NCBI RefSeq assembly: GCF_024502345.1
Contig: NZ_JALDNN010000001.1
DNA length: 64,000 nucleotides
From: Escherichia coli
GTDB lineage: Bacteria > Pseudomonadota > Gammaproteobacteria > Enterobacterales > Enterobacteriaceae
Strand: one strand, 5' to 3'
In this document: positions 1 to 64,000 of the stretch, piece by piece
How the letters are laid out: the number at the start of each line of letters is the position of its first letter
Numbering within the stretch: the stretch's first letter is position 1
Notes under the pieces: model-generated
Seen by the model: only the letters and a program-made list of their open reading frames with translations
What the model was told of the DNA's origin: nothing
Database searches by the model: none
Translations under genes and position numbers: made by a program

Positions 1-417
1 AGCGGCGGGATCTTCCACGATCTCTACTGCGTGTGGGGCGGTACGGATAAAATCGTCCCGGTGGATGTTTATATCCCTGGCTGCCCGCCAACGCCTGCTG
101 CCACGCTGTACGGCTTTGCAATGGCGCTCGGCCTGCTGGAGCAAAAAATTCACGCCCGTGGGCCGGGTGAGCAGGATGAACAACCGGCGGAGATCCTGCA
201 TGGCGATATGGTGCAGCCGCTGCGTGTGAAAGTGGATCGCGAAGCACGTCGACTGGCGGGTTATCGTTACGGTCGTCAGATTGCCGATGATTACCTTACA
301 CAGTTAGGGCAGGGCGAAGAACAGGTTGCACGCTGGCTGGAAGCGGAAAACGATCCGCGTCTGAACGAGATTGTCAGCCATCTGAATCATGTTGTTGAAG
401 AGGCGCGTATCCGATGA
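1..417 (+). CDS. hycG: Hydrogenase 3 small subunit HycG, 3-prime part (5-prime end outside window)
   Basis: Frame 1 is open from base 1 to the TGA at 415-417; translation matches the HycG C-terminus; followed by hycH and hycI. Confidence 0.85.
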
Positions 418-824
418 GTGAAAAGGTGGTGTTCAGTCAACTGAGCCGTAAATTTATTGATGAGAACGATGCCACGCCCGCCGAGGCGCAGCAGGTGGTC
501 TATTACAGCCTGGCGATTGGTCACCACCTTGGGGTTATCGATTGCCTGGAAGCGGCGCTCACCTGCCCGTGGGATGAATATCTGGCATGGATTGCCACTC
601 TGGAGGCGGGCAGCGAAGCCCGCCGCAAAATGGAAGGTGTGCCGAAATATGGTGAGATCGTCATCGACATTAACCATGTGCCGATGCTGGCCAATGCATT
701 CGATAAAGCCCGGGCAGCGCAAACTTCGCAGCAGAAGGAATGGAGTACAATGCTGTTAAGTATGCTGCATGATATTCATCAGGAAAACGCCATCTATTTG
801 ATGGTGAGGAGACTGCGTGACTGA
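414..824 (+). CDS. hycH: Formate hydrogenlyase maturation protein HycH
   Basis: 136-aa ORF overlapping the hycG stop, recognised as HycH. Confidence 0.85.
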
Positions 825-1287
825 CGTTTTACTCTGTGTTGGCAATAGCATGATGGGTGATGATGGCGCAGGCCCGCTGCTGGCGGAAAAGTGCGCCGCC
901 GCGCCGAAAGGCAACTGGGTGGTGATTGACGGCGGTAGTGCACCGGAAAACGACATCGTCGCCATCCGTGAACTGCGCCCTACGCGGTTACTGATTGTTG
1001 ACGCTACTGATATGGGGCTAAACCCCGGCGAAATCCGCATCATCGACCCGGATGATATCGCCGAGATGTTTATGATGACTACCCATAACATGCCGTTGAA
1101 CTACCTTATCGATCAGTTGAAAGAAGATATTGGCGAAGTGATTTTCCTCGGCATCCAGCCGGATATCGTCGGCTTTTACTACCCGATGACCCAGCCGATT
1201 AAAGATGCGGTTGAAACCGTTTATCAACGTCTGGAAGGCTGGGAAGGGAACGGCGGTTTCGCGCAGTTAGCGGTGGAAGAAGAGTAG
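817..1287 (+). CDS. hycI: Hydrogenase 3 maturation endopeptidase HycI
   Basis: 156-aa ORF recognised as HycI; operon context. Confidence 0.85.
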   Translation: MTDVLLCVGNSMMGDDGAGPLLAEKCAAAPKGNWVVIDGGSAPENDIVAIRELRPTRLLIVDATDMGLNPGEIRIIDPDDIAEMFMMTTHNMPLNYLIDQLKEDIGEVIFLGIQPDIVGFYYPMTQPIKDAVETVYQRLEGWEGNGGFAQLAVEEE

Positions 1288-1329
1288 TTTTTCAGTAAGG
1301 AATCAGGACAGGGATGTTCTTGATGAGGG

Positions 1330-1556
1330 AATCAGAACTGATAGCAAACGCCAGATTGCCCGATGCGCTGCGCTTATCGGGCCTACCTGGTTCGTGCGAC
1401 ACTAGGCCCGATAAGGCATTCATCACGCCGCATCCGGCGCGGTTACTAACTGATGCCAAACGCCAAATTGCCCGATACGCTACGCTTATCGGGCCTACCT
1501 GGTTCGTGCGACATGTAGGCCGGATAAGGCGTTCACGCCGCATCCGGCATGGTTAC
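1330..1556. repeat. REP/BIME palindromic element cluster
   Basis: Repeated GCC(G/T)GATGCGGCGTGAACGCCTTATCCGGCCTAC-type palindromes between convergent hycI and ascB. Confidence 0.7.
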
Positions 1557-4447
<2,891 letters not shown>

Positions 4448-4703
4448 CGGATTTTATCCTGTTATCAGTAGGGTAGATGTAGTTGTTATCAGTCGACGTG
4501 ACGGAAAAATGCCGATGCTGAAACGGAATTAAGAAACCGGTTTCACAAAATCATGAATAGTTGTCACCAAATAAGCAAGAGAGTTAATTGTTCATTTTTT
4601 ATATTTGTGAAACCGGTCACCTGAATATTTTTCCCGCCAATTGCGCAAGGACAATCGGTAAACGGTGCAGTACACTGCGTTGATTGCGTGTAAAGGGATG
4701 AAA

Positions 4704-5717
4704 ATGATGACGACGATGCTGGAAGTGGCGAAGCGCGCCGGGGTTTCAAAAGCGACCGTTTCCCGCGTGCTTTCAGGTAATGGCTACGTCAGCCAGGAGA
4801 CTAAAGATCGCGTGTTTCAGGCGGTAGAAGAGAGCGGTTACCGTCCAAACTTGCTGGCGCGCAATCTGTCGGCGAAGAGTACTCAGACGCTGGGGCTGGT
4901 AGTGACCAACACGCTTTACCACGGCATTTATTTTAGTGAATTACTCTTTCATGCCGCGCGAATGGCGGAAGAGAAAGGGCGGCAGTTGCTATTGGCAGAT
5001 GGTAAACACAGCGCCGAAGAAGAGCGCCAGGCGATTCAGTATCTGCTGGATTTGCGCTGCGACGCCATTATGATTTACCCGCGTTTTTTAAGCGTGGATG
5101 AGATCGATGACATTATTGACGCGCACAGTCAGCCGATAATGGTGCTTAATCGCCGCCTGCGCAAAAATAGCAGCCATAGCGTCTGGTGCGATCATAAACA
5201 GACCAGCTTTAATGCCGTGGCAGAGTTGATAAACGCCGGGCATCAGGAGATTGCTTTCCTTACCGGCTCGATGGATTCCCCCACCAGCATTGAACGTCTT
5301 GCCGGGTATAAAGACGCGCTGGCGCAGCATGGTATTGCGCTCAATGAAAAACTTATCGCTAACGGTAAATGGACGCCTGCCAGCGGGGCCGAAGGGGTAG
5401 AAATGTTGCTCGAACGTGGGGCTAAATTTAGCGCGTTAGTTGCCAGTAACGACGATATGGCGATAGGTGCGATGAAAGCGTTACACGAGCGCGGCGTAGC
5501 GGTGCCAGAGCAGGTGTCAGTTATCGGATTCGATGATATCGCAATTGCCCCCTATATCGTTCCGGCGCTCTCCAGCGTAAAAATTCCGGTGACTGAGATG
5601 ATTCAGGAAATTATTGGACGGCTGATTTTTATGCTCGATGGCGGGGATTTCTCACCGCCGAAAACCTTCAGCGGAAAACTGATCTGCCGCGACTCACTCA
5701 TTGCTCTTTCGCGATAA
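4704..5717 (+). CDS. ascG: LacI-family repressor AscG
   Basis: ORF 4665-5717; N-terminal HTH (MLEVAKRAGVSKATVSRVL); start ambiguous between Met codons at 4704 and 4707. Confidence 0.8.
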   Translation: MMTTMLEVAKRAGVSKATVSRVLSGNGYVSQETKDRVFQAVEESGYRPNLLARNLSAKSTQTLGLVVTNTLYHGIYFSELLFHAARMAEEKGRQLLLADGKHSAEEERQAIQYLLDLRCDAIMIYPRFLSVDEIDDIIDAHSQPIMVLNRRLRKNSSHSVWCDHKQTSFNAVAELINAGHQEIAFLTGSMDSPTSIERLAGYKDALAQHGIALNEKLIANGKWTPASGAEGVEMLLERGAKFSALVASNDDMAIGAMKALHERGVAVPEQVSVIGFDDIAIAPYIVPALSSVKIPVTEMIQEIIGRLIFMLDGGDFSPPKTFSGKLICRDSLIALSR

Positions 5718-5730
5718 ACATTGTCATCAC

Positions 5731-5766
5731 ATGTCATCGTCACTAGTGTCGATGACATCTTTTTTC
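5731..5766 (+). terminator. Rho-independent terminator downstream of ascG
   Basis: 28-bp near-perfect palindrome ATGTCATCGTCACTAGTGTCGATGACAT followed by a T-run. Confidence 0.6.
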
Positions 5767-5865
5767 CTGCATTACAGAAATTAATTTCCTTAAATAACAG
5801 CAAATTAAAAACTGGCATGATTTGTGAATGTATCGGCGCATTAACTGTCATTGCTGGAGAATTTG

Positions 5866-6393
5866 ATGAACCGTTTCATCATTGCTGACGCGAGTAAATG
5901 TATTGGTTGCCGTACCTGTGAAGTGGCGTGCGTGGTTTCTCATCAGGAAAATCAGGACTGTGCATCGCTGACCCCGGAAACATTTTTACCGCGTATCCAT
6001 GTCATTAAAGGTGTGAACATTTCCACGGCGACAGTTTGCCGTCAGTGTGAAGATGCACCGTGCGCTAACGTCTGCCCGAATGGTGCTATCAGCCGTGATA
6101 AAGGGTTTGTTCATGTGATGCAGGAACGTTGCATTGGTTGCAAAACCTGCGTTGTGGCTTGCCCGTATGGCGCGATGGAAGTGGTGGTACGTCCGGTGAT
6201 TCGCAACAGCGGCGCGGGGCTGAATGTACGGGCTGACAAAGCCGAAGCCAATAAATGCGACCTGTGCAACCATCGTGAAGACGGCCCGGCGTGTATGGCG
6301 GCTTGCCCGACCCATGCGCTAATTTGTGTCGATCGCAATAAACTTGAACAACTGAGCGCAGAAAAACGCCGCCGTACGGCGCTGATGTTCTAA
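5866..6393 (+). CDS. hydN: Fe-S electron-transport protein HydN
   Basis: ORF 5851-6393 with multiple CxxCxxCxxxCP ferredoxin motifs; start set at [12 protein letters not shown]. Confidence 0.85.
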
Positions 6394-6545
6394 AAATCTT
6401 ACAGAACTGTTCTGGCATCAAAGGAATTCCCGGAAATATTCGTAGAATACGGAGCGGGCGGTATCGCCGACCTGTGACTGCCGGATGCGACGCTGTCGTG
6501 TCCGGCTGGACGGGTTACGCAATTCATGATGGCGGGAATAACTCA

Positions 6546-8798
6546 ATGGCAAAAAACACATCTTGCGGTGTCCAACTGCGTATTCGTGGCAAAGTGCAGG
6601 GCGTCGGTTTTCGTCCGTTTGTCTGGCAGCTGGCACAGCAATTAAATCTTCACGGCGATGTCTGTAATGACGGCGATGGCGTAGAAGTCCGGCTGCGGGA
6701 AGACCCGGAAACGTTTCTTGTTCAATTGCATCAGCACTGCCCGCCGCTGGCGCGTATTGATAGCGTCGAGCGTGAGCCGTACATCTGGTCACAACTGCCC
6801 ACTGAGTTCACCATCCGCCAGAGCGCGGGAGGTGCCATGAATACGCAAATTGTTCCCGATGCCGCTACTTGCCCTGCTTGCCTTGCCGAAATGAATACCC
6901 CAGGCGAGCGGCGTTATCGTTATCCGTTTATCAACTGTACCCACTGCGGCCCGCGTTTCACCATTATTCGCGCCATGCCTTACGACCGCCCGTTTACCGT
7001 AATGGCGGCGTTTCCGCTGTGTCCAGCCTGTGATAAAGAGTACCGCGACCCGCTCGATCGTCGCTTCCACGCCCAGCCGGTGGCCTGCCCGGAGTGTGGC
7101 CCACATCTTGAATGGGTAAGTCATGGTGAACATGCGGAACAAGAGGCGGCATTACAGGCGGCTATCGCACAGTTAAAAATGGGCAACATTGTCGCCATCA
7201 AAGGGATTGGCGGATTTCATCTTGCCTGCGATGCACGTAACAGTAACGCGGTGGCGACACTTCGGGCGCGCAAACATCGCCCGGCGAAACCGCTGGCGGT
7301 CATGTTGCCAGTGGCTGACGGTTTACCAGACGCTGCGCGCCAGTTGCTTACCACGCCCGCTGCGCCGATTGTGCTGGTGGATAAAAAATACGTACCTGAG
7401 CTTTGTGATGATATCGCCCCTGGCCTTAACGAAGTCGGAGTGATGTTGCCTGCGAACCCGCTCCAGCATTTGCTGTTACAGGAACTGCAATGCCCTCTGG
7501 TGATGACCTCCGGCAACCTGAGCGGTAAACCACCGGCTATCAGCAACGAACAGGCGCTGGCGGATTTGCAGGGCATTGCCGACGGATTCTTGATACATAA
7601 CCGCGACATCGTGCAGCGGATGGATGATTCGGTGGTGCGCGAAAGCGGCGAAATGCTGCGCCGTTCGCGGGGGTATGTGCCGGATGCGCTGGCTTTGCCT
7701 CCGGGCTTTAAAAATGTTCCGCCTGTGCTGTGTCTCGGCGCGGATCTGAAAAATACCTTCTGCCTGGTGCGCGGTGAACAAGCGGTGTTGAGCCAGCATC
7801 TGGGCGATTTAAGTGACGATGGCATCCAGATGCAGTGGCGCGAAGCGTTACGCCTGATGCAAAACATCTACGATTTCACCCCGCAATACGTTGTGCATGA
7901 CGCGCATCCGGGCTATGTCTCCAGCCAGTGGGCGCGCGAAATGAATCTGCCGACACAAACGGTGCTTCATCATCATGCTCATGCGGCGGCGTGTCTGGCA
8001 GAGCATCAGTGGCCGCTGGATGGCGGTGATGTCATTGCGTTGACGCTCGACGGTATCGGTATGGGGGAGAACGGCGCTTTGTGGGGCGGCGAGTGCCTGC
8101 GGGTGAACTATCGCGAATGCCAGCACCTGGGCGGCTTGCCTGCAGTGGCGCTTCCGGGTGGCGATTTGGCGGCGAAGCAGCCGTGGCGAAACCTGCTGGC
8201 GCAGTGCCTGCGCTTTGTGCCGGAGTGGCAGAATTACTCTGAAACGGCAAGTGTGCAACAGCAAAACTGGAGCGTGCTGGCGCGGGCTATTGAGCGTGGA
8301 ATTAACGCGCCGCTGGCGTCATCGTGTGGGCGTTTGTTCGATGCTGTGGCGGCGGGACTGGGCTGTGCGCCAGCCACGTTAAGTTATGAAGGTGAAGCGG
8401 CTTGTGCTCTGGAGGCGCTCGCAGCCTCATGTGACGGAGTGACGCATCCGGTGACGATACCGCTGGTGGACAATCAACTGGATCTCGCCACTTTCTGGCA
8501 GCAGTGGCTGAACTGGCAGGCTTCGGTTAATCAACGCGCGTGGGCGTTTCATGATGCGCTGGCGCAGGGTTTTGCCGCGTTGATGCGTGAGCAGGCCACG
8601 ATGCGTGGTATCACTACGCTGGTATTTAGCGGCGGGGTTATTCATAACCGTTTGCTGCGTGCACGTCTGGCGCATTATCTCGCTGATTTCACATTGCTCT
8701 TTCCACAGAGTTTACCGGCGGGTGATGGCGGTTTGTCTTTGGGGCAGGGGGTTATTGCTGCGGCGCGTTGGTTAGCGGGTGAAGTCCAGAACGGATAA
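6546..8798 (+). CDS. hypF: Carbamoyltransferase HypF (hydrogenase maturation)
   Basis: ORF 6474-8798; start set at [24 protein letters not shown] (acylphosphatase domain), then Zn-finger CxxC pairs; 750 aa. Confidence 0.85.
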
Positions 8799-8819
8799 AA
8801 CGTGTTGCATCTGAACACC

Positions 8820-9120
8820 ATTATTGCCGGATGCGGCATAAACGCCTTATCCGGCCTACACATGCGTCCCCGTAGGTCGGATAAGACGCGCCAGCGTCGC
8901 ATCCGACATTTTGGGCACAGTAGCTGTATGTGACATGAACGCATTATGTGACCAACACATGCGCTCCCCGTAGGTCGGATAAGACGCGTCAGCGTCGCAT
9001 CCGACATTTTGGGCACAGTAGCTGTATGTGACATGAACGCATTATGTGACCAACACATGCGCTCCCCCGTAGGTCGGATAAGACGCGCCAGCGTCGCATC
9101 CGACATTTTAGGCACAGTAG
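8820..9120. repeat. REP-containing tandem repeat array (about 98-bp unit, about 3 copies)
   Basis: The unit GTAGGTCGGATAAGACGCG...CGCATCCGACATTTTGGGCACAGTAGCTGTATGTGACATGAACGCATTATGTGACCAACACATGCGCTCCCC recurs starting at 8872, 8970 and 9069. Confidence 0.8.
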
Positions 9121-9125
9121 CCCAC

Positions 9126-10259
9126 CTACACCGTCAACATTTTCAACAATCCAAATGCCTCTTTCATCCGATCCTCACTGACCACAAAGGCGCGAAGCTG
9201 GTCAGCATCGTCAACGCCGCGCGCCACCATTCCCTGGCGTTCGGTATTAATTTGCCAGCGTAAATCCTGACGCTGGGTTTCGCCTGCCAGATGCAGCGGT
9301 AATTCCGGCGTTTTGATTTTCACCAGCATCGCCGGGAGTTTCAGTGGCGTGTTATTGCCGAGAAGATTTTTTGCCAGCACCATCGCGCTAAGTTGAATCG
9401 GCTGGAGGAACGGCAATACCTGACCGTTAATTTCCGCGCAATCGCCCAGCGCGTAAATATCGGTATTACTGGTTTGCAGATAACTATCGACGCAAACGCT
9501 GCGATTAATCGTCAGCCCGGCGCGTCGTGCCAGGGCGGTTTCCGGGCGCAGTCCGGTGGCGGCAATTACCGCATCCACTTCGATGCTACGCTGGCGGTCC
9601 AGCGTTGCCAGAATGCCAGAATCCGTTTTTTCCAGCCCCTGTAACTGAGATTTCAACAGCAGATGAACGCCCATCTCCGTCAACCGATGCTGCAAGCGGC
9701 TGCTTACTTCCGGTGGCATTAACGACGCCAGAATACTGGCAGCGTTGTCGATTAGCGTGACCGCTTTGCCTGCACGACAAAAATCCATCGCCAGTTCGCT
9801 ACCAATCAAACCACCGCCAACAATCAACACGCGTCGGGCATCCCGCAGTTGCGTTTCACAGGCGCGATACTCTTGCTGACTATTTAACGTCAGCATTAAC
9901 TCACGCCCAGGCACAGGCGGGACAAAGGCACTGGCACCGGTTGCCAGTACTAGCTTGTCGTATTGCCACTGATTATTCTGGCTTTTCACCACACGGGCTT
10001 CGGCATCGATATCCGTCACCCAGGTTTGTGGAAACAGGTGCAGATTAAACTGCTCGGCAAATTCACCCGCCGTCTGGCGGGTAAGGTCATCGGCACGTTG
10101 CCCCTGACTGATAACATGGCTGAGGTCAGGTTTGTTGTACTCATCCATGCTGTCGGCGGCAATCAGGGTTAATGGAATAGTGGCGTCCTGTTTGCGAATA
10201 TTTTTCACCAGTTGGCGGGCGGCGAAGCCCGAACCGATGATCACAATGCCGTTACTCAT
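9126..10259 (-). CDS. norW: NADH:flavorubredoxin reductase NorW
   Basis: 377-aa FAD/NAD(P)-binding ORF (GSGFAA Rossmann motif), overlapping the norV stop. Confidence 0.9.
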
Positions 10260-11695
10260 TTTGCCTCCGATGCCAGTTCGTCAAAGACGTCTTTGCCGAG
10301 GGAGCATTCCGGGCAGAGGAAGTTATCCGGGACTTCACTCCACGGCGTTCCTGGCGCAACGTCCTGCATTGGCTCGCCTTTTGCCGGATCGTAAATCCAC
10401 TGGCAGACGCTGCACTGCATTCGTGGGCCGAGGTCAGCCGTCGTCGTGGCAGAGGTTTCTTCTTTAACTACCGTATTCACCGTGCTCTGCGGCAGCGGCG
10501 CGAGCGCCCACTGACGGGCGATTTCGCGACCGTGTTCACGGCATAACTCCAGAGCGTCCTGGTCTGGTCGCCATTTGGCTTTCAGGCTGAGCGACATTTC
10601 GAAACCCGCATCCTGCAGGCGCGTGGAAAGGCGATCCACCGCACCGCCGCTCCAGCCGTGAGAGCCGAAAGCACTGGCGCGTTTGTTACGGAAGCGTAAT
10701 CCGGTCATCTCCTCCACCAGCCCGGCGATTTTCGGCATCATCACGTTATTCATCGTCGAAGTGCCGACCAGCACGCCTTTTGAGCGGAAGACATTGGTCA
10801 GGATTTCGTTTTTATCGCTTCGGGCGACGTTGAAAATTTTCACCGCCACGCGTGGGTCGGTTTCCGCAATCCCCTGGGCGATAGCGTCAGCCATCATGCG
10901 GGTGTTATTCGACATGGTGTCGTAGAAAATGGTGATTCTGTCTTCCTGATAATCAGCGGCCCACTTCAGGTACAGCTCGACAATTTGCGTCGGGTTATCG
11001 CGCCAGACCACGCCGTGGGAGGTCGCTATCATATCGACTGGTAAGTTAAAGCCCAGGATCTCGGTAATTTTCGGCGTTACCAGGCGGCTGAACGGCGTCA
11101 GGATATTGGCGTAGTAACGCTGGCACTGCTCGAAAAGCTCCGTCTGATCCACTTCATCGTTGAACAGATGCTCGTCGCAGTAGTGCTGACCGAAAGCATC
11201 GTTACTGAACAGCACCGCGTCGCCTGTCAGGTAAGTCATCATGCTGTCCGGCCAGTGCAGCATTGGCGTTTCGACAAAAATGAGCTGTTTGCCGTTGCCG
11301 ATATCCAGCGTGTCACCAGTTTTCACCACATTAAAATTCCACTCCGGATGATGGTGATGACCATTTATCGAGTCGATAGCGTTGGCAGTACAGTAAATCG
11401 GCGTATCGGGAATTTGCGCCATCAGTTCGGTCAGCGCCCCAGCGTGGTCCTCTTCTGCATGGTTAATCACGATGTAATCGATATCCGCCAGATCGATTTC
11501 ATTACGCAGGTTCTGCACAAATTCGCGGCTGAATTTATGGTCGACGGTGTCGATCAGCACGTTTTTTTCTTCGCGGATGAGGTAGCTGTTGTAACTGCTG
11601 CCGCGCAGCGTTTTATATTCCGTACCGTGAAAATCACGCACTTCCCAGTCACGTTGACCAACCCAATGAATGTTATTTTTCACCACAATAGACAT
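10256..11695 (-). CDS. norV: Anaerobic nitric oxide reductase flavorubredoxin NorV
   Basis: 479-aa ORF with metallo-beta-lactamase-like, flavodoxin and C-terminal rubredoxin (CxxC...CPxC) regions. Confidence 0.9.
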
Positions 11696-11740
11696 AGCAA
11701 CCTCAATTTATTCAGCGTGTTCTAAAAAGATGTCTTGCTA

Positions 11741-11758
11741 ATTGCAGATTACGTGCCA
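11741..11758 (-). promoter_or_regulatory. sigma54 (-24/-12) promoter of norVW
   Basis: Reverse complement reads TGGCAC-GTAAT-CTGCA, matching the TGGCAC-N5-TTGCA consensus about 45 bp upstream of the norV start. Confidence 0.75.
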
Positions 11759-11813
11759 GTTTTTTATCTGATTGTTTTTACTCTATAAATAAAATTATGC
11801 TCATTAATGAGTA

Positions 11814-11869
11814 GTCAAAATGACTATCAATCAAATGGTCGATATGACAATATCTATAGTCAAATTGAC
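11814..11869. promoter_or_regulatory. Three NorR enhancer-binding sites (GT-N7-AC)
   Basis: GTCAAAATGAC (11814-11824), GTCGATATGAC (11838-11848), GTCAAATTGAC (11859-11869) in the norR-norV divergent region. Confidence 0.75.
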
Positions 11870-11881
11870 AGTGAGGCAAAG

Positions 11882-13396
11882 ATGAGTTTTTCCGTTGATG
11901 TGCTGGCGAATATCGCCATCGAATTGCAGCGTGGGATTGGTCATCAGGATCGTTTTCAGCGCCTGATCACCACGCTACGTCAGGTGCTGGAGTGCGATGC
12001 GTCTGCGTTGCTACGTTACGATTCGCGGCAGTTTATTCCGCTTGCCATCGACGGTCTGGCAAAGGATGTACTCGGTAGACGCTTTGCGCTGGAAGGGCAT
12101 CCACGGCTGGAAGCGATTGCCCGCGCCGGGGATGTGGTGCGCTTTCCCGCAGACAGCGAATTGCCCGATCCCTATGACGGTTTGATTCCTGGGCAGGAGA
12201 GTCTGAAGGTTCACGCCTGCGTTGGTCTGCCATTGTTTGCCGGGCAAAACCTGATCGGCGCACTGACGCTCGACGGGATGCAGCCCGATCAGTTCGATGT
12301 TTTCAGCGACGAAGAGCTACGGCTGATTGCTGCGCTGGCGGCGGGAGCGTTAAGCAATGCGTTGCTGATTGAACAACTGGAAAGCCAGAATATGATGCCA
12401 GGCGATGCCACGCCGTTTGAAGCGGTGAAACAGACGCAGATGATTGGCTTGTCCCCTGGCATGACGCAACTGAAAAAAGAGATTGAGATTGTGGCGGCGT
12501 CCGATCTCAACGTCCTGATCAGCGGTGAGACGGGAACCGGTAAGGAGCTGGTGGCGAAAGCGATTCATGAAGCCTCGCCACGGGCGGTGAATCCGCTGGT
12601 CTATCTCAACTGTGCCGCACTGCCGGAAAGTGTGGCGGAAAGTGAGTTGTTCGGGCATGTGAAAGGAGCGTTTACTGGCGCTATCAGTAACCGCAGCGGG
12701 AAGTTTGAAATGGCGGATAACGGCACTCTGTTTCTGGATGAGATCGGCGAGTTGTCGTTGGCATTGCAGGCCAAGCTGCTGAGGGTGTTGCAGTATGGCG
12801 ATATTCAGCGCGTTGGCGATGACCGTAGTTTGCGGGTCGATGTGCGCGTGCTGGCGGCGACTAACCGCGACTTACGCGAAGAGGTGCTGGCAGGGCGATT
12901 TCGCGCTGACTTGTTTCATCGCCTGAGCGTGTTTCCACTTTCGGTGCCGCCGCTGCGTGAGCGGGGCGATGATGTCATTCTGCTGGCGGGGTATTTCTGC
13001 GAGCAGTGTCGTTTGCGGCTGGGGCTCTCCCGCGTGGTATTAAGTGCCGGAGCGCGAAATTTACTGCAACACTATCGTTTTCCGGGGAACGTGCGCGAAC
13101 TGGAACATGCTATTCATCGGGCGGTAGTGCTGGCGAGAGCCACCCGCAACGGCGATGAAGTGATTCTTGAGGCGCAACATTTTGCTTTTCCTGAGGTGAC
13201 GTTGCCGCCGCCAGAAGCGGCGGCGGTGCCCGTTGTTAAGCAAAACCTGCGTGAAGCGACAGAAGCGTTCCAGCGTGAAACCATTCGCCAGGCACTGGCA
13301 CAAAATCATCACAACTGGGCTGCCTGCGCGCGGATGCTGGAAACCGACGTCGCCAACCTGCATCGGCTGGCGAAACGTCTGGGATTGAAGGATTAA
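11882..13396 (+). CDS. norR: NO-responsive sigma54 activator NorR
   Basis: ORF 11807-13396; AAA+ sigma54-interaction motifs ([14 protein letters not shown]-like); start set at [12 protein letters not shown] so the NorR sites lie upstream; 504 aa. Confidence 0.85.
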
Positions 13397-14358
13397 ATAA
13401 TCCCGGCCTGATAGAAATCCTGCAGGTTAATTGCGCCGGTGAGTTTGCCGTTTTCATCCACCACCGGTGCGGCAGTGATTTTGCGCTTCATCAGGATCTC
13501 TTTGGCGTCGATGGCGCGACTTTGCGCCTGTAACGTGGTGCCGCCTGTCGTCATCGCTTCATTAACTGGCGTGGTGAGTGCCCCGCCGCCTACCAGCCAG
13601 CGACGTAAATCGCCGTCGGTAAAGACGCCTTGTACCTGTTGTTGAGCGTCACATACCGCCACCAGCCCCAGACCGGTGCGGCTGAGTTCCAGCATCGCAT
13701 CCATCACGCTGGCGGTTAACGCCACCTGTGGGATGGCATCGTCACGGCGCATCAGATGATGCACTTTATTCAGCAAGCGAGCGCCCAGTGCCCCGGCTGG
13801 GTGGGAGCGGGCAAAATCTTCTTCATTAAATCCGCGCGCCTGCATGACCGCCATCGCCAGCGCGTCACCCATCATCAGGGTATTGACGGTGCTGGAGGTC
13901 GGCGCAAGGTGCATCGGGCAGGCTTCGCGTTCTACGGAGATATCCAGCACCGCTTTTGCCGCCAGGCCCAGCGGTGACGTCGGTTTGCCGGTCATCGCCA
14001 GCAGCGCGATAGATTTATCTTCCAGACGCGGAATAATCAGATCCAGTTCCTTCGCGCCACCGGAGTAAGAGATAAACAGCATCACATCGCGGCTTTCAAT
14101 CATCCCCAGATCGCCGTGCAGTGCTTCTGCCGGATGGACAAAAAAAGCCGGTGTGCCGGTACTGGCAAGTGTTGCGGCGATTTTCTTACCAATGTGGCCC
14201 GATTTGCCAATTCCCGAAACCACCACTTTGCCTTCGCAGTGCAGGATGATATTGGCGGCGCGAACAAAATCATCGCCCAGACGTTCCGGTAAACGGCTTG
14301 CTTCCTGCAACTCCAGCATTAACGTCTGACGTCCCGCGTTCAGTAGTGCTTCACTCAT
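13393..14358 (-). CDS. gutQ: Arabinose-5-phosphate isomerase GutQ (SIS + CBS)
   Basis: 321-aa ORF recognised as GutQ; last gene of the sorbitol operon. Confidence 0.85.
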
Positions 14359-15124
14359 TGCTCTCTCCGGTTATGATCACATCGATCCCTTTCTCTTCCA
14401 GCGCCTGACGAAACGCCGGATCGATACCTGCGTCGGTAATCAGCTTATCGACGCTTTCAAGACTGCAAACTACGTTGGGGCTTTTACGGCCAAACTTTGA
14501 TGAGTCCGCCATCAAAATCACTTCGCGCGCGGCATTGCACATTGCCTTACTGACGGTATAAACCTCGTTGAAGGTGGTTACGCCCGCATTGAGATCGATG
14601 CCGTCGGTGCCCATAAACAATTTATCGAAACTGAAATGTTCGAAGGCATTCTCTGCCAGCTGTCCGTGAAATGAGGCCGATTTTTTACGAAACGTTCCGC
14701 CTGGCATCAGGATAGTTTGTTCGTTATCCAGTTCGGATAGCGCATTGACGATATGCAGGCTGTTGGTCATCACCGTGATGTTATTAAAGCGCGAGAGCAG
14801 GGGAACCATCTGCAAAACGGTACTGCCAGCATCAAGAATGATCGAATCGCCATCATGGATAAAACTAACGGCAGCTTCTGCAATCAGCTCTTTCTTGTGG
14901 GTGTTGATGAGTGTTTTATGATCGATAGGCGGATCGGATTCCTCTTTATTCAACACCACTCCGCCATAAGTACGAATGACGGTTCCGGCATGTTCCAGAA
15001 TGACCAGATCTTTGCGAATGGTTGTGCCTGTGGTGTCAAAGTATTGCGCCAATTCTTCAACCGAGCATTTACCCTGCTTTTGCAGATACTCCAGAATGGC
15101 GGCCTGACGCTGACGAGGTTTCAT
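14351..15124 (-). CDS. srlR: DeoR-family sorbitol operon repressor SrlR
   Basis: 257-aa ORF with N-terminal HTH; gut operon context. Confidence 0.85.
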
Positions 15125-15190
15125 GGGCGTGATTACCTGATTTAGGTTTCAAAATGATAACTTCGCAAGCAAGTAACATTCACAACGAAA

Positions 15191-15550
15191 TTATCCACGT
15201 TTCAGTTTAAGCGCCAATGATAGAGCATTCTGTGATAGTGGATCATGGGGAAAGATCACATCGGGCTGTAAATCACCCGCATGCATACCGGTAATTGCGG
15301 GAATTTTTTGCGGTCGGGCGAAGACGGTCAGTCCTTTCATAAACAAGGTGTCGACGATGCGCTGCTGATCGTCCAGCGCGATGGCGACCACGACCCGCGG
15401 TTTAAAGCGCCCGCTGGAACGGCCCACGCCAACCCGCCCTTGCTGGCATAGTGTGTCGAAGGCACGGTTAAAACGAGAAATTTGCCAGCCGCCTAAGGCC
15501 AGTTGCGCACACCAGGCGATAACGGCGACGGTGATGAGTGCGGATACCAT
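15191..15550 (-). CDS. gutM: Sorbitol operon activator GutM
   Basis: 119-aa ORF between srlD and srlR. Confidence 0.8.
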   Translation of the reverse strand: MVSALITVAVIAWCAQLALGGWQISRFNRAFDTLCQQGRVGVGRSSGRFKPRVVVAIALDDQQRIVDTLFMKGLTVFARPQKIPAITGMHAGDLQPDVIFPHDPLSQNALSLALKLKRG

Positions 15551-15654
15551 AACTTTTCCTTAATGTAGTGGCGGAAGTCCTGTATGCCTGATGAGCGTAG
15601 CGCATCAGGCATTCTATAGTCTCACGGAGATCCTTAATGGATCTCCGCTGTTGA

Positions 15655-16809
<1,155 letters not shown>

Positions 16810-16819
16810 GTTTCAGCCT

Positions 16820-18357
<1,538 letters not shown>

Positions 18358-18594
18358 TTATTGTTTTATTACCAAACGGCAACCTAATCTAATCAGATTG
18401 AAAGATTTAAAAGTGTTATTTTGATCGCAAAATGAAAGATAAATATTTTAATTTGAAAGTTTGAGTAAAAGGATAGCGAGGAGAATGAGTTGAGTTATGT
18501 AAAGTCCGTATCGGGCAGTGACTACCGCTTCCTTGTGCGGGGCGTGATGCTTTACCATACTTGCCCCTGGTTGAATCTGTTAAATGGACCCCTC

Positions 18595-19680
18595 ATGTTC
18601 AAGCGTCGTTATGTAACATTGCTTCCCCTTTTTGTGTTGCTTGCCGCCTGTAGCAGCAAGCCAAAACCTACTGAGACTGAAACGACCACCGGAACGCCGT
18701 CTGGCGGCTTCCTGCTTGAGCCGCAGCACAATGTGATGCAGATGGGCGGTGACTTCGCCAATAACCCGAATGCCCAGCAGTTCATCGACAAAATGGTGAA
18801 CAAACACGGTTTCGATCGTCAGCAGTTGCAGGAAATTCTGTCCCAGGCGAAGCGTCTGGATTCGGTACTGCGGCTGATGGATAACCAGGCACCAACGACA
18901 TCGGTGAAACCGCCATCAGGTCCGAACGGCGCATGGCTGCGTTATCGCAAAAAATTTATTACGCCGGACAACGTGCAGAACGGTGTGGTTTTCTGGAATC
19001 AGTATGAAGATGCGTTGAATCGCGCGTGGCAGGTGTATGGCGTACCGCCGGAAATTATCGTCGGGATTATCGGCGTTGAAACCCGCTGGGGGCGCGTGAT
19101 GGGGAAAACTCGCATCCTCGATGCGCTGGCAACGCTGTCATTTAACTACCCACGCCGCGCGGAGTATTTCTCTGGCGAGCTGGAAACCTTCCTGTTGATG
19201 GCGCGCGACGAGCAGGACGATCCGCTCAATCTGAAAGGTTCCTTTGCCGGGGCGATGGGCTACGGACAGTTTATGCCGTCGTCTTACAAACAATATGCAG
19301 TGGATTTCAGCGGCGATGGGCATATCAACCTGTGGGATCCGGTTGATGCGATCGGTAGCGTGGCGAATTATTTCAAAGCGCACGGCTGGGTGAAAGGCGA
19401 TCAGGTCGCGGTAATGGCAAACGGTCAGGCTCCAGGCTTGCCAAATGGCTTCAAAACCAGGTACAGCATTTCGCAGCTTGCCGCGGCAGGTTTAACGCCA
19501 CAGCAGCCGCTGGGCAACCATCAACAAGCCAGCCTGCTGCGTCTGGATGTTGGAACAGGTTACCAGTACTGGTACGGTCTGCCGAACTTCTACACCATTA
19601 CCCGTTATAACCACAGTACCCATTACGCAATGGCGGTCTGGCAGTTAGGACAAGCCGTGGCGCTGGCGCGCGTGCAGTAA
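18595..19680 (+). CDS. mltB: Membrane-bound lytic murein transglycosylase B
   Basis: ORF 18490-19680; start set at MFKRRYVTLLPLFVLLAACSS (lipoprotein signal with lipobox LAAC); 361 aa. Confidence 0.85.
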   Translation: MFKRRYVTLLPLFVLLAACSSKPKPTETETTTGTPSGGFLLEPQHNVMQMGGDFANNPNAQQFIDKMVNKHGFDRQQLQEILSQAKRLDSVLRLMDNQAPTTSVKPPSGPNGAWLRYRKKFITPDNVQNGVVFWNQYEDALNRAWQVYGVPPEIIVGIIGVETRWGRVMGKTRILDALATLSFNYPRRAEYFSGELETFLLMARDEQDDPLNLKGSFAGAMGYGQFMPSSYKQYAVDFSGDGHINLWDPVDAIGSVANYFKAHGWVKGDQVAVMANGQAPGLPNGFKTRYSISQLAAAGLTPQQPLGNHQQASLLRLDVGTGYQYWYGLPNFYTITRYNHSTHYAMAVWQLGQAVALARVQ

Positions 19681-19824
19681 CTATTTGCAAGAGGGGGGCG
19701 TGAGCTTCCCTCTGGCTAATCAGCTTTTTTCTGAATCCTCCTCGTAAAATTGCAACGCCAACACCATCTTCCTGACGAAAGTGCTATCTTGTCCGGCATA
19801 AATTTTTGACTGACAGAGGTTGTG

Positions 19825-20318
19825 ATGACTGACAGTGAACTGATGCAGTTAAGCGAACAGGTTGGGCAGGCGCTGAAAGCCCGTGGCGCAACCGTAACAA
19901 CTGCTGAGTCTTGTACCGGCGGTTGGGTAGCGAAAGTGATTACCGATATTGCCGGTAGCTCCGCCTGGTTTGAACGCGGATTTGTCACCTACAGTAACGA
20001 AGCCAAAGCGCAGATGATCGGCGTACGCGAAGAGACGCTGGCGCAGCATGGCGCGGTGAGCGAACCCGTCGTGGTGGAAATGGCGATAGGCGCCCTGAAA
20101 GCGGCTCGTGCTGATTACGCCGTGTCTATTAGTGGTATCGCCGGGCCGGATGGCGGCAGTGAAGAGAAGCCTGTCGGCACCGTCTGGTTTGCTTTTGCCA
20201 CTGCCCGCGGTGAAGGCATTACCCGGCGGGAATGCTTCAGCGGCGACCGTGATGCGGTGCGCCGTCAGGCTACTGCGTATGCATTGCAGACCTTGTGGCA
20301 ACAATTTCTACAAAACAC

Positions 20319-20322
<4 letters not shown>
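19825..20322 (+). CDS. pncC: NMN amidohydrolase PncC (CinA-like)
   Basis: ORF 19822-20322 recognised as YgaD/PncC immediately upstream of recA. Confidence 0.8.
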
Positions 20323-21463
<1,141 letters not shown>

Positions 21464-21490
21464 TCGTTCGTTATTGATGATAATAGATAA

Positions 21491-21623
21491 TGTGTGCACG
21501 GACGGTCCCCTCGCCCCTTTGGGGAGAGGGTTAGGGTGAGGGGAACAGGCCAGCACTGGCGTGAAAAATTACTCTCACCTCGATCCTCTAACGAATTGGG
21601 CCTGCGGGAACATTCTGCACACT
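21491..21623. repeat. GC-rich miniature palindromic repeat within the recA-recX spacer
   Basis: Terminal inverted motifs TGTGTGCAC (21491-21499) and CTGCACAC (21616-21623); internal imperfect palindrome CCCCTCGCCCCTTTGGGGAGAGGG and G-runs GGGTTAGGGTGAGGGG. Confidence 0.5.
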
Positions 21624-21657
21624 CATTGACTATTAAATCTGTTTATCAGCAAAACCT

Positions 21658-21687
21658 GGGTCGCATCTGCGGCCCTTTTGCTTTTTT
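21658..21687 (+). terminator. recA rho-independent terminator (attenuates readthrough into recX)
   Basis: Hairpin GGGTCGCATCTGCGGCCC followed by TTTTGCTTTTTT. Confidence 0.8.
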
Positions 21688-21705
21688 AAGTTGTAAGGAT
21701 ATGCC

Positions 21706-22206
21706 ATGACAGAATCAACGTCCCGTCGCCCGGCATATGCTCGCCTGTTGGATCGTGCGGTACGCATTCTGGCGGTGCGCGATCACAGTGAGCAAGAACT
21801 GCGACGTAAACTCGCGGCACCGATTATGGGCAAAAATGGCCCAGAAGAGATTGATGCTACGGCAGAAGATTACGAGCGCGTTATTGCCTGGTGCCATGAA
21901 CATGGCTATCTCGATGACAGCCGATTTGTGGCGCGCTTTATCGCCAGCCGTAGCAGCAAAGGTTATGGACCTGCGCGTATTCGCCAGGAACTGAATCAGA
22001 AAGGTATTTCCCGCGAAGCGACAGAAAAAGCGATGCGTGAATGTGACATCGACTGGTGCGCACTGGCGCGCGATCAGGCGACGCGAAAATATGGTGAACC
22101 TTTGCCAACTGTCTTTTCAGAAAAAGTTAAGATCCAGCGTTTTCTGCTCTATCGTGGCTATCTGATGGAAGATATCCAGGATATTTGGCGAAATTTTGCC
22201 GACTGA
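21706..22206 (+). CDS. recX: RecA regulator RecX
   Basis: 166-aa ORF downstream of recA recognised as RecX (OraA). Confidence 0.9.
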
Positions 22207-22333
22207 ACGCATACGGTATTTTACTTCCCAGTCAAGAAAACTTATCTTATTCCCACTTTTCAGTTACCAGCCCGGCGGTTAAGACACGCTGGAGCTGGTG
22301 GCGATATTTCGTTAGCTTGATTTCAGGATAATT

Positions 22334-24964
22334 ATGAGCAAGAGCACCGCTGAGATCCGTCAGGCGTTTCTCGACTTTTTCCATAGTAAGGGACATCAGG
22401 TAGTTGCCAGCAGCTCCCTGGTACCCCATAACGACCCAACTTTGTTGTTTACCAACGCCGGGATGAACCAGTTCAAGGATGTGTTCCTTGGGCTCGACAA
22501 GCGTAATTATTCCCGCGCTACCACTTCCCAACGCTGCGTGCGTGCGGGTGGTAAACACAACGACCTGGAAAACGTCGGTTACACCGCGCGTCACCATACC
22601 TTCTTCGAAATGCTGGGCAACTTCAGCTTCGGCGACTATTTCAAACACGATGCCATTCAGTTTGCATGGGAACTGCTGACCAGCGAAAAATGGTTTGCCC
22701 TGCCGAAAGAGCGTCTGTGGGTTACCGTCTATGAAAGCGACGACGAAGCCTACGAAATCTGGGAAAAAGAAGTAGGGATCCCGCGCGAACGTATTATTCG
22801 CATCGGCGATAACAAAGGTGCGCCATACGCATCTGACAACTTCTGGCAGATGGGTGACACTGGTCCGTGCGGCCCGTGCACCGAAATCTTCTACGATCAC
22901 GGCGACCACATTTGGGGTGGCCCTCCGGGAAGTCCGGAAGAAGACGGCGACCGCTACATTGAGATCTGGAACATCGTCTTCATGCAGTTCAACCGCCAGG
23001 CCGATGGCACGATGGAACCGCTGCCGAAGCCGTCTGTAGATACCGGTATGGGTCTGGAGCGTATTGCTGCGGTGCTGCAACACGTTAACTCTAACTATGA
23101 CATCGACCTGTTCCGCACGTTGATCCAGGCGGTAGCGAAAGTCACTGGCGCAACCGATCTGAGCAATAAATCGCTGCGCGTAATCGCTGACCACATTCGT
23201 TCTTGTGCGTTCCTGATCGCGGATGGCGTAATGCCGTCCAATGAAAACCGTGGTTATGTACTGCGTCGTATCATTCGTCGCGCAGTGCGTCACGGTAATA
23301 TGCTCGGCGCGAAAGAAACCTTCTTCTACAAACTGGTTGGTCCGCTGATCGACGTTATGGGCTCTGCGGGTGAAGACCTGAAACGCCAGCAGGCGCAGGT
23401 TGAGCAGGTGCTGAAGACTGAAGAAGAGCAGTTTGCTCGTACTCTGGAGCGCGGTCTGGCGTTGCTGGATGAAGAGCTGGCAAAACTTTCTGGTGATACG
23501 CTGGATGGTGAAACTGCTTTCCGTCTGTACGACACCTATGGCTTCCCGGTTGACCTGACGGCTGATGTTTGTCGTGAGCGCAACATCAAAGTTGACGAAG
23601 CTGGTTTTGAAGCAGCAATGGAAGAGCAGCGTCGTCGGGCGCGCGAAGCCAGCGGCTTTGGTGCCGATTACAACGCAATGATCCGTGTTGACAGTGCATC
23701 TGAATTTAAAGGCTATGACCATCTGGAACTGAACGGCAAAGTGACCGCGCTGTTTGTTGATGGTAAAGCGGTTGATGCCATCAATGCAGGCCAGGAAGCT
23801 GTGGTCGTGCTGGATCAAACGCCATTCTATGCGGAATCCGGCGGTCAGGTTGGTGATAAAGGCGAACTGAAAGGCGCTAACTTCTCCTTCGTGGTGGAAG
23901 ATACGCAGAAATACGGCCAGGCGATTGGTCACATCGGTAAACTTGCTGCGGGTTCTCTGAAAGTGGGCGACGCTGTGCAGGCTGATGTTGATGAGGCTCG
24001 TCGCGCCCGTATTCGTCTGAATCACTCCGCAACGCACCTGATGCACGCTGCGCTGCGCCAGGTTCTGGGTACTCATGTATCGCAGAAAGGTTCACTGGTT
24101 AACGACAAGGTGCTGCGCTTCGACTTCTCACACAACGAAGCGATGAAACCAGAAGAGATTCGTGCGGTCGAAGACCTGGTGAACGCACAGATTCGTCGCA
24201 ATTTGCCGATCGAAACCAACATCATGGATCTCGAAGCGGCGAAAGCGAAAGGTGCGATGGCGCTGTTCGGCGAGAAGTATGATGAGCGCGTACGCGTGCT
24301 GAGCATGGGCGATTTCTCCACCGAGCTGTGTGGCGGTACTCACGCCAGCCGCACTGGTGATATTGGTCTGTTCCGCATCATCTCTGAATCGGGTACTGCT
24401 GCAGGCGTTCGTCGTATCGAAGCGGTAACCGGAGAAGGTGCTATCGCCACCGTTCATGCAGACAGCGATCGCTTAAGCGAAGTCGCACATCTGCTGAAAG
24501 GCGATAGCAATAATCTGGCTGATAAAGTGCGCTCAGTACTGGAACGTACGCGTCAGTTAGAAAAAGAACTACAACAGCTTAAAGAACAAGCTGCCGCACA
24601 GGAGAGCGCAAATCTTTCCAGTAAGGCAATTGATGTTAATGGTGTTAAGCTGTTGGTTAGCGAGCTTAGCGGTGTTGAGCCGAAAATGTTGCGTACCATG
24701 GTTGACGATTTAAAAAATCAGCTGGGGTCGACAATTATCGTGCTGGCAACGGTAGCCGAAGGTAAGGTTTCTCTGATTGCAGGCGTATCTAAGGACGTCA
24801 CAGATCGTGTGAAAGCAGGGGAACTGATTGGTATGGTCGCTCAGCAGGTGGGCGGCAAGGGTGGTGGACGTCCTGACATGGCGCAAGCCGGTGGTACGGA
24901 TGCTGCGGCCTTACCTGCAGCGTTAGCCAGTGTGAAAGGCTGGGTCAGCGCGAAATTGCAATAA
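22334..24964 (+). CDS. alaS: Alanine--tRNA ligase AlaS
   Basis: 876-aa ORF starting [24 protein letters not shown], the class II AlaRS N-terminus; the 609-aa antisense ORF is rejected. Confidence 0.97.
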
Positions 24965-25198
24965 TATAAGCGTCAGGCAATGCCGTGGACTCGCTTCACG
25001 GCATTCGCATTAACGCTATCGACAACGATAAAGTCAGGTTGAAGTTGTGTATATCGGCTAAACTTAGGTTTAACAGAATGTAATGCCATGACTGCTTAGA
25101 TGTAATGTGTTTGTCATTGCTTACTTTTTGGCGTTATATGATGGATAATGCCGGGATACAGAGAGACCCGACTCTTTTAATCTTTCAAGGAGCAAAGA

Positions 25199-25384
25199 AT
25201 GCTGATTCTGACTCGTCGAGTTGGTGAGACCCTCATGATTGGGGATGAGGTCACCGTGACAGTTTTAGGGGTAAAGGGCAACCAGGTACGTATTGGCGTA
25301 AATGCCCCGAAGGAAGTTTCTGTTCACCGTGAAGAGATCTACCAGCGTATCCAGGCTGAAAAATCCCAGCAGTCCAGTTACTAA
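25199..25384 (+). CDS. csrA: Carbon storage regulator CsrA
   Basis: 61-aa [51 protein letters not shown]... is canonical CsrA. Confidence 0.97.
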
Positions 25385-25699
25385 TCTTTCCGCGTCTCAT
25401 CTTTATCGGTGAGACGCACCCTCAAAATTTCTCCTTCACTCTATAGTCTTTTCGCTTTACTCCCGTTCATTCAACTTAAGTCTCCATTTTTTTACATTAC
25501 TGCTATCTGTCAGACCTCCGTTTTTCTGTTGATAAAACACTCTTTTTGACGTTTTTACAGACTAATTGAGCGTGAAGTGTGCAAACGATAAAAGTGTGGG
25601 AAAAATTGTTTGACTTATAAGTCTCAGAAAGTAATATGTGCGCCACGCAGCGACGATGAGCGATAAACAAGTTCTTCGAAGCACTCGTAAGAGGCGTGT

Positions 25700-25792
25700 G
25701 GTGAGGTGGCCGAGAGGCTGAAGGCGCTCCCCTGCTAAGGGAGTATGCGGTCAAAAGCTGCATCCGGGGTTCGAATCCCCGCCTCACCGCCA
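25700..25792 (+). tRNA. serV: tRNA-Ser (anticodon GCU)
   Basis: 93-nt cloverleaf GGTGAGGTGGCCGAGAGG...CGCCTCACCGCCA with long variable arm and anticodon loop CCTGCTAAG. Confidence 0.9.
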
Positions 25793-25795
25793 TTT

Positions 25796-25872
25796 GCATC
25801 CGTAGCTCAGCTGGATAGAGTACTCGGCTACGAACCGAGCGGTCGGAGGTTCGAATCCTCCCGGATGCACCA
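25796..25872 (+). tRNA. argV: tRNA-Arg (anticodon ACG)
   Basis: 77-nt GCATCCGTAGCTCAGCTGGATAGAGTACTCGGCTACGAACCGAGCGGTCGGAGGTTCGAATCCTCCCGGATGCACCA. Confidence 0.9.
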
Positions 25873-26007
25873 TATTCTCCGTAACCTTCAGCGATGAAGG
25901 TATGGAAGAGGTGGCGGTACTAACCGCAGGCACCAGGGAGAATAACGTTGCTTTAGCAACGGCCCGAAGGGCGAGCCGCAAGGCGAGTAATCCTCCCGGA
26001 TGCACCA
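25873..26007 (+). repeat. Structured spacer element ending in a tRNA-Arg 3-prime-end mimic (copy 1)
   Basis: 135-nt unit starting TATTCTCCG with four short hairpins and ending GAGTAATCCTCCCGGATGCACCA, duplicating the 3-prime terminus of the upstream tRNA-Arg. Confidence 0.7.
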
Positions 26008-26071
26008 TCTCTTACTTGATACGGCTTTAGTAGCGGTATCAAAAAATCTGCAGTAAAGTAAGTTTCCCGAT

Positions 26072-26148
26072 GCATCCGTAGCTCAGCTGGATAGAGTACT
26101 CGGCTACGAACCGAGCGGTCGGAGGTTCGAATCCTCCCGGATGCACCA
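26072..26148 (+). tRNA. argY: tRNA-Arg (anticodon ACG)
   Basis: Identical 77-nt tRNA-Arg sequence, second copy. Confidence 0.9.
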
Positions 26149-26210
26149 TCTCTTACTTGATATGGCTTTAGTAGCGGTATCAATATCAGCAGTAAAATAA
26201 ATTTCCCGAT

Positions 26211-26287
26211 GCATCCGTAGCTCAGCTGGATAGAGTACTCGGCTACGAACCGAGCGGTCGGAGGTTCGAATCCTCCCGGATGCACCA
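26211..26287 (+). tRNA. argZ: tRNA-Arg (anticodon ACG)
   Basis: Identical 77-nt tRNA-Arg sequence, third copy. Confidence 0.9.
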
Positions 26288-26422
26288 TATTCTCCGAAAT
26301 CTTCAGCAATGAAGATATCGAAGAGGTAGCGGAATTAACCGCAGGCACCAGGGAGGATAACGTTGCGCCAGCAACGGCCCGAAGGGCGAGCCGCAAGGCG
26401 AGTAATCCTCCCGGATGCACCA
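26288..26422 (+). repeat. Structured spacer element ending in a tRNA-Arg 3-prime-end mimic (copy 2)
   Basis: Same 135-nt unit after argZ with a few substitutions. Confidence 0.7.
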
Positions 26423-26485
26423 TCTCTTACTTGATATGGCTTTAGTAGCGATATCAATATCAGCAGTAAAATAAATTTTCCCGAT

Positions 26486-26562
26486 GCATCCGTAGCTCAG
26501 CTGGATAGAGTACTCGGCTACGAACCGAGCGGTCGGAGGTTCGAATCCTCCCGGATGCACCA
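26486..26562 (+). tRNA. argQ: tRNA-Arg (anticodon ACG)
   Basis: Identical 77-nt tRNA-Arg sequence, fourth copy. Confidence 0.9.
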
Positions 26563-26695
26563 TATTCTCCGAAATCTTCAGCAATGAAGATATCGAAGAG
26601 GTAGCGGAATTAACCGCAGGCACCAGGAAGGATAACGTTGCTTTAGCAACGGCCCGAAGGGCGAACGCCAGTGAGTCATCCTCCCGGATGCACCA
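26563..26695 (+). repeat. Structured spacer element ending in a tRNA-Arg 3-prime-end mimic (copy 3)
   Basis: Same unit after argQ; ends GTGAGTCATCCTCCCGGATGCACCA although no tRNA follows. Confidence 0.7.
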
Positions 26696-26842
26696 TCTTC
26701 TCCAAAAAATTTCCTTCAAAAATATCTCATTTTTAAATAACTACTTTATCCATTTCCTGAATTTTCTTCTCCTTCGCCATCAGCGACAAAATCAAGCAAT
26801 TACGCTAAAGTAGCGTCATATTTTTCGACTTGCGAGAAGACC

Positions 26843-27409
26843 ATGTACGAGCGTTATGCAGGTTTAATTTTTGATATGGATGGCACAATCCTGGATACGG
26901 AGCCTACGCACCGTAAAGCGTGGCGCGAAGTATTAGGGCACTACGGTCTTCAGTACGATGTTCAGGCGATGATTGCGCTTAATGGATCGCCCACCTGGCG
27001 TATTACTCAGGCAATTATTGAGCTGAATCAGGCCGATCTCGACCCGCATGCGTTAGCGCGTGAAAAAACAGAAGCAGTAAGAAGTATGCTGCTGGATAGT
27101 GTCGAGCCGCTTCCTCTTGTTGAAGTGGTGAAAAGTTGGCATGGACGTCGGTCAATGGCGGTAGGAACGGGGAGTGAAAGCGCCATCGCTGAGGCATTGC
27201 TGGCTCACCTGGGATTACGCCGTTATTTTGACGCCGTCGTCGCTGCCGATCACGTCAAACACCATAAACCCGCGCCAGACACATTTTTGTTGTGCGCGCA
27301 GCGTATGGGCGTGCAACCGACGCAGTGTGTGGTCTTTGAAGATGCCGATTTCGGTATTCAGGCGGCCCGTGCAGCAGGCATGGACGCTGTGGATGTTCGC
27401 TTGCTGTGA
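26843..27409 (+). CDS. yqaB: HAD-family sugar phosphatase YqaB
   Basis: 188-aa ORF with HAD motif I FDMDGT. Confidence 0.85.
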   Translation: MYERYAGLIFDMDGTILDTEPTHRKAWREVLGHYGLQYDVQAMIALNGSPTWRITQAIIELNQADLDPHALAREKTEAVRSMLLDSVEPLPLVEVVKSWHGRRSMAVGTGSESAIAEALLAHLGLRRYFDAVVAADHVKHHKPAPDTFLLCAQRMGVQPTQCVVFEDADFGIQAARAAGMDAVDVRLL

Positions 27410-27834
27410 GTGAAGCGTTATCGCTTTTCTCGTTGTTTGCCAGTAGTTTTCTCAGCGCTACACTATTACCCGGCAACTCCGAAGTCGTGCTGGTGGCAAT
27501 GTTGCTTTCCGGGATCAGTCATCCCTGGGTTTTAGTTTTAACAGCAACAATGGGTAATAGCCTTGGAGGGTTAACTAACGTTATCCTTGGGCGTTTCTTT
27601 CCATTGCGTAAAACATCGCGCTGGCAAGAGAAAGCTACCGGCTGGCTGAAACGCTATGGTGCAGTCACGCTATTATTAAGCTGGATGCCCGTGGTTGGCG
27701 ATTTACTGTGTCTGTTAGCGGGATGGATGCGCATCTCCTGGGGGCCGGTAATCTTTTTTTTGTGCCTTGGTAAAGCGTTACGCTATGTTGCAGTTGCAGC
27801 AGCGACCGTTCAGGGCATGATGTGGTGGCACTAA
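27406..27834 (+). CDS. yqaA: DedA/SNARE-associated family inner membrane protein YqaA
   Basis: 142-aa hydrophobic ORF overlapping the yqaB stop. Confidence 0.8.
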   Translation: MSEALSLFSLFASSFLSATLLPGNSEVVLVAMLLSGISHPWVLVLTATMGNSLGGLTNVILGRFFPLRKTSRWQEKATGWLKRYGAVTLLLSWMPVVGDLLCLLAGWMRISWGPVIFFLCLGKALRYVAVAAATVQGMMWWH

Positions 27835-27879
27835 TTGTAGGCCTGCACATATGGTCACCATTACAGTTATGCTAATTAA

Positions 27880-29463
<1,584 letters not shown>

Positions 29464-29471
29464 CAGAAAAG

Positions 29472-29544
29472 AAAAAGGCCACTCGTGAGTGGCCAAAATT
29501 TCATCTCTGAATTCAGGGATGATGATAACAAATGCGCGTCTTTC
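29472..29544 (-). ncRNA. micA: Hfq-dependent sRNA MicA (SraD)
   Basis: Reverse complement reads GAAAGACGCGCATTTGTTATCATCATCCCTGAATTCAGAGATGAAATTTTGGCCACTCACGAGTGGCCTTTTT, matching MicA as I recall it, with its terminator hairpin. Confidence 0.9.
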
Positions 29545-29612
29545 ATATACTCAGACTCGCCTGGGAAGAAAGAGTTCAGAAAATTTTTAAAAAAATTACC
29601 GGAGGTGGCTAA

Positions 29613-30128
29613 ATGCCGTTGTTAGATAGCTTCACAGTCGATCATACCCGGATGGAAGCGCCTGCAGTTCGGGTGGCGAAAACAATGAACACCCCGCATG
29701 GCGACGCAATCACCGTGTTCGATCTGCGCTTCTGCGTGCCGAACAAAGAAGTGATGCCAGAAAGAGGGATCCATACCCTGGAGCACCTGTTTGCTGGTTT
29801 TATGCGTAACCATCTTAACGGTAATGGTGTAGAGATTATCGATATCTCGCCAATGGGCTGCCGCACCGGTTTTTATATGAGTCTGATTGGTACGCCAGAT
29901 GAGCAGCGTGTTGCTGATGCCTGGAAAGCGGCAATGGAAGACGTGCTGAAAGTGCAGGATCAGAATCAGATCCCGGAACTGAACGTCTACCAGTGTGGCA
30001 CTTACCAGATGCACTCGTTGCAGGAAGCACAGGATATTGCGCGTAGCATTCTGGAACGTGACGTGCGCATCAACAGCAACGAAGAACTGGCGCTGCCGAA
30101 AGAGAAGTTGCAGGAACTGCACATTTAG
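29613..30128 (+). CDS. luxS: S-ribosylhomocysteine lyase LuxS
   Basis: 171-aa [26 protein letters not shown]... with the HTLEH metal-binding motif. Confidence 0.95.
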
Positions 30129-30154
30129 TCAGTAAACTATCTTCACAATTAATT

Positions 30155-30185
30155 GAAAAAAGCCAGTTCAAATGAACTGGCTTAG
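30155..30185. terminator. Bidirectional terminator between luxS and emrB
   Basis: Perfect 10-bp stem AGCCAGTTCA/TGAACTGGCT flanked by an A-run, giving a T-run on the emrB strand. Confidence 0.7.
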
Positions 30186-30191
30186 TTGTAC

Positions 30192-31730
30192 TTAGTGCGC
30201 ACCGCCTCCGCCGCCACCTGCGCCAAAGGGCGGTTTAGCAAACCACACCAGCCCCAGCAAGACGAGGAATATCCCGGCTGACATCCAGAAGATCTCATTT
30301 GCGGAAATAATCAGCCCCTGATTGGTGATCTGTTGGGCAATCCAGCCTGATGCCTGCTGTTGTGTCATCCCAAGCCCTTCCAGTTGACTGTACATCGCCT
30401 GGGCGTTTGGGTTAAACGGGTTTACCGACTCGGTTAACTGCGCATGGTGCATCGACTCGCGGTTGGTCCACATGGTCGTGGTTATCGACGTGCCGATAGA
30501 CCCCGCCAGCGTACGCGTAAAGTTGGAGAGGCTCGATGCCGCCGCCAGTCGTTCCGGTGGCAAACCAGACAGCGTAATGGTGGTCAGCGGCATAAAGAAG
30601 CAGGCCACCGCAAACCCCTGGATAAACTGCGGCCAGGCCGACGCGCCAAAATCCATGCCCGGTTCAAAGGTATAGGCACGCCAGTAGAAGCAGACGGCAT
30701 ACATAATAAAGCTGAAGGTTACCAGCCGCCGCATATCCAGTTTATGCGCGAAGCGGCCGATAATCGGCGACAGTATCACTGGAATAATCCCTACCGGCGC
30801 AGAGGCCAAACCTGCCCAGGTCGCCGTGTAACCGTAGACCTCCTGCAACAACTGCGGCAGCAGAACAATCGCGCCGAAGTAGAGCATATACGCGAGGCTG
30901 ATACACAAACAGCCGATGGTGAAGTTGCGCGACTTAAACAACGACAGATCGACTATCGGGTTATCGTCGGTCAGCTCCCAGACAATCAGGAAGCAGATAG
31001 CCACCACCGCCACCACGGTAAGGATGATAATTTCCTGTGATGAAAACCAGTCCAGCTCTTTACCGCGGTCGAGCATAATCTGCAGGCTGCCGATACCAAT
31101 AACCAGCAGTGCCAGCCCCACGGCATCAATCCGCCGCCGTTCGGTGCGGGTTTCACGTCCGCGCAGGGTTTGCAGGGTCATCAACACCACCGCCACGCCA
31201 ATCGGCACGTTGATGAAGAATATCCAGCCCCAGTGGTAATTATCGCTGATATACCCGCCGAGGATTGGGCCGCAAATTGGCGCGACAATCACCGTCATCG
31301 ACCACAACGCCAGCGCGATTGAGCGTTTGGCTGGCGGGTAATTATTCAGCAATAGACTTTGCGAAAGCGGGATCAACGGCCCGGCGACAATCCCCTGAAT
31401 CACGCGGAAGAAGATCAGCATATTCAGGCTGCTGGAGACACCACACGCCCACGACGCAATAGCAAAGGCGATGGTTGACCAGAGGAACAGTTTCACTTCC
31501 CCGACGCGCTTTGCCAGCCAGCCGGTAAGCGGGATCGAGATGGCATTCGCCACCCCGAAAGAAGTGATTACCCACGTTCCCTGGCTGAGCGATGAGCCCA
31601 GATTCCCGGCGATAGTGGGGATCGCCACGTTAGCAATGGTGGAGTCCAGCACCTGCATGAATGTCGCTAGTGACAGCGCAATCGTCATAATGACCAGTTG
31701 CGCGCCTTCCAGCGGTTTTTGCTGTTGCAT
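30192..31730 (-). CDS. emrB: MFS multidrug efflux pump EmrB
   Basis: ORF 30192-31739; start set at MQQQKPLEGAQLVIMTIALSLATF; 14-TMS MFS. Confidence 0.9.
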   Translation of the reverse strand: MQQQKPLEGAQLVIMTIALSLATFMQVLDSTIANVAIPTIAGNLGSSLSQGTWVITSFGVANAISIPLTGWLAKRVGEVKLFLWSTIAFAIASWACGVSSSLNMLIFFRVIQGIVAGPLIPLSQSLLLNNYPPAKRSIALALWSMTVIVAPICGPILGGYISDNYHWGWIFFINVPIGVAVVLMTLQTLRGRETRTERRRIDAVGLALLVIGIGSLQIMLDRGKELDWFSSQEIIILTVVAVVAICFLIVWELTDDNPIVDLSLFKSRNFTIGCLCISLAYMLYFGAIVLLPQLLQEVYGYTATWAGLASAPVGIIPVILSPIIGRFAHKLDMRRLVTFSFIMYAVCFYWRAYTFEPGMDFGASAWPQFIQGFAVACFFMPLTTITLSGLPPERLAAASSLSNFTRTLAGSIGTSITTTMWTNRESMHHAQLTESVNPFNPNAQAMYSQLEGLGMTQQQASGWIAQQITNQGLIISANEIFWMSAGIFLVLLGLVWFAKPPFGAGGGGGGAH

Positions 31731-31746
31731 CACACGCACCTCTGGA

Positions 31747-32919
31747 TTAGCCAGCGTTAGCTTTTACGATATCGTCGATCAGTTTATTGACAGGTGCCAG
31801 GCTGATTTCACGCGCGGTACTTACCGCAACCGGTGTGGAACGTACTTTATTTGCCAGTACCTGACCGTCACGGTTAGTGGTATTGACGCTCACCAGCGTG
31901 GACAAACCGATACGCAGCGGATATTGCTCCAGCTGTTTCTGGTCCAGTTCGATACGCACAGGCAGACGCTGAACGACTTTGATCCAGTTACCGGTCGCAT
32001 TTTGCGCTGGAAGCAGTGAGAACGCGCTACCTGTGCCCATATCCAGACCAACCACTTTACCGGTGTATTTCACATCATCGCCGTAAATATCGGTGGTGAT
32101 AGTGACCGGCTGACCGATACGCATATTGGCAATCTGCGTCTCTTTAAAGTTGGCATCCACCCACATATTGATGGCTGGAACGACCGCCATCAGCGGCGTC
32201 GTTGGGCTAATTTGCGCCCCAGGCTGTACCGCGCGGCGGGAGACATAACCGGTCATCGGACTGACAATACGAGTACGCTCCAGCGCCAGCCAGGCGTTAC
32301 GTACTTCGGTGGCAGCCTGTTGCACGGCAGGCTGATCTTCCAGTTTAGTCCCCAGAATCATCGCCTGATTGGCATTGTATTGTTGAATCGCGACGTCCAG
32401 TTGCGCCTGGGCACTGGTAACGGCGTCGCGGGCGTGTTGCAGCTCTTCGCGACCAATCAGGTTGGCATTGCCCAGCGGCACACGGCGGTTGTAGTCGCTT
32501 TGTGCTTTCGCGAGGGCGATTTTTTGCACCTCAATATTCGCCTGCAACTGTTTGCTGTTAATCATCAGCTGGTGGGTTTGGCGAACGCTGGAAGCCAGTG
32601 CAGTTTTGGCTTTTTCAAACGCCTGGCGAGCATCTGTCGGGTCGAGAGTGACCAGCACGTCGCCTTCTTTTACAAAATCGGTGTTATCGGCCCAGACTTT
32701 CGTCACGCTGCCAGACACCTGAGACATAATTTGAATTTGATTCCCTGCCACGTATGCGTCATCGGTTTCTTCGAAGTGACGCAGTACCAAAAACCAATAA
32801 ATCCCTATCGCTACGGCAATAATTATAAAGAGCAAGGTGAGAAGGAGGAGCAGACGCTTACGTTTGCCGCTCTTCTTTACCGGTTGCTGCGGGGTTTGAG
32901 TCTCCGCATTTGCGCTCAT
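31747..32919 (-). CDS. emrA: Multidrug efflux membrane fusion protein EmrA
   Basis: ORF 31747-32931; start set at MSANAETQTPQQPVKKSGKRKR; HlyD-like. Confidence 0.9.
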   Translation of the reverse strand: MSANAETQTPQQPVKKSGKRKRLLLLLTLLFIIIAVAIGIYWFLVLRHFEETDDAYVAGNQIQIMSQVSGSVTKVWADNTDFVKEGDVLVTLDPTDARQAFEKAKTALASSVRQTHQLMINSKQLQANIEVQKIALAKAQSDYNRRVPLGNANLIGREELQHARDAVTSAQAQLDVAIQQYNANQAMILGTKLEDQPAVQQAATEVRNAWLALERTRIVSPMTGYVSRRAVQPGAQISPTTPLMAVVPAINMWVDANFKETQIANMRIGQPVTITTDIYGDDVKYTGKVVGLDMGTGSAFSLLPAQNATGNWIKVVQRLPVRIELDQKQLEQYPLRIGLSTLVSVNTTNRDGQVLANKVRSTPVAVSTAREISLAPVNKLIDDIVKANAG

Positions 32920-33045
32920 ATTGTTCTCCACGATCTTCTTAACTCATCGGCTGAGCCGACCTGCTTGCCAAAAAGGCCAGCATGTTGCGATGCTGGCCAG
33001 TCATTTTTTCTTTTATAAATCTGGATTTTTGAGCGAGATGACGCG

Positions 33046-33576
33046 TTAGCTCATCGCTTCGAGAACCACACCGTCTTGTTCCATCTGGTCGAGACGGGAG
33101 AGCAATTTGCGGGTGATTTGCTCGAGCTGATCTTTTTCTGTTGTGCTGAGCGCGGACCAGAGTTGATGCAGGCAGTTATGCTGCGGTGGTAAAACCTCGC
33201 GCAAAAACTCGTGACCTTTTTCCGTTAATTGCAGATGCAGGCAGCGGCGATCGTTATCGCTTTCACGACGTTCGATCCAACCGCGTTTTTCCAGTTCATC
33301 GGCAATACGCGTCGCGTTGGTACGGGATGATCCAAGAGCACAACTTAATTCAGAAGGCTGAATACTGTGGTTTTCCTGAGACTCCAGCGTAATCAACGCC
33401 ATAAACAACGTCTCGTTAATCCCCTGAGCCTTCAGCATTTTATTGCGGTTCTCCAGCAGCTTGCTTTGCATGTGCATGCAAAGACGAGTCAGAAGGATCT
33501 CCTGATAAGGAAAATCTTCGTGGCGGCTGGCGCGAAATTTTAGCATTTGTTCAATGGGCGTAAACGAACTATCCAT
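33046..33576 (-). CDS. mprA: MarR-family repressor MprA (EmrR)
   Basis: 176-aa MarR-type ORF upstream of emrAB. Confidence 0.9.
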
Positions 33577-33666
33577 TTGGGTATGACCTCATTAATTTCA
33601 GCCGATATAGTAACGACAGTGACAAATAAAGTAAATGTATTGTTTTAGAAAAATGATTCTTGTGGG

Positions 33667-34002
33667 TTATATAATCGCCATCACTTTCCAGGCGAGCCCA
33701 TAGGCCAGCGCACTAAGCAGTGTTGGGATGATAATGCTGCGTGTTTTATAGAAACTGGCACCCAGTACCGCGAAGCCGACCAGCGTGGGCACGAAACGGC
33801 GTGTATCGTGCATCACTTCTGGTGCGGTAGAGACAACCAGCAGAGCGCATATCGAGGCGATGCCAATGGTGTCGAGCAAAATACCTACCGCGCCACGTTT
33901 GGTTGGGCGGGCATTACCCACACGCAGGCGCAGCGGCAAATAGCGGAAGCAATAATTCGCCGCGCCAACCAGTAACCCAAGCAGCAGAACCTCATAGCTC
34001 AT
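33667..34002 (-). CDS. ygaH: Branched-chain amino acid exporter small subunit YgaH (AzlD-like)
   Basis: 111-aa membrane ORF overlapping ygaZ. Confidence 0.8.
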
Positions 34003-34729
34003 CGGGCGCTCCTTGCCAGAATGCCTGGATTAACGCAGTGAGGCAGCCACAGACAATGCCTGCCAGAATGGCGACGGGAATAGAAAATAGCGTTACGCCT
34101 GCAAGGGCACCAACTAACGCTGCGGTAACGCAAAGAGATTGTTTGCGCTGGAAAGAGGCGAGCAGGAAACTCATAAAGAGTGCCGGAAGCATAAAACCTA
34201 ATGCTGCTTCAACGGCGGGATAACCTTGCAGCAAGCCGCTGCCGGAGAATGCCCCTATTACCGTACCAAATACCCACGATGACCATGAACTGAAGGCAAT
34301 GCCGATCATCCAGTTCTCGCTCCAGCGGCGATTATTGCGTACCAGTTTTGCGGTGGCGGCGGCAAAAACCTCATCCGTCAGGCCAAACGCCCATAGCGCG
34401 GTTTTCGATTTTTGCAGACGCTGAATAATACGGCTACGCAGTGACGGGCCATACAAAACATGGCGAACATCCATTGCCATGACGGTCAGTGCAGCAACCC
34501 ACAAACTACTCCCTGCTGCCAGCATCGCGGTAATGACGAACTGGCTCGCGCCTGCATAAATGATGCAGGAGAAAAAAACGCTTTCGAGAGGAGAGAATCC
34601 CAGACGGGTCGCATTCAGACCGAACGCAAAGGCCACCGGAATATAACTAATAACAATCGGTAAACTGTCTTTGCATCCTTCCATGAAGGTCGCCGAACCA
34701 GGAGCAGGCTGTGGAGTAGGGCTTTCCAT
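33992..34729 (-). CDS. ygaZ: Branched-chain amino acid exporter large subunit YgaZ (AzlC-like)
   Basis: 245-aa membrane ORF. Confidence 0.8.
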
Positions 34730-34852
34730 AGAGTGTACGCTTAACGATTGTTAATATTATAAATAGACTGAATGAATATCTTAACCTTATCAGACTGATG
34801 GGCTTCTTAACACCCTTATAAGTGTAAAGCCACGAAAACGGTTGCTGATTGC

Positions 34853-36037
34853 TTAATTTGCGGCTTCCTGACGATGAAAACCTCGCCACCAGACCAGTAA
34901 GTTAACCAGGGCAATCGTCGCGCCAGCCAGACAAACGCCAGCCCAACCGCCATGTTGCCAGGCTGAGGCTGAAATTAGCGAACCGGCGGCACCGCCAATA
35001 AAGTAGCTGGTCATGTAACCTGCGGTCAGGCGATTACGCGCATCAGGATGTATTCGATAAATTACCGTCTGGTTAGTGATATGCACGCCCTGTACGGTGA
35101 GGTCCAGCACCAGAATGCCGATAATCAACGCCAGTACGGAAGTGTGACCAAACCAGATTGCCAGCCATGAAAGTAACAGCAGAAGCAGACCGAATGTTGT
35201 GGTGTGGTGCGATTTGCCCTTGTCGGCAAAACCGCCCGCCGGACGAGCGCCCAACGCTCCGGCAGCTCCCGCAAGTCCAAACAGACCAATTACGCCATCG
35301 CTGTAGTTAAAAGGTGGAGCGGCAAGCAAAAAGGCCATCGAGGTCCAGAGAATGCTGAAGTTGGCAAAAGTCAGGCAGCCCAGCAATGCGCGGGTGCGCA
35401 GGATCTTATCGTTGATAAACATGCTGAAAACGGAACCCAACAACTGTGGGTAGTTGAGGTGGGTTTCTGATTTCATTTGTGGCAGACCACGCCATAATGC
35501 TAGCGCCATCAGAGCCATTAACACCGAGGCAACCCAAAAGACGGTGCGCCAGCCGCCGAGGTTTGCCAGTAACCCGGCAACGGTTCGTGCCAGCAATATC
35601 CCCAACAGCAGACCGCTCATAATGGTGCCAACCACTTTGCCGCATTTATCCGGTGAAGCCAGCGTCGCTGCCAGCGGAACCAGAATTTGTGCCACGACTG
35701 AGAATAAACCGGTTAATGCCGTACCGAGGATCATCATCGCCAGTGACTGACTGCTGGCAGTGATTAACATACCGCCCGCTGCCAGTAAGGTCATCGAGAC
35801 AATCAGGCGGCGGCGTTCAAACATATCACCGAGGGGAACAAGAAACAGTAGACCTGCGGCATAGCCCAACTGCGCGGCGGTAACAATAAAGCCCGCCGAA
35901 CTGGCGGAGAGGGAAAAGTTACGCGCAATAGTGTCGAGCAGCGGTTGGGCGTAATAGTTGCTGGCGACCGCCAGACCGGTGGCGATCGACATCAGCACGA
36001 TCAGCGCCGGGCTAAGCTCATGAGTGGGTTTAGTCAT
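34853..36037 (-). CDS. ygaY: MFS transporter YgaY (apparently intact)
   Basis: Uninterrupted 394-aa 12-TMS MFS ORF. Confidence 0.75.
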   Translation of the reverse strand: MTKPTHELSPALIVLMSIATGLAVASNYYAQPLLDTIARNFSLSASSAGFIVTAAQLGYAAGLLFLVPLGDMFERRRLIVSMTLLAAGGMLITASSQSLAMMILGTALTGLFSVVAQILVPLAATLASPDKCGKVVGTIMSGLLLGILLARTVAGLLANLGGWRTVFWVASVLMALMALALWRGLPQMKSETHLNYPQLLGSVFSMFINDKILRTRALLGCLTFANFSILWTSMAFLLAAPPFNYSDGVIGLFGLAGAAGALGARPAGGFADKGKSHHTTTFGLLLLLLSWLAIWFGHTSVLALIIGILVLDLTVQGVHITNQTVIYRIHPDARNRLTAGYMTSYFIGGAAGSLISASAWQHGGWAGVCLAGATIALVNLLVWWRGFHRQEAAN

Positions 36038-36129
36038 TATTTTTGTTTATCAGGTGATGATTAAGCTGGAAATCAATAATAGCGGATGTTTATGAATGGG
36101 GGCGAAAGATAGCTTGTTGAAATGTGCGG

Positions 36130-36225
36130 TGTGGTTTGTAGGCATGATAAGACGCGCCAGCGTCGCATCAGGCATTGTGTACAGAGCGGCGGATGCGGCG
36201 AAAACGCCTTATCCGCCCGAATAAA
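36130..36225. repeat. REP palindromic element
   Basis: TGTAGGCATGATAAGACGCGCCAGCGTCGCATCAGGCA...GGCGGATGCGGCGAAAACGCCTTATCCGCC between ygaY and proX. Confidence 0.7.
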
Positions 36226-36227
36226 AA

Positions 36228-37220
36228 TTACTTATGCGCTGCCAGCGCCTCATTCACCCAGCCATCGAACTGCTGCTGGTGGGCTTTGATCCAGCCATCA
36301 ACGTGGCCCTGAATATCGCCTTCTGAGGCTTTGCCGTCATGCATAATGGCGTTCTGGGCGTTAATATCTGCCACTGGCAACTGCATAATGGCAAACAGTT
36401 TCGCTGCTGCCGGGTTTTTCTCGGCCCAGGCTTTATTGGCAACGATATGCATGGTGCTGACCGGGAAGCCGTAATTCGCGCCATTCGGCAGTTTGGTATC
36501 GGCATTTTTATCGCCCGGCAGTGCAGAGAACGGCACCTGCAACCAGACCACATCTTTCCCTGGCTTCAGCTCATTACTCACCCAGTACGGCGTCCAGGTG
36601 TAGTAAAACACCGGTTTGCCCTCTTTGTAGCGACTGATGGTGTCAGCCATCATCGCTGCGTAGTTCCCCTGATTATGCGTCACGGTGTTGGTCAGTTCAT
36701 ACGCAGCAAGCTGGTGGTTGATCGCACCTTCGCAGCCCCAGCCTGGGTTACAACCGGTTAAATCCGCTTTGCCATCACCGTTGGTATCGAACAGTTTGGC
36801 GATCTTCGGATCTTTCAGTTGTGCGATGTTGGTGATTTTGTACTGGTCGGCGGTTTTCTTATCGATCAGGTAACCCTGTGCCGCGCCGTTAACAAATACT
36901 CCTTCACGATAAAATTTCTTATCGCCACCGGCAGCTTCGTACATGTTGTCATGCAGTGGCGTCCAGTTCACGGCGGTGAAGGTTGCATCGCCGGAAGCAA
37001 GCGAGGTGTAGCCAACGTTGTAATCTACTTCGCTGGGTTTGTTGACGGTATAGCCTAATTTCTCCAGCGCACGGCTGACCAGCAGCGTCTGGAAGGTTTC
37101 TTCGGTGATGGTGCTTTGAACTGGATTAACAGTAATGCCTTTGCCCGGCAGATCGGCAGCAAAAGTTTGTGTAGAGATAAGCGTGGCAAACGCTGTCGCA
37201 AAAAGTACGCTATGTCGCAT
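36228..37220 (-). CDS. proX: Glycine betaine/proline ABC transporter periplasmic binding protein ProX
   Basis: ORF 36228-37268; start set at [21 protein letters not shown] (signal peptide); 330 aa. Confidence 0.9.
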
Positions 37221-37276
37221 TGTTATTCCTTTTTTTGGCAGGGTGATATGCCCGGCGTCACCGGGCAAGTGCAGAG

Positions 37277-38341
37277 TTACTTAATGAATGGGCGGGTCAG
37301 CAGACCGACAGGGCCAGTGGTGTACCAGCGACGGTTGCCGCGACTGCGTGAGTCGCGCCCAACGGCCTGCGTCAGGCGATCGAGGATAATGGCGAGGATC
37401 ACAATCCCGACGCCGCCAACGGTGGCAAGCCCCATATCCAGACGACCGATACCGCGAAGTACCATCTGACCCAGCCCGCCGACGGCAATCATCGAGGCGA
37501 TGACCACCATAGAAAGGGCCAGCATCAGCGTCTGGTTAACGCCCGCCATAATGGTCGGCATCGCCAGCGGTAACTGAACTTTGAACAGCATCTGGCGCGG
37601 GCTGGCACCGAATGAGCGCGAGGCTTCAATCAGATCCGCCGGAACCTGGTTAATCCCCAGAATGGTCAGACGGATAATCGGCGGCAGAGCAAAGATGATC
37701 GTCACCACCACGCCCGGCACGTTACCGATACCAAATAGCATGACGATTGGCACCAGATAAACAAACGCTGGAGTGGTCTGCATGGCATCAAGCAGTGGAC
37801 GAATAATTTTCGCCGCTCGCGGACTTCTCGCCAGCCAGATCCCCAACGGCAAACCGATGACGATACAGAACAGCAGGGCGGTTAACACCAGCGCCAGAGT
37901 CACCATTGCCTGCGACCAGGCACCGATTGCGCCGATGGCAATCAGCGAAACCAGCGTCGCCACACCCATTCCGACCCCGGAAATCTGCCAGGCGATGAGA
38001 GCGAAAACGATAATCGCCACCGGTGCGGGCATACCCAGCAGCAATTGCTGGAAACCGTTGAGGATATAATCAACCGGAACGCGCACGCCCTGGAAGACGG
38101 GACGGAAATGGGTAACGACCCAGTCGATCCCTTCAGTGACCCAACTGTCGAGCGGGATCAGCGTTTTATGGAACGGATCGAGAATATTAAAATGCTCGAC
38201 GTTTGGCGCAGGCGTACTGGTCAGCCAGTCAGCATCACCGCCGTCAGTCGGTGCAGTCGTCGGTGTACCCCAGGCGTCTGCGGATTGCGCGGCACTGTCC
38301 GCCGCTGGCGTGGTATCCCACGGATTATTTTGATCAGCCAT
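37277..38341 (-). CDS. proW: Glycine betaine/proline ABC transporter permease ProW
   Basis: 354-aa membrane ORF. Confidence 0.9.
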
Positions 38342-39536
38342 TATTTACCCCCTCACGATCTAAAGCGCGCAGCAGCATTCCTTTCGAAATGATGCCGACA
38401 TACTGTTGGTCCTCGTCGACCACGGGCACTGCACAGGGTGCCTGTCCGACATGAGAGAGCAACTCGCTAAGAGGCGTTTGTGCATCGACTGCTAACGGCG
38501 CATCAATCAGCGCCGCATCAAGACCTTGCTGCTGCGTTAACGCGGTTTTAAGCGAATCGATGGAGACTGCGCCGACAAACTTATTACCGCGTTCGATAAC
38601 GTAGCCATATTCACGATCTTCATCCTGCAATAATTTCAGTGCCGAACGTGGGCCGAAGCCAGGAGTTTTACGAATTAAGCCGTTCGGTGTACGACGGGCA
38701 ATATCTTTCGCACTGAATACCTGACTAATATCGACGCCACGGAAGAAGGTACGGACATAATCATTCGCCGGATTATTGAGAATTTCATCCGGTGTGCCGA
38801 CTTGTACCACTTCACCATTTTGCATAATGGCAATTCGGTCGCCAATACGCATGGCTTCATCGAGATCGTGGGAAATAAAGACAATGGTGCGCTGATGTTT
38901 CGCCTGTAATTTTACCAGTTCATCCTGCATCTCGGTGCGAATTAATGGATCGAGCGCCGAGAAGGCTTCGTCCATTAATAATATATCCGGATTAATCGCT
39001 AACGCGCGGGCTAATCCCACACGTTGACGCATCCCGCCAGAGAGTTCATCCGGGTAGCTGTGGGCATAATTTTCCAGCCCGACCTGACGCAGTGCATCAA
39101 GGGCTTTTTCCCGGCGTTCTTCGGCATTAATTCCGGCCAATTCCATACCGAACGCAGTATTGTCCAGCACGGTCATATGCGGCATTAAGGCAAAGGACTG
39201 GAAGACCATCGCAATCTTTTTTCTGCGCACCTCACGGAGTTCGGCGTCGGATATTTTGGCAATATCCACACCATCAATCAGCACTTGCCCGCGGGTGGGT
39301 TCAATCAGGCGATTGAGAAGGCGTACCATTGTGGATTTACCCGAACCGGATAATCCCATGATGACAAATATCTCGCCTTCTTCAATGGCCAGACTGGCGT
39401 CTTTTACGCCAAGCGATAGCCCAGTTTTTTCCAGAATTTGTTCTTTTGAAAGTCCTTGTTCGATATATTTGAAAGCTCGCTGTGGATGCTCACCAAATAT
39501 TTTATAAAGATTTTTAATTTCTAATTTAATTGCCAT
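38334..39536 (-). CDS. proV: Glycine betaine/proline ABC transporter ATPase ProV
   Basis: 400-aa ORF with Walker [10 protein letters not shown] and C-terminal CBS domains. Confidence 0.9.
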
Positions 39537-39891
39537 GCAATAGAAAGATTCCTGTTATTTGTTTATGTCGATACATTACCCAATGGAAATAGTCACTTTT
39601 TTCTACCCTAACATACTGAGAATCTGAGGCAACCCCTGAGGGCAAATGTGGCATGAATATTGATGTGAGCAAATCGCCGGAATTTCCCATGATATAAGGG
39701 CTGAGAGCAAATCGAGAAAAGTTGATATTTTTTGTCAAAGATAGCGAAAAAACGCCTGAATATTGTGGTTTCAGGCGAATAATGCAACAGAGTATCAGTG
39801 TAGATCACCACAAAATATTTGCGTGATAAAAAGCTATTTGGCGGGAATTATTTCCCTGTCGCGGGTAGTGATATTTTTGAAAATAACACCC

Positions 39892-40860
<969 letters not shown>

Positions 40861-41281
40861 TTAAAGTGCACAGGAGACGCAGCCTTCAATTTCAGTGCCT
40901 TACAGCGCCATCTGACGCAGGCGAATGTAATAGAGCGTTTTGATACCTTTGCGCCAGGCGTAAATCTGCGCTTTGTTGATATCGCGAGTGGTGGCGGTAT
41001 CGGGGAAAAACAGCGTCAGCGACAAACCCTGATCGACATGGCGAGTCGCTTCCGCGTAGGTGTCGATGATCTTTTCTGCGCCGATTTCGTAAGCATCCTG
41101 ATACAGCGCCAGATTTTCGTTAGTCATAAACGGGGCAGGGTAGTAAACGCGTCCTGTTTTGCCCTCTTTGCGTATCTCTACTTTCGCCACAATCGGATGA
41201 ATACTCGACGTAGCATGTGATGTAGCCCCCTGAAACACCGGACAGTAGCTGTATCTCCAGATAAGAGATAGGCTTGAATAT

Positions 41282-41677
41282 ATGTCTAACACTAACGCCA
41301 ATTTTGAGATGACCGGGATCCTGTTAGGGCAAGAAGTCCGTAAACGTAAAACTCCTCAGGAGAAGATCGCCATTATCCAGCAGACGATGGAGCCGGGTAT
41401 GAATGTCTCCCATGTCGCCCGCCTGCATGGTATCCAGCCCAGCCTGCTGTTTAAGTGGAAGAAGCAATATCAGGAAGGCAGCCTCACCGCCGTTGCGGCT
41501 GGAGAGGAAGTCGTTCCTGCTTCTGAGCTTACTGCTGCTCTGAAGCAGGTCCGGGAGCTTCAGCGCCTTCTGGGCAAGAAAACGATGGAAGTTGAGATCC
41601 TGAAAGAAGCCGTGGAGTACGGTCAGTCGCGAAAATGGATAGCGCACGCGCCCTTGTTGCCAAAGGACGGGGAATAG
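41282..41677 (+). CDS. IS2-group OrfA (InsC-like HTH protein)
   Basis: 131-aa ORF sharing long blocks with IS2 InsC as I recall it ([65 protein letters not shown]). Confidence 0.85.
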
Positions 41678-42516
41678 CCATGGTCAGCCGGACCATGGGC
41701 GTGTCGCGTGCGCAACTGTCACTGCGGATTAACCGTTCTGCCGACTGGCAGGACAGGCGCTGTAACCGGCGTAATGAAGAAGCAGACGCAGAAATACTGT
41801 CGGCTATCCTCAACATTATCAGCGATATGCCGAGTTATGGTTATCGACGCGTGTGGGGCATCCTGCGCAAGCAACGTCGCACAGAGGGACAGCCACCTGT
41901 GAATGCCAAACGGCTTTACAGGATAATGAGCGAGCATAACCTGTTGTTGTTGCATCACAAACCAGAGCGACCGAAGCGTGAACATAAGGGCAAGATAGCG
42001 GTGGCAGAAAGCGATATGCGCTGGTGTTCAGATGGCTTCGAGTTCGGCTGCGACAACGGCGAAAAACTGCGGGTAACGTTCGCGCTGGACTGCTGCGACC
42101 GTGAGGCCATAGACTGGGCAGCAAGCACGGGAGGCTATGACAGTTCGACCGTGCAGGATGTGATGCTGAGGTCGGTGGAAAAGCGCTTCGGCGACAGGTT
42201 GCCCGACACAGCGGTGCAGTGGCTGACGGATAACGGTTCAGCGTATACCGCGTATGAAACGCGGAGGTTCGCGAGAGAGCTGAATCTGGAGCCCTGCACA
42301 ACAGCGGTGAGCAGCCCGCAGAGTAATGGCATGGCCGAACGGTTCGTGAAAACGATGAAAGAAGACTATATCGCGTTCATGCCAAAACCGGATGTGAGAA
42401 CAGCACTGCGAAACCTTGCAGTAGCGTTCACGCATTACAATGAAAACCACCCGCACAGCGCGCTGGGATATCACTCCCCGAGGGAATACCGGCGGCAGCG
42501 GACATCGTTAACTTAA
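41635..42516 (+). CDS. IS2-group OrfB transposase (DDE; InsD-like)
   Basis: 293-aa ORF in the -1 frame overlapping orfA; blocks [48 protein letters not shown] match IS2 InsD as I recall it. Confidence 0.85.
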
Positions 42517-44329
42517 GATACAAAAGCTGTTCGGAGATGGAGGGTCAAGATCATACTCGACGTAGCATGGTTGATATAAGAGATAGAACCGGTTGGCGGC
42601 ACCGCCTGAAGATTCTGGTTGTAAATGCCGTAGCGCATCACGTCGTCGCGCAGTTGCGCCCACATCTCACGGGTAGGTAACGTAATACCGCTGCGGGCAA
42701 ACAGTTCGCCAACTTTCGCCGTTTTCGGCTGCCAGTTACCTTGCAGATATTGGCTAAAATATTCACCACTGGCATAACGTGACTGTTTGAACCCGGCGAA
42801 GGTTTCACCGCGTTCGCGCGCCAGCAACATCGAGGTACGCAGTGCGTGCCAGGTGATGGCATAGAAATAGAGATTGGTGAAATCCAGTGCTTCCGGCGAA
42901 CCATAAGCGATGCCTTCTCGCGCCAGATAGCCGTGTAAATTCATCTGCCCCAGTCCGATGGCGTGTGAGGCGGCATTTCCGGCTTCGATGGACGGCACGC
43001 TGCGGATATGACTCATATCTGACACCGCCGTTAAACCGCGCACGGCAGTCTCTACCGTGCGGGCAAAATCGGGGGAATCCATGGTGTGCGCAATATTCAA
43101 CGAACCTAAATTGCAGGAAATATCATGGCCTGTACGGGCATAGTCGAGATTCTCGTCATACTCTGAGGCGCTGTTAACCTGCAAAATTTCTGAGCAGAGA
43201 TTACTCATATTTATGCGCCCGGCGATAGGGTTAGCACGGTTTACCGTGTCTTCATACATGATGTAGGGATAGCCGGACTCAAACTGGATTTCTGCCAGTC
43301 GCTGGAAGAAATCACGGGCGTTGAGGTATTTTTTGCGAATGCGTTCATCGGCAACCAGTTCGTCATAGTGTTGGCTGATGGCCACATCGGCAAACGGCTT
43401 GCCATAAACTCGCTCTACGTCATAAGGCGAAAACAGCGCCATCTGCGCATTCTCTTTTGCCAGATGGAAAGTGATATCCGGGATCACCACGCCCAGCGAC
43501 AGTGTTTTAATGCGGATTTTCTCGTCGGCATTTTCCCGTTTCGTATCGAGAAAACGCAGAATATCGGGATGATGGGCATGTAAATAGACTGCACCAGCCC
43601 CCTGACGAGCGCCGAGCTGGTTGGCATAGGAAAATGCGTCTTCCAGCATTTTCATCACCGGAATCACGCCAGAAGATTGATTTTCAATACGTTTAATTGG
43701 CGCGCCCGCTTCCCGCAGATTCGACAGCAAAAATGCCACGCCGCCGCCGCGTTTCGACAGTTGCAGTGCGGAATTTACCGCCCGGCCAATCGACTCCATA
43801 TTGTCTTCAATACGCAGCAAAAAACAGGAAACCAGTTCGCCGCGCTGCTGCTTACCACAGTTGAGGAATGTCGGTGTTGCAGGCTGAAAGCGTCCTGACA
43901 GCATCTCATCGGTCAGTTGCGTCGCCAGTGTTTCATCGCCTTGTGCCAGCGTTAGCGCCACCATCGTGACTCGATCGGCAAAATCTTCCAGATAACGCTT
44001 ACCGTCGAATGTCTTCAACGTATAGCTGGTGTAAAACTTCCATGCTCCGAGGAATGTCTGAAAACGAAAACCGCTGGCGTGTGCGTGGGCAAACAGCGTA
44101 ATGACAAAATCGCGAGAGTAGCGGTTGAGGACGTTTTCATCATAGTAACCTTCGTTGACCAGCCAGTTCAGGCGCTGCTGCTGGCTACTGAAGGTCACAC
44201 TGTTCGGACGCACATGTGTCGCCATAAAGGCGTCAACGGCCTGGCGATCTTTATCGAACTGAATGCGACCTGCGCTATCGTAAAGGTTAAGCATCGCATT
44301 CAGCGCGTGGTAATCCATCGTTTCCTGCG

Positions 44330-44740
44330 TCAGGCGTTCTGCGGTTGTCGTTGCCAAAATTCGGTTACTCCTTTACGAACGTTTTCGATATCGCTTTGCG
44401 TACCCATGAGTTCAAAGCGGTACAGCCACGGCACGCCGCATTTCCGGGCTATCACATCTCCGGCGCGGCCATACGCCTCACCAAAGTTGCGATTACCCGA
44501 AGCAATAACGCCGCGAAGCAACGCCCGGTTGTGCTCGTCGTTTAAAAAGCGAATTACCTGTCGTGGCACCGCGCCAGCCGTACCGCCGCCGCCGTAAGAG
44601 GGCACGATCAGGATGTAAGGCTCGTCTACCTGAATCCGTTCCCGCTCATTGAGCGGGATGCGCACCGCGGGCAGACCTAAACGTTCGATAAAACGCTGCG
44701 TGTTTTCGGAGCTGCTGGAGAAGTAGACGAGCTGGCTCAT
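44330..44740 (-). CDS. nrdI: Flavodoxin-like RNR accessory protein NrdI
   Basis: 136-aa [28 protein letters not shown]... Confidence 0.9.
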
Positions 44741-44982
44741 GCACTGGCCGCGTGTGGCGCTGGATGCAGACGGTTAATCATGTCCGGACGGAAACCAGAC
44801 CAGCTAAGATCGCCAGCAATCACTACCGGCAACTGACGAAAGCCCTGAGCACGCAACGCTTCTGCCGCTTCAGGAACGCGATCGACATTAATCATTTCAA
44901 AATCAAAGCCCCGGTTTTCCATCGCCCGTTTGGTGGCGTGGCACTGAACGCAATCGTTACGAGTGTAAATAGTAATGCGCAT
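44737..44982 (-). CDS. nrdH: Glutaredoxin-like protein NrdH
   Basis: 81-aa ORF with CVQC redox motif. Confidence 0.9.
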
Positions 44983-45165
44983 GATTCGTATTTCCGTTTA
45001 AAATGAAGATACGGCGCGATGATACGCGTCGGGTTGTCTCTCTGTTGATACAGAGATACTAGATGTAGTTGAAAAAAGATTCAACCACACAATATATAGC
45101 AAATAGTGGTCGAAAGTACCCTGGGTATGAGCGTGACGGGGTAGGGGGATTTTTGTGATTCACCA

Positions 45166-45200
45166 GGCAAAAAGAAACCCCGAAGACAGGCTTCGGGGTC
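45166..45200 (-). terminator. ygaM rho-independent terminator
   Basis: On the minus strand CCCCGAAG-ACAGG-CTTCGGGG followed by TTTCTTTTT. Confidence 0.65.
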
Positions 45201-45229
45201 AAAGACGCGTATTTATTATCATTTTTGCA

Positions 45230-45559
45230 CTACGATTTGCGCATGCTTAACAGTGCGCCGATAAAAATACCTACCGCAGCTGCTGTACCCACGCTACACC
45301 AGGGTCTTTCACGAACAAAAGAATCCGCGCAGCCAACGGCATCGCGTGCGGCTTGCTGGACGCGAGTACGACCATGCATTCGCGCCCTGGTTTCTTTCAG
45401 CAATGCCTGAGCTTTACTGCGTGCGGCTTCAGCTTCCCCTTTGGCGTCGCTGCCCCAGGACTTCAATACAGATTCGAGGCTGTCAGCTAATTGATTGACA
45501 TCATTCTGGATATCCTGCACGCCATCATCAACGTCGTTGCGGTTCGGTCGGTTAAACAT
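45230..45559 (-). CDS. ygaM: ElaB/YgaM-family (DUF883) membrane-anchored stress protein
   Basis: ORF 45230-45571; start tentatively set at MFNRPNRNDVDDGVQDIQNDV. Confidence 0.75.
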   Translation of the reverse strand: MFNRPNRNDVDDGVQDIQNDVNQLADSLESVLKSWGSDAKGEAEAARSKAQALLKETRARMHGRTRVQQAARDAVGCADSFVRERPWCSVGTAAAVGIFIGALLSMRKS

Positions 45560-45710
45560 ATGATCCCCCATTAGAATTCGATGTAATTTTCAGTGTAGAC
45601 CATAATTTTCTTAACTGAGGTTCATCGCGGCTTTATGGACTTTTCTGAAAGCGTTGTGAATGCGCAATCAGGTAAGGTAGGCCCGCGGTTGATAATAACG
45701 AGGATCAAAT

Positions 45711-46055
45711 ATGTATTTACGACCAGACGAGGTGGCGCGCGTACTTGAAAAAGTCGGTTTTACTGTCGATGTGGTAACCCAGAAAGCGTATGGTTACCGC
45801 CGTGGGGAAAATTATGTCTATGTTAATCGCGAAGCGCGAATGGGACGTACCGCTCTGGTAATTCATCCAACATTAAAAGAACGCAGTTCGACACTGGCTG
45901 AACCCGCTTCCGATATTAAAACTTGCGATCATTACCAGCAATTTCCGCTCTATTTAGCAGGCGAGCGACACGAGCATTACGGTATCCCGCATGGCTTTAG
46001 TTCGCGTGTTGCGCTTGAACGTTATTTGAATGGTTTATTTGGCGAAGCCAGTTAA
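45711..46055 (+). CDS. ygaC: Uncharacterized protein YgaC
   Basis: 114-aa ORF; conserved neighbour of alaE/stpA. Confidence 0.7.
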
Positions 46056-46091
46056 AGACGCGACTGGCGATGCCAGTCGCGAAAAGAAGAG

Positions 46092-46541
46092 TCAGGCTTT
46101 TACCTGCTGGTAACGGCTGACTTTAAACAGTCGGCGGCAATAATCGAGGAAGTAGCCATAAACCGCCCCCATCAACATCGAAACAACGATGTTTGAACTG
46201 ACCGCCGCCATAATCTGATGCCAGTCTGCGCCCACCACTAACAAGATCGCCACATACACCGGTGACTGGAACGTCACATAAGCCAGGATATCCGCCAGAT
46301 TTTTTATCCAGCCCGACGGGCTAACTTTGCGTGCCGCGCGCATAAACAGATCACGGTACATACCGTATGGCCATGCAATTAAGATGTTCACCGGAATCGC
46401 TACCAATCTGGAATAAAAAGACTGTTCGAAGCTCATTCCGGAGAGGAAAACTTCAATACACATGTTCACGACAGAACAGTAAACAACCATCGCGAACGTA
46501 TCTGCAACTGCATGACGCAAGCGTGACTGCGGTGAGAACAT
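46092..46541 (-). CDS. alaE: L-alanine exporter AlaE (YgaW)
   Basis: 149-aa membrane ORF. Confidence 0.8.
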
Positions 46542-47208
46542 GCTAATGCTCCTTAATAAAAGCGTAATGGGATGTTAATGGAGATGAAAACAGTGGATCT
46601 CATTGCCATCTGCATTTTCGCATAGCGTATATCGCTGGCTATGACTAATCAATTAGTGAAAAATTTTTATTTAGTCAGTTTTTGTAGATAAAATATTCCG
46701 TAACGGCTCGTTTTTTGTACATTGTGGATTTTTACATGCCGATATGATTTATTTTCAATTAAATCAATTAGATATGACCTTTCCTTTAATTTCACTAATG
46801 AAAGTTTGGGGGTGAGGTAACGCTATAAGCGTAGAGAATTCGGTGTATGTCGTGACCGTGTCATTTACAGTATTTTTTATGCCAGAAAATGTACATTAAC
46901 AGCAGAAAGCACCAGTGAGGGGTGTTTTCTTTTATTCTGTTATATTGCATTTTTATTCACTTCGGTTTTGTCAGGCTTGCGGAATTAGCGAGCAGAGAGC
47001 GCCGTTCTGTTCACCAATAATCTAAATTACTCATCAAAATGGCTAATATATAATCTTGAAATTATTCTGAGAGTTTCAGAAAATAACAGCTGAAATAATC
47101 TCGCGCAGGACTGTAAATAGATTAAATTTTGTGGAAATATAATAAGTGATCGCTTACACTACGCGACGAAATACTTTTTTGTTTTGGCGTTAAAAGGTTT
47201 TCTTTATT

Positions 47209-47613
47209 ATGTCCGTAATGTTACAAAGTTTAAATAACATTCGCACTCTCCGTGCGATGGCTCGCGAATTCTCCATTGACGTTCTTGAAGAAATGCTCGA
47301 AAAATTCAGGGTTGTCACTAAAGAAAGACGTGAAGAAGAAGAACAGCAGCAGCGTGAACTGGCTGAGCGTCAGGAAAAAATTAGCACTTGGCTGGAGCTG
47401 ATGAAGGCTGACGGAATTAACCCGGAAGAGTTATTAGGTAATAGCTCTGCTGCTGCACCACGCGCTGGTAAAAAACGCCAGCCGCGTCCGGCGAAATATA
47501 AATTCACCGATGTTAACGGTGAAACTAAAACCTGGACCGGTCAGGGCCGTACACCGAAGCCAATTGCTCAGGCGCTGGCAGAAGGTAAATCTCTCGACGA
47601 TTTCCTGATCTAA
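47209..47613 (+). CDS. stpA: H-NS paralog nucleoid protein StpA
   Basis: 134-aa [36 protein letters not shown]... ; long AT-rich upstream region. Confidence 0.95.
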
Positions 47614-47659
47614 TTACGGAGGCCGGATGTCGCTGCTAGGGCGCGTCCGGCGTCGCTTC

Positions 47660-48184
47660 TCAAGCTCGTTGGTTCCACGGCATCTTATCTAACAACCTTG
47701 CCATTCCACAAAAACCGCTGATTCCTGCAAACAGTAACCCGGCACCAACAAAGCCACTTAATAAGAAGAAACCGCTATTTACGGTATAACCCAGTACAAC
47801 GCCGATTAATATTAAACCACCCGCAGCGATCTGCACCTGGCGCATTAACGGCAAGGGTTGAGATTTATTTACCGCTACTGGCAATCCAGCTCTTTTCCAG
47901 CCATCAATCCCATCTTCGAGTAAAAATATTTCTGCGGGGGCGGCAATCGCTGCTAATTTATCGGCGTTATTACTGGTGCGTTTACCTGCCTGGCAGTGGA
48001 ATATAATTTGCTCGCGACGTAATTTAGGTGGAAGACCTGACTGTTCCAGCACGGATAATGGAGCCAGATCTGCTTCAGGAATATGTTCACGAAGATATTC
48101 ATCAGCGTCACGAATATCGATTAACTTTGCGCCGCGTGCGATTAATTCTTGTGCATCATGCGGCGAAATGGTTGTCAAAGCCAT
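47660..48184 (-). CDS. ygaP: Rhodanese-domain inner membrane protein YgaP
   Basis: 174-aa ORF with rhodanese active-site Cys (FHCQAGKR) and C-terminal TM segments. Confidence 0.8.
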
Positions 48185-48193
48185 AGTGACTCC

Positions 48194-48493
48194 TTACGGA
48201 CAATAGACATTTTTCAGGGTGGCGATAATGGCATTTACCGCCTCATTTTTAATGGAATATAGAATGCGTTGGGCATCCCGTTGGCTGTCGATAAGCCCTT
48301 CGTCCCGCATACGAGCGAGATGCTGTGATGTCGCAGAGGCACTCAGTCCGGTAATGCGCGTCAGCTCTCCCGCCCTAGTGCCGGGGGAACCGCTAAGCAT
48401 GCACAGAATCAGCAATCGTTTAGGATGGCTCATTGCTTTCAATAAGGCCACTGCCTGTTCGGCACTGGCCTGTAATTGCGCGAGTTCAGTCAT
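48194..48493 (-). CDS. ygaV: ArsR/SmtB-family transcriptional regulator YgaV
   Basis: 99-aa winged-HTH ORF upstream of ygaP. Confidence 0.8.
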   Translation of the reverse strand: MTELAQLQASAEQAVALLKAMSHPKRLLILCMLSGSPGTRAGELTRITGLSASATSQHLARMRDEGLIDSQRDAQRILYSIKNEAVNAIIATLKNVYCP

Positions 48494-48675
48494 ATTTATT
48501 TAAGTATTTTCTAAATTAAGTAAACTCTAAACTAAAAATGCAACATATACCAGCCTCAGCAGCGTAAATGAGAGTAAAAGCGTAAGCTGAAACTGGCAGG
48601 CTCCGCTAAAATTACTACGCTTAAGAGATAAAATCTCTTTTTAAACAATGAGTAATTTTCTTATAGGGAGTACAT

Positions 48676-48834
48676 ATGGGTTTCTGGAGAATCGTCATCA
48701 CCATCATTCTGCCGCCGCTCGGCGTGCTGCTCGGTAAAGGGTTCGGTTGGGCGTTCATTATTAATATTCTGCTGACACTGCTTGGGTATATCCCCGGTTT
48801 GATTCACGCGTTCTGGGTGCAAACCCGCGATTAA
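48676..48834 (+). CDS. yqaE: Pmp3/UPF0057-family small membrane protein YqaE
   Basis: 52-aa ORF MGFWRIVITIILPPLGVLLGKGFGWAFIINILLTLLGYIPGLIHAFWVQTRD, below the ORF-track cutoff; RBS GGGAG 6 nt upstream. Confidence 0.85.
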   Translation: MGFWRIVITIILPPLGVLLGKGFGWAFIINILLTLLGYIPGLIHAFWVQTRD

Positions 48835-48917
48835 ACCTGTGCTCACCCCCGCGGCGTTAACGCGCCGCGTTCCTCTGCTACACTTTCTGAGTGTTTCCGT
48901 TAACGAATGAGGTAGCT

Positions 48918-49367
48918 ATGGGTCTGTTCAATTTTGTGAAAGATGCCGGAGAAAAACTCTGGGACGCGGTTACAGGTCAGCACGATAAAGACGATCAGGC
49001 GAAGAAGGTGCAGGAGCATCTGAGCAAAACCGGTATACCTGATGCCGATAAAGTGAACATTCAAATTGCCGACGGCAAAGCGACGGTCACTGGTGACGGC
49101 CTGAGTCAGGAGGCGAAGGAGAAAATCCTTGTTGCGGTGGGGAATATTTCCGGTATTGCCAGTGTTGATGATCAGGTGAAAACGGCGACACCAGCCACTG
49201 CCAGCCAGTTTTATACCGTTAAGTCTGGCGACACTCTGAGTGCCATTTCCAAACAGGTCTACGGTAACGCTAATCTGTACAATAAAATCTTCGAAGCGAA
49301 TAAACCGATGCTAAAAAGCCCGGATAAAATTTATCCGGGGCAAGTGTTGCGTATTCCGGAAGAGTAG
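48918..49367 (+). CDS. kbp: BON/LysM-domain potassium-binding protein Kbp (YgaU)
   Basis: ORF 48891-49367; start set at [16 protein letters not shown]; C-terminal LysM ([18 protein letters not shown]). Confidence 0.85.
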
Positions 49368-50030
49368 TTAATTGCCAGCCATCGCCTGCTGGATAATGGG
49401 AATTGGCGTCAGTAAATGCTGGCGCATTAACTCACTGGCGCGCGCGGTATCTCGCGCCAGTACCGCCGCAGTCAGGGTCTGGTGCTGATCGTGTTTATCC
49501 TCCAGCATTTCCACCGAAAGCACCGTTCGCCGCAGCCAGATAAATCGATAGCGCGCCGCCAGATCAAACAACCGTTCACGCATTTGCAGCAAATAGTGAG
49601 AACCACAGCCCGCCACAATTGCTGTATGAAACGCCTGATGACGCAGATCCCACTCATCAAGCATTTTCTCGCTGGCGTCACAGGCTTCCAGCTTACTGAG
49701 CAGATGCGCTTTTGCGAGAACGTCTGCCTCCCATTCATCGCCACCGCGGGCAATCGCCAGACTGACCAGCATCGCTTCCATATTGGCGCGGGCGTCGAAA
49801 ATATCGAGCAGCTCCTGCTCTGACATAGACGCCACCCGATACCCTTTTTGATTCACCACCGTGACCAGCCGTTCCGCCACCAGTTGAGAAAGTGCTTCCC
49901 GCAACGGCCCAACGCCAAGTGCATAACGCGATGTCAGCAAACTCATCCGTAATTTTTCATCCGGTTGAAAATTACCGCGAATAATATCGTTCTTCAGCCA
50001 GCGATAGCCATCCAGAGACGTAATGGTCAT
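49368..50030 (-). CDS. csiR: GntR-family regulator CsiR
   Basis: ORF 49368-50048; start tentatively at MTITSLDGYRWL. Confidence 0.8.
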   Translation of the reverse strand: MTITSLDGYRWLKNDIIRGNFQPDEKLRMSLLTSRYALGVGPLREALSQLVAERLVTVVNQKGYRVASMSEQELLDIFDARANMEAMLVSLAIARGGDEWEADVLAKAHLLSKLEACDASEKMLDEWDLRHQAFHTAIVAGCGSHYLLQMRERLFDLAARYRFIWLRRTVLSVEMLEDKHDQHQTLTAAVLARDTARASELMRQHLLTPIPIIQQAMAGN

Positions 50031-50050
50031 GGTGTGACTCCTGATCATTA

Positions 50051-51451
50051 TCAGCGCGTATTATGAACGGGTGTTTTTTGCCACAATACCAGCTTTTTCC
50101 AGCGAGCCATAATTGGCACGGTACAGATAATCCCTATCGCTAATAAGCCGGTGGAGATCACTTCTAACTGTTGCGCCGGACGGAATAGCATCACTACCAA
50201 CACAAAGGTAATAAAGCCGATGACCAGCCAGGTGAGCCAAGGATAAAGCCACATTCGCAAGCGAATTTCGCTTCCTTCTGCTCGCAGAATTTTGCGCATC
50301 CGCAACTGTGAAACGGCGATGACTAAATAAACCAGCAGGGCGATAGCGCCGGAGCTGTCGATCAGAAATTTAAATACCTTCGCAGGCGCGTAATAGTTCA
50401 CCACCACCGTTAAGAATGCCGCGCCGGTGGAGAGTAACACCGCCACGTACGGGGTTTTACTGCGGTTGATTTTACCCATTACCGCAGGCGCATCTCCGCG
50501 ACGGCTTAAGGAGTAGAGCATCCTGGAAGCGGTATACAGAGCCGAGTTCAGGCAACTGGTTACGGAAAGTAATATCACGCAGTCCATGATCAATTTCGCA
50601 TGGGGAATATTGAGCAATTCCAGTACCGAGCGATAAGAACCGACGGCTTTTAGTCCGGGCATATTCCACGGAATTAATGCCACGACGACAAAAATAGAAC
50701 ATAAATAGAAGATAGAAATACGCCAGATAACCGAGTTGGTGGCGCGGACAATATGTTTTTCCGGCGTGTCGGATTCCGCGGCGGCAATGGTGACAATTTC
50801 TGCGCCCATAAACGAGAACATGGTGATCAACATCGCGCTTAATACCGCACCGAAGCCGTTGGGCATAAAGCCGCCGCTATCCCACAATCTTGAGATCCCG
50901 CTCACGTCGGCATACGGGTAAAAACCGCTAATTGCGACTGCACCAAGGAAAATAAAGGCCAGGATAGCGATGACTTTGCACAGCGCCAGCCAGAACTCAA
51001 ATTCGCCGTAGTTTTTAACGCTTAATAAATTACTGCCAGTTAAGGCAAGGGTAATGACGAGGGAAAATAACCAGATGGGAATGCCTGGAACCCACGAGTG
51101 CAGGATCATGGCGGCGATGTTGGCTTCCAGCGGGATAACCAGTACCCAAAACCACCAGTACAACCAGCCGATGGTATAACCCGCCCAACGACCAATAGCT
51201 TTATCGGCATAGGTGGAAAACGAACCGGTATCGGGCGTGGCAACCGCCATTTCCGCCAACATCCGCATAATCATAACCACCAGTAGCCCGGCGAACAGAT
51301 AGGCCAGTAATACCGCCGGGCCCGCTTCGGCGATGGCGACGCTGGAACCGACAAACAGACTTGCGCCGATAACACCGGCAATAGACAACATGGTGACGTG
51401 GCGTGATTTCAGCCCGCCGCCTAACTCATGTGGTTGCGATGATTGCCCCAT
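50051..51451 (-). CDS. gabP: GABA permease GabP (APC family)
   Basis: ORF 50051-51514; start set at MGQSSQPHELGGGLKSRHVTM; 466 aa. Confidence 0.9.
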   Translation of the reverse strand: MGQSSQPHELGGGLKSRHVTMLSIAGVIGASLFVGSSVAIAEAGPAVLLAYLFAGLLVVMIMRMLAEMAVATPDTGSFSTYADKAIGRWAGYTIGWLYWWFWVLVIPLEANIAAMILHSWVPGIPIWLFSLVITLALTGSNLLSVKNYGEFEFWLALCKVIAILAFIFLGAVAISGFYPYADVSGISRLWDSGGFMPNGFGAVLSAMLITMFSFMGAEIVTIAAAESDTPEKHIVRATNSVIWRISIFYLCSIFVVVALIPWNMPGLKAVGSYRSVLELLNIPHAKLIMDCVILLSVTSCLNSALYTASRMLYSLSRRGDAPAVMGKINRSKTPYVAVLLSTGAAFLTVVVNYYAPAKVFKFLIDSSGAIALLVYLVIAVSQLRMRKILRAEGSEIRLRMWLYPWLTWLVIGFITFVLVVMLFRPAQQLEVISTGLLAIGIICTVPIMARWKKLVLWQKTPVHNTR

Positions 51452-51539
51452 CCTGAATCCTCTCGAAAGTGTGTCACTTGGGAGAGCGCCCCGACATTTC
51501 CCGCGTCGGGTCACGCGTTTAATTGTTATTGATTCTTTT

Positions 51540-51950
51540 TGCCGGAGAGCGGCTCCGCCTTATCCGGCCGACATAGATTTATTCCTGTTCACGTACAGAT
51601 TGTCGGATGCGGCGTAAACGCCTTATCCGACCTGGATCCCCGTAGGCCGGACAAGACGCGCAGCGTCGCCTCCGGCATGGGTGCGCCGATTGTCGGATGC
51701 GGCGCAAACGCCTTATCCGACCTACATTTCCGTAGGCCGGACAAGACGCGTAAGCGTCGCCTCCGGCATGGTGCGCCGAATGTCGGATGCGGCGTTAACG
51801 CCTTATCCAACCTACACTCTCGTAGGCCGGACAAGACGCGCAGCGTCGCCTCCGGCATGGTGCGCCGATTGTCGGATGCGGCGTTAACGCCTTATCCGAC
51901 CTACACTCTCGTAGGCCGGACAAGACGCGCAGCGTCGCCTCCGGCATGGG
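51540..51950. repeat. REP/BIME tandem cluster (about 5 units) between gabT and gabP
   Basis: Repeated TGTCGGATGCGGCG(T/C)AAACGCCTTATCCGACCTAC...CGTAGGCCGGACAAGACGCGCAGCGTCGCCTCCGGCATGG units. Confidence 0.8.
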
Positions 51951-51957
51951 GGCGGTG

Positions 51958-53238
51958 CTACTGCTTCGCCTCAGCAAAACACTGGCCGATGATCTCCAGA
52001 CCCTGACGGATCTGAGCGTCTTCAATGGTGAGCGGTACAAGGATGCGCAGCACGTTGTAATACGGGCCGCAGGAGAGAAGAATCAGGCCCTTATCGCGGG
52101 CGCGCGCCACGATCTCGGCGGTGAGTTTTGCGTCCGGTTTGCTGTGATCGCCATCTTCAAACAGCTCGATGGCGATCATCGCCCCCAGACCGCGTACGTC
52201 GCCGATCTCCGTGTGTTTTTCGGCGATCGCCAGCAATCCGTCTTTCAGCTTCTGCCCCAGATCGTTGGCTTTCTGCAGCAGATTTTCCTGCTCGAACACC
52301 TTCAACACTTCCAGCGCCGCCACGCAGGCAATCGGATTACCGGCATAGGTGCCGCCCAGCCCGCCTGGAGCGACGGCATCCATCACTTCCGCGCGCCCGG
52401 TGACGCCCGCCAGCGGGAAACCGCCTGCGATCGATTTCGCAAACGTGGTGAGATCCGGCGCCACGCCCATTTGCTCCATCGCAAACAGCGTGCCGGTACG
52501 CCCTGCGCCGCTCTGCACTTCATCGGCAATCAGCATGATCCCGTGCTCGTCACACAGCGTGCGTAAACGCTGCATAAAAGCAGGCGTCGCGGCGTAGAAA
52601 CCGCCTTCGCCCTGAACCGGCTCAATCACGATGGCGGCGATATCTTCCGGCGCAGCGTCATTTTTAAAAATTCGGTGAATGCTAGCGATAGCGTCATCTT
52701 CACTGATGCCGTGCAGCGGGCAAGGATAAAGCGCGCGATAAACGTGCCCAGGCATCAGCCCCATGCCCGCAGAGTACGGATTCACCTTGCCGGTCAGCGC
52801 CAGCGTGTAATGCGTGCGCCCGTGGTACGCGCCGCTAAAGGCGATAGTTCCGCTACGTTTGGTGGCGGCGCGGGCGATTTTCACCGCGTTTTCCACCGCT
52901 TCGGAACCGGTCGTAACCAGCAGCGTTTTCTTGGCGAAATCGCCTGGCACCTTCTGATTCATAATCTCGCACAGCTCCAGATACGGCTCGTAGGCCAGCA
53001 CCTGGAAGCAGGTGTGCGACAGTTTTTTCAACTGCGCTTCCACTGCCGCAACCACTTTCGGATGCAGGTGCCCGGTATTGAGCACCGCAATGCCGCCCGC
53101 GAAATCAAGATACTCACGGCCTTCAACGTCCCACACCCGGCAGTTTTCCGCGCGATCAGCGAAAATGGGGTGAATTTGCCCAACGCCACGAGGAATTGCC
53201 TGACTGCGGCGCTGCATTAACTCTTTATTGCTGCTCAT
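51958..53238 (-). CDS. gabT: 4-aminobutyrate aminotransferase GabT
   Basis: 426-aa PLP class III aminotransferase ORF. Confidence 0.9.
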   Translation of the reverse strand: MSSNKELMQRRSQAIPRGVGQIHPIFADRAENCRVWDVEGREYLDFAGGIAVLNTGHLHPKVVAAVEAQLKKLSHTCFQVLAYEPYLELCEIMNQKVPGDFAKKTLLVTTGSEAVENAVKIARAATKRSGTIAFSGAYHGRTHYTLALTGKVNPYSAGMGLMPGHVYRALYPCPLHGISEDDAIASIHRIFKNDAAPEDIAAIVIEPVQGEGGFYAATPAFMQRLRTLCDEHGIMLIADEVQSGAGRTGTLFAMEQMGVAPDLTTFAKSIAGGFPLAGVTGRAEVMDAVAPGGLGGTYAGNPIACVAALEVLKVFEQENLLQKANDLGQKLKDGLLAIAEKHTEIGDVRGLGAMIAIELFEDGDHSKPDAKLTAEIVARARDKGLILLSCGPYYNVLRILVPLTIEDAQIRQGLEIIGQCFAEAKQ

Positions 53239-53251
53239 TCGCGTTCTCCAG

Positions 53252-54700
53252 TTAAAGACCGATGCACATATATTTGATTTCTAAGTAATCTTCGATGCCA
53301 TACTTCGAACCTTCACGACCCAGACCCGAGGCTTTAATGCCGCCGAACGGGGCCACTTCATTGGAAATAATCCCGGTATTGATGCCGACGATGCCGTACT
53401 CCAGCGCCTCGCCCACGCGGAAGACGCGACTTAAATCACGGGCATAGAAATAGGCGGCAAGGCCAAACTCGGTGTCATTGGCTTGCGCGATCACATCGGC
53501 TTCATCTTTAAAACGGAACAGCGGGGCGAGGGGGCCGAAGGTCTCTTCTTTCGACACTTTGGCGTTGGCCGGCACGTCCACCAGAATGGTGGGCTGGAAG
53601 AAGTTACCGCCGCGTTCGTGTGCTTTACCACCGCAAACCACGCGTGCGCCTTTCTCCAGCGCATCGGCAATATGCTCTTCTACTTTTGCTACTGCTTTTT
53701 CATCAATCAGCGGCCCGATAGTGACGCCTTTCTCCAGCCCGTCACCGATGTGCAGTTTGCTCACCGCCTGCTGCAATTTTTCGGCAAAGCGGTCATACAC
53801 GCCGTCCTGCACGTATAAACGGTTGGCGCAGACGCAGGTTTGCCCGGCGTTGCGGAATTTCGAGGCCAGTGCGCCTTCCACGGCTTTATCGAGATCGGCA
53901 TCGTCAAAGACGATAAACGGCGCGTTGCCGCCCAGCTCCAGCGACACTTTTTTGATGTCTTTCGCGCACTGTTCCATTAACTGGCGGCCAATTCCGGTCG
54001 AACCGGTAAACGACAGCTTGCGCACCAGCGGATTGCTGGTCAGTTCGTTACCCACCGCGCCCGCCGAACCGGTGACCACGTTAAATACACCAGCCGGAAT
54101 GCCCGCGCGGATCGCCAGTTCTGCCAGCGCCAGCGCAGAGAACGGCGTCTGACTGGCGGGCTTCAGCACCATCGTGCAGCCTGCCGCCAGCGCCGGACCG
54201 GCTTTGCGGGTAATCATCGCCGCCGGGAAGTTCCACGGCGTGATAGCCGCGGTGACGCCAATCGGCTGCTTGATAACAATCAGGCGTTTATCGGCCTGAT
54301 GACCGGGAATGGTGTCGCCATAAATACGTTTGCCTTCTTCGGCAAACCACTCAATAAAGGAGGCGGCGTAGCTGATTTCGCCTTTCGCTTCTGCCAGTGG
54401 TTTGCCCTGTTCGAGGGTCATCAGGCGCGCTAAATCGTCCTGATGCTCCATCATCAAATTGAACCAGTTGCGCAGAATGTTGGCGCGTTCTTTGGCGGTG
54501 AGCGCACGCCAGGCGGGCAGGGCGCGGTTGGCGGCGTCGATAGCAGCGCGGGTTTCATCAGCGCCCATTTTGGGTACGCTACCCAGCTTGTCGCCGTTCG
54601 CCGGATTGGTGACGTCGATGACCTCGCCATTGTTGGCGTCCAGCCATTCCCCGTTAATCAACGCCTGCTGGCGGAATAAGTTACTGTCGTTAAGTTTCAT
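53252..54700 (-). CDS. gabD: Succinate-semialdehyde dehydrogenase GabD
   Basis: 482-aa aldehyde dehydrogenase ORF. Confidence 0.9.
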   Translation of the reverse strand: MKLNDSNLFRQQALINGEWLDANNGEVIDVTNPANGDKLGSVPKMGADETRAAIDAANRALPAWRALTAKERANILRNWFNLMMEHQDDLARLMTLEQGKPLAEAKGEISYAASFIEWFAEEGKRIYGDTIPGHQADKRLIVIKQPIGVTAAITPWNFPAAMITRKAGPALAAGCTMVLKPASQTPFSALALAELAIRAGIPAGVFNVVTGSAGAVGNELTSNPLVRKLSFTGSTGIGRQLMEQCAKDIKKVSLELGGNAPFIVFDDADLDKAVEGALASKFRNAGQTCVCANRLYVQDGVYDRFAEKLQQAVSKLHIGDGLEKGVTIGPLIDEKAVAKVEEHIADALEKGARVVCGGKAHERGGNFFQPTILVDVPANAKVSKEETFGPLAPLFRFKDEADVIAQANDTEFGLAAYFYARDLSRVFRVGEALEYGIVGINTGIISNEVAPFGGIKASGLGREGSKYGIEDYLEIKYMCIGL

Positions 54701-54722
54701 CGCTACATCCTGTTTTCAAAGG

Positions 54723-55991
54723 TTATTGATTAAATGCGGCGTGTAAGGCATCCACACTACGTGCCGCTCGCAGCGTGCGTCCGGGGTTACTCTGGCTTGC
54801 CAACAGCGTTTGTACCTTGCTGACAATATGCGCACCAATAGGAATTGCTGATGTCGCTGCCGGGGAGGGCGCATTGCAGGTGTGGATCGTGCGCGGGGTG
54901 GTGACAAACAGAAAATCGTCAATCAGCTTGCCGTCCGGCGATACCGCCTGCGCCCGCACACCGGCGGGCCAGGGCTGGAGATCGCTTAACGAAAGCCGGG
55001 GACAATACTTTTGCACCAGCCGCAGATAGCCGCTTTTGCACAGCGAGTTTTTCATCTCGCCCAGTCCTGAGCGTAGATGGTTTTGCAGCACCCGGCGAAT
55101 CCCCGACGAGCCCAAAATCTCCAGCGTGTCGCTAAATGAGAAGTCGCGCTTGCGATAGCCTTCGCGTTTGAACGCCAGCACTGCGTTTGGCCCAACGGTG
55201 ACGCTACCGTCGATCATGCGGGTGAGATGAACGCCTAAAAACGGCATTGCCGGGTCGGGGATGGGGTAAATCAGGTGGTTAACAATCTGGTTATGCTCCG
55301 GCGCCAGGCGGAAATACTCGCCACGGAACGGGCAGATAATAAAGCCCGGTTCGAGGCCGAGCATTTTCACCAGCCGGTCAGCCATCAGCCCGGAACAGCT
55401 AATCAGCGTTGACGCTTCGTATTCGCCACCCTGATGGGTACGTATCACCACGCCGTTTTTATGCTCACTAAGGCCGCTGACTTCGGCGTTATAGATAATC
55501 TCGCCGCCTCTGGCCTGGAAGATTTTTGCCATCGCCGCCGTGACTTCGCGGTAGCTGACAATGCCGCTGGACGGCACAAAAATACCGCCAAGCCCGGTGA
55601 TATTCGGTTCGCGCTCGCGCAGTTCATCGGCGTTTAACCACTCGCGCTCGATACCGTTCGCGGCCGTGCGTTCCCATAAGGCGCGCATCCGTTCCATTTC
55701 GAGTTCAGACGTGGCGACCAGCATCTTGCCGCAGTTGTCGTAGCGAATGCCGTTTTGATCGCAAAAGGCTTTGGTGGCGCGGTTTCCCGCCAGGCAAAAC
55801 TGCGCCTTCAGACTGCCGGGCGTGTAATAAACCCCGGCATGGATCACGCCGCTGTTGTGGCCCGTCTGGTGACAGGCCGGGCCGGACTCTTTTTCCAGCA
55901 ACGCAATGCGGGCATCCGGGTAGACATCAATCAGTTGCATGGCGGTCGACATGCCGATGATGCCACCGCCAATAATCACAAAATCATACAT
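54723..55991 (-). CDS. lhgO: L-2-hydroxyglutarate oxidase/dehydrogenase LhgO (YgaF)
   Basis: 422-aa FAD-dependent ORF with N-terminal GGGIIG dinucleotide motif. Confidence 0.85.
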   Translation of the reverse strand: MYDFVIIGGGIIGMSTAMQLIDVYPDARIALLEKESGPACHQTGHNSGVIHAGVYYTPGSLKAQFCLAGNRATKAFCDQNGIRYDNCGKMLVATSELEMERMRALWERTAANGIEREWLNADELREREPNITGLGGIFVPSSGIVSYREVTAAMAKIFQARGGEIIYNAEVSGLSEHKNGVVIRTHQGGEYEASTLISCSGLMADRLVKMLGLEPGFIICPFRGEYFRLAPEHNQIVNHLIYPIPDPAMPFLGVHLTRMIDGSVTVGPNAVLAFKREGYRKRDFSFSDTLEILGSSGIRRVLQNHLRSGLGEMKNSLCKSGYLRLVQKYCPRLSLSDLQPWPAGVRAQAVSPDGKLIDDFLFVTTPRTIHTCNAPSPAATSAIPIGAHIVSKVQTLLASQSNPGRTLRAARSVDALHAAFNQ

Positions 55992-56009
55992 CCGCTCAAT
56001 TCCTTTGCG

Positions 56010-57101
<1,092 letters not shown>

Positions 57102-57323
57102 CTATTGTGATCAAAAACAACAAATTAGTAACATTTAACGTAGGGTATTAAGGCAAAGTGAGACAGGAAATGAATAACTAAAGCAACAGGTTAGGGGGGA
57201 ATTACCATCAGAGAACAGATTATCTGGTCGATAAAAAACGGTAAATGGCTTCACTGCAAAATGACCGTCAGTAAACTAAACATATTATCTGCCCCGTTTT
57301 AGCGGGGCAGATATAACATTAAA

Positions 57324-59012
57324 TTACAAATAGAGATAGTTCAGCGGTTCTCCTGTTTTCCCTAAAAGAAGAGCGCTACGCCCAGGAATATTGATATTTA
57401 GAGTTCCGCCTCTAAGCATAAATGCTTTACCAGGGGGGATAATTTTTCGGGTATTATTAATAATAATGTTAACGCTATTACTCCCCATGTTTTTATATTT
57501 TCCAGGTTGCAATTTGTTAGGCCAGGCACCTTCAACTTCTTCGTTTCCTTTATTTATTATAACTAGTCCATCATGAGGAGAGTGATTAATGTTCACCGAA
57601 TCCCCACGACTAAAGGCCAGAACGTTTTTAGTTGCAAATACACCCTCAAATGCGCTCCATATTCCTGCTTTATCTATATATAATGCGTGGAATTCATTGT
57701 AGAGCTGCTGATAGGTAGAGCAACCTTTATTAAGCCACGCCTCACCGCCGACACGCGTCGACCCATCATAATTTTTAATTTCAGTCGTTGATTTTAATAC
57801 TTGGCCATCCCAGTAAACTAAAGGCCTGCTGAACGGGAGAGCGGCCATATATGCCATTGCTAATTGTTCATCTTGTTGATGGTTAAATAGAAAGTCATTG
57901 AAAAGATTGCCATTGTTAGGAAAAACGTGGTTAATGTTAATCAATATCCGTCTTTTTGATGGGATGCTTGAGATTGTTGAACCCGGTTTTGATGCAAGGG
58001 TTTGGAGATCGCCACCAAATGAAAAAGCTTTTATCGTCTTCATGAGCAATGAAAAATCAATGGCGCTTAAATCATCTCTTTCATAAAGCAGCGATGACAT
58101 TTGTTGTTCATCCAACTGACAAGTTACCAGATATTCCATGTAATTCATAACGGCTTTTTCATGATATTTTGGGTTAAATAAGTTAGTATTGTGTAATCGC
58201 TCATTATAATTTTTAAGCGGTGGGGTTATTGATCTTTCTATTTGTTCATGTTTTGAGTGTTTTGCCGCATCATAACGTAAACCTCGTACGCCATATTTTC
58301 GCATTTCACGAACGTATTGATTTTGCAGCATAATAACCTGGTCACTTTTGGGGGTTGTTTTAGGCATTCCATTTAAACGCTTTTCTTTTAATGCATGGAG
58401 GTTTTCCCATTCATCCTTAGAAATATTATCTTTACTTGCTTCGAAGTCTTTTGCAGTGAGATGTATATCTTCTGGATGGATTTGTTTACGTTCTTTTGTT
58501 ACTGGATCTATAGTAAATGGAATCAAAACCTGACCTTGCCAATAGCCAGGGATACCACCTTCTATATCTTTACTGATCTTCGCTCGTATATCAGCAGAGG
58601 GATAATCCAGGTCATTTTTACCACTACCCCCGATTCCCATAAAGTTAAAGGTATAATCAGGAATGATATCGATACCAAATTTTTTAGCATCTTTAACCAA
58701 TGCGATAAAATCCTGCAAATCTCCCATTGGATTATGGATGGTACAAAGATCTTCGGGTTGATAAGCGTGAAACCAGTAACCTTTTTCTTCTTCGGGAGTT
58801 TCTGGTCCGTCGGCGCGGAAAGTTGTCACTGGAGGGATTTGTATATACCCATAATGGCAACGTGCAAACTCAGACATATTTTCCCTGATTTGCTGGTAGG
58901 TGGCATTAAAAGCATGAAGAATCGCTTCGCCAGGTTTTTTGGGGGTGATGATTTCACATTGTGATTTCTGAACAGCAGTAAGGGATTTACGCTCAAGTGT
59001 TTGCCGTAGATG
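57324..59012 (-). pseudogene. ygaQ: GH13 (alpha-amylase-like) protein YgaQ, 5-prime-truncated by IS3
   Basis: 517-aa ORF with alpha-amylase region II-like motif GLRYDAAKH; the frame stays open upstream of the first Met as far as the IS3 end at 59013; AT-rich. Confidence 0.7.
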
Positions 59013-59077
59013 TGATCTTACCCAGCAATAGTGGACACGCGGCTAAGTGAGTAAACTCTCAGTCAGAGGTGACTCAC

Positions 59078-59377
59078 ATGACAAAAACAGTATCAACCAG
59101 TAAAAAACCCCGTAAACAGCATTCGCCTGAATTTCGCAGTGAAGCCCTGAAGCTTGCTGAACGCATCGGTGTTACTGCCGCAGCCCGTGAACTCAGCCTG
59201 TATGAATCACAGCTCTACAACTGGCGCAGTAAACAGCAAAATCAGCAGACGTCTTCTGAACGTGAACTGGAGATGTCTACCGAGATTGCACGTCTCAAAC
59301 GCCAGCTGGCAGAACGGGATGAAGAGCTGGCTATCCTCCAAAAGGCCGCGACATACTTCGCGAAGCGCCTGAAATGA
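59078..59377 (+). CDS. insE: IS3 OrfA (InsE)
   Basis: [50 protein letters not shown]... Confidence 0.9.
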
Positions 59378-60240
59378 AGTATGTCTTTATTGAAAAACAT
59401 CAGGCTGAGTTCAGCATCAAAGCAATGTGCCGCGTGCTCCGGGTGGCCCGCAGCGGCTGGTATACGTGGTGTCAGCGGCGGACAAGGATAAGCACGCGTC
59501 AGCAGTTCCGCCAACACTGCGACAGCGTTGTCCTCGCGGCTTTTACCCGGTCAAAACAGCGTTACGGTGCCCCACGCCTGACGGATGAACTGCGTGCTCA
59601 GGGTTACCCCTTTAACGTAAAAACCGTGGCGGCAAGCCTGCGCCGTCAGGGACTGAGGGCAAAGGCCTCCCGGAAGTTCAGCCCGGTCAGCTACCGCGCA
59701 CACGGCCTGCCTGTGTCAGAAAATCTGTTGGAGCAGGATTTTTACGCCAGTGGCCCGAACCAGAAGTGGGCAGGAGACATCACGTACTTACGTACAGATG
59801 AAGGCTGGCTGTATCTGGCAGTGGTCATTGACCTGTGGTCACGTGCCGTTATTGGCTGGTCAATGTCGCCACGCATGACGGCGCAACTGGCCTGCGATGC
59901 CCTGCAGATGGCGCTGTGGCGGCGTAAGAGGCCCCGGAACGTTATCGTTCACACGGACCGTGGAGGCCAGTACTGTTCAGCAGATTATCAGGCGCAACTG
60001 AAGCGGCATAATCTGCGTGGAAGTATGAGCGCAAAAGGTTGCTGCTACGATAATGCCTGCGTGGAAAGCTTCTTTCATTCGCTGAAAGTGGAATGTATCC
60101 ATGGAGAACACTTTATCAGCCGGGAAATAATGCGGGCAACGGTGTTTAATTATATCGAATGTGATTACAATCGGTGGCGGCGGCACAGTTGGTGTGGCGG
60201 CCTCAGTCCGGAACAATTTGAAAACCAGAACCTCGCTTAG
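59374..60240 (+). CDS. insF: IS3 OrfB transposase (InsF; DDE)
   Basis: 288-aa ORF overlapping insE in the -1 frame. Confidence 0.9.
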
Positions 60241-60324
60241 GCCTGTGTCCATATTACGTGGGTAGGATCATAATGCTTTGGTTGCTGGCGTATCTGACAG
60301 CTTCTTCGGCGTGAAGGTCGTTGT

Positions 60325-61381
60325 GGCTTTGTTGAATAAATCAGATTTCGGGTAAGTCTCCCCCGTAGCGGGTTGTGTTTTCAGGCAATACGCACGCTTT
60401 CAGGCATACCTGCTTTCGTCATTTTGTTCAGCGCTCGTACCAGGGCCATAGCCTCTGCAACCTGACCATCGTAGTCACGCAGTGTCAGTGAACCCCCGAA
60501 CAGCTGTTTTACCCGGTACATCGCCGTTTCCGCTATCGAGCGACGGTTGTAATCTGTTGTCCATTTCCACCGCGCATTACTCCCGGTCATTCGCTGATTA
60601 GCCACTGCACGGTTACGGTCTGCATATTCACCGGGCCAGTAACCCGCACCTTTTCGGGGAGGGATAAGCGCGCTGATTTTCTTACGCCGCAGTTCATCGT
60701 GACATAGCCGGGTATCGTAAGCGCCATCGGCGGCGGCTGACCTGATTTTCCGGTGGGTTTGCCGGATTAACCCGGGGAAGGCCTCTGAGTCCGTAACGTT
60801 GTTCAGCGACAGGTCAGCGCAGATGATTTCATGTGTTTTACTGTCAACGGCGAGATGCAGCTTACGCCAGATACGGCGGCGTTCCTGGCCATGCTTTTTG
60901 ACTTTCCACTCGCCTTCACCGAAGACCTTCAGCCCGGTGGAATCAATTACCAGGTGTGCGATTTCACCCCGGGTGGGCGTTTTGAAACTGACATTAACCG
61001 ACTTTGCCCGCCTGCTGACACAGCTGTAATCCGGGCAGCGTAGCGGAACGTTCATCAGAGAAAAAATGGAATCAATAAAGCCCTGCGCAGCGCGCAGGGT
61101 CAGCCTGAATACGCGTTTAATGACCAGCACAGTCGTGATGGCAAGGTCAGAATAGCGCTGAGGTCTGCCTCGTGAAGAAGGTGTTGCTGACTCATACCAG
61201 GCCTGAATAGCTTCATCATCCAGCCAGAAAGTTATGGAGCCACGGTTGATGAGGGCTTTATTGTAGGTGGGCCAGTTGGTGATTTTGAACTTTTGCTTTG
61301 CCACGGAACGGTCTGCGTTGTCGGGAAGATACGTGATCTGATCCTTCAACTCAGCAAAAGTTCGATTTATTCAACAAAGCC
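60325..61381 (-). mobile_element. IS903-group (IS5 family) insertion sequence, copy 1 (1057 bp)
   Basis: Terminal inverted repeats GGCTTTGTTGAATAAATC at 60325-60342 and 61364-61381; internal 322-aa transposase ORF. Confidence 0.85.
60381..61349 (-). CDS. IS903-group transposase
   Basis: 322-aa ORF ending ...LVRALNKMTKAGMPESVRIA, recognised as IS903/IS102-type Tnp. Confidence 0.85.
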   Translation of the reverse strand: MKDQITYLPDNADRSVAKQKFKITNWPTYNKALINRGSITFWLDDEAIQAWYESATPSSRGRPQRYSDLAITTVLVIKRVFRLTLRAAQGFIDSIFSLMNVPLRCPDYSCVSRRAKSVNVSFKTPTRGEIAHLVIDSTGLKVFGEGEWKVKKHGQERRRIWRKLHLAVDSKTHEIICADLSLNNVTDSEAFPGLIRQTHRKIRSAAADGAYDTRLCHDELRRKKISALIPPRKGAGYWPGEYADRNRAVANQRMTGSNARWKWTTDYNRRSIAETAMYRVKQLFGGSLTLRDYDGQVAEAMALVRALNKMTKAGMPESVRIA

Positions 61382-61480
61382 TGTCCCCATTTGTAAATGG
61401 CTATGCTTAGTCCACATAGGTTAATGGTGTGATTATTAATTCTTTAACTAAATCAAGATAGTTAATGCATCATGGGAGAG

Positions 61481-61900
61481 TTATGCGGCAATAACTTTGC
61501 ATTTTTGAGACGAAACATAGTCACTCCACCATTGCATGAGAACCACCCGTTCAGTGAGATACTCTGCACGATTGTAGGCTGCAATTATTTCATCTTTCTT
61601 CGAGTGGGCAAGGGCGGCTTCTAAGACATCAGTCCTAAACTTGCCAGACTCCTCAGCAGCCGTTCTAGCAATGGATCGCATACCGTGAGCTACAAGCTCA
61701 CCTCCGAAACCCATACGGATTATGGCCGCATTAGCTGTTTGTTCATGCATGTGATTGAGTGGAGCTTTGATACTGGGGAACACCCACTCTCTATGCCCGC
61801 TGATGACTTTCATTAAATCCAAAACTCGCAAAGCTTCTTTGCTCAGTGGAACTTTGTGAGGCTTCTTCATTTTCATAAACTCCGCCGGGATGTTCCACAT
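61481..61900 (-). pseudogene. P4-type tyrosine integrase, C-terminal remnant A
   Basis: 139-aa ORF with catalytic-domain residues (...LVAHGMRSIARTAAEESG...EAALAHSKKDEIIAAYNRAEYLTERVVLMQWW); an in-frame stop two codons upstream of the Met shows N-terminal truncation. Confidence 0.7.
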
Positions 61901-62062
61901 GCCAGTTTCAATATCAATAGCCGCCTTTCGACGGTGTAGTGGGGAGAGTATTGCTTACAAACGTAATGAAATTGTTTGAGTAGCTAGGCTACTGCATAGG
62001 ATTATTTTGTTCTGTTAATATATCCGTTAATATAGATAGATTGATCCAATTGAGTTTAAGGA

Positions 62063-63772
62063 ATGAGTATGTTTCAGATATCAGCTGGAGTGTTCTTTGA
62101 TTTAGATAAAATAGAAAAACACGATGGCGCATTTGTTTTTTATTCAAATGTTGATGTGTCTTTCTCGGTGGAAAACACCTCCCCTCTTTTTAAAGCAAAT
62201 AAAATAAGTCATGATGGTATAAACTGTTATGTGGTAAACTATACTCTCCTGACCGAAAAACCAGAACGAATTGAAGCTGGAGTCGTAGTTAGGGCTGGTG
62301 ATGAGGATTATAGGCAACAATTTATTTTATTATGGGAATTCTATTTTGATTGTGTGGCTAGAGTAGAAAAAGAATCGGTTAAAAAAATATGTGCATTATC
62401 AAATTTTAATAAACATCACTCAAAAATTGCGCTTGAAGTTGCCCCATATTTAGTGGAGATTAACCGAAGAGTTTCATTTGATGATGTCTCTGGGTTTTCT
62501 GCTTTTATTAAAGATGTAGTGAATCTAAATAGATCTGCCTTTAAATCTTTAATGGCAGCGTTAAAAATAATTAGTGATTCAAAAGAATCATTGTCAACCA
62601 ACTTTGACCTGACTTATTCCATGTTAGTCTATGCCTTGGAGTCTTTGTCTCAAAGAAATGATAACTATAAGTCTGATTGGGATGACTACGATCAAAAAAC
62701 CAGAGGTGAATTAGAGTCTGTATTTGAGCATATGCCTGGTGAGGATGTTTGTAAAATTAAATCAATACTTATTGAAGGCAAACAATTCAGATTACAAAAA
62801 AGGTTCAAAGATTTTATACTGAAAAATCTTGAAGAAAATTATTTCAATGAAACAGAGAGATATCCAATCCGCTATAGCTTCCTTAGTAGAGCTTTAGATA
62901 ATTTATACAAAATCAGGTCTTCTTTTGTCCATGAGCTTAAGCCACTTGATGCAATGATCTCGAAAGCCTACAATCCTGTTGGTGATTGTCTGGTTCTTTT
63001 TGGCGAACCTCACTTCAGTTACTCTGGATTGCTTCGACTTCTTCGCCATGTGATAATAAATTTTTGCCGTAAAAACTACAGTCAAAAAAGAGAGTATGTT
63101 AATTGGGTGATGGAAACATCGGGTGTAATGGTTGCAGAGATATCTGCACAATATTGGCTCTGGAATGCAGACGGATTTACAGCTAAAAGTATAGCGAAGT
63201 GGTTTAGTGAATACCTAAATATGTTAAATTTAGGCGAAGTCACTGATTTGCAGTCTATCATGGACAAAATTGAGATAATCTATGACCAATCCAAAAAAGA
63301 ATATAAAAATGGGTTGTTGTATTTTTATTTCTTATATAACTTAATGCATAATGGAAATAAGGGTGAATGGCTTGAGTTTGCGAACAAGCGAAGTTCTATA
63401 CTTGTTTGTGATATATATTGGTATTCATGCTCTCCATATTTATATAAATCATTTACTAATGTTTCAAATGGTATTGCTGATATAAAAACATTGAGAAACT
63501 TTTTGTCTTGTTTTAACGAATATGATAAAAATAAATTTAAGCCAAATCGTTTAAATCTCCCTGCAATGACCGAAGTAATTATGTTGGCTTGCGCAGCAAA
63601 TTCATTCTTCAGAATTGGAATGTATCAAGACTATGTTTTAATGGGCAATAGAGCGATGAGAGAAATTGCTTCAGTAAAAGATGTATTTTATTATATAAAA
63701 GAACGATTAAGTAATTCACAACTTATTGAATTGGACGAGTGCTTGAGATTGTATAGAAAAAAAGGGGGCTAA
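62063..63772 (+). CDS. Hypothetical protein, 569 aa, AT-rich orphan
   Basis: Complete ORF; RBS AAGGA at 62058-62062 favours the second ATG at 62069; clearly A+T-rich relative to core genes; no family recognised; R-S-S-F-V-H at residues 285-290. Confidence 0.7.
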   Translation: MSMFQISAGVFFDLDKIEKHDGAFVFYSNVDVSFSVENTSPLFKANKISHDGINCYVVNYTLLTEKPERIEAGVVVRAGDEDYRQQFILLWEFYFDCVARVEKESVKKICALSNFNKHHSKIALEVAPYLVEINRRVSFDDVSGFSAFIKDVVNLNRSAFKSLMAALKIISDSKESLSTNFDLTYSMLVYALESLSQRNDNYKSDWDDYDQKTRGELESVFEHMPGEDVCKIKSILIEGKQFRLQKRFKDFILKNLEENYFNETERYPIRYSFLSRALDNLYKIRSSFVHELKPLDAMISKAYNPVGDCLVLFGEPHFSYSGLLRLLRHVIINFCRKNYSQKREYVNWVMETSGVMVAEISAQYWLWNADGFTAKSIAKWFSEYLNMLNLGEVTDLQSIMDKIEIIYDQSKKEYKNGLLYFYFLYNLMHNGNKGEWLEFANKRSSILVCDIYWYSCSPYLYKSFTNVSNGIADIKTLRNFLSCFNEYDKNKFKPNRLNLPAMTEVIMLACAANSFFRIGMYQDYVLMGNRAMREIASVKDVFYYIKERLSNSQLIELDECLRLYRKKGG

Positions 63773-63786
63773 CCCCTTTTATTTTT
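63757..63786. terminator. Bidirectional rho-independent terminator
   Basis: AAAAAAAGGGGG-CTAA-CCCCTTTTTATTTTT overlapping the convergent stop codons of the 569-aa ORF and integrase remnant B. Confidence 0.7.
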
Positions 63787-63932
63787 AACGTATTCTCCCC
63801 ACCAATCCATCAATTCAATTCGCTGCACGAGATAAGTAGAACGATTGTATGCTTTTCTAACTTCATTTTTATCACTGTGGGCTAAGGCAGACTCGATAAC
63901 ATCAGGATTTAATCCAGCTTCATTCATGGCTG
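63769..63932 (-). pseudogene. P4-type tyrosine integrase, C-terminal remnant B, truncated by IS903 copy 2
   Basis: Reverse-strand translation ...AMNEAGLNPDVIESALAHSDKNEVRKAYNRSTYLVQRIELMDWWGEYVKNKRG-stop; about 54 codons; related to but distinct from remnant A. Confidence 0.65.
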
Positions 63933-64000
63933 GGCTTTGTTGAATAAATCGAACTTTTGCTGAGTTGAAGGATCAGATCACGTATCTTCCCGACAACGCA
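63933..64000 (+). mobile_element. IS903-group insertion sequence, copy 2 (partial, runs off window), inverted relative to copy 1
   Basis: 63933-64000 is the exact reverse complement of 61314-61381 (the transposase-proximal end of copy 1). Confidence 0.85.

Follow-up and report, generated by a model that had tools for sequence, protein, structure and literature searches.

At the right end of the window (the whole stretch of Escherichia coli DNA that was analyzed, 64,000 nucleotides in length), two inverted copies of an IS903-group insertion sequence enclose a short segment carrying a 569-aa open reading frame (ORF). This layout raises the question of whether the three parts constitute a composite transposon comparable to Tn903, as proposed in the initial annotation, or came together at this place by separate events. 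The Tn903-like geometry, namely, two inverted IS903-group copies around 2551 bp, was confirmed. Comparisons with contigs that preserve the same locus in other states nevertheless indicate that the region is very probably an IS-eroded remnant of mobile islands stacked at ssrA, which originated in situ and did not arrive as a unit. The features on which this reading depends are collected in Table 1.

Table 1. Features at the right end of the window, numbered from its first letter
Feature	Position	Strand	Description
IS3	59013-60270	plus	1258 bp; orfA 59069-59377, orfB 59374-60240; context, outside the IS903 pair
Native spacer between IS3 and copy 1	60271-60324		54 bp; identical to L005 60-113
IS903B copy 1	60325-61381	minus	Complete, 1057 bp; perfect 18-bp terminal inverted repeats GGCTTTGTTGAATAAATC
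intA remnant (ssrA-island integrase)	61382-61919	minus	99 bp past the gene and its C-terminal part
AATA microhomology	61916-61919		4 bp; older deletion junction joining intA to the P4-like satellite's psu-int hotspot
569-aa ORF	62063-63772	plus	Intact; 567 aa from second ATG at 62069; 33% G+C
intB 3' remnant (P4-like satellite integrase)	63769-63932	minus	Last 52 codons and 5 bases; severed by copy 2
IS903B copy 2, first 68 bp	63933-64000	plus	Inverted relative to copy 1; remainder beyond the window

Copy 1 is complete and intact and shows the defining traits of IS903B, that is, a length of 1057 bp, 18-bp inverted repeats, and one 307-aa DDE transposase. Its minus-strand transposase ORF is uninterrupted; it covers 60381-61349, and reading from a GTG gives 60381-61304 and the 307-aa product. 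The ORF matches the NCBIfam IS5-family transposase model with an E value of 6e-107, and over its full 1057 bp the element has 100% identity with annotated IS903B copies from many E. coli genomes. The terminal repeat is matched 3 times in the window, against 0.01 matches expected by chance. Copy 2 is visible for 68 bp, its far end lying beyond the window; read in reverse complement, 63933-64000 equals 61314-61381 exactly (68 nt, 100%). Both the placement and minus-strand transposase of copy 1 and the exact inverted end at the window edge were thereby verified, and the starts of the two transposase genes border the 2551-bp segment at 61382-63932. IS903B is very common and active in E. coli: the exact 307-aa transposase is widespread (7,920 index blocks), and copies with at least 99% identity were found in 1059 records, with a maximum of 47 places per genome. 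As for the inner flanks, the 9 bases left of copy 2, TCATGGCTG (63924-63932), stand as first reported and are presumed to be its target site. The 9-mer originally given for the right side of copy 1, CTGTCCCCA, takes in the final base of the IS, and the correct one is TGTCCCCAT.

The DNA on both sides of copy 1 could be traced to identifiable neighbors. To its left, window positions 59013-60325 are 99.9% identical to positions 1127-2439 of contig L002, where they are annotated as an IS3 family transposase; the flanking triplets of this IS3 are unlike (ATG versus TAA), and its insertion has cut ygaQ to 517 aa, versus 750 aa in the intact form. The last 9 bases of the adjoining spacer (60316-60324) are GGTCGTTGT, the left half of the copy 1 target-site duplication. 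To the right of copy 1, the intA remnant is 100% identical to L002 6001-6538, in which the integrase is whole (410 aa) and adjoins ssrA; the minus-strand ORF left in the window (61481-61900, 139 aa) matches the NCBIfam PRK09692 integrase domain (E = 9e-48). A three-way comparison of the window with L002 and L001 placed the older junction at the AATA microhomology, over which the two alignments overlap. A further contig that appeared to share the intA break point (L011) was ruled out, since no part of intA is missing from its DNA. At the far end of the segment lies a second integrase remnant, little stressed in the initial annotation (minus-strand ORF 63769-63927, 52 aa; NCBIfam integrase domain, E = 3e-19), which is identical to L005 through position 6226, after which L005 continues into an intact 398-aa integrase, ssrA, and smpB. 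Two other contigs considered as an alternative neighbor of this 52-aa remnant (L024 and L025) merely encode a frameshifted integrase.

Evidence on the origin of the arrangement comes from contigs with neither, one, or both of the IS903B copies. Two draft E. coli genomes free of both (L004 and L005) match window positions 61382-63932 at 2551 of 2551 bases. In these contigs the locus continues leftward into genes for a recombinase and two ParB proteins, followed by the 54-bp spacer and IS3 end seen in the window, and rightward into the intact intB, with ssrA and smpB beyond. The enclosed DNA is thus not a foreign passenger but is collinear with an uninterrupted native locus. Copy 2 without copy 1 was seen in L021, L022/L006, and L023, all of which have an IS903 end at the identical intB site and also retain the recombinase-ParB-ParB genes and an unbroken copy 1 target site; the copy 2 junction, with up to 139 bp of the IS, is present in L021 to L023 and in L026 to L029. 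Both copies without a deletion are found in L007, a short-read contig from SRR32878073 that opens and closes with 28 nt of IS: the IS903 inner end comes first and is followed by GGTCGTTGT, by the equivalent of L005 positions 105-6226 at 99.98% identity, and then by an IS903 end at the intB site. Because of these 28-nt termini, L007 does not show the outer copy 1 junction of its sample on the same molecule; the 9-bp duplication of copy 1 is read from its left half in the window and its right half in L007. The left outer GGTCGTTGT therefore pairs with the inner side of copy 1, and, with the right outer border beyond the window, a 9-bp duplication around the whole unit was not found. The junction strings at which both duplications would be visible are ...GTGAAGGTCGTTGT/GGCTTTG, AAAGCC/GGTCGTTGTGTAAGT, and AAAGCC/TCATGGCTGTACTTGC. 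When the window is set against L005, window position 60324 corresponds to L005 113 and window position 61382 to L005 3676, which defines a deletion of 3561 bp that starts exactly at the inner end of copy 1 and removed the two ParB genes and the recombinase gene.

From these states we assembled a history in which sequence comparison shows steps 0, 1, and 2 as well as where the last step began and ended. The starting point (step 0) would have been a P4-like satellite lying between ssrA and a second ssrA island with intA, the recombinase, and two ParB genes. A deletion at 4 bp of microhomology would have run from the psu side of the satellite to the middle of intA, leaving intB and the psu-int hotspot gene fused to the 3' part of intA. 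Copy 2 would then have originated as an IS903B insertion into intB at TCATGGCTG (step 1), and copy 1 as a second IS903B, 6.1 kb away and in the opposite orientation, at GGTCGTTGT with its own 9-bp duplication (step 2). Finally, the 3561-bp deletion from the inner end of copy 1 would have taken away the inner half of the duplication along with the three genes, bringing copy 1 to its present distance of 2551 bp from copy 2 (step 3). The most likely cause of step 3 is an IS903 adjacent deletion through intramolecular transposition, an event that has been reported for this element (PMC12670165, PMC11708052); this enzymatic mechanism, like the order of steps 1 and 2, we infer. The co-occurrence of IS3 and copy 2 is uneven (L005 has only IS3, L021 only copy 2, and the window both), so that recombination between lineages or repeated events must have been involved, and a strictly linear order is unproven. 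Beyond position 64000, the in situ model predicts 989 further bases of IS903B, then TCATGGCTG and TACTTGCTATTGAACGTAATCC... (intB codons 346 to 1), and then ssrA or a further ssrA island. The missing duplication at the inner junction of copy 1 is explained by the deletion beside the IS, and with a native cargo, separate insertions, and a deletion, the Tn903-like shape becomes an accidental by-product.

Had IS903B, cargo, and IS903B instead arrived together as one 4.67-kb unit, a 9-bp duplication would be expected at the outer borders only. Such a composite would account for the two inverted IS903B ends around a short segment and for the lack of a duplication at either inner junction, and it has a precedent in the layout of Tn903, with two IS903 copies and a 980-bp passenger (PMC12670165). 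Against it, the cargo matches the native locus at 100% identity and in the same order and orientation, and in IS-free genomes that locus is continuous on both sides; the DNA outside copy 1 is what natively adjoins this locus on the left; in L007 the second GGTCGTTGT, matching the left outer 9-mer, is found just inside copy 1, contrary to the proposal that a duplication exists only outside the pair; and copy 2 occurs at its identical site in contigs lacking copy 1, which is the separate-insertion outcome that the initial annotation had named as counting against its own proposal. The unit is also missing from the plasmids and other chromosomal sites searched. We therefore regard arrival as a composite as extremely improbable. 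We judge it just as extremely unlikely that copy 1 was produced from copy 2 by the inversion type of intramolecular replicative transposition. Replicative transposition is possible for IS903 (PMC11708052), and the copies are inverted and identical across the comparable 68 bp, but such an event would have flipped the intervening segment, whose orientation to the left flank is in fact that of the IS-free locus, and would have split the target duplication between the copies in inverted form, whereas the direct repeat of GGTCGTTGT belongs to copy 1 only. An inversion between the two IS copies was likewise rejected, as it does not fit the flanks, and the cargo is unrearranged relative to the ancestral locus.

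A repeat-induced misjoin, with no second copy present, could be suspected given that copy 2 is seen as 68 bp at the very end of the window and that IS903B is a multicopy repeat. Yet the identical intB::IS903 junction, accompanied by as many as 139 bp of the IS, recurs in at least 8 independent contigs from various samples and assemblers, making an assembly artifact very improbable. The alternative closest to our reading keeps the same in situ history but holds that the 3561 bp were lost when copy 1 recombined homologously with a third IS903B, in direct orientation, at TGTCCCCAT (L005 3676-3684). This would have the same outcome, one IS with two nonmatching flanks; IS903B is a multicopy, frequent inserter in E. 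coli, and recombination between IS copies is a recognized cause of missing duplications (PMC11708052). However, no IS903B was found at the third site in the contigs or genomes searched, and the scenario needs one insertion event more than an adjacent deletion does; we consider it fairly unlikely. The adjacent deletion thus remains our preferred account of step 3.

The initial annotation had suggested that the unit be sought in other contexts. The cargo was found in 0 of 72,556 plasmids, and 0 of 5,426 complete E. coli genomes contained at least 80% of it or either inner junction; the cargo mosaic, the intB::IS903 junction, and the deletion junction were all absent from the complete E. coli genomes. 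All nine contigs that encode the exact 569-aa ORF have it in an ssrA or P4 context. A second genomic or plasmid context for IS903B-cargo-IS903B was accordingly not found among the plasmids, the complete E. coli genomes, and the exact-protein contigs. The left junction of copy 1 was not found in species-representative genomes, exact look-ups of the 517-aa ygaQ fragment or of GlaH did not return the window arrangement, and the deletion junction (IS end followed by TGTCCCCAT) was seen in the window only. An apparent IS903B within a "recombinase" (H72) proved to lie in an unrelated prophage invertase. The predicted reciprocal junction of copy 2 was recovered neither from the JGI metagenome contigs nor from the viral contigs, from both of which the lineage may be missing; the known copy 2 junction is likewise missing from the viral set, which leaves these negatives with little weight. 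No record was found, for either allele tried, of the truncated integrase of 350 aa that the 9-bp duplication predicts (ending ...IASTAMRLC).

Set beside known systems, the window resembles Tn903 (IS903-aphA1-IS903), Tn602, and TnaphA1-pIE545 in having two inverted 1057-bp IS903-group elements around a short passenger, whose length is 980 bp in Tn903 and 3312 bp in TnaphA1-pIE545 (PMC12670165). Unlike in Tn903, the enclosed DNA is native and has stayed where it was, a separate duplication accompanied copy 1, and there is no sign of past movement in the plasmids and other sites searched. At most, then, the arrangement is possibly a precursor of a composite transposon. It is more like a simple IS903B insertion with an adjacent deletion: one original flank is kept, the deletion runs exactly from the other IS end, the half of the duplication on that side is lost, and the intermediate with both halves is represented by L007. 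This pattern matches that of IS-associated deletions in general (PMC11708052) and of IS903 in particular (PMC12670165), and the deletion here is probably of enzymatic origin.

The 569-aa ORF, initially described as an orphan, is a hotspot gene of P4-like satellites known as "HEPN-TPR" and has already been catalogued and cloned. In strains ATCC 8739 and NS-NP030, intact P4-like satellites at ssrA carry it as the only gene separating psu from int, a position corresponding to the psu-int defense hotspot (PMC9122126); the window carries the same gene, with the satellite otherwise reduced to part of the integrase gene. Table S1A of Rousset et al. 2022 lists accessions of the hotspot gene, and the ATCC 8739 allele was cloned as pFR83 and entered as "HEPN-TPR" among the "additional tested systems" of Table S2B; it is not among the validated defense systems of Table S2A, the panel in that study consisting of eight phages (PMC9122126). 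The protein contains an R285-S286-x3-H290 motif, of which R285, S286, and H290 are invariant in 26 homologs with identities down to 18%, and R285 and H290 provide the R-x4-H signature of HEPN domains, shared with the ApeA-type HEPN abortive-infection proteins (Pfam HEPN_Apea, PF18739). The ORF has a weak match to the PADLOC Cas13-ApeA model (E = 7e-6), one homolog is named "Apea-like HEPN" in UniRef, and 3 of the 26 relatives match HEPN_Apea with E values between 0.001 and 0.1. The ORF itself has no Pfam match and no significant match to the HEPN_Apea profile or a HEPN fold; sequence searches of Pfam, NCBIfam, PHROGs, and PDB retrieved nothing significant, and the hits from fold searches were all generic, of helical-repeat or TPR-like type. 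The sole intact cargo gene is hence a candidate HEPN-type anti-phage gene from a P4 satellite hotspot, and annotation should record it as a P4-hotspot "HEPN-TPR" candidate defense gene.

The arrangement is an ordinary one and reflects the routine erosion by IS elements that the stacked ssrA islands of E. coli undergo. It cautions that an inverted IS pair with missing inner duplications is insufficient for calling a composite transposon, as an adjacent deletion leaves the same signature, and it offers a worked example in which the IS-free, one-IS, and predeletion two-IS states are all preserved in public contigs. The IS903B pair could in principle transpose as a unit. That the pile-up has in fact made a new transposition-competent IS903B composite of ~4.67 kb, with the candidate anti-phage HEPN-TPR gene as its sole intact passenger, we hold to be quite improbable. 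If true, the locus would be a snapshot of a defense gene leaving a decaying satellite as transposon cargo, in parallel to the pick-up of aphA1 from a Klebsiella chromosome by IS903-group elements.

The initial annotation placed two inverted IS903-group copies around the cargo segment, and this is real: copy 1 is complete, and the part of copy 2 within the window (68 bases; its outer end lies beyond 64000) is an exact reverse complement of the inner end of copy 1, such that the intervening DNA is bracketed with both transposase gene starts adjoining it. The inverted-repeat pattern GGCTTTGTTGAATAAATC occurs three times in the window versus 0.01 expected by chance, and the copy 1 transposase matches the NCBIfam IS5-family transposase model (E = 6e-107). 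Copy 1 shows 100% identity over all 1057 bases to elements annotated as IS903B across many E. coli genomes; 1059 records contain copies at ≥99% identity, with a maximum of 47 places in one genome. The 9-base right flank of copy 1, previously read as CTGTCCCCA, is correctly TGTCCCCAT.

Features of the IS903B-bracketed locus and its left neighborhood (window positions)
Feature	Position	Description	Comparison
glaH (csiD) region	56113-57239		only 95% identity to LR-64-1
ygaQ	57324-58877	cut by IS3 to 517 aa	750 aa in other genomes
IS3 with flanks	59010-60273	flanks ATG versus TAA, no 3-bp duplication	
IS3-plus-spacer segment	59013-60325		99.9% identity to LR-64-1
IS3 end and 54-bp spacer	60212-60324		same in L004 and L005
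GGTCGTTGT	60316-60324	immediately left of copy 1	
IS903B copy 1	60325-61381	complete, 1057 bp; perfect 18-bp terminal inverted repeats GGCTTTGTTGAATAAATC	
Copy 1 transposase ORF	60381-61349, or 307 aa from GTG at 61304	minus strand; intact, single ORF	
Cargo	61382-63932	2551 bp	2551/2551 bases in L004 and L005
Piece one	61382-61919	intA 3' end and 99 bases downstream of intA	100% identity to LR-64-1
Shared AATA	61916-61919	common to pieces one and two	
Piece two	61916-63932	569-aa gene and last 52 codons of intB	99.8-99.9% identity to P4-like satellite
Hairpin and T run	63755-63790	G+C rich, aaaaaagggggctaacccctttt-atttt	
IS903B copy 2	63933-64000	68 bases to window end	exact reverse complement of 61314-61381

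The cargo joins two pieces into a mosaic, and none of 5,426 complete E. coli genomes has both together. At the LR-64-1 locus matching piece one, the ssrA-island integrase gene intA is intact and adjoins ssrA, and a recombinase gene and two ParB-family genes come next; the P4-like satellite matching piece two sits at ssrA in ATCC 8739 and NS-NP030 and has one gene between psu and its integrase gene, intB. The 4-base overlap of the pieces is the mark that an illegitimate deletion leaves, here within tandemly arrayed ssrA islands. This fusion, present in 0 of the 5,426 complete RefSeq E. coli genomes, recurs in drafts and gut-type metagenome contigs (L004, L005, and L021 to L023) and hence marks a real lineage without a representative among finished genomes. 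The same 139-aa integrase C-terminal ORF as in the window is called in another public sequence (L011, GCA_027275425.1; 9982-10519), where intA DNA is full length (99.2% identity to the intact gene) and was presumably broken independently by a frameshift or stop codon.

Exact-protein look-ups gathered mosaic loci in several states. (i) In the IS903-free state, drafts L005 (GCA_001484085.1) and L004 (GCA_050022275.1) carry the entire cargo, preceded leftward by recombinase-ParB-ParB and then the spacer and IS3 end, and followed rightward by an intact 398-aa intB (and, in L005, ssrA and then smpB). (ii) In the copy-2-only state, metagenome contigs L021, L022/L006, and L023 show an IS903 end (≤139 bases of IS) at the identical intB position, and they keep recombinase-ParB-ParB with the copy 1 target site uninterrupted. 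(iii) In the two-copy, deletion-free state, contig L007 (SRR32878073) has the IS903 inner end as its first 28 nt, followed directly by GGTCGTTGT, continues as L005 positions 105-6226 at 99.98%, and closes with an IS903 end at the intB site; copy 1 is oriented there as it is in the window. With GGTCGTTGT left of copy 1 in the window and beside its inner end in L007, copy 1 is identified as a simple insertion that has a 9-bp direct duplication to itself, against the expectation of a duplication at the outer borders only. Relative to L007, the window has lost L005 positions 114-3675, beginning exactly at the copy 1 inner end. With this loss went the recombinase, both ParB genes, and the duplication's inner copy, which is why copy 1 lacks a duplication in the window.

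The arrangement consists of two IS903B elements that inserted independently and one deletion adjoining an IS, all within the decayed remains of stacked ssrA islands. Sequence comparison directly shows loci with no, one, and two IS903B copies, as well as where the deletion starts and ends; the simplest order would be copy 2, copy 1, and then the deletion. The earlier reading as a Tn903-like composite holds for the geometry only, and delivery of the cargo by the IS pair is ruled out by the identical mosaic in the IS903-free drafts. An inversion-type replicative event is likewise ruled out, both by collinearity of the segment with the ancestral locus and by the direct-repeat duplication flanking copy 1. 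Probably, IS903 itself transposed intramolecularly and in doing so produced an adjacent deletion, of a kind reported for this element (PMC12670165, citing Bernardi and Bernardi 1991; PMC11708052). Recombination with a third, since lost, directly oriented IS903B is possible and would leave an identical scar, but no third copy was found in the contigs and genomes searched.

IS3 and copy 2 are distributed inconsistently, in every combination (L005 has only IS3, L021 only copy 2, and the window both); within about 6 kb, lineages must have exchanged DNA by homologous recombination, or events must have been repeated. The right flank of IS3 is the far end of the ssrA island, and the IS3 site appears to be another deletion or rearrangement associated with an IS. 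The differing LR-64-1 identities of the glaH region and the IS3-plus-spacer segment, 2 kb apart, suggest a recombination boundary between them. In L004, similarity to L005 ends inside the ssrA 3' end, and a further island (7277-16084) encodes PycTM and a cyclase (Pycsar-like), DUF6387, AlpA, and two more integrases; ssrA thus gathers stacked islands carrying defence genes.

The 569-aa ORF had been regarded as an orphan gene; however, it is catalogued among P4-encoded loci (WP_000486482 and WP_088551761; Table S1A of Rousset et al. 2022, PMC9122126). There, the ATCC 8739 allele was cloned as pFR83, "HEPN-TPR," and the protein sequence, insert, and primer given for it agree with this locus; the entry belongs to Table S2B ("additional tested systems") rather than Table S2A, where the validated systems are given. 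The family has members of ~560-570 aa in Enterobacterales, Vibrio, Aeromonas, and other taxa, one of which is named "Apea-like HEPN domain-containing protein." All of 26 homologues, down to 18% identity, share an R-x4-H motif (R285, S286, H290) without change; R157, Y185, E193, S194, L195, W206, R247, and Y282 are invariant as well. PADLOC Cas13-ApeA matches weakly (E = 7e-6), a Pfam search of the protein gave no match, and HEPN_Apea matches 3 of the 26 relatives only at E = 0.024 or worse. The AlphaFold model is confident (mean pLDDT, 84), with a predicted N-terminal beta-sheet domain (residues 17-78) and a long C-terminal helical-repeat half (about 370-567); in fold comparison, its matches were all generic, of helical-repeat or TPR-like type. 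Our best guess is that the protein may act in abortive infection of the HEPN type. The gene has 33% G+C versus 51.5% for the window. The hairpin, seen by eye at its stop codon, also overlaps the integrase remnant, which is convergent with the gene, at the remnant's 3' end; the two probably share it as a bidirectional terminator.

None of 72,556 plasmids carries the cargo, neither the mosaic nor either inner junction occurs in a complete E. coli genome, and all nine contigs encoding the exact 569-aa ORF place it in an ssrA or P4 context; the proposed IS903-cargo-IS903 unit was recovered in no other setting among these. The IS903B insertions and adjacent deletion are ordinary, already-known biology. 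Two inverted IS903 copies act as a composite in Tn903, and the pair here could structurally do likewise; searches for the outer end of copy 2 did not recover it. The remaining new possibility, as yet unsupported, is that the pair may now function as a composite, with a candidate defence gene as its cargo.

Follow-up and report, generated by a model that had tools for sequence, protein, structure and literature searches.

Integrases of the P4 family generally target tRNA-type genes. In E. coli K-12, the element CP4-57 with its integrase IntA is reportedly located at ssrA, the tmRNA gene, and Kirby and colleagues in 1994 and Williams in 2003 are said to have described this 'traffic at the tmRNA gene'. 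P4 itself integrates at a tRNA-Leu gene. For the single gene discussed below, the closest counterpart is ApeA, which Gao and colleagues reportedly presented in 2020 as an anti-phage HEPN system. ApeA has since been described as an anti-phage HEPN nuclease acting on the tRNA anticodon (bioRxiv 10.64898/2026.01.26.701840). Tandem and pseudogenised P4-like elements have also been noted before (de Sousa and Rocha 2021, PMC8628076).

The locus studied here lies at the end of a 64,000-nucleotide stretch of E. coli DNA, the whole of which is referred to as the window. An initial annotation had pointed out two related, non-identical integrase C-termini in the same orientation (remnants A and B), and both open reading frames were present as described. 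The region very probably represents the immobilised wreck of a tandem pair of ssrA-targeting elements, later gutted by deletion and IS activity. Its features are listed below; related loci are denoted by L numbers, with L003 being the locus of strain Tig228.

57324-59012 (-): ygaQ', alpha-amylase family, 97.5% identical to L003 1-2427
59013-60270 (+): IS3, complete, 1,258 bp, 99.8% identical to the IS3 copies of L003 and L004
60271-60324: scrap of island A, 54 bp (L003 7239-7292), ending in GGTCGTTGT, 100% identical to L003, L006 and L016
60325-61381 (-): IS903B copy 1, complete, 1,057 bp, from its ends and the transposase ORF 60381-61349
61382-61480: island A intergenic DNA downstream of intA, 99.8% identical to E. 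coli C (L002 9001-9099) and to L003 10855-10953
61481-61919 (-): remnant A, 3' end of a P4-family tyrosine integrase gene, from the ORF list, alignments and PRK09692
61916-61919: AATA microhomology at a deletion junction, from the base-level overlap of two alignments
61920-62062 (+): remainder of the DNA upstream in the cargo cassette, where the window resumes at L003 20001
62063-63772 (+): intact 'HEPN-TPR' gene (orf569), 569 aa, from the ORF list and the tables of Rousset et al. 2022
63760-63780: G+C-rich hairpin with T-runs on both strands, from a sequence scan
63769-63932 (-): remnant B, 3' end of the satellite integrase gene, from the ORF list, alignments and PRK09692
63933-64000 (+): first 68 nt of IS903B copy 2, complementary to 61314-61381 at 68/68 positions

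The ancestral array and its integration target

The undamaged arrangement is found in Tig228, in the order glaH, ygaQ, ileY, island A, intA, degenerate att, P4-like satellite, intB and ssrA, and the window is collinear with it in both gene order and orientation. Island A carries a type I R-M system, two ParB-like genes, a serine recombinase and IntA (409 aa), and satellite B runs from the primase to psu and cos, followed by one cargo gene and IntB (398 aa). This tandem pair bears out one half of the original reading, in which two elements had arrived successively and then decayed; the other half, integration at a tRNA gene, did not hold, the target being ssrA. Element A appears to have integrated first, and B would then have entered the intact ssrA-proximal att.

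Homology searches identified the parent integrases as the WP_001062342 (A) and WP_000124719 (B) types, and their usual site is beside ssrA. Among 5,426 complete E. coli genomes, the 5' end of the A-type integrase was contiguous with ssrA in 1,036 and that of the B-type in 364, and intact forms of both were located about 165-185 bp from the ssrA 3' end. E. coli C and ATCC 8739 have versions with a single element at ssrA. Between elements A and B, Tig228 carries TGGTGGGCTGGCGGAGTTTGAAT, a degenerate duplicate of the 3' end of ssrA (L003 12349-12370), which was the sole ssrA-like repeat found at that locus. The target of both elements is ssrA, not ileY and not any tRNA gene. An integrase next to its target gene with border repeats, as expected for an integrative island, was found for ssrA in the relatives and not in the window.

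No tRNA or tmRNA gene was detected by ARAGORN in the window between 27 and 64 kb, and Rfam at a permissive E-value gave zero matches between 56 and 64 kb, in agreement with the proposed absence of tRNA genes from 57.3-64 kb. A search for att repeats likewise found no copy of the ssrA 3' end in the window at up to 6 errors in 28 nt. A missing target, as had been claimed, does not follow from this: ssrA is expected past coordinate 64000 and is out of view. In L017, ssrA starts 1,218 bp past the point that corresponds to the IS903 copy 2 insertion, 184 bp from intB, and its expected position here is about 2.2 kb past the window end. In L016, a third island, and not ssrA, comes after intB, so the sequence that follows in this genome is not certain; either ssrA or a further island ahead of it would lie beyond coordinate 64000.

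The alternative that two P4-type islands entered the tRNA gene ileY beside ygaQ, and that this target has since been lost, draws on the general preference of the family for tRNA-type genes. As stated in the initial annotation, a tRNA-Ile gene adjoins the ygaQ homologue in L003 and L005, and it is absent from the window. Both parent integrases are, however, found next to ssrA with their 5' ends facing it, 7.3 kb separate intA in Tig228 from ileY, which lies at the other (cargo) end of island A, and the lone ssrA-like repeat sits between the two elements, which leaves this model with very little probability. The gap bridged by IS3 (L003 2428-7238), a deletion unrelated to these integrases, accounts for the lost ileY.

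Deletions and insertion sequences

Starting from island A and the P4-like satellite B side by side, with B next to ssrA and a degenerate ssrA 3' end between them, the present locus was derived through several events. An illegitimate deletion of approximately 8.6 kb over AATA fused intA to the satellite upstream of its cargo; IS3 now connects what is left of ygaQ with internal DNA of island A, and the intervening DNA including ileY is lost; IS903B entered island A at GGTCGTTGT and intB at TCATGGCTG; and 3,562 bp adjoining IS903B copy 1 on its right were deleted. These events are shown by comparison with relatives that are intact or less damaged.

The AATA deletion corresponds to L003 11393-20000. 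Lost with it were codons 1-264 of intA, the degenerate ssrA att copy inside the array and all of the P4-like core, from primase to psu together with cos. Codon 265 of intA is now fused to DNA that lies 147 bp ahead of the cargo gene, and the same junction was found in L016-L019 and L023-L025. About 137 bp of cassette-specific upstream DNA was lost in the same deletion. Cassette exchange at the P4 hotspot boundary was considered as another origin of this junction and rejected, as the deletion endpoint differs from that boundary: the conserved P4 backbone stops about 137 bp earlier, at L003 ~19863.

At the other end of the locus, ygaQ' retains about 563 codons of its 3' part and has lost about 188 codons of its 5' part at the IS3 border; an intact homologue of 750 aa is present in FDAARGOS_944. 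IS3 is bordered by ATG at its left and TAA at its right end instead of a 3-bp target duplication, and its flanks correspond to L003 2427 and 7239. It bridges ygaQ and the interior of island A; the start of ygaQ, the tRNA gene ileY and the distal portion of island A have gone from between the two flanks.

IS903B copy 1 has the features of IS903 (IS5 family), with a length of about 1,057 bp and terminal inverted repeats GGCTTTGTTGAATAAATC, and matching copies in RefSeq are annotated as 'IS5-like element IS903B family transposase'. Its right end abuts the 3,562-bp deletion (defined against L016 132-3693), which took both ParB genes and the recombinase. Copy 2 is inverted relative to copy 1 and sits in intB after TCATGGCTG, and the window ends inside it. 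The junction between copy 2 and intB was also found in L018, L019 and L023-L031. The N-terminal IntB product predicted on the far side of copy 2, IntB(1-347)+RLC, gave no record when looked up exactly, and a scan of JGI metagenomes for the IS903 end with TCATGGCTG and intB gave 0 matches; the control junction from the window also gave 0 there, so the null result of that scan is uninformative.

Several intermediate states of decay are preserved in public contigs. L016 and L017 are 100% identical to the window over 61382-63932, including the AATA junction, and they have an intact intB and are free of IS903. L019 differs from the window at 1 of 6,122 bases and carries IS903 with GGTCGTTGT on its inner side, with the ParB and recombinase genes still in place. 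The junction at IS3 and that of IS903 within intB are seen in separate relatives (L016/L017 vs L018/L023), so the order of events does not nest cleanly; such a pattern would require recombination between sublineages, repeated insertion or chimeric contigs.

The 2,551-bp segment between the inverted IS903B copies might also be read as a Tn903-like composite transposon that came from elsewhere with the HEPN-TPR gene, being flanked exactly as in Tn903 and having no target duplication at copy 1 in the window. This is most improbable, as both the inner and the outer flanks are collinear with the ancestral array and with IS903-free relatives at the same chromosomal site. Moreover, copy 1 alone has its own 9-bp duplication, GGTCGTTGT, in L019, as seen when the left flank in the window is combined with the inner flank in L019, which indicates that the two IS copies were inserted separately; in the window this duplication is missing because of the adjacent 3,562-bp deletion. 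The segment was found on none of 72,556 plasmids and at no other locus in complete E. coli genomes.

DNA that lies between inverted repeats of 1 kb can be flipped, and the two copies are 100% identical over the 68 visible nt. Homologous recombination between them could then have inverted the segment, making the order of A and B an artefact. This, too, has scant likelihood: the orientation of the segment relative to glaH/ygaQ is the same in Tig228, E. coli C and the IS903-free L016 and L017, and the flanking 9-mers (GGTCGTTGT vs TCATGGCTG) do not show the pattern of swapped duplications. Both the composite-transposon and the inversion readings were rejected on flank collinearity and the comparison of the 9-mers.

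The two integrase stubs

The ORF of remnant A, 61481-61900 (-), encodes 139 aa including EAALAHSKKDEIIAAYNRAEYLTERVVLMQWWSDYV, and alignment to the 409-aa island-A parent shows that integrase-derived DNA reaches 61919, leaving codons 265-409 plus the stop. The HxxR, the His and the Tyr-containing AYNR motif are kept, and the arm-binding and core-binding domains as well as the first catalytic Arg (R253 of TWVRPGE) are absent. Remnant A had been described as cut by an in-frame stop. This needs correction, since the real cut is the deletion junction at 61916-61919, and the stop at 61955-61957 comes 36 nt later, within satellite-derived DNA that is unrelated to the integrase. When the 139-aa ORF was looked up exactly, only other, independent intA pseudogenes were returned, in loci where island A is intact.

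The ORF of remnant B, 63769-63927 (-), encodes 52 aa including ESALAHSDKNEVRKAYNRSTYLVQRIELMDWWGEYV, and the remnant as a whole (63769-63932) represents codons 346-398 plus the stop of its 398-aa parent; the C-terminal LAHS...AYNR is all that survives of IntB. The suggested truncation by IS903 copy 2 could be placed exactly at the IS903B inverted repeat (63932/63933). At its 3' end, the hairpin at 63760-63780 covers the 4 bp by which the convergent orf569 and intB overlap at their stop codons, and it is terminator-like in both directions.

Both remnants matched PHROG integrase families and the C-terminal part of NCBIfam PRK09692, remnant A over model positions 267-395 (E 9e-48) and remnant B over 347-395 (E 3e-19). 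The parents score 444.6 and 591.2 bits against the PRK09692 cut-off of 434 and align with P4 Int at 35-36% identity over about 400 aa, i.e. full length (E 1e-85). Intact IntB of relatives contains the domains Arm-DNA-bind_3 (PF13356), Phage_int_M (PF22022) and Phage_integrase (PF00589). By these matches, the parents are P4-family tyrosine integrases (PRK09692; CP4-57 IntA / P4 Int group). The three-domain architecture and the complete catalytic set are absent from both window stubs, which are pseudogene fragments and not functional family members. As the stubs provide no recombinase and the window has no att copy, the segment can apparently no longer excise.

The stubs share their orientation and a similar C-terminal motif and both lie between the two IS903 copies, yet their origin as duplicated pieces of a single integrase gene, for example through IS903-mediated duplication, is next to impossible, as their overlapping 3' DNA has many mismatches and different 3' ends, the full-length parents IntA and IntB share 50% protein identity, and the two stubs correspond, at 99.8-100% identity, to two different full-length genes of other genomes. 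The view that two different integrases are involved therefore withstood the duplicate test.

The surviving cargo gene and related systems

One gene is left intact between the two stubs. This 569-aa gene is known as 'HEPN-TPR', a cargo of the psu-int hotspot of P4, and is already catalogued: it is listed in Table S1A (NC_010468), in Table S1B as system 38 and also in Table S2B of Rousset et al. 2022 (PMC9122126), where it appears under 'additional tested systems', outside the group of seven that were validated; the phage panel of that study comprised eight phages. The protein has 567 aa if counted from the ATG annotated at 62069. A simple scan of 61920-62062 revealed no consensus-grade promoter. 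Pfam gave zero domain matches for the protein and a fold search gave TPR-like repeats only; the PADLOC model 'Cas13-ApeA' matched weakly (E 7e-6), and one homologue is named 'Apea-like HEPN domain-containing protein' in UniRef. Across 25 homologues, the most divergent at 18% identity, R285, S286 and H290 of the Rx4H motif R285-x4-H290 do not vary. The product is probably an infection-activated RNase.

The gene is intact and identical in draft genomes and in several metagenome or sequencing-run contigs, and we infer that it is now a fixed chromosomal gene and a candidate for a role in defence. That it is a domesticated chromosomal immunity gene which has also become newly mobilisable as a Tn903-like composite transposon is unlikely; if true, the IS903-bracketed gene would offer a route for hotspot cargo from satellites to plasmids.

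The history of the locus is ordinary, fully explainable genome decay of a kind already known, with low novelty, and it leaves current understanding unchallenged. It provides a worked example of a tandem array dismantled by one microhomology deletion together with IS3 and IS903, and illustrates that a hotspot cargo gene can survive its satellite. Integrase stubs of the P4 family in this part of the E. coli genome indicate ssrA and not the nearest tRNA gene, and a seemingly missing target may simply fall outside the window.

Compared with Tn903, the locus shares an inverted IS903B pair bracketing a 2.55-kb passenger segment; unlike in Tn903, the IS copies were inserted independently in situ, and plasmids and complete E. 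coli genomes gave no sign of movement as a unit. Like ApeA, the cargo protein is encoded by a single gene, has roughly 570 aa, is mostly helical and carries an invariant Rx4H HEPN motif. Its motif sits in the middle of the protein (R285), ahead of TPR-like repeats; the HEPN domain of ApeA is C-terminal (R502 in Ec2ApeA).

The P4-like character of element B is evident in ATCC 8739 and Tig228, where it has primase, DUF5375, epsilon-like, icd-like, sid, delta, psu and int genes, a helix-turn-helix regulator that is the counterpart of P4 ORF88, and a single cargo gene between psu/cos and int, as in the P4-like psu-int defence hotspot. The set that defines a P4-like satellite (alpha, epsilon, delta, sid, psu, cos, int) was found in the elements of L001 and L003 and not in the window, which, unlike P4, is devoid of all P4 core genes and retains the cargo and 53 int codons. 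P4 Int, with 439 aa, is merely 35-36% identical to the parents here. A phage integrase annotated as 'Prophage CP4-57 integrase' shares 49.5% identity with IntB. Unlike in CP4-57, the stubs of the window are C-terminal and have no att site, and the integrase alleles (about 50% identity) and the cargo differ. Like these elements, CP4-57 with IntA in E. coli K-12 has a P4-family integrase gene directly downstream of ssrA, provides the ssrA 3' end and terminator region, and occupies the hotspot between ssrA and ygaQ/glaH.

Two integrase remnants and their parents

Features in window 56010-64000 (strand given where assigned)
56010-57092, minus strand: glaH
57324-59012, minus strand: truncated ygaQ (alpha-amylase family)
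59013-60270: complete IS3
60271-60324: 54-bp scrap of island A
60325-61381: complete 1,057-bp IS903B (copy 1)
61382-61919: remnant A and its downstream flank
62063-63772, plus strand: intact 569-aa ORF
63769-63932, minus strand: remnant B
63933-64000: initial 68 nt of IS903B copy 2, in the opposite orientation to copy 1

Two integrase C-terminal reading frames were confirmed on the minus strand, both with the peptides quoted in the initial annotation. In the ORF list, remnant A, the 3' end of the island A integrase gene intA, spans 61481..61900 (139 aa), and remnant B, the 3' end of the P4-like satellite integrase gene intB, spans 63769..63927 (52 aa). Both matched PHROG integrase families and the C-terminal part of NCBIfam PRK09692 (413 positions; 267-395 for remnant A, 347-395 for remnant B). 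In other E. coli the two remnants have separate full-length counterparts (99.8-100% identity): the parent of A is a 409-aa integrase (WP_001062342), that of B a 398-aa integrase (WP_000124719). These parents show 35-36% identity to the phage P4 integrase over the full length, which makes "P4-type" an accurate family-level label. Duplication of one gene was rejected, since the overlapping 3' DNA of the remnants has many mismatches and differing ends, and the separate full-length parents share 50% identity; the remnants derive from two different genes.

Integration at ssrA and loss of the array

A tRNA gene, ileY, had been proposed as the integration target, a reading that the context of the parents does not bear out. 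In E. coli C, 166 bp separate the A-type integrase from the ssrA 3' end; in ATCC 8739 the B-type integrase is 184 bp from it and forms part of a complete P4-like satellite (primase to sid, delta, psu, one cargo gene and int). When 5,426 complete E. coli genomes were probed, an unbroken match covering both the 5' end of the integrase gene and ssrA was obtained in 1,036 genomes for the A type and in 364 for the B type. Judged from this adjacency, the target of both elements is ssrA and not a tRNA gene. Williams reportedly described in 2003 that CP4-57, a cryptic prophage of K-12, uses ssrA. Within the window, ARAGORN placed tRNA genes at 25.7-26.6 kb only and found no tmRNA gene, and Rfam gave no match over 56-64 kb even at E<=1. 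These only tRNA genes of the window, tRNA-Ser(gct) followed by four tRNA-Arg(acg) (25700-26562, plus strand), form a serV-argVYZQ-type cluster ~35 kb away from the integrase remnants.

An ancestor-like array in the orientation of the window was found in E. coli Tig228 (L003). Its gene order is glaH, ygaQ homologue, tRNA-Ile, IS3, type I R-M fragment, ParB, ParB, serine recombinase and intA, followed by a spacer, a P4-like satellite, the cargo gene, intB, ssrA and smpB. Between intA and the satellite it carries TGGTGGGCTGGCGGAGTTTGAAT, a degenerate version of the 3' end of ssrA, TGGTGGAGCTGGCGGGAGTTGAA, and thus the internal att of a tandem array.

Window segments and their counterparts in Tig228 (L003)
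56582-59013: L003 1-2427
60271-60325: L003 7239-7293
61382-61919: L003 10855-11392
61916-63932: L003 20001-22017

The alignments overlap by four bases, AATA, at 61916-61919, and remnant A was therefore truncated by an ~8.6-kb microhomology deletion. The first 264 codons of intA were lost in it, as were the internal att and all of the P4 core. Truncation had been attributed to an in-frame stop, which lies 36 nt beyond the AATA junction, inside satellite-derived DNA. The deletion endpoint is not the P4 hotspot boundary, as the conserved cos-proximal backbone stops at ~L003 19863, 137 bp earlier.

No 3-bp duplication borders IS3, whose flanks map to L003 2427 and 7239. Absent between them are the ygaQ 5' end (~188 N-terminal codons), the tRNA-Ile gene ileY, normally next after ygaQ, and the distal part of island A; the missing ileY was thus deleted along with the ygaQ 5' end and does not mark a lost target. 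In E. coli strain 2452, IS3 (L004 9250-10507) interrupts an otherwise full-length intA at a point corresponding to window ~61627-61631. IS3 occupies the same point in a Logan contig from the deleted lineage (L020 1-27), which suggests either that this is an insertion hotspot or that the two share ancestry and recombined later. Nearly all complete E. coli genomes match the gabP-glaH backbone (window 50000-57300) at only ~97.4% identity. FDAARGOS_943 and FDAARGOS_944 match it at 100% and have an entirely different, CP4-57-like island set at the locus.

Less damaged relatives and the sequence beyond the window

Relatives were found by exact-protein look-ups with the cargo protein and the 52-aa remnant B, and their contigs bear the same AATA junction. 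Two NCBI draft genomes (L016, L017) are 100% identical to window 61382-63932 and have the window's junction of IS3 with the 55-bp scrap; they are without IS903, and their ParB, recombinase and intB genes are intact. A further contig, L019, starts with an IS903 end, GGTCGTTGT and on into ParB, ends with an intB stub and an IS903 end, and has 1 difference from L016 in 6,122 bases. L019 is thus the nearest state to that preceding the final step: it has both IS903 copies, copy 1 with its own 9-bp duplication. Compared with L019, the window has lost a 3,562-bp stretch (L016 132-3693) along with one of the two 9-bp repeats; IS903B copy 1 is flanked by GGTCGTTGT on the left and by island A at L016 3694 on the right. 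The loss is a classical IS-adjacent deletion.

L018 and L023 have IS903 in intB and no IS3 at the island-A junction, while L016 and L017 have IS3 and no IS903. Both junctions occur together in the window, and the order of events is therefore not cleanly nested; to account for it, one has to assume chimeric contigs, repeated insertion or recombination between sublineages.

In L017, ssrA lies at 7444-7806, 1,218 bp past the point that IS903 copy 2 occupies in the window. A simple insertion of copy 2 would put the start of ssrA at ~66.2 kb. The predicted N-terminal IntB fragment on its far side had nothing on record by exact look-up, and JGI metagenome scans for the far junction gave 0 matches, as did a control junction, making them uninformative. 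L016 carries a third element between a degenerate att and the expected place of ssrA, giving a triple array at ssrA; a further island may therefore also lie past coordinate 64000 in this genome. This element (L016 7475-16084; GCA_050022275.1, JBAOKM010000028.1) follows a degenerate ssrA att, TGGTGGGCTGGCG, adjoining intB, and encodes PycTM and a nucleotide cyclase (Pycsar-like), DUF6387, AlpA and three tandem tyrosine recombinases.

The retained cargo gene and the overall reading

The cargo gene between the remnants (orf569) is intact and has outlived its satellite, its protein differing at 2 residues from that of ATCC 8739 and at 3 from that of Tig228. Rousset et al. 2022 (PMC9122126) list it as P4 psu-int hotspot cargo for NC_010468, WP_000486482 (Table S1A), and as system 38, "HEPN_Apea", with 42 occurrences, "Likely a RNAse" (Table S1B). 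Its clone, pFR83 "HEPN-TPR", is one of the "additional tested systems" (Table S2B), and the seven validated systems of the main text do not include it; we infer that it gave no protection in those tests. Residues R285, S286 and H290 (Rx4H motif) are invariant across 25 homologues, down to 18% identity. Homologues form ~70 clusters in Enterobacterales, Vibrio, Aeromonas and other groups, nearly all annotated "hypothetical". The protein has C-terminal TPR-like repeats and matched no Pfam family. The cassette occurs in full P4 psu-int context in only 16 of the 5,426 complete genomes, and the segment was found on none of 72,556 plasmids. The stop codons of the convergent genes orf569 and intB overlap by 4 bp, and over this overlap lies a G+C-rich hairpin (63760-63780) that has T-runs on each strand and is therefore terminator-like in both directions.

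Successive integration of two islands and their decay, as initially proposed, thus stand; the target, the cause of the remnant A truncation and the meaning of the missing ileY do not. The locus is of an ordinary, well-understood kind: a tandem array at the ssrA hotspot that has decayed and been reshaped by IS3 and IS903B. The inverted IS903 pair could conceivably now move the HEPN-TPR gene, a candidate defence gene. In using ssrA, the A-type and B-type elements are like CP4-57, a P4-like cryptic prophage in K-12 known to use this gene (PMC10107115).

Follow-up and report, generated by a model that had tools for sequence, protein, structure and literature searches.

HEPN RNases that act as single proteins include the described systems closest to the one considered here. 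ApeA (Gao et al. 2020; Juozapaitis et al. 2026, 10.64898/2026.01.26.701840) is a single protein of about 570–590 aa with an Apea-type HEPN domain and is found on mobile elements of Enterobacterales, and its activity, oligomer and ligand have been demonstrated (10.64898/2026.01.26.701840). DARNA, also named PD-T7-3 (Puteikiene et al. 2026, 10.64898/2026.02.22.705581), has a HEPN RNase domain ahead of a large alpha-helical repeat domain that is not catalytic, and brings about abortive infection through tRNA cleavage upon sensing an infection cue (10.64898/2026.02.22.705581). Minimal HEPN RNases with solved structures, namely 4nqf, HepT (7ae2, 5yep, 8xdj), AbiV (9bj5) and Csm6 (8jbc), are stand-alone or differently fused, and several of them are under the control of partner antitoxins or cyclic oligoadenylates. 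The psu-int locus of P4 is a reservoir of defence systems, and system 38 of this hotspot, found at 42 loci and annotated as a single-gene system, is listed in Table S1A/S1B as 'HEPN_Apea, likely a RNAse' (Rousset et al. 2022, PMC9122126).

We analysed a 64,000-nucleotide stretch of an Escherichia coli contig (NZ_JALDNN010000001.1; hereafter the window) and found that it carries the system 38 gene. The encoded protein is the same as WP_000486482.1, the system 38 protein of strain ATCC 8739, from which it is two residues apart (T21A, S343Y). However, the surroundings differ: the ATCC 8739 copy has its complete upstream region and belongs to an intact P4-like satellite, whereas the window has lost the satellite and carries an IS903 copy on either side of the cassette. 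WP_000486482.1 is also predicted, independently and by machine learning, to be a novel defence gene in Table S5 of DefensePredictor (2026), with a mean log-odds of 7.09 that exceeds the stringent cut-off of 4 used there, and it is missing from the table of cloned units in the same work. What is known from the supplementary tables of these two papers already includes the gene, its assignment to HEPN and its hotspot position. A preliminary description of the locus, made from the letters alone, had called the gene an undescribed orphan. Neither word holds, as the protein had been listed twice and clustering of its family at 50% identity leaves 485 representatives, spread from Proteobacteria to Firmicutes and Actinobacteria. 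The accession and the name 'HEPN-TPR', given to a clone of the ATCC 8739 allele, occur in no main text found by our literature search, and a newer P4/P2 hotspot preprint does not include the protein among its tested or named systems. From the analysis below, we put a probability of roughly 0.6 on the reading that the gene is cargo of the psu/cos-int hotspot and that its product is a self-contained HEPN ribonuclease with three domains, which would be triggered by phage and act via abortive infection.

The gene and its immediate signals are as follows.

61916..62068, plus strand: AT-rich native upstream sequence of the hotspot cassette, of which 153 bp is retained; the megablast/blastn match begins at 61916
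62058..62062, plus strand: Shine-Dalgarno-like AAGGA, read from the sequence, 6 nt 5' of the ATG at 62069
62069..63772, plus strand: coding sequence of the HEPN protein, 567 aa plus stop, placed by the ORF list, the RefSeq annotation and the N-termini of homologues
63760..63780, either strand: bidirectional intrinsic-terminator-like hairpin AAAAGGGGGCTAACCCCTTTT, found on both strands by the terminator scan

The ORF list of the window contains a complete, intact frame of 569 aa at 62063..63772 on the plus strand. The true start is likely the ATG at 62069, giving 567 aa, which is the length of the gene product in the RefSeq annotations of ATCC 8739 and NS-NP030 and agrees with the M-[FL]-Q-I start of homologues; the alternative in-frame ATG at 62063 would make the protein two residues longer and has zero spacing from the ribosome-binding site. 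GC content is 33.0% in the gene, where GC3 is 28.6%, and 51.5% across the window, and sliding-window values are 0.30–0.35 within it versus 0.55–0.61 in the upstream core genes. The hairpin overlaps the stop codon and is common to the HEPN gene and a convergent integrase remnant. These results agree with the preliminary description as to the 569-aa frame and its likely start 6 nt behind AAGGA, an A+T content above that of the flanking core genes, and a strong bidirectional hairpin terminator at the gene end. It had also given about 160 bp of AT-rich non-coding DNA 5' of the gene; this extent is correct when counted from 61901, but just 153 bp of it (61916–62068) is native to the gene.

[quoted passage not shown]

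62069..62449, plus strand: N-terminal domain, aa 1–127, with four beta strands at residues 15–63 and then helices; AF2 model pLDDT 85.3
62450..63103, plus strand: central HEPN-fold domain, aa 128–345, with additional helices inserted between the core helices
62915..62932, plus strand: predicted catalytic motif R283-S-S-F-V-H288 (R285..H290 in the 569-aa numbering), placed by conservation
63104..63769, plus strand: C-terminal all-helical TPR-like repeat domain, aa 346–567, a candidate sensor

In the predicted model the central domain is a HEPN fold. It forms the four-helix up-down bundle of the HEPN superfamily and matches HEPN structures, with HepT and the HEPN toxin 8xdj among the closest, and it contains the R-x4-6-H signature of the superfamily. 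R283-SSFV-H288 was invariant in an alignment of 28 sequences. Among 174 full-length representatives, R283 (99%), S284 (100%), H288 (99%) and Y280 (100%) were conserved, together with E191, R155 and W204 (each at least 99%) and Y183 (98%), at a HEPN-domain identity of about 34%. The Rx4H motif that had earlier been offered tentatively as a HEPN-type site is thus upheld by both the alignments and the model. It could be argued that the domain is instead a non-catalytic HEPN-like helical bundle in a protein that binds or scaffolds and is not a nuclease, as many HEPN domains are non-catalytic and the structural matches also include sacsin and the HEPN domains of nucleotidyltransferase pairs. However, the 98–100% conservation of R283, H288 and six more residues at about 34% domain identity is a pattern typical of an active site and therefore counts against such a bundle, which we regard as very improbable. 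That the protein is a HEPN RNase appears highly probable. Within the N-terminal domain, which is possibly a regulatory or sensor module, M1, Q3, G7, F9 and N27 are conserved, and the C-terminal domain is the most divergent region of the protein. Searches of Pfam, NCBIfam and PHROGs with the full protein returned no match, and no sequence-related solved structure was found in the PDB with either the single protein or the 28-sequence profile.

The protein or its family bears the label HEPN_Apea in the table of Rousset et al. and in UniRef. Taken literally, the label would make it an ordinary ApeA family member, that is, an enzyme that cuts tRNA anticodon loops, assembles into a doughnut-shaped oligomer and is switched on by deoxydinucleotides. 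This assignment is also favoured by a-L-E-s-L and R-x4-H motifs in common with ApeA sequences, and by a partial 'Cas13-ApeA' match (E 7e-6) in the PADLOC search of the full protein, which gave only weak matches, up to three. However, Ec2ApeA matches the PADLOC model PDLC02157 at E 2e-12, whereas our protein does not match it at E ≤ 1. The domain order differs as well: in ApeA the HEPN domain (residues 335–583; R502/R521, with the catalytic Arg, R502, near residue 500–520) is C-terminal, behind alpha-helical N-terminal and Mid domains, whereas here the HEPN domain, with R283, lies in the middle, between a beta-rich N-terminus and a TPR-like domain. A profile–profile comparison with 115 ApeA homologues gave a probability of 3.7% with the catalytic motifs out of register; an hhalign control, 318-aa HEPN_Apea proteins against canonical ApeA, was negative too and indicates low sensitivity within the Apea clade, so that the comparison rules out full-length ApeA membership only. 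Canonical ApeA identity is largely refuted by the PDLC02157 result, the domain order and the profile comparison together, and we consider ordinary membership of that family a highly improbable reading.

A kinship with the 318-aa HEPN_Apea proteins of the same hotspot (Rousset system 24, for example WP_001276440) is plausible but not secure. The N-terminal region and the HEPN motifs of these proteins align with those of our protein; they differ from it in having no C-terminal TPR-like domain and, in the hhalign alignment, in missing part of the helical stretch between the HEPN core helices. Aligned with hhalign, the two families gave E 1.3e-3 over 263 columns with a probability of only 18%, and a single-sequence comparison with one HEPN_Apea protein was uninformative. 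The query had no match to Pfam HEPN_Apea (PF18739) even at E ≤ 10, and weak matches were obtained for 3 of its 28 relatives (E 0.02–0.1). Several sources call the 318-aa hotspot proteins 'Apea-like HEPN'. The resemblance to DARNA is architectural only. DARNA, at 456 aa, begins directly with its HEPN domain (R117/H122) and has no beta-rich leader, and no homology to it was detected, our query matching no PADLOC model beyond the weak ones mentioned above. The minimal HEPN RNases share 4–17% identity with the protein, and none of them has its flanking domains.

To place the gene in its genomic context, the flanking features are given next.

60325..61381, minus strand: complete IS903 copy, 1057 bp, with transposase ORF 60381..61349 and terminal inverted repeats at 60325–60357 and 61349–61381
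61382..61919, minus strand: 3' part of a different ssrA-island integrase plus downstream DNA, with remnant ORF 61481..61900; 100% match to the 3' portion of WP_001062342.1
63769..63932, minus strand: 3' end of the P4-like satellite integrase, with a 52-aa remnant ORF at 63769..63927, interrupted by IS903
63933..64000, no strand assigned: beginning of another IS903 copy, in the opposite orientation to the one at 60325..61381; the window ends within it

In ATCC 8739, NS-NP030 and Pectobacterium the gene occupies the psu/cos-int hotspot of an intact P4-like satellite, whose integration site is ssrA (tmRNA). In the window the whole satellite from alpha to psu has been deleted, together with most of the integrase, and what survives between the two IS903 copies is the cassette and 164 bp of the satellite integrase. 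Deletions and IS903 activity have probably stripped the remainder of the satellite from this locus. On the right, the integrase remnant is collinear with the full-length WP_000124719.1 of ATCC 8739 (L001) and NS-NP030 (L002) up to 63932, and it is convergent with the HEPN gene, with a 4-nt overlap. On the left, the window lacks the cos region and, relative to ATCC 8739, the initial 136 bp of the cassette; P4 backbone similarity stops at L001:14864, 26 bp beyond cos, and the window resumes at L001:15001. This left junction was considered as the hotspot boundary and rejected, as it falls 136 bp inside the cassette. There, the unrelated integrase fragment meets the cassette through a 4-bp overlap of the two match ranges (61916–61919). 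The WP_001062342.1 integrase adjoins ssrA in strain LR-64-1, and the segment of this type is present in 697 genomes. The 68-nt arm of the second IS903 copy is 100% complementary to 61314–61381. With regard to composite-transposon status of the IS903 pair, the window covers just 68 bp of the second copy. The same IS903/cassette arrangement was absent from all complete E. coli genomes in our collection. The preliminary description had proposed a solitary cargo gene of a degraded integrase-type island, with two integrase 3' remnants and an inverted pair of IS903 copies around it; both points stand, and the island is the psu/cos-int cassette of a P4-like satellite at ssrA.

The gene-bearing segment was found in 19 of 5,426 complete E. 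coli genomes, and the gene is therefore accessory, not core. Two of the 19 carriers have a disrupted copy, one split by IS1 and one truncated. The window copy may not be expressed, as it has lost cos-proximal DNA along with 136 bp at the 5' end of the cassette, and no plus-strand consensus promoter was found. The gene could thus be a silent relic in the source genome, left by a destroyed satellite with its upstream region truncated and with mutations in the ORF yet to accumulate. The deletion from alpha to psu and through most of the integrase fits this picture, as do the IS elements on both sides of the segment, the IS1 disruption or truncation in other carriers, and the native upstream DNA of just 153 bp, in which the promoter scan (61916..62068) found no plus-strand promoter-like consensus site. 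However, the ORF is intact and is only one or two residues from functional-looking alleles (T21A and S343Y relative to ATCC 8739, T21A relative to NS-NP030), with the conserved residues unaltered. In addition, the ribosome-binding site and terminator are kept, non-consensus promoters are often present in AT-rich upstream DNA, and read-through from the integrase fragment or IS903 is possible. On balance we think it rather unlikely that the gene is a silent relic.

Whether homologues sit in defence islands near mobile elements had been posed as a check, and distant homologues were indeed located in defence islands, prophages, satellites and plasmids. A Vibrio homologue adjoins Gabija-like genes, one in Aeromonas adjoins SIR2 plus DUF87/HerA, one in a Lacrimispora prophage is positioned between terminase and portal, and further ones are carried by plasmids from several phyla; no close relative of the gene was found by tblastn in the plasmid collection. 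The intact cassette contained no partner ORF of at least 25 aa, no tandem repeats or RNA repeat array, and no match to an Rfam family. The locus thus has neither the adjacent antitoxin gene nor the tandem RNA repeats of toxin–antitoxin pairs (HepT-MNT, ToxIN/AbiF-like).

Experimental information comes from pFR83 'HEPN-TPR', a clone in which the ATCC 8739 allele is under its native promoter and which could be maintained in MG1655 (Rousset et al. 2022, PMC9122126). The clone was tested on eight coliphages, and it was among the P4-encoded systems challenged with P2 and four P2-like phages, where TIR-NLR alone restricted the P2-like phages (Rousset et al. 2022, PMC9122126). It is given only in Table S2B, 'additional tested systems', outside the seven validated ones (Rousset et al. 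2022, PMC9122126), and neither another test nor a positive phenotype for the protein was found in the literature searched. The lack of a defence phenotype, which the preliminary description had named as evidence against its own reading, has in this way been addressed in part, with a small panel and without a validated result.

The absence of validated protection on a standard phage panel would also be expected of an RNase toxin that serves the satellite and not host immunity, through addiction or stabilisation, or through interference with the helper phage, rival satellites or plasmids. HEPN toxins are common in toxin–antitoxin addiction modules, HepT and 8xdj are among the closest structural matches, and carriage on satellites, prophages and plasmids would suit such a role. 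However, the gene has no antitoxin-like partner ORF or RNA repeat array, the clone alone was tolerated in MG1655, and restriction of P2-like phages was confined to TIR-NLR (Rousset et al. 2022, PMC9122126). In addition, the gene is still present in the window although the satellite has gone, a persistence not required by an addiction function. We judge a toxin in the service of the satellite to be improbable, whereas an anti-phage role of the protein is probable.

The RNase activity, dimerisation, trigger and target of the protein are what we infer, and the following scheme is proposed for the phage-triggered HEPN ribonuclease. From the biology of HepT, Csm6, ApeA and DARNA, the HEPN domains of two protomers would pair to form a composite, metal-independent RNase site and, as in established HEPN biology, the protein's own flanking domains would hold the enzyme off in healthy cells. 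Tolerance of the clone in MG1655 under the native promoter fits an enzyme that is off until triggered. A phage cue, which could be a phage-derived protein, peptide or nucleic acid, would be sensed by the TPR-like solenoid at the C-terminus, which evolves fast, and possibly by the beta-rich N-terminal domain as well. Once activated, the enzyme would cut tRNA, or else mRNA or rRNA, and this cleavage would halt translation and abort the infection. tRNA as the specific target is a doubtful proposition. The outcome would be that the satellite-carrying clone is protected from phages other than the helper.

For the family as a whole, we tentatively entertain functional single-protein HEPN immunity, in which two modules, a beta-rich N-terminal domain and a TPR-like sensor that evolves fast, gate a central Apea-like HEPN RNase, with a trigger outside the 2022 panel. 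Candidate triggers would be a protein of phage groups beyond that panel, RNA phages or rival satellites. If this is true, the family would be a distinct, widespread system with its own activation logic. The discovery value of the present analysis is small, and the locus provides a clear example of a hotspot cassette that has outlived its satellite. If active, the family would add another architecture to the single-protein HEPN RNases beside ApeA, DARNA and the DS systems. For these proteins the question is now how infection is sensed rather than what the effector is, and the fusion of an Apea-type HEPN domain with a TPR-like sensor would, if active, offer a tractable case in which to study sensing.

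The window contains a complete ORF of 569 aa, as a preliminary description made from the sequence alone had claimed, and its second ATG, at 62069, is likely to be the true start. This start, also proposed there, is supported by its spacing from an AAGGA element, by the 567-aa products that RefSeq annotates in two related genomes, and by the M-[FL]-Q-I N-terminus of homologues across the family. Residues are therefore numbered on the 567-aa form. The claims of A+T-richness and of a strong terminator held as well: the GC content of the gene is 33.0% (28.6% at third codon positions) against 51.5% for the entire window and 55-61% in the upstream core genes, and a hairpin overlapping the stop codon is scored on either strand as an intrinsic terminator. 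The features of the gene are as follows.

62063..63772, + strand: complete ORF, 569 aa (ORF list)
62058-62062: AAGGA, six bases 5' of the ATG at 62069
62915-62932: R-S-S-F-V-H motif within the gene
63760-63780, both strands: hairpin AAAAGGGGGCTAACCCCTTTT

The full-length protein had zero matches in Pfam, NCBIfam and PHROGs, and no PDB relatives were found by sequence or by profile. It is not the orphan it had been taken for: we found 485 matches among 50%-identity cluster representatives (390 at E <= 1e-10), mostly of 555-575 aa. A 90%-clustered collection gave 70 matches; one of these is a cluster with 344 E. coli sequences, and others come from Enterobacter, Pantoea, Klebsiella, Pectobacterium, Vibrio, Photobacterium, Aeromonas, Ferrimonas and Lacrimispora. 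Among 174 aligned full-length representatives, conservation is highest at W204, Y280 and S284 (100%), followed by R155, E191, R283 and H288 (99%) and Y183 (98%). This conservation indicates that the Rx4H motif is part of an N-x-Y-x-x-R-S-x-x-x-H signature which, at the level of the alignment, is essentially invariant. The whole-protein AlphaFold2 model (pLDDT 85.3) has three parts.

Strands at residues 15-63: beta-rich N-terminal part
Middle of the protein: helical part
Residues 372-564: C-terminal helix stack

In this model the central domain is predicted to adopt a HEPN fold with the invariant predicted catalytic motif; fold and signature together show that the HEPN reading first offered tentatively for Rx4H was correct. 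The HEPN domain averages 34.3% pairwise identity and the N-terminal domain 29.9%, while the C-terminal domain, at 22.5%, is the least conserved. These results establish that the gene is intact and that its product combines a HEPN fold, bearing a conserved catalytic signature, with a divergent C-terminal solenoid.

A search of PADLOC returned one weak match, to the model 'Cas13-ApeA' (E 7e-6, residues 150-275). This model (PDLC01679, 187 positions) is the sole defence-database match for the family, and at E <= 0.01 it is matched by neither canonical Ec2ApeA nor the proteins of a source-labelled 318-aa HEPN_Apea family. ApeA is a HEPN defence system (Gao et al. 2020; Juozapaitis et al. 2026, bioRxiv 10.64898/2026.01.26.701840) in which a helical N-terminal domain and a Mid domain are followed by a split HEPN domain at the C-terminus (Ec2ApeA residues 335-583, with catalytic R502; R521 in Ec1ApeA). 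Its ring-shaped decamers or dodecamers cut tRNA anticodon loops upon deoxydinucleotide binding. Using Ec2ApeA (P0333, 583 aa) and 115 homologues for comparison, we rejected the ApeA system proper, as three tests part the two families. First, the PADLOC ApeA model PDLC02157 matches Ec2ApeA at E 2e-12, whereas the window protein gave no match at E <= 1. Second, profile-profile comparison of the families gave a probability of 3.7% and did not bring the catalytic motifs into register. Third, the HEPN domain is C-terminal in ApeA but central in the window protein.

A wider relationship finds some support. Pfam HEPN_Apea is touched by 3 of 28 relatives (E 0.02-0.1), and UniRef labels one homologue 'Apea-like HEPN'. 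An hhalign comparison with the 318-aa HEPN_Apea family gave E 1.3e-3 over 263 columns, with a probability of only 18%, and 'aLESL' and 'Y-x-x-RS-x-x-x-H' in register. Membership of the Apea branch of the HEPN superfamily is therefore plausible but not established. In DARNA/PD-T7-3 (Puteikiene et al. 2026, bioRxiv 10.64898/2026.02.22.705581), as in the window protein, a HEPN domain is followed by a large helical repeat domain; however, the HEPN domain of DARNA/PD-T7-3 is N-terminal, and no homology between the two was detected. The best description of the protein is that of a separate three-domain HEPN family that may belong to the Apea branch.

The origin of the gene was revealed by related genomes. 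The segment occurs in 19 of 5426 complete E. coli genomes, always chromosomal and at >=99% identity (megablast), with the match beginning at window position 61916. Two of the 19 carriers (NZ_CP144926.1 H13 and NZ_AP018395.1 H19) have a damaged gene copy, one with an IS1A insertion and the other reduced to the final 604 bp of the query. In strains ATCC 8739 and NS-NP030 the gene, annotated 'hypothetical protein', lies within a P4-like satellite integrated at ssrA; after the satellite's primase-helicase alpha, epsilon/derepression, Icd-like, sid-like, delta and psu genes comes the HEPN gene, and it is followed by a convergent integrase (4-nt overlap) and ssrA. The ATCC 8739 backbone, including cos GGCGAGGCGGGGAAAGCAC, is 98.8% identical to phage P4 (14675-14864 of the ATCC 8739 locus, L001, against the P4 locus, L014), and this similarity stops abruptly 26 bp past cos (L001:14864), identifying the HEPN gene as cargo of the variable psu/cos-int slot. 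At the DNA level the satellite integrase does not resemble P4 int, which fits its different attachment site (ssrA). In Pectobacterium brasiliense, a homologue with 69% identity is found in this slot too, ahead of a related satellite's integrase and beside smpB.

The window retains only L001:15001-17017, as window 61916-63932. Missing are the cassette's initial 136 bp, cos and the entire satellite from psu back to alpha, and of the satellite integrase only the last 164 bp are present, where an IS903 interrupts it. The window copy is the remnant of a decayed P4-like satellite. The two integrase 3' remnants and two inverted IS903 copies reported to flank the gene were found.

60325-61381: complete IS903, 1057 bp
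61481..61900, - strand: integrase 3' remnant ORF (ORF list)
63769..63927, - strand: integrase 3' remnant ORF (ORF list)
From 63933 (63933-64000 inside the window): second IS903 copy, inverted relative to the first, with 68-nt arms 100% complementary

The IS903 pair, whose second copy is seen for its first 68 bp, has an apparent Tn903-like composite-transposon geometry, and it encloses a 2551-bp segment with the HEPN gene and both integrase fragments. On the left, a 4-bp overlap (61916-61919) links the cassette to the 3' part of another ssrA-island integrase; this fragment is 100% identical to that of strain LR-64-1 and is carried by 697 genomes. The junction sits 136 bp within the cassette, not on the hotspot boundary, and looks like an illegitimate (microhomology) deletion that took out the satellite from alpha to psu. 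None of the complete genomes in the collection shares this arrangement. Further left, an AT-rich 517-aa ORF (57324-58877, - strand; 35-41% GC) partially matches, at 57819-58432, an NS-NP030 gene annotated as an incomplete alpha-amylase C-terminal-domain protein. Next comes an IS3 copy (59013-60270), which abuts IS903. The window is without the IS3-side cargo of NS-NP030 (an ATP-binding protein and a response-regulator-receiver protein) and of LR-64-1 (ParB-like proteins and a recombinase).

The gene had been proposed to act alone. In the intact cassette, the cos-to-gene interval has no other ORF of at least 25 aa as a possible partner, and the cassette has no tandem repeats and no Rfam match; a published catalogue of the P4 hotspot likewise lists a single protein. 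This solitude speaks against a toxin-antitoxin pair of the classical kind and against a ToxIN/AbiF-type arrangement. Elsewhere, the Vibrio navarrensis homologue adjoins Gabija-like genes (an AAA_15/OLD-TOPRIM protein and a UvrD helicase) with transposases around; in that locus (L007 3131-7492) the GajA-like gene is apparently split by an IS (rve transposase) between its AAA_15 and OLD-TOPRIM parts. The Aeromonas media homologue lies in an integrase island next to SIR2 and DUF87/HerA, and that of Klebsiella neighbours a resolvase, a UmuD-like gene and a SRAP gene. A full-length homologue, 23-29% identical, occupies a moron-like position inside the head-morphogenesis module of a Lacrimispora sp. 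prophage (L008 8001-9701), between large terminase and portal. Relatives found by tblastn lie on plasmids of Bacillus thuringiensis, Paenibacillus, Acinetobacter, Ralstonia, Bradyrhizobium and Nocardia; the neighbourhood of one metagenomic copy was uninformative. Overall this is a pattern of mobile-element and defence-island cargo, with a solitary gene in hotspot, defence-island or mobile-element context in several phyla.

Previous work shows that the gene is not undescribed, as had been supposed. The P4 psu-int locus was established as a defence hotspot by Rousset et al. 2022 (PMC9122126), who list NC_010468 / WP_000486482 (the ATCC 8739 allele) and WP_088551761 as single-gene loci (Table S1A) and enter the protein under system 38 with 42 loci, as 'HEPN_Apea' and 'Likely a RNAse' (Table S1B). 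The ATCC 8739 gene, together with its native upstream region, was cloned as 'HEPN-TPR' (plasmid pFR83, Table S2B). Cloned P4 systems were challenged in MG1655 with eight coliphages, lambda, T4, P1, 186cIts, CLB_P2, LF82_P8, AL505_P2 and T7, and seven gave robust resistance; Table S2A holds validated systems and S2B 'additional tested systems'. When P4-encoded systems of both tables were challenged in E. coli C with P2 and four P2-like phages, TIR-NLR alone was protective. The authors considered activity probably underestimated with a small panel, and one PARIS homologue was active only upon inducible expression. DefensePredictor (PMC13092281), whose E. coli set of 69 strains, mainly ECOR, includes a genome encoding WP_000486482.1, gave this protein a mean log-odds of 7.09 (stringent cut-off 4) and listed it as a 'Predicted novel defense gene'; it is not in the table of cloned units. 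None of six further named systems in a 2026 P4/P2 hotspot preprint matches, the sequence is not in its supplements, and neither the accession nor the name 'HEPN-TPR' appears in any searchable main text. The gene is thus a known, catalogued, once-tested, still unvalidated defence candidate.

Together, these data indicate that the protein is a HEPN RNase, with a probability of about 0.85, and an anti-phage function is somewhat favoured. By extension from characterised HEPN proteins, HEPN domains would dimerise into a composite RNase site, with the enzyme autoinhibited by the flanking domains. Activation would come from a phage-derived cue that the TPR-like domain senses, perhaps along with the N-terminal domain, and RNA cleavage would halt translation and abort the infection. 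The cleaved RNA is most often tRNA in recent examples, and by this analogy tRNA may be the target here, although we regard this as rather doubtful. The main counter-evidence is the one published test without a validated phenotype. For the window copy in particular, it also counts against a function that the native upstream region is partly lost and that no promoter is recognisable upstream of the gene.
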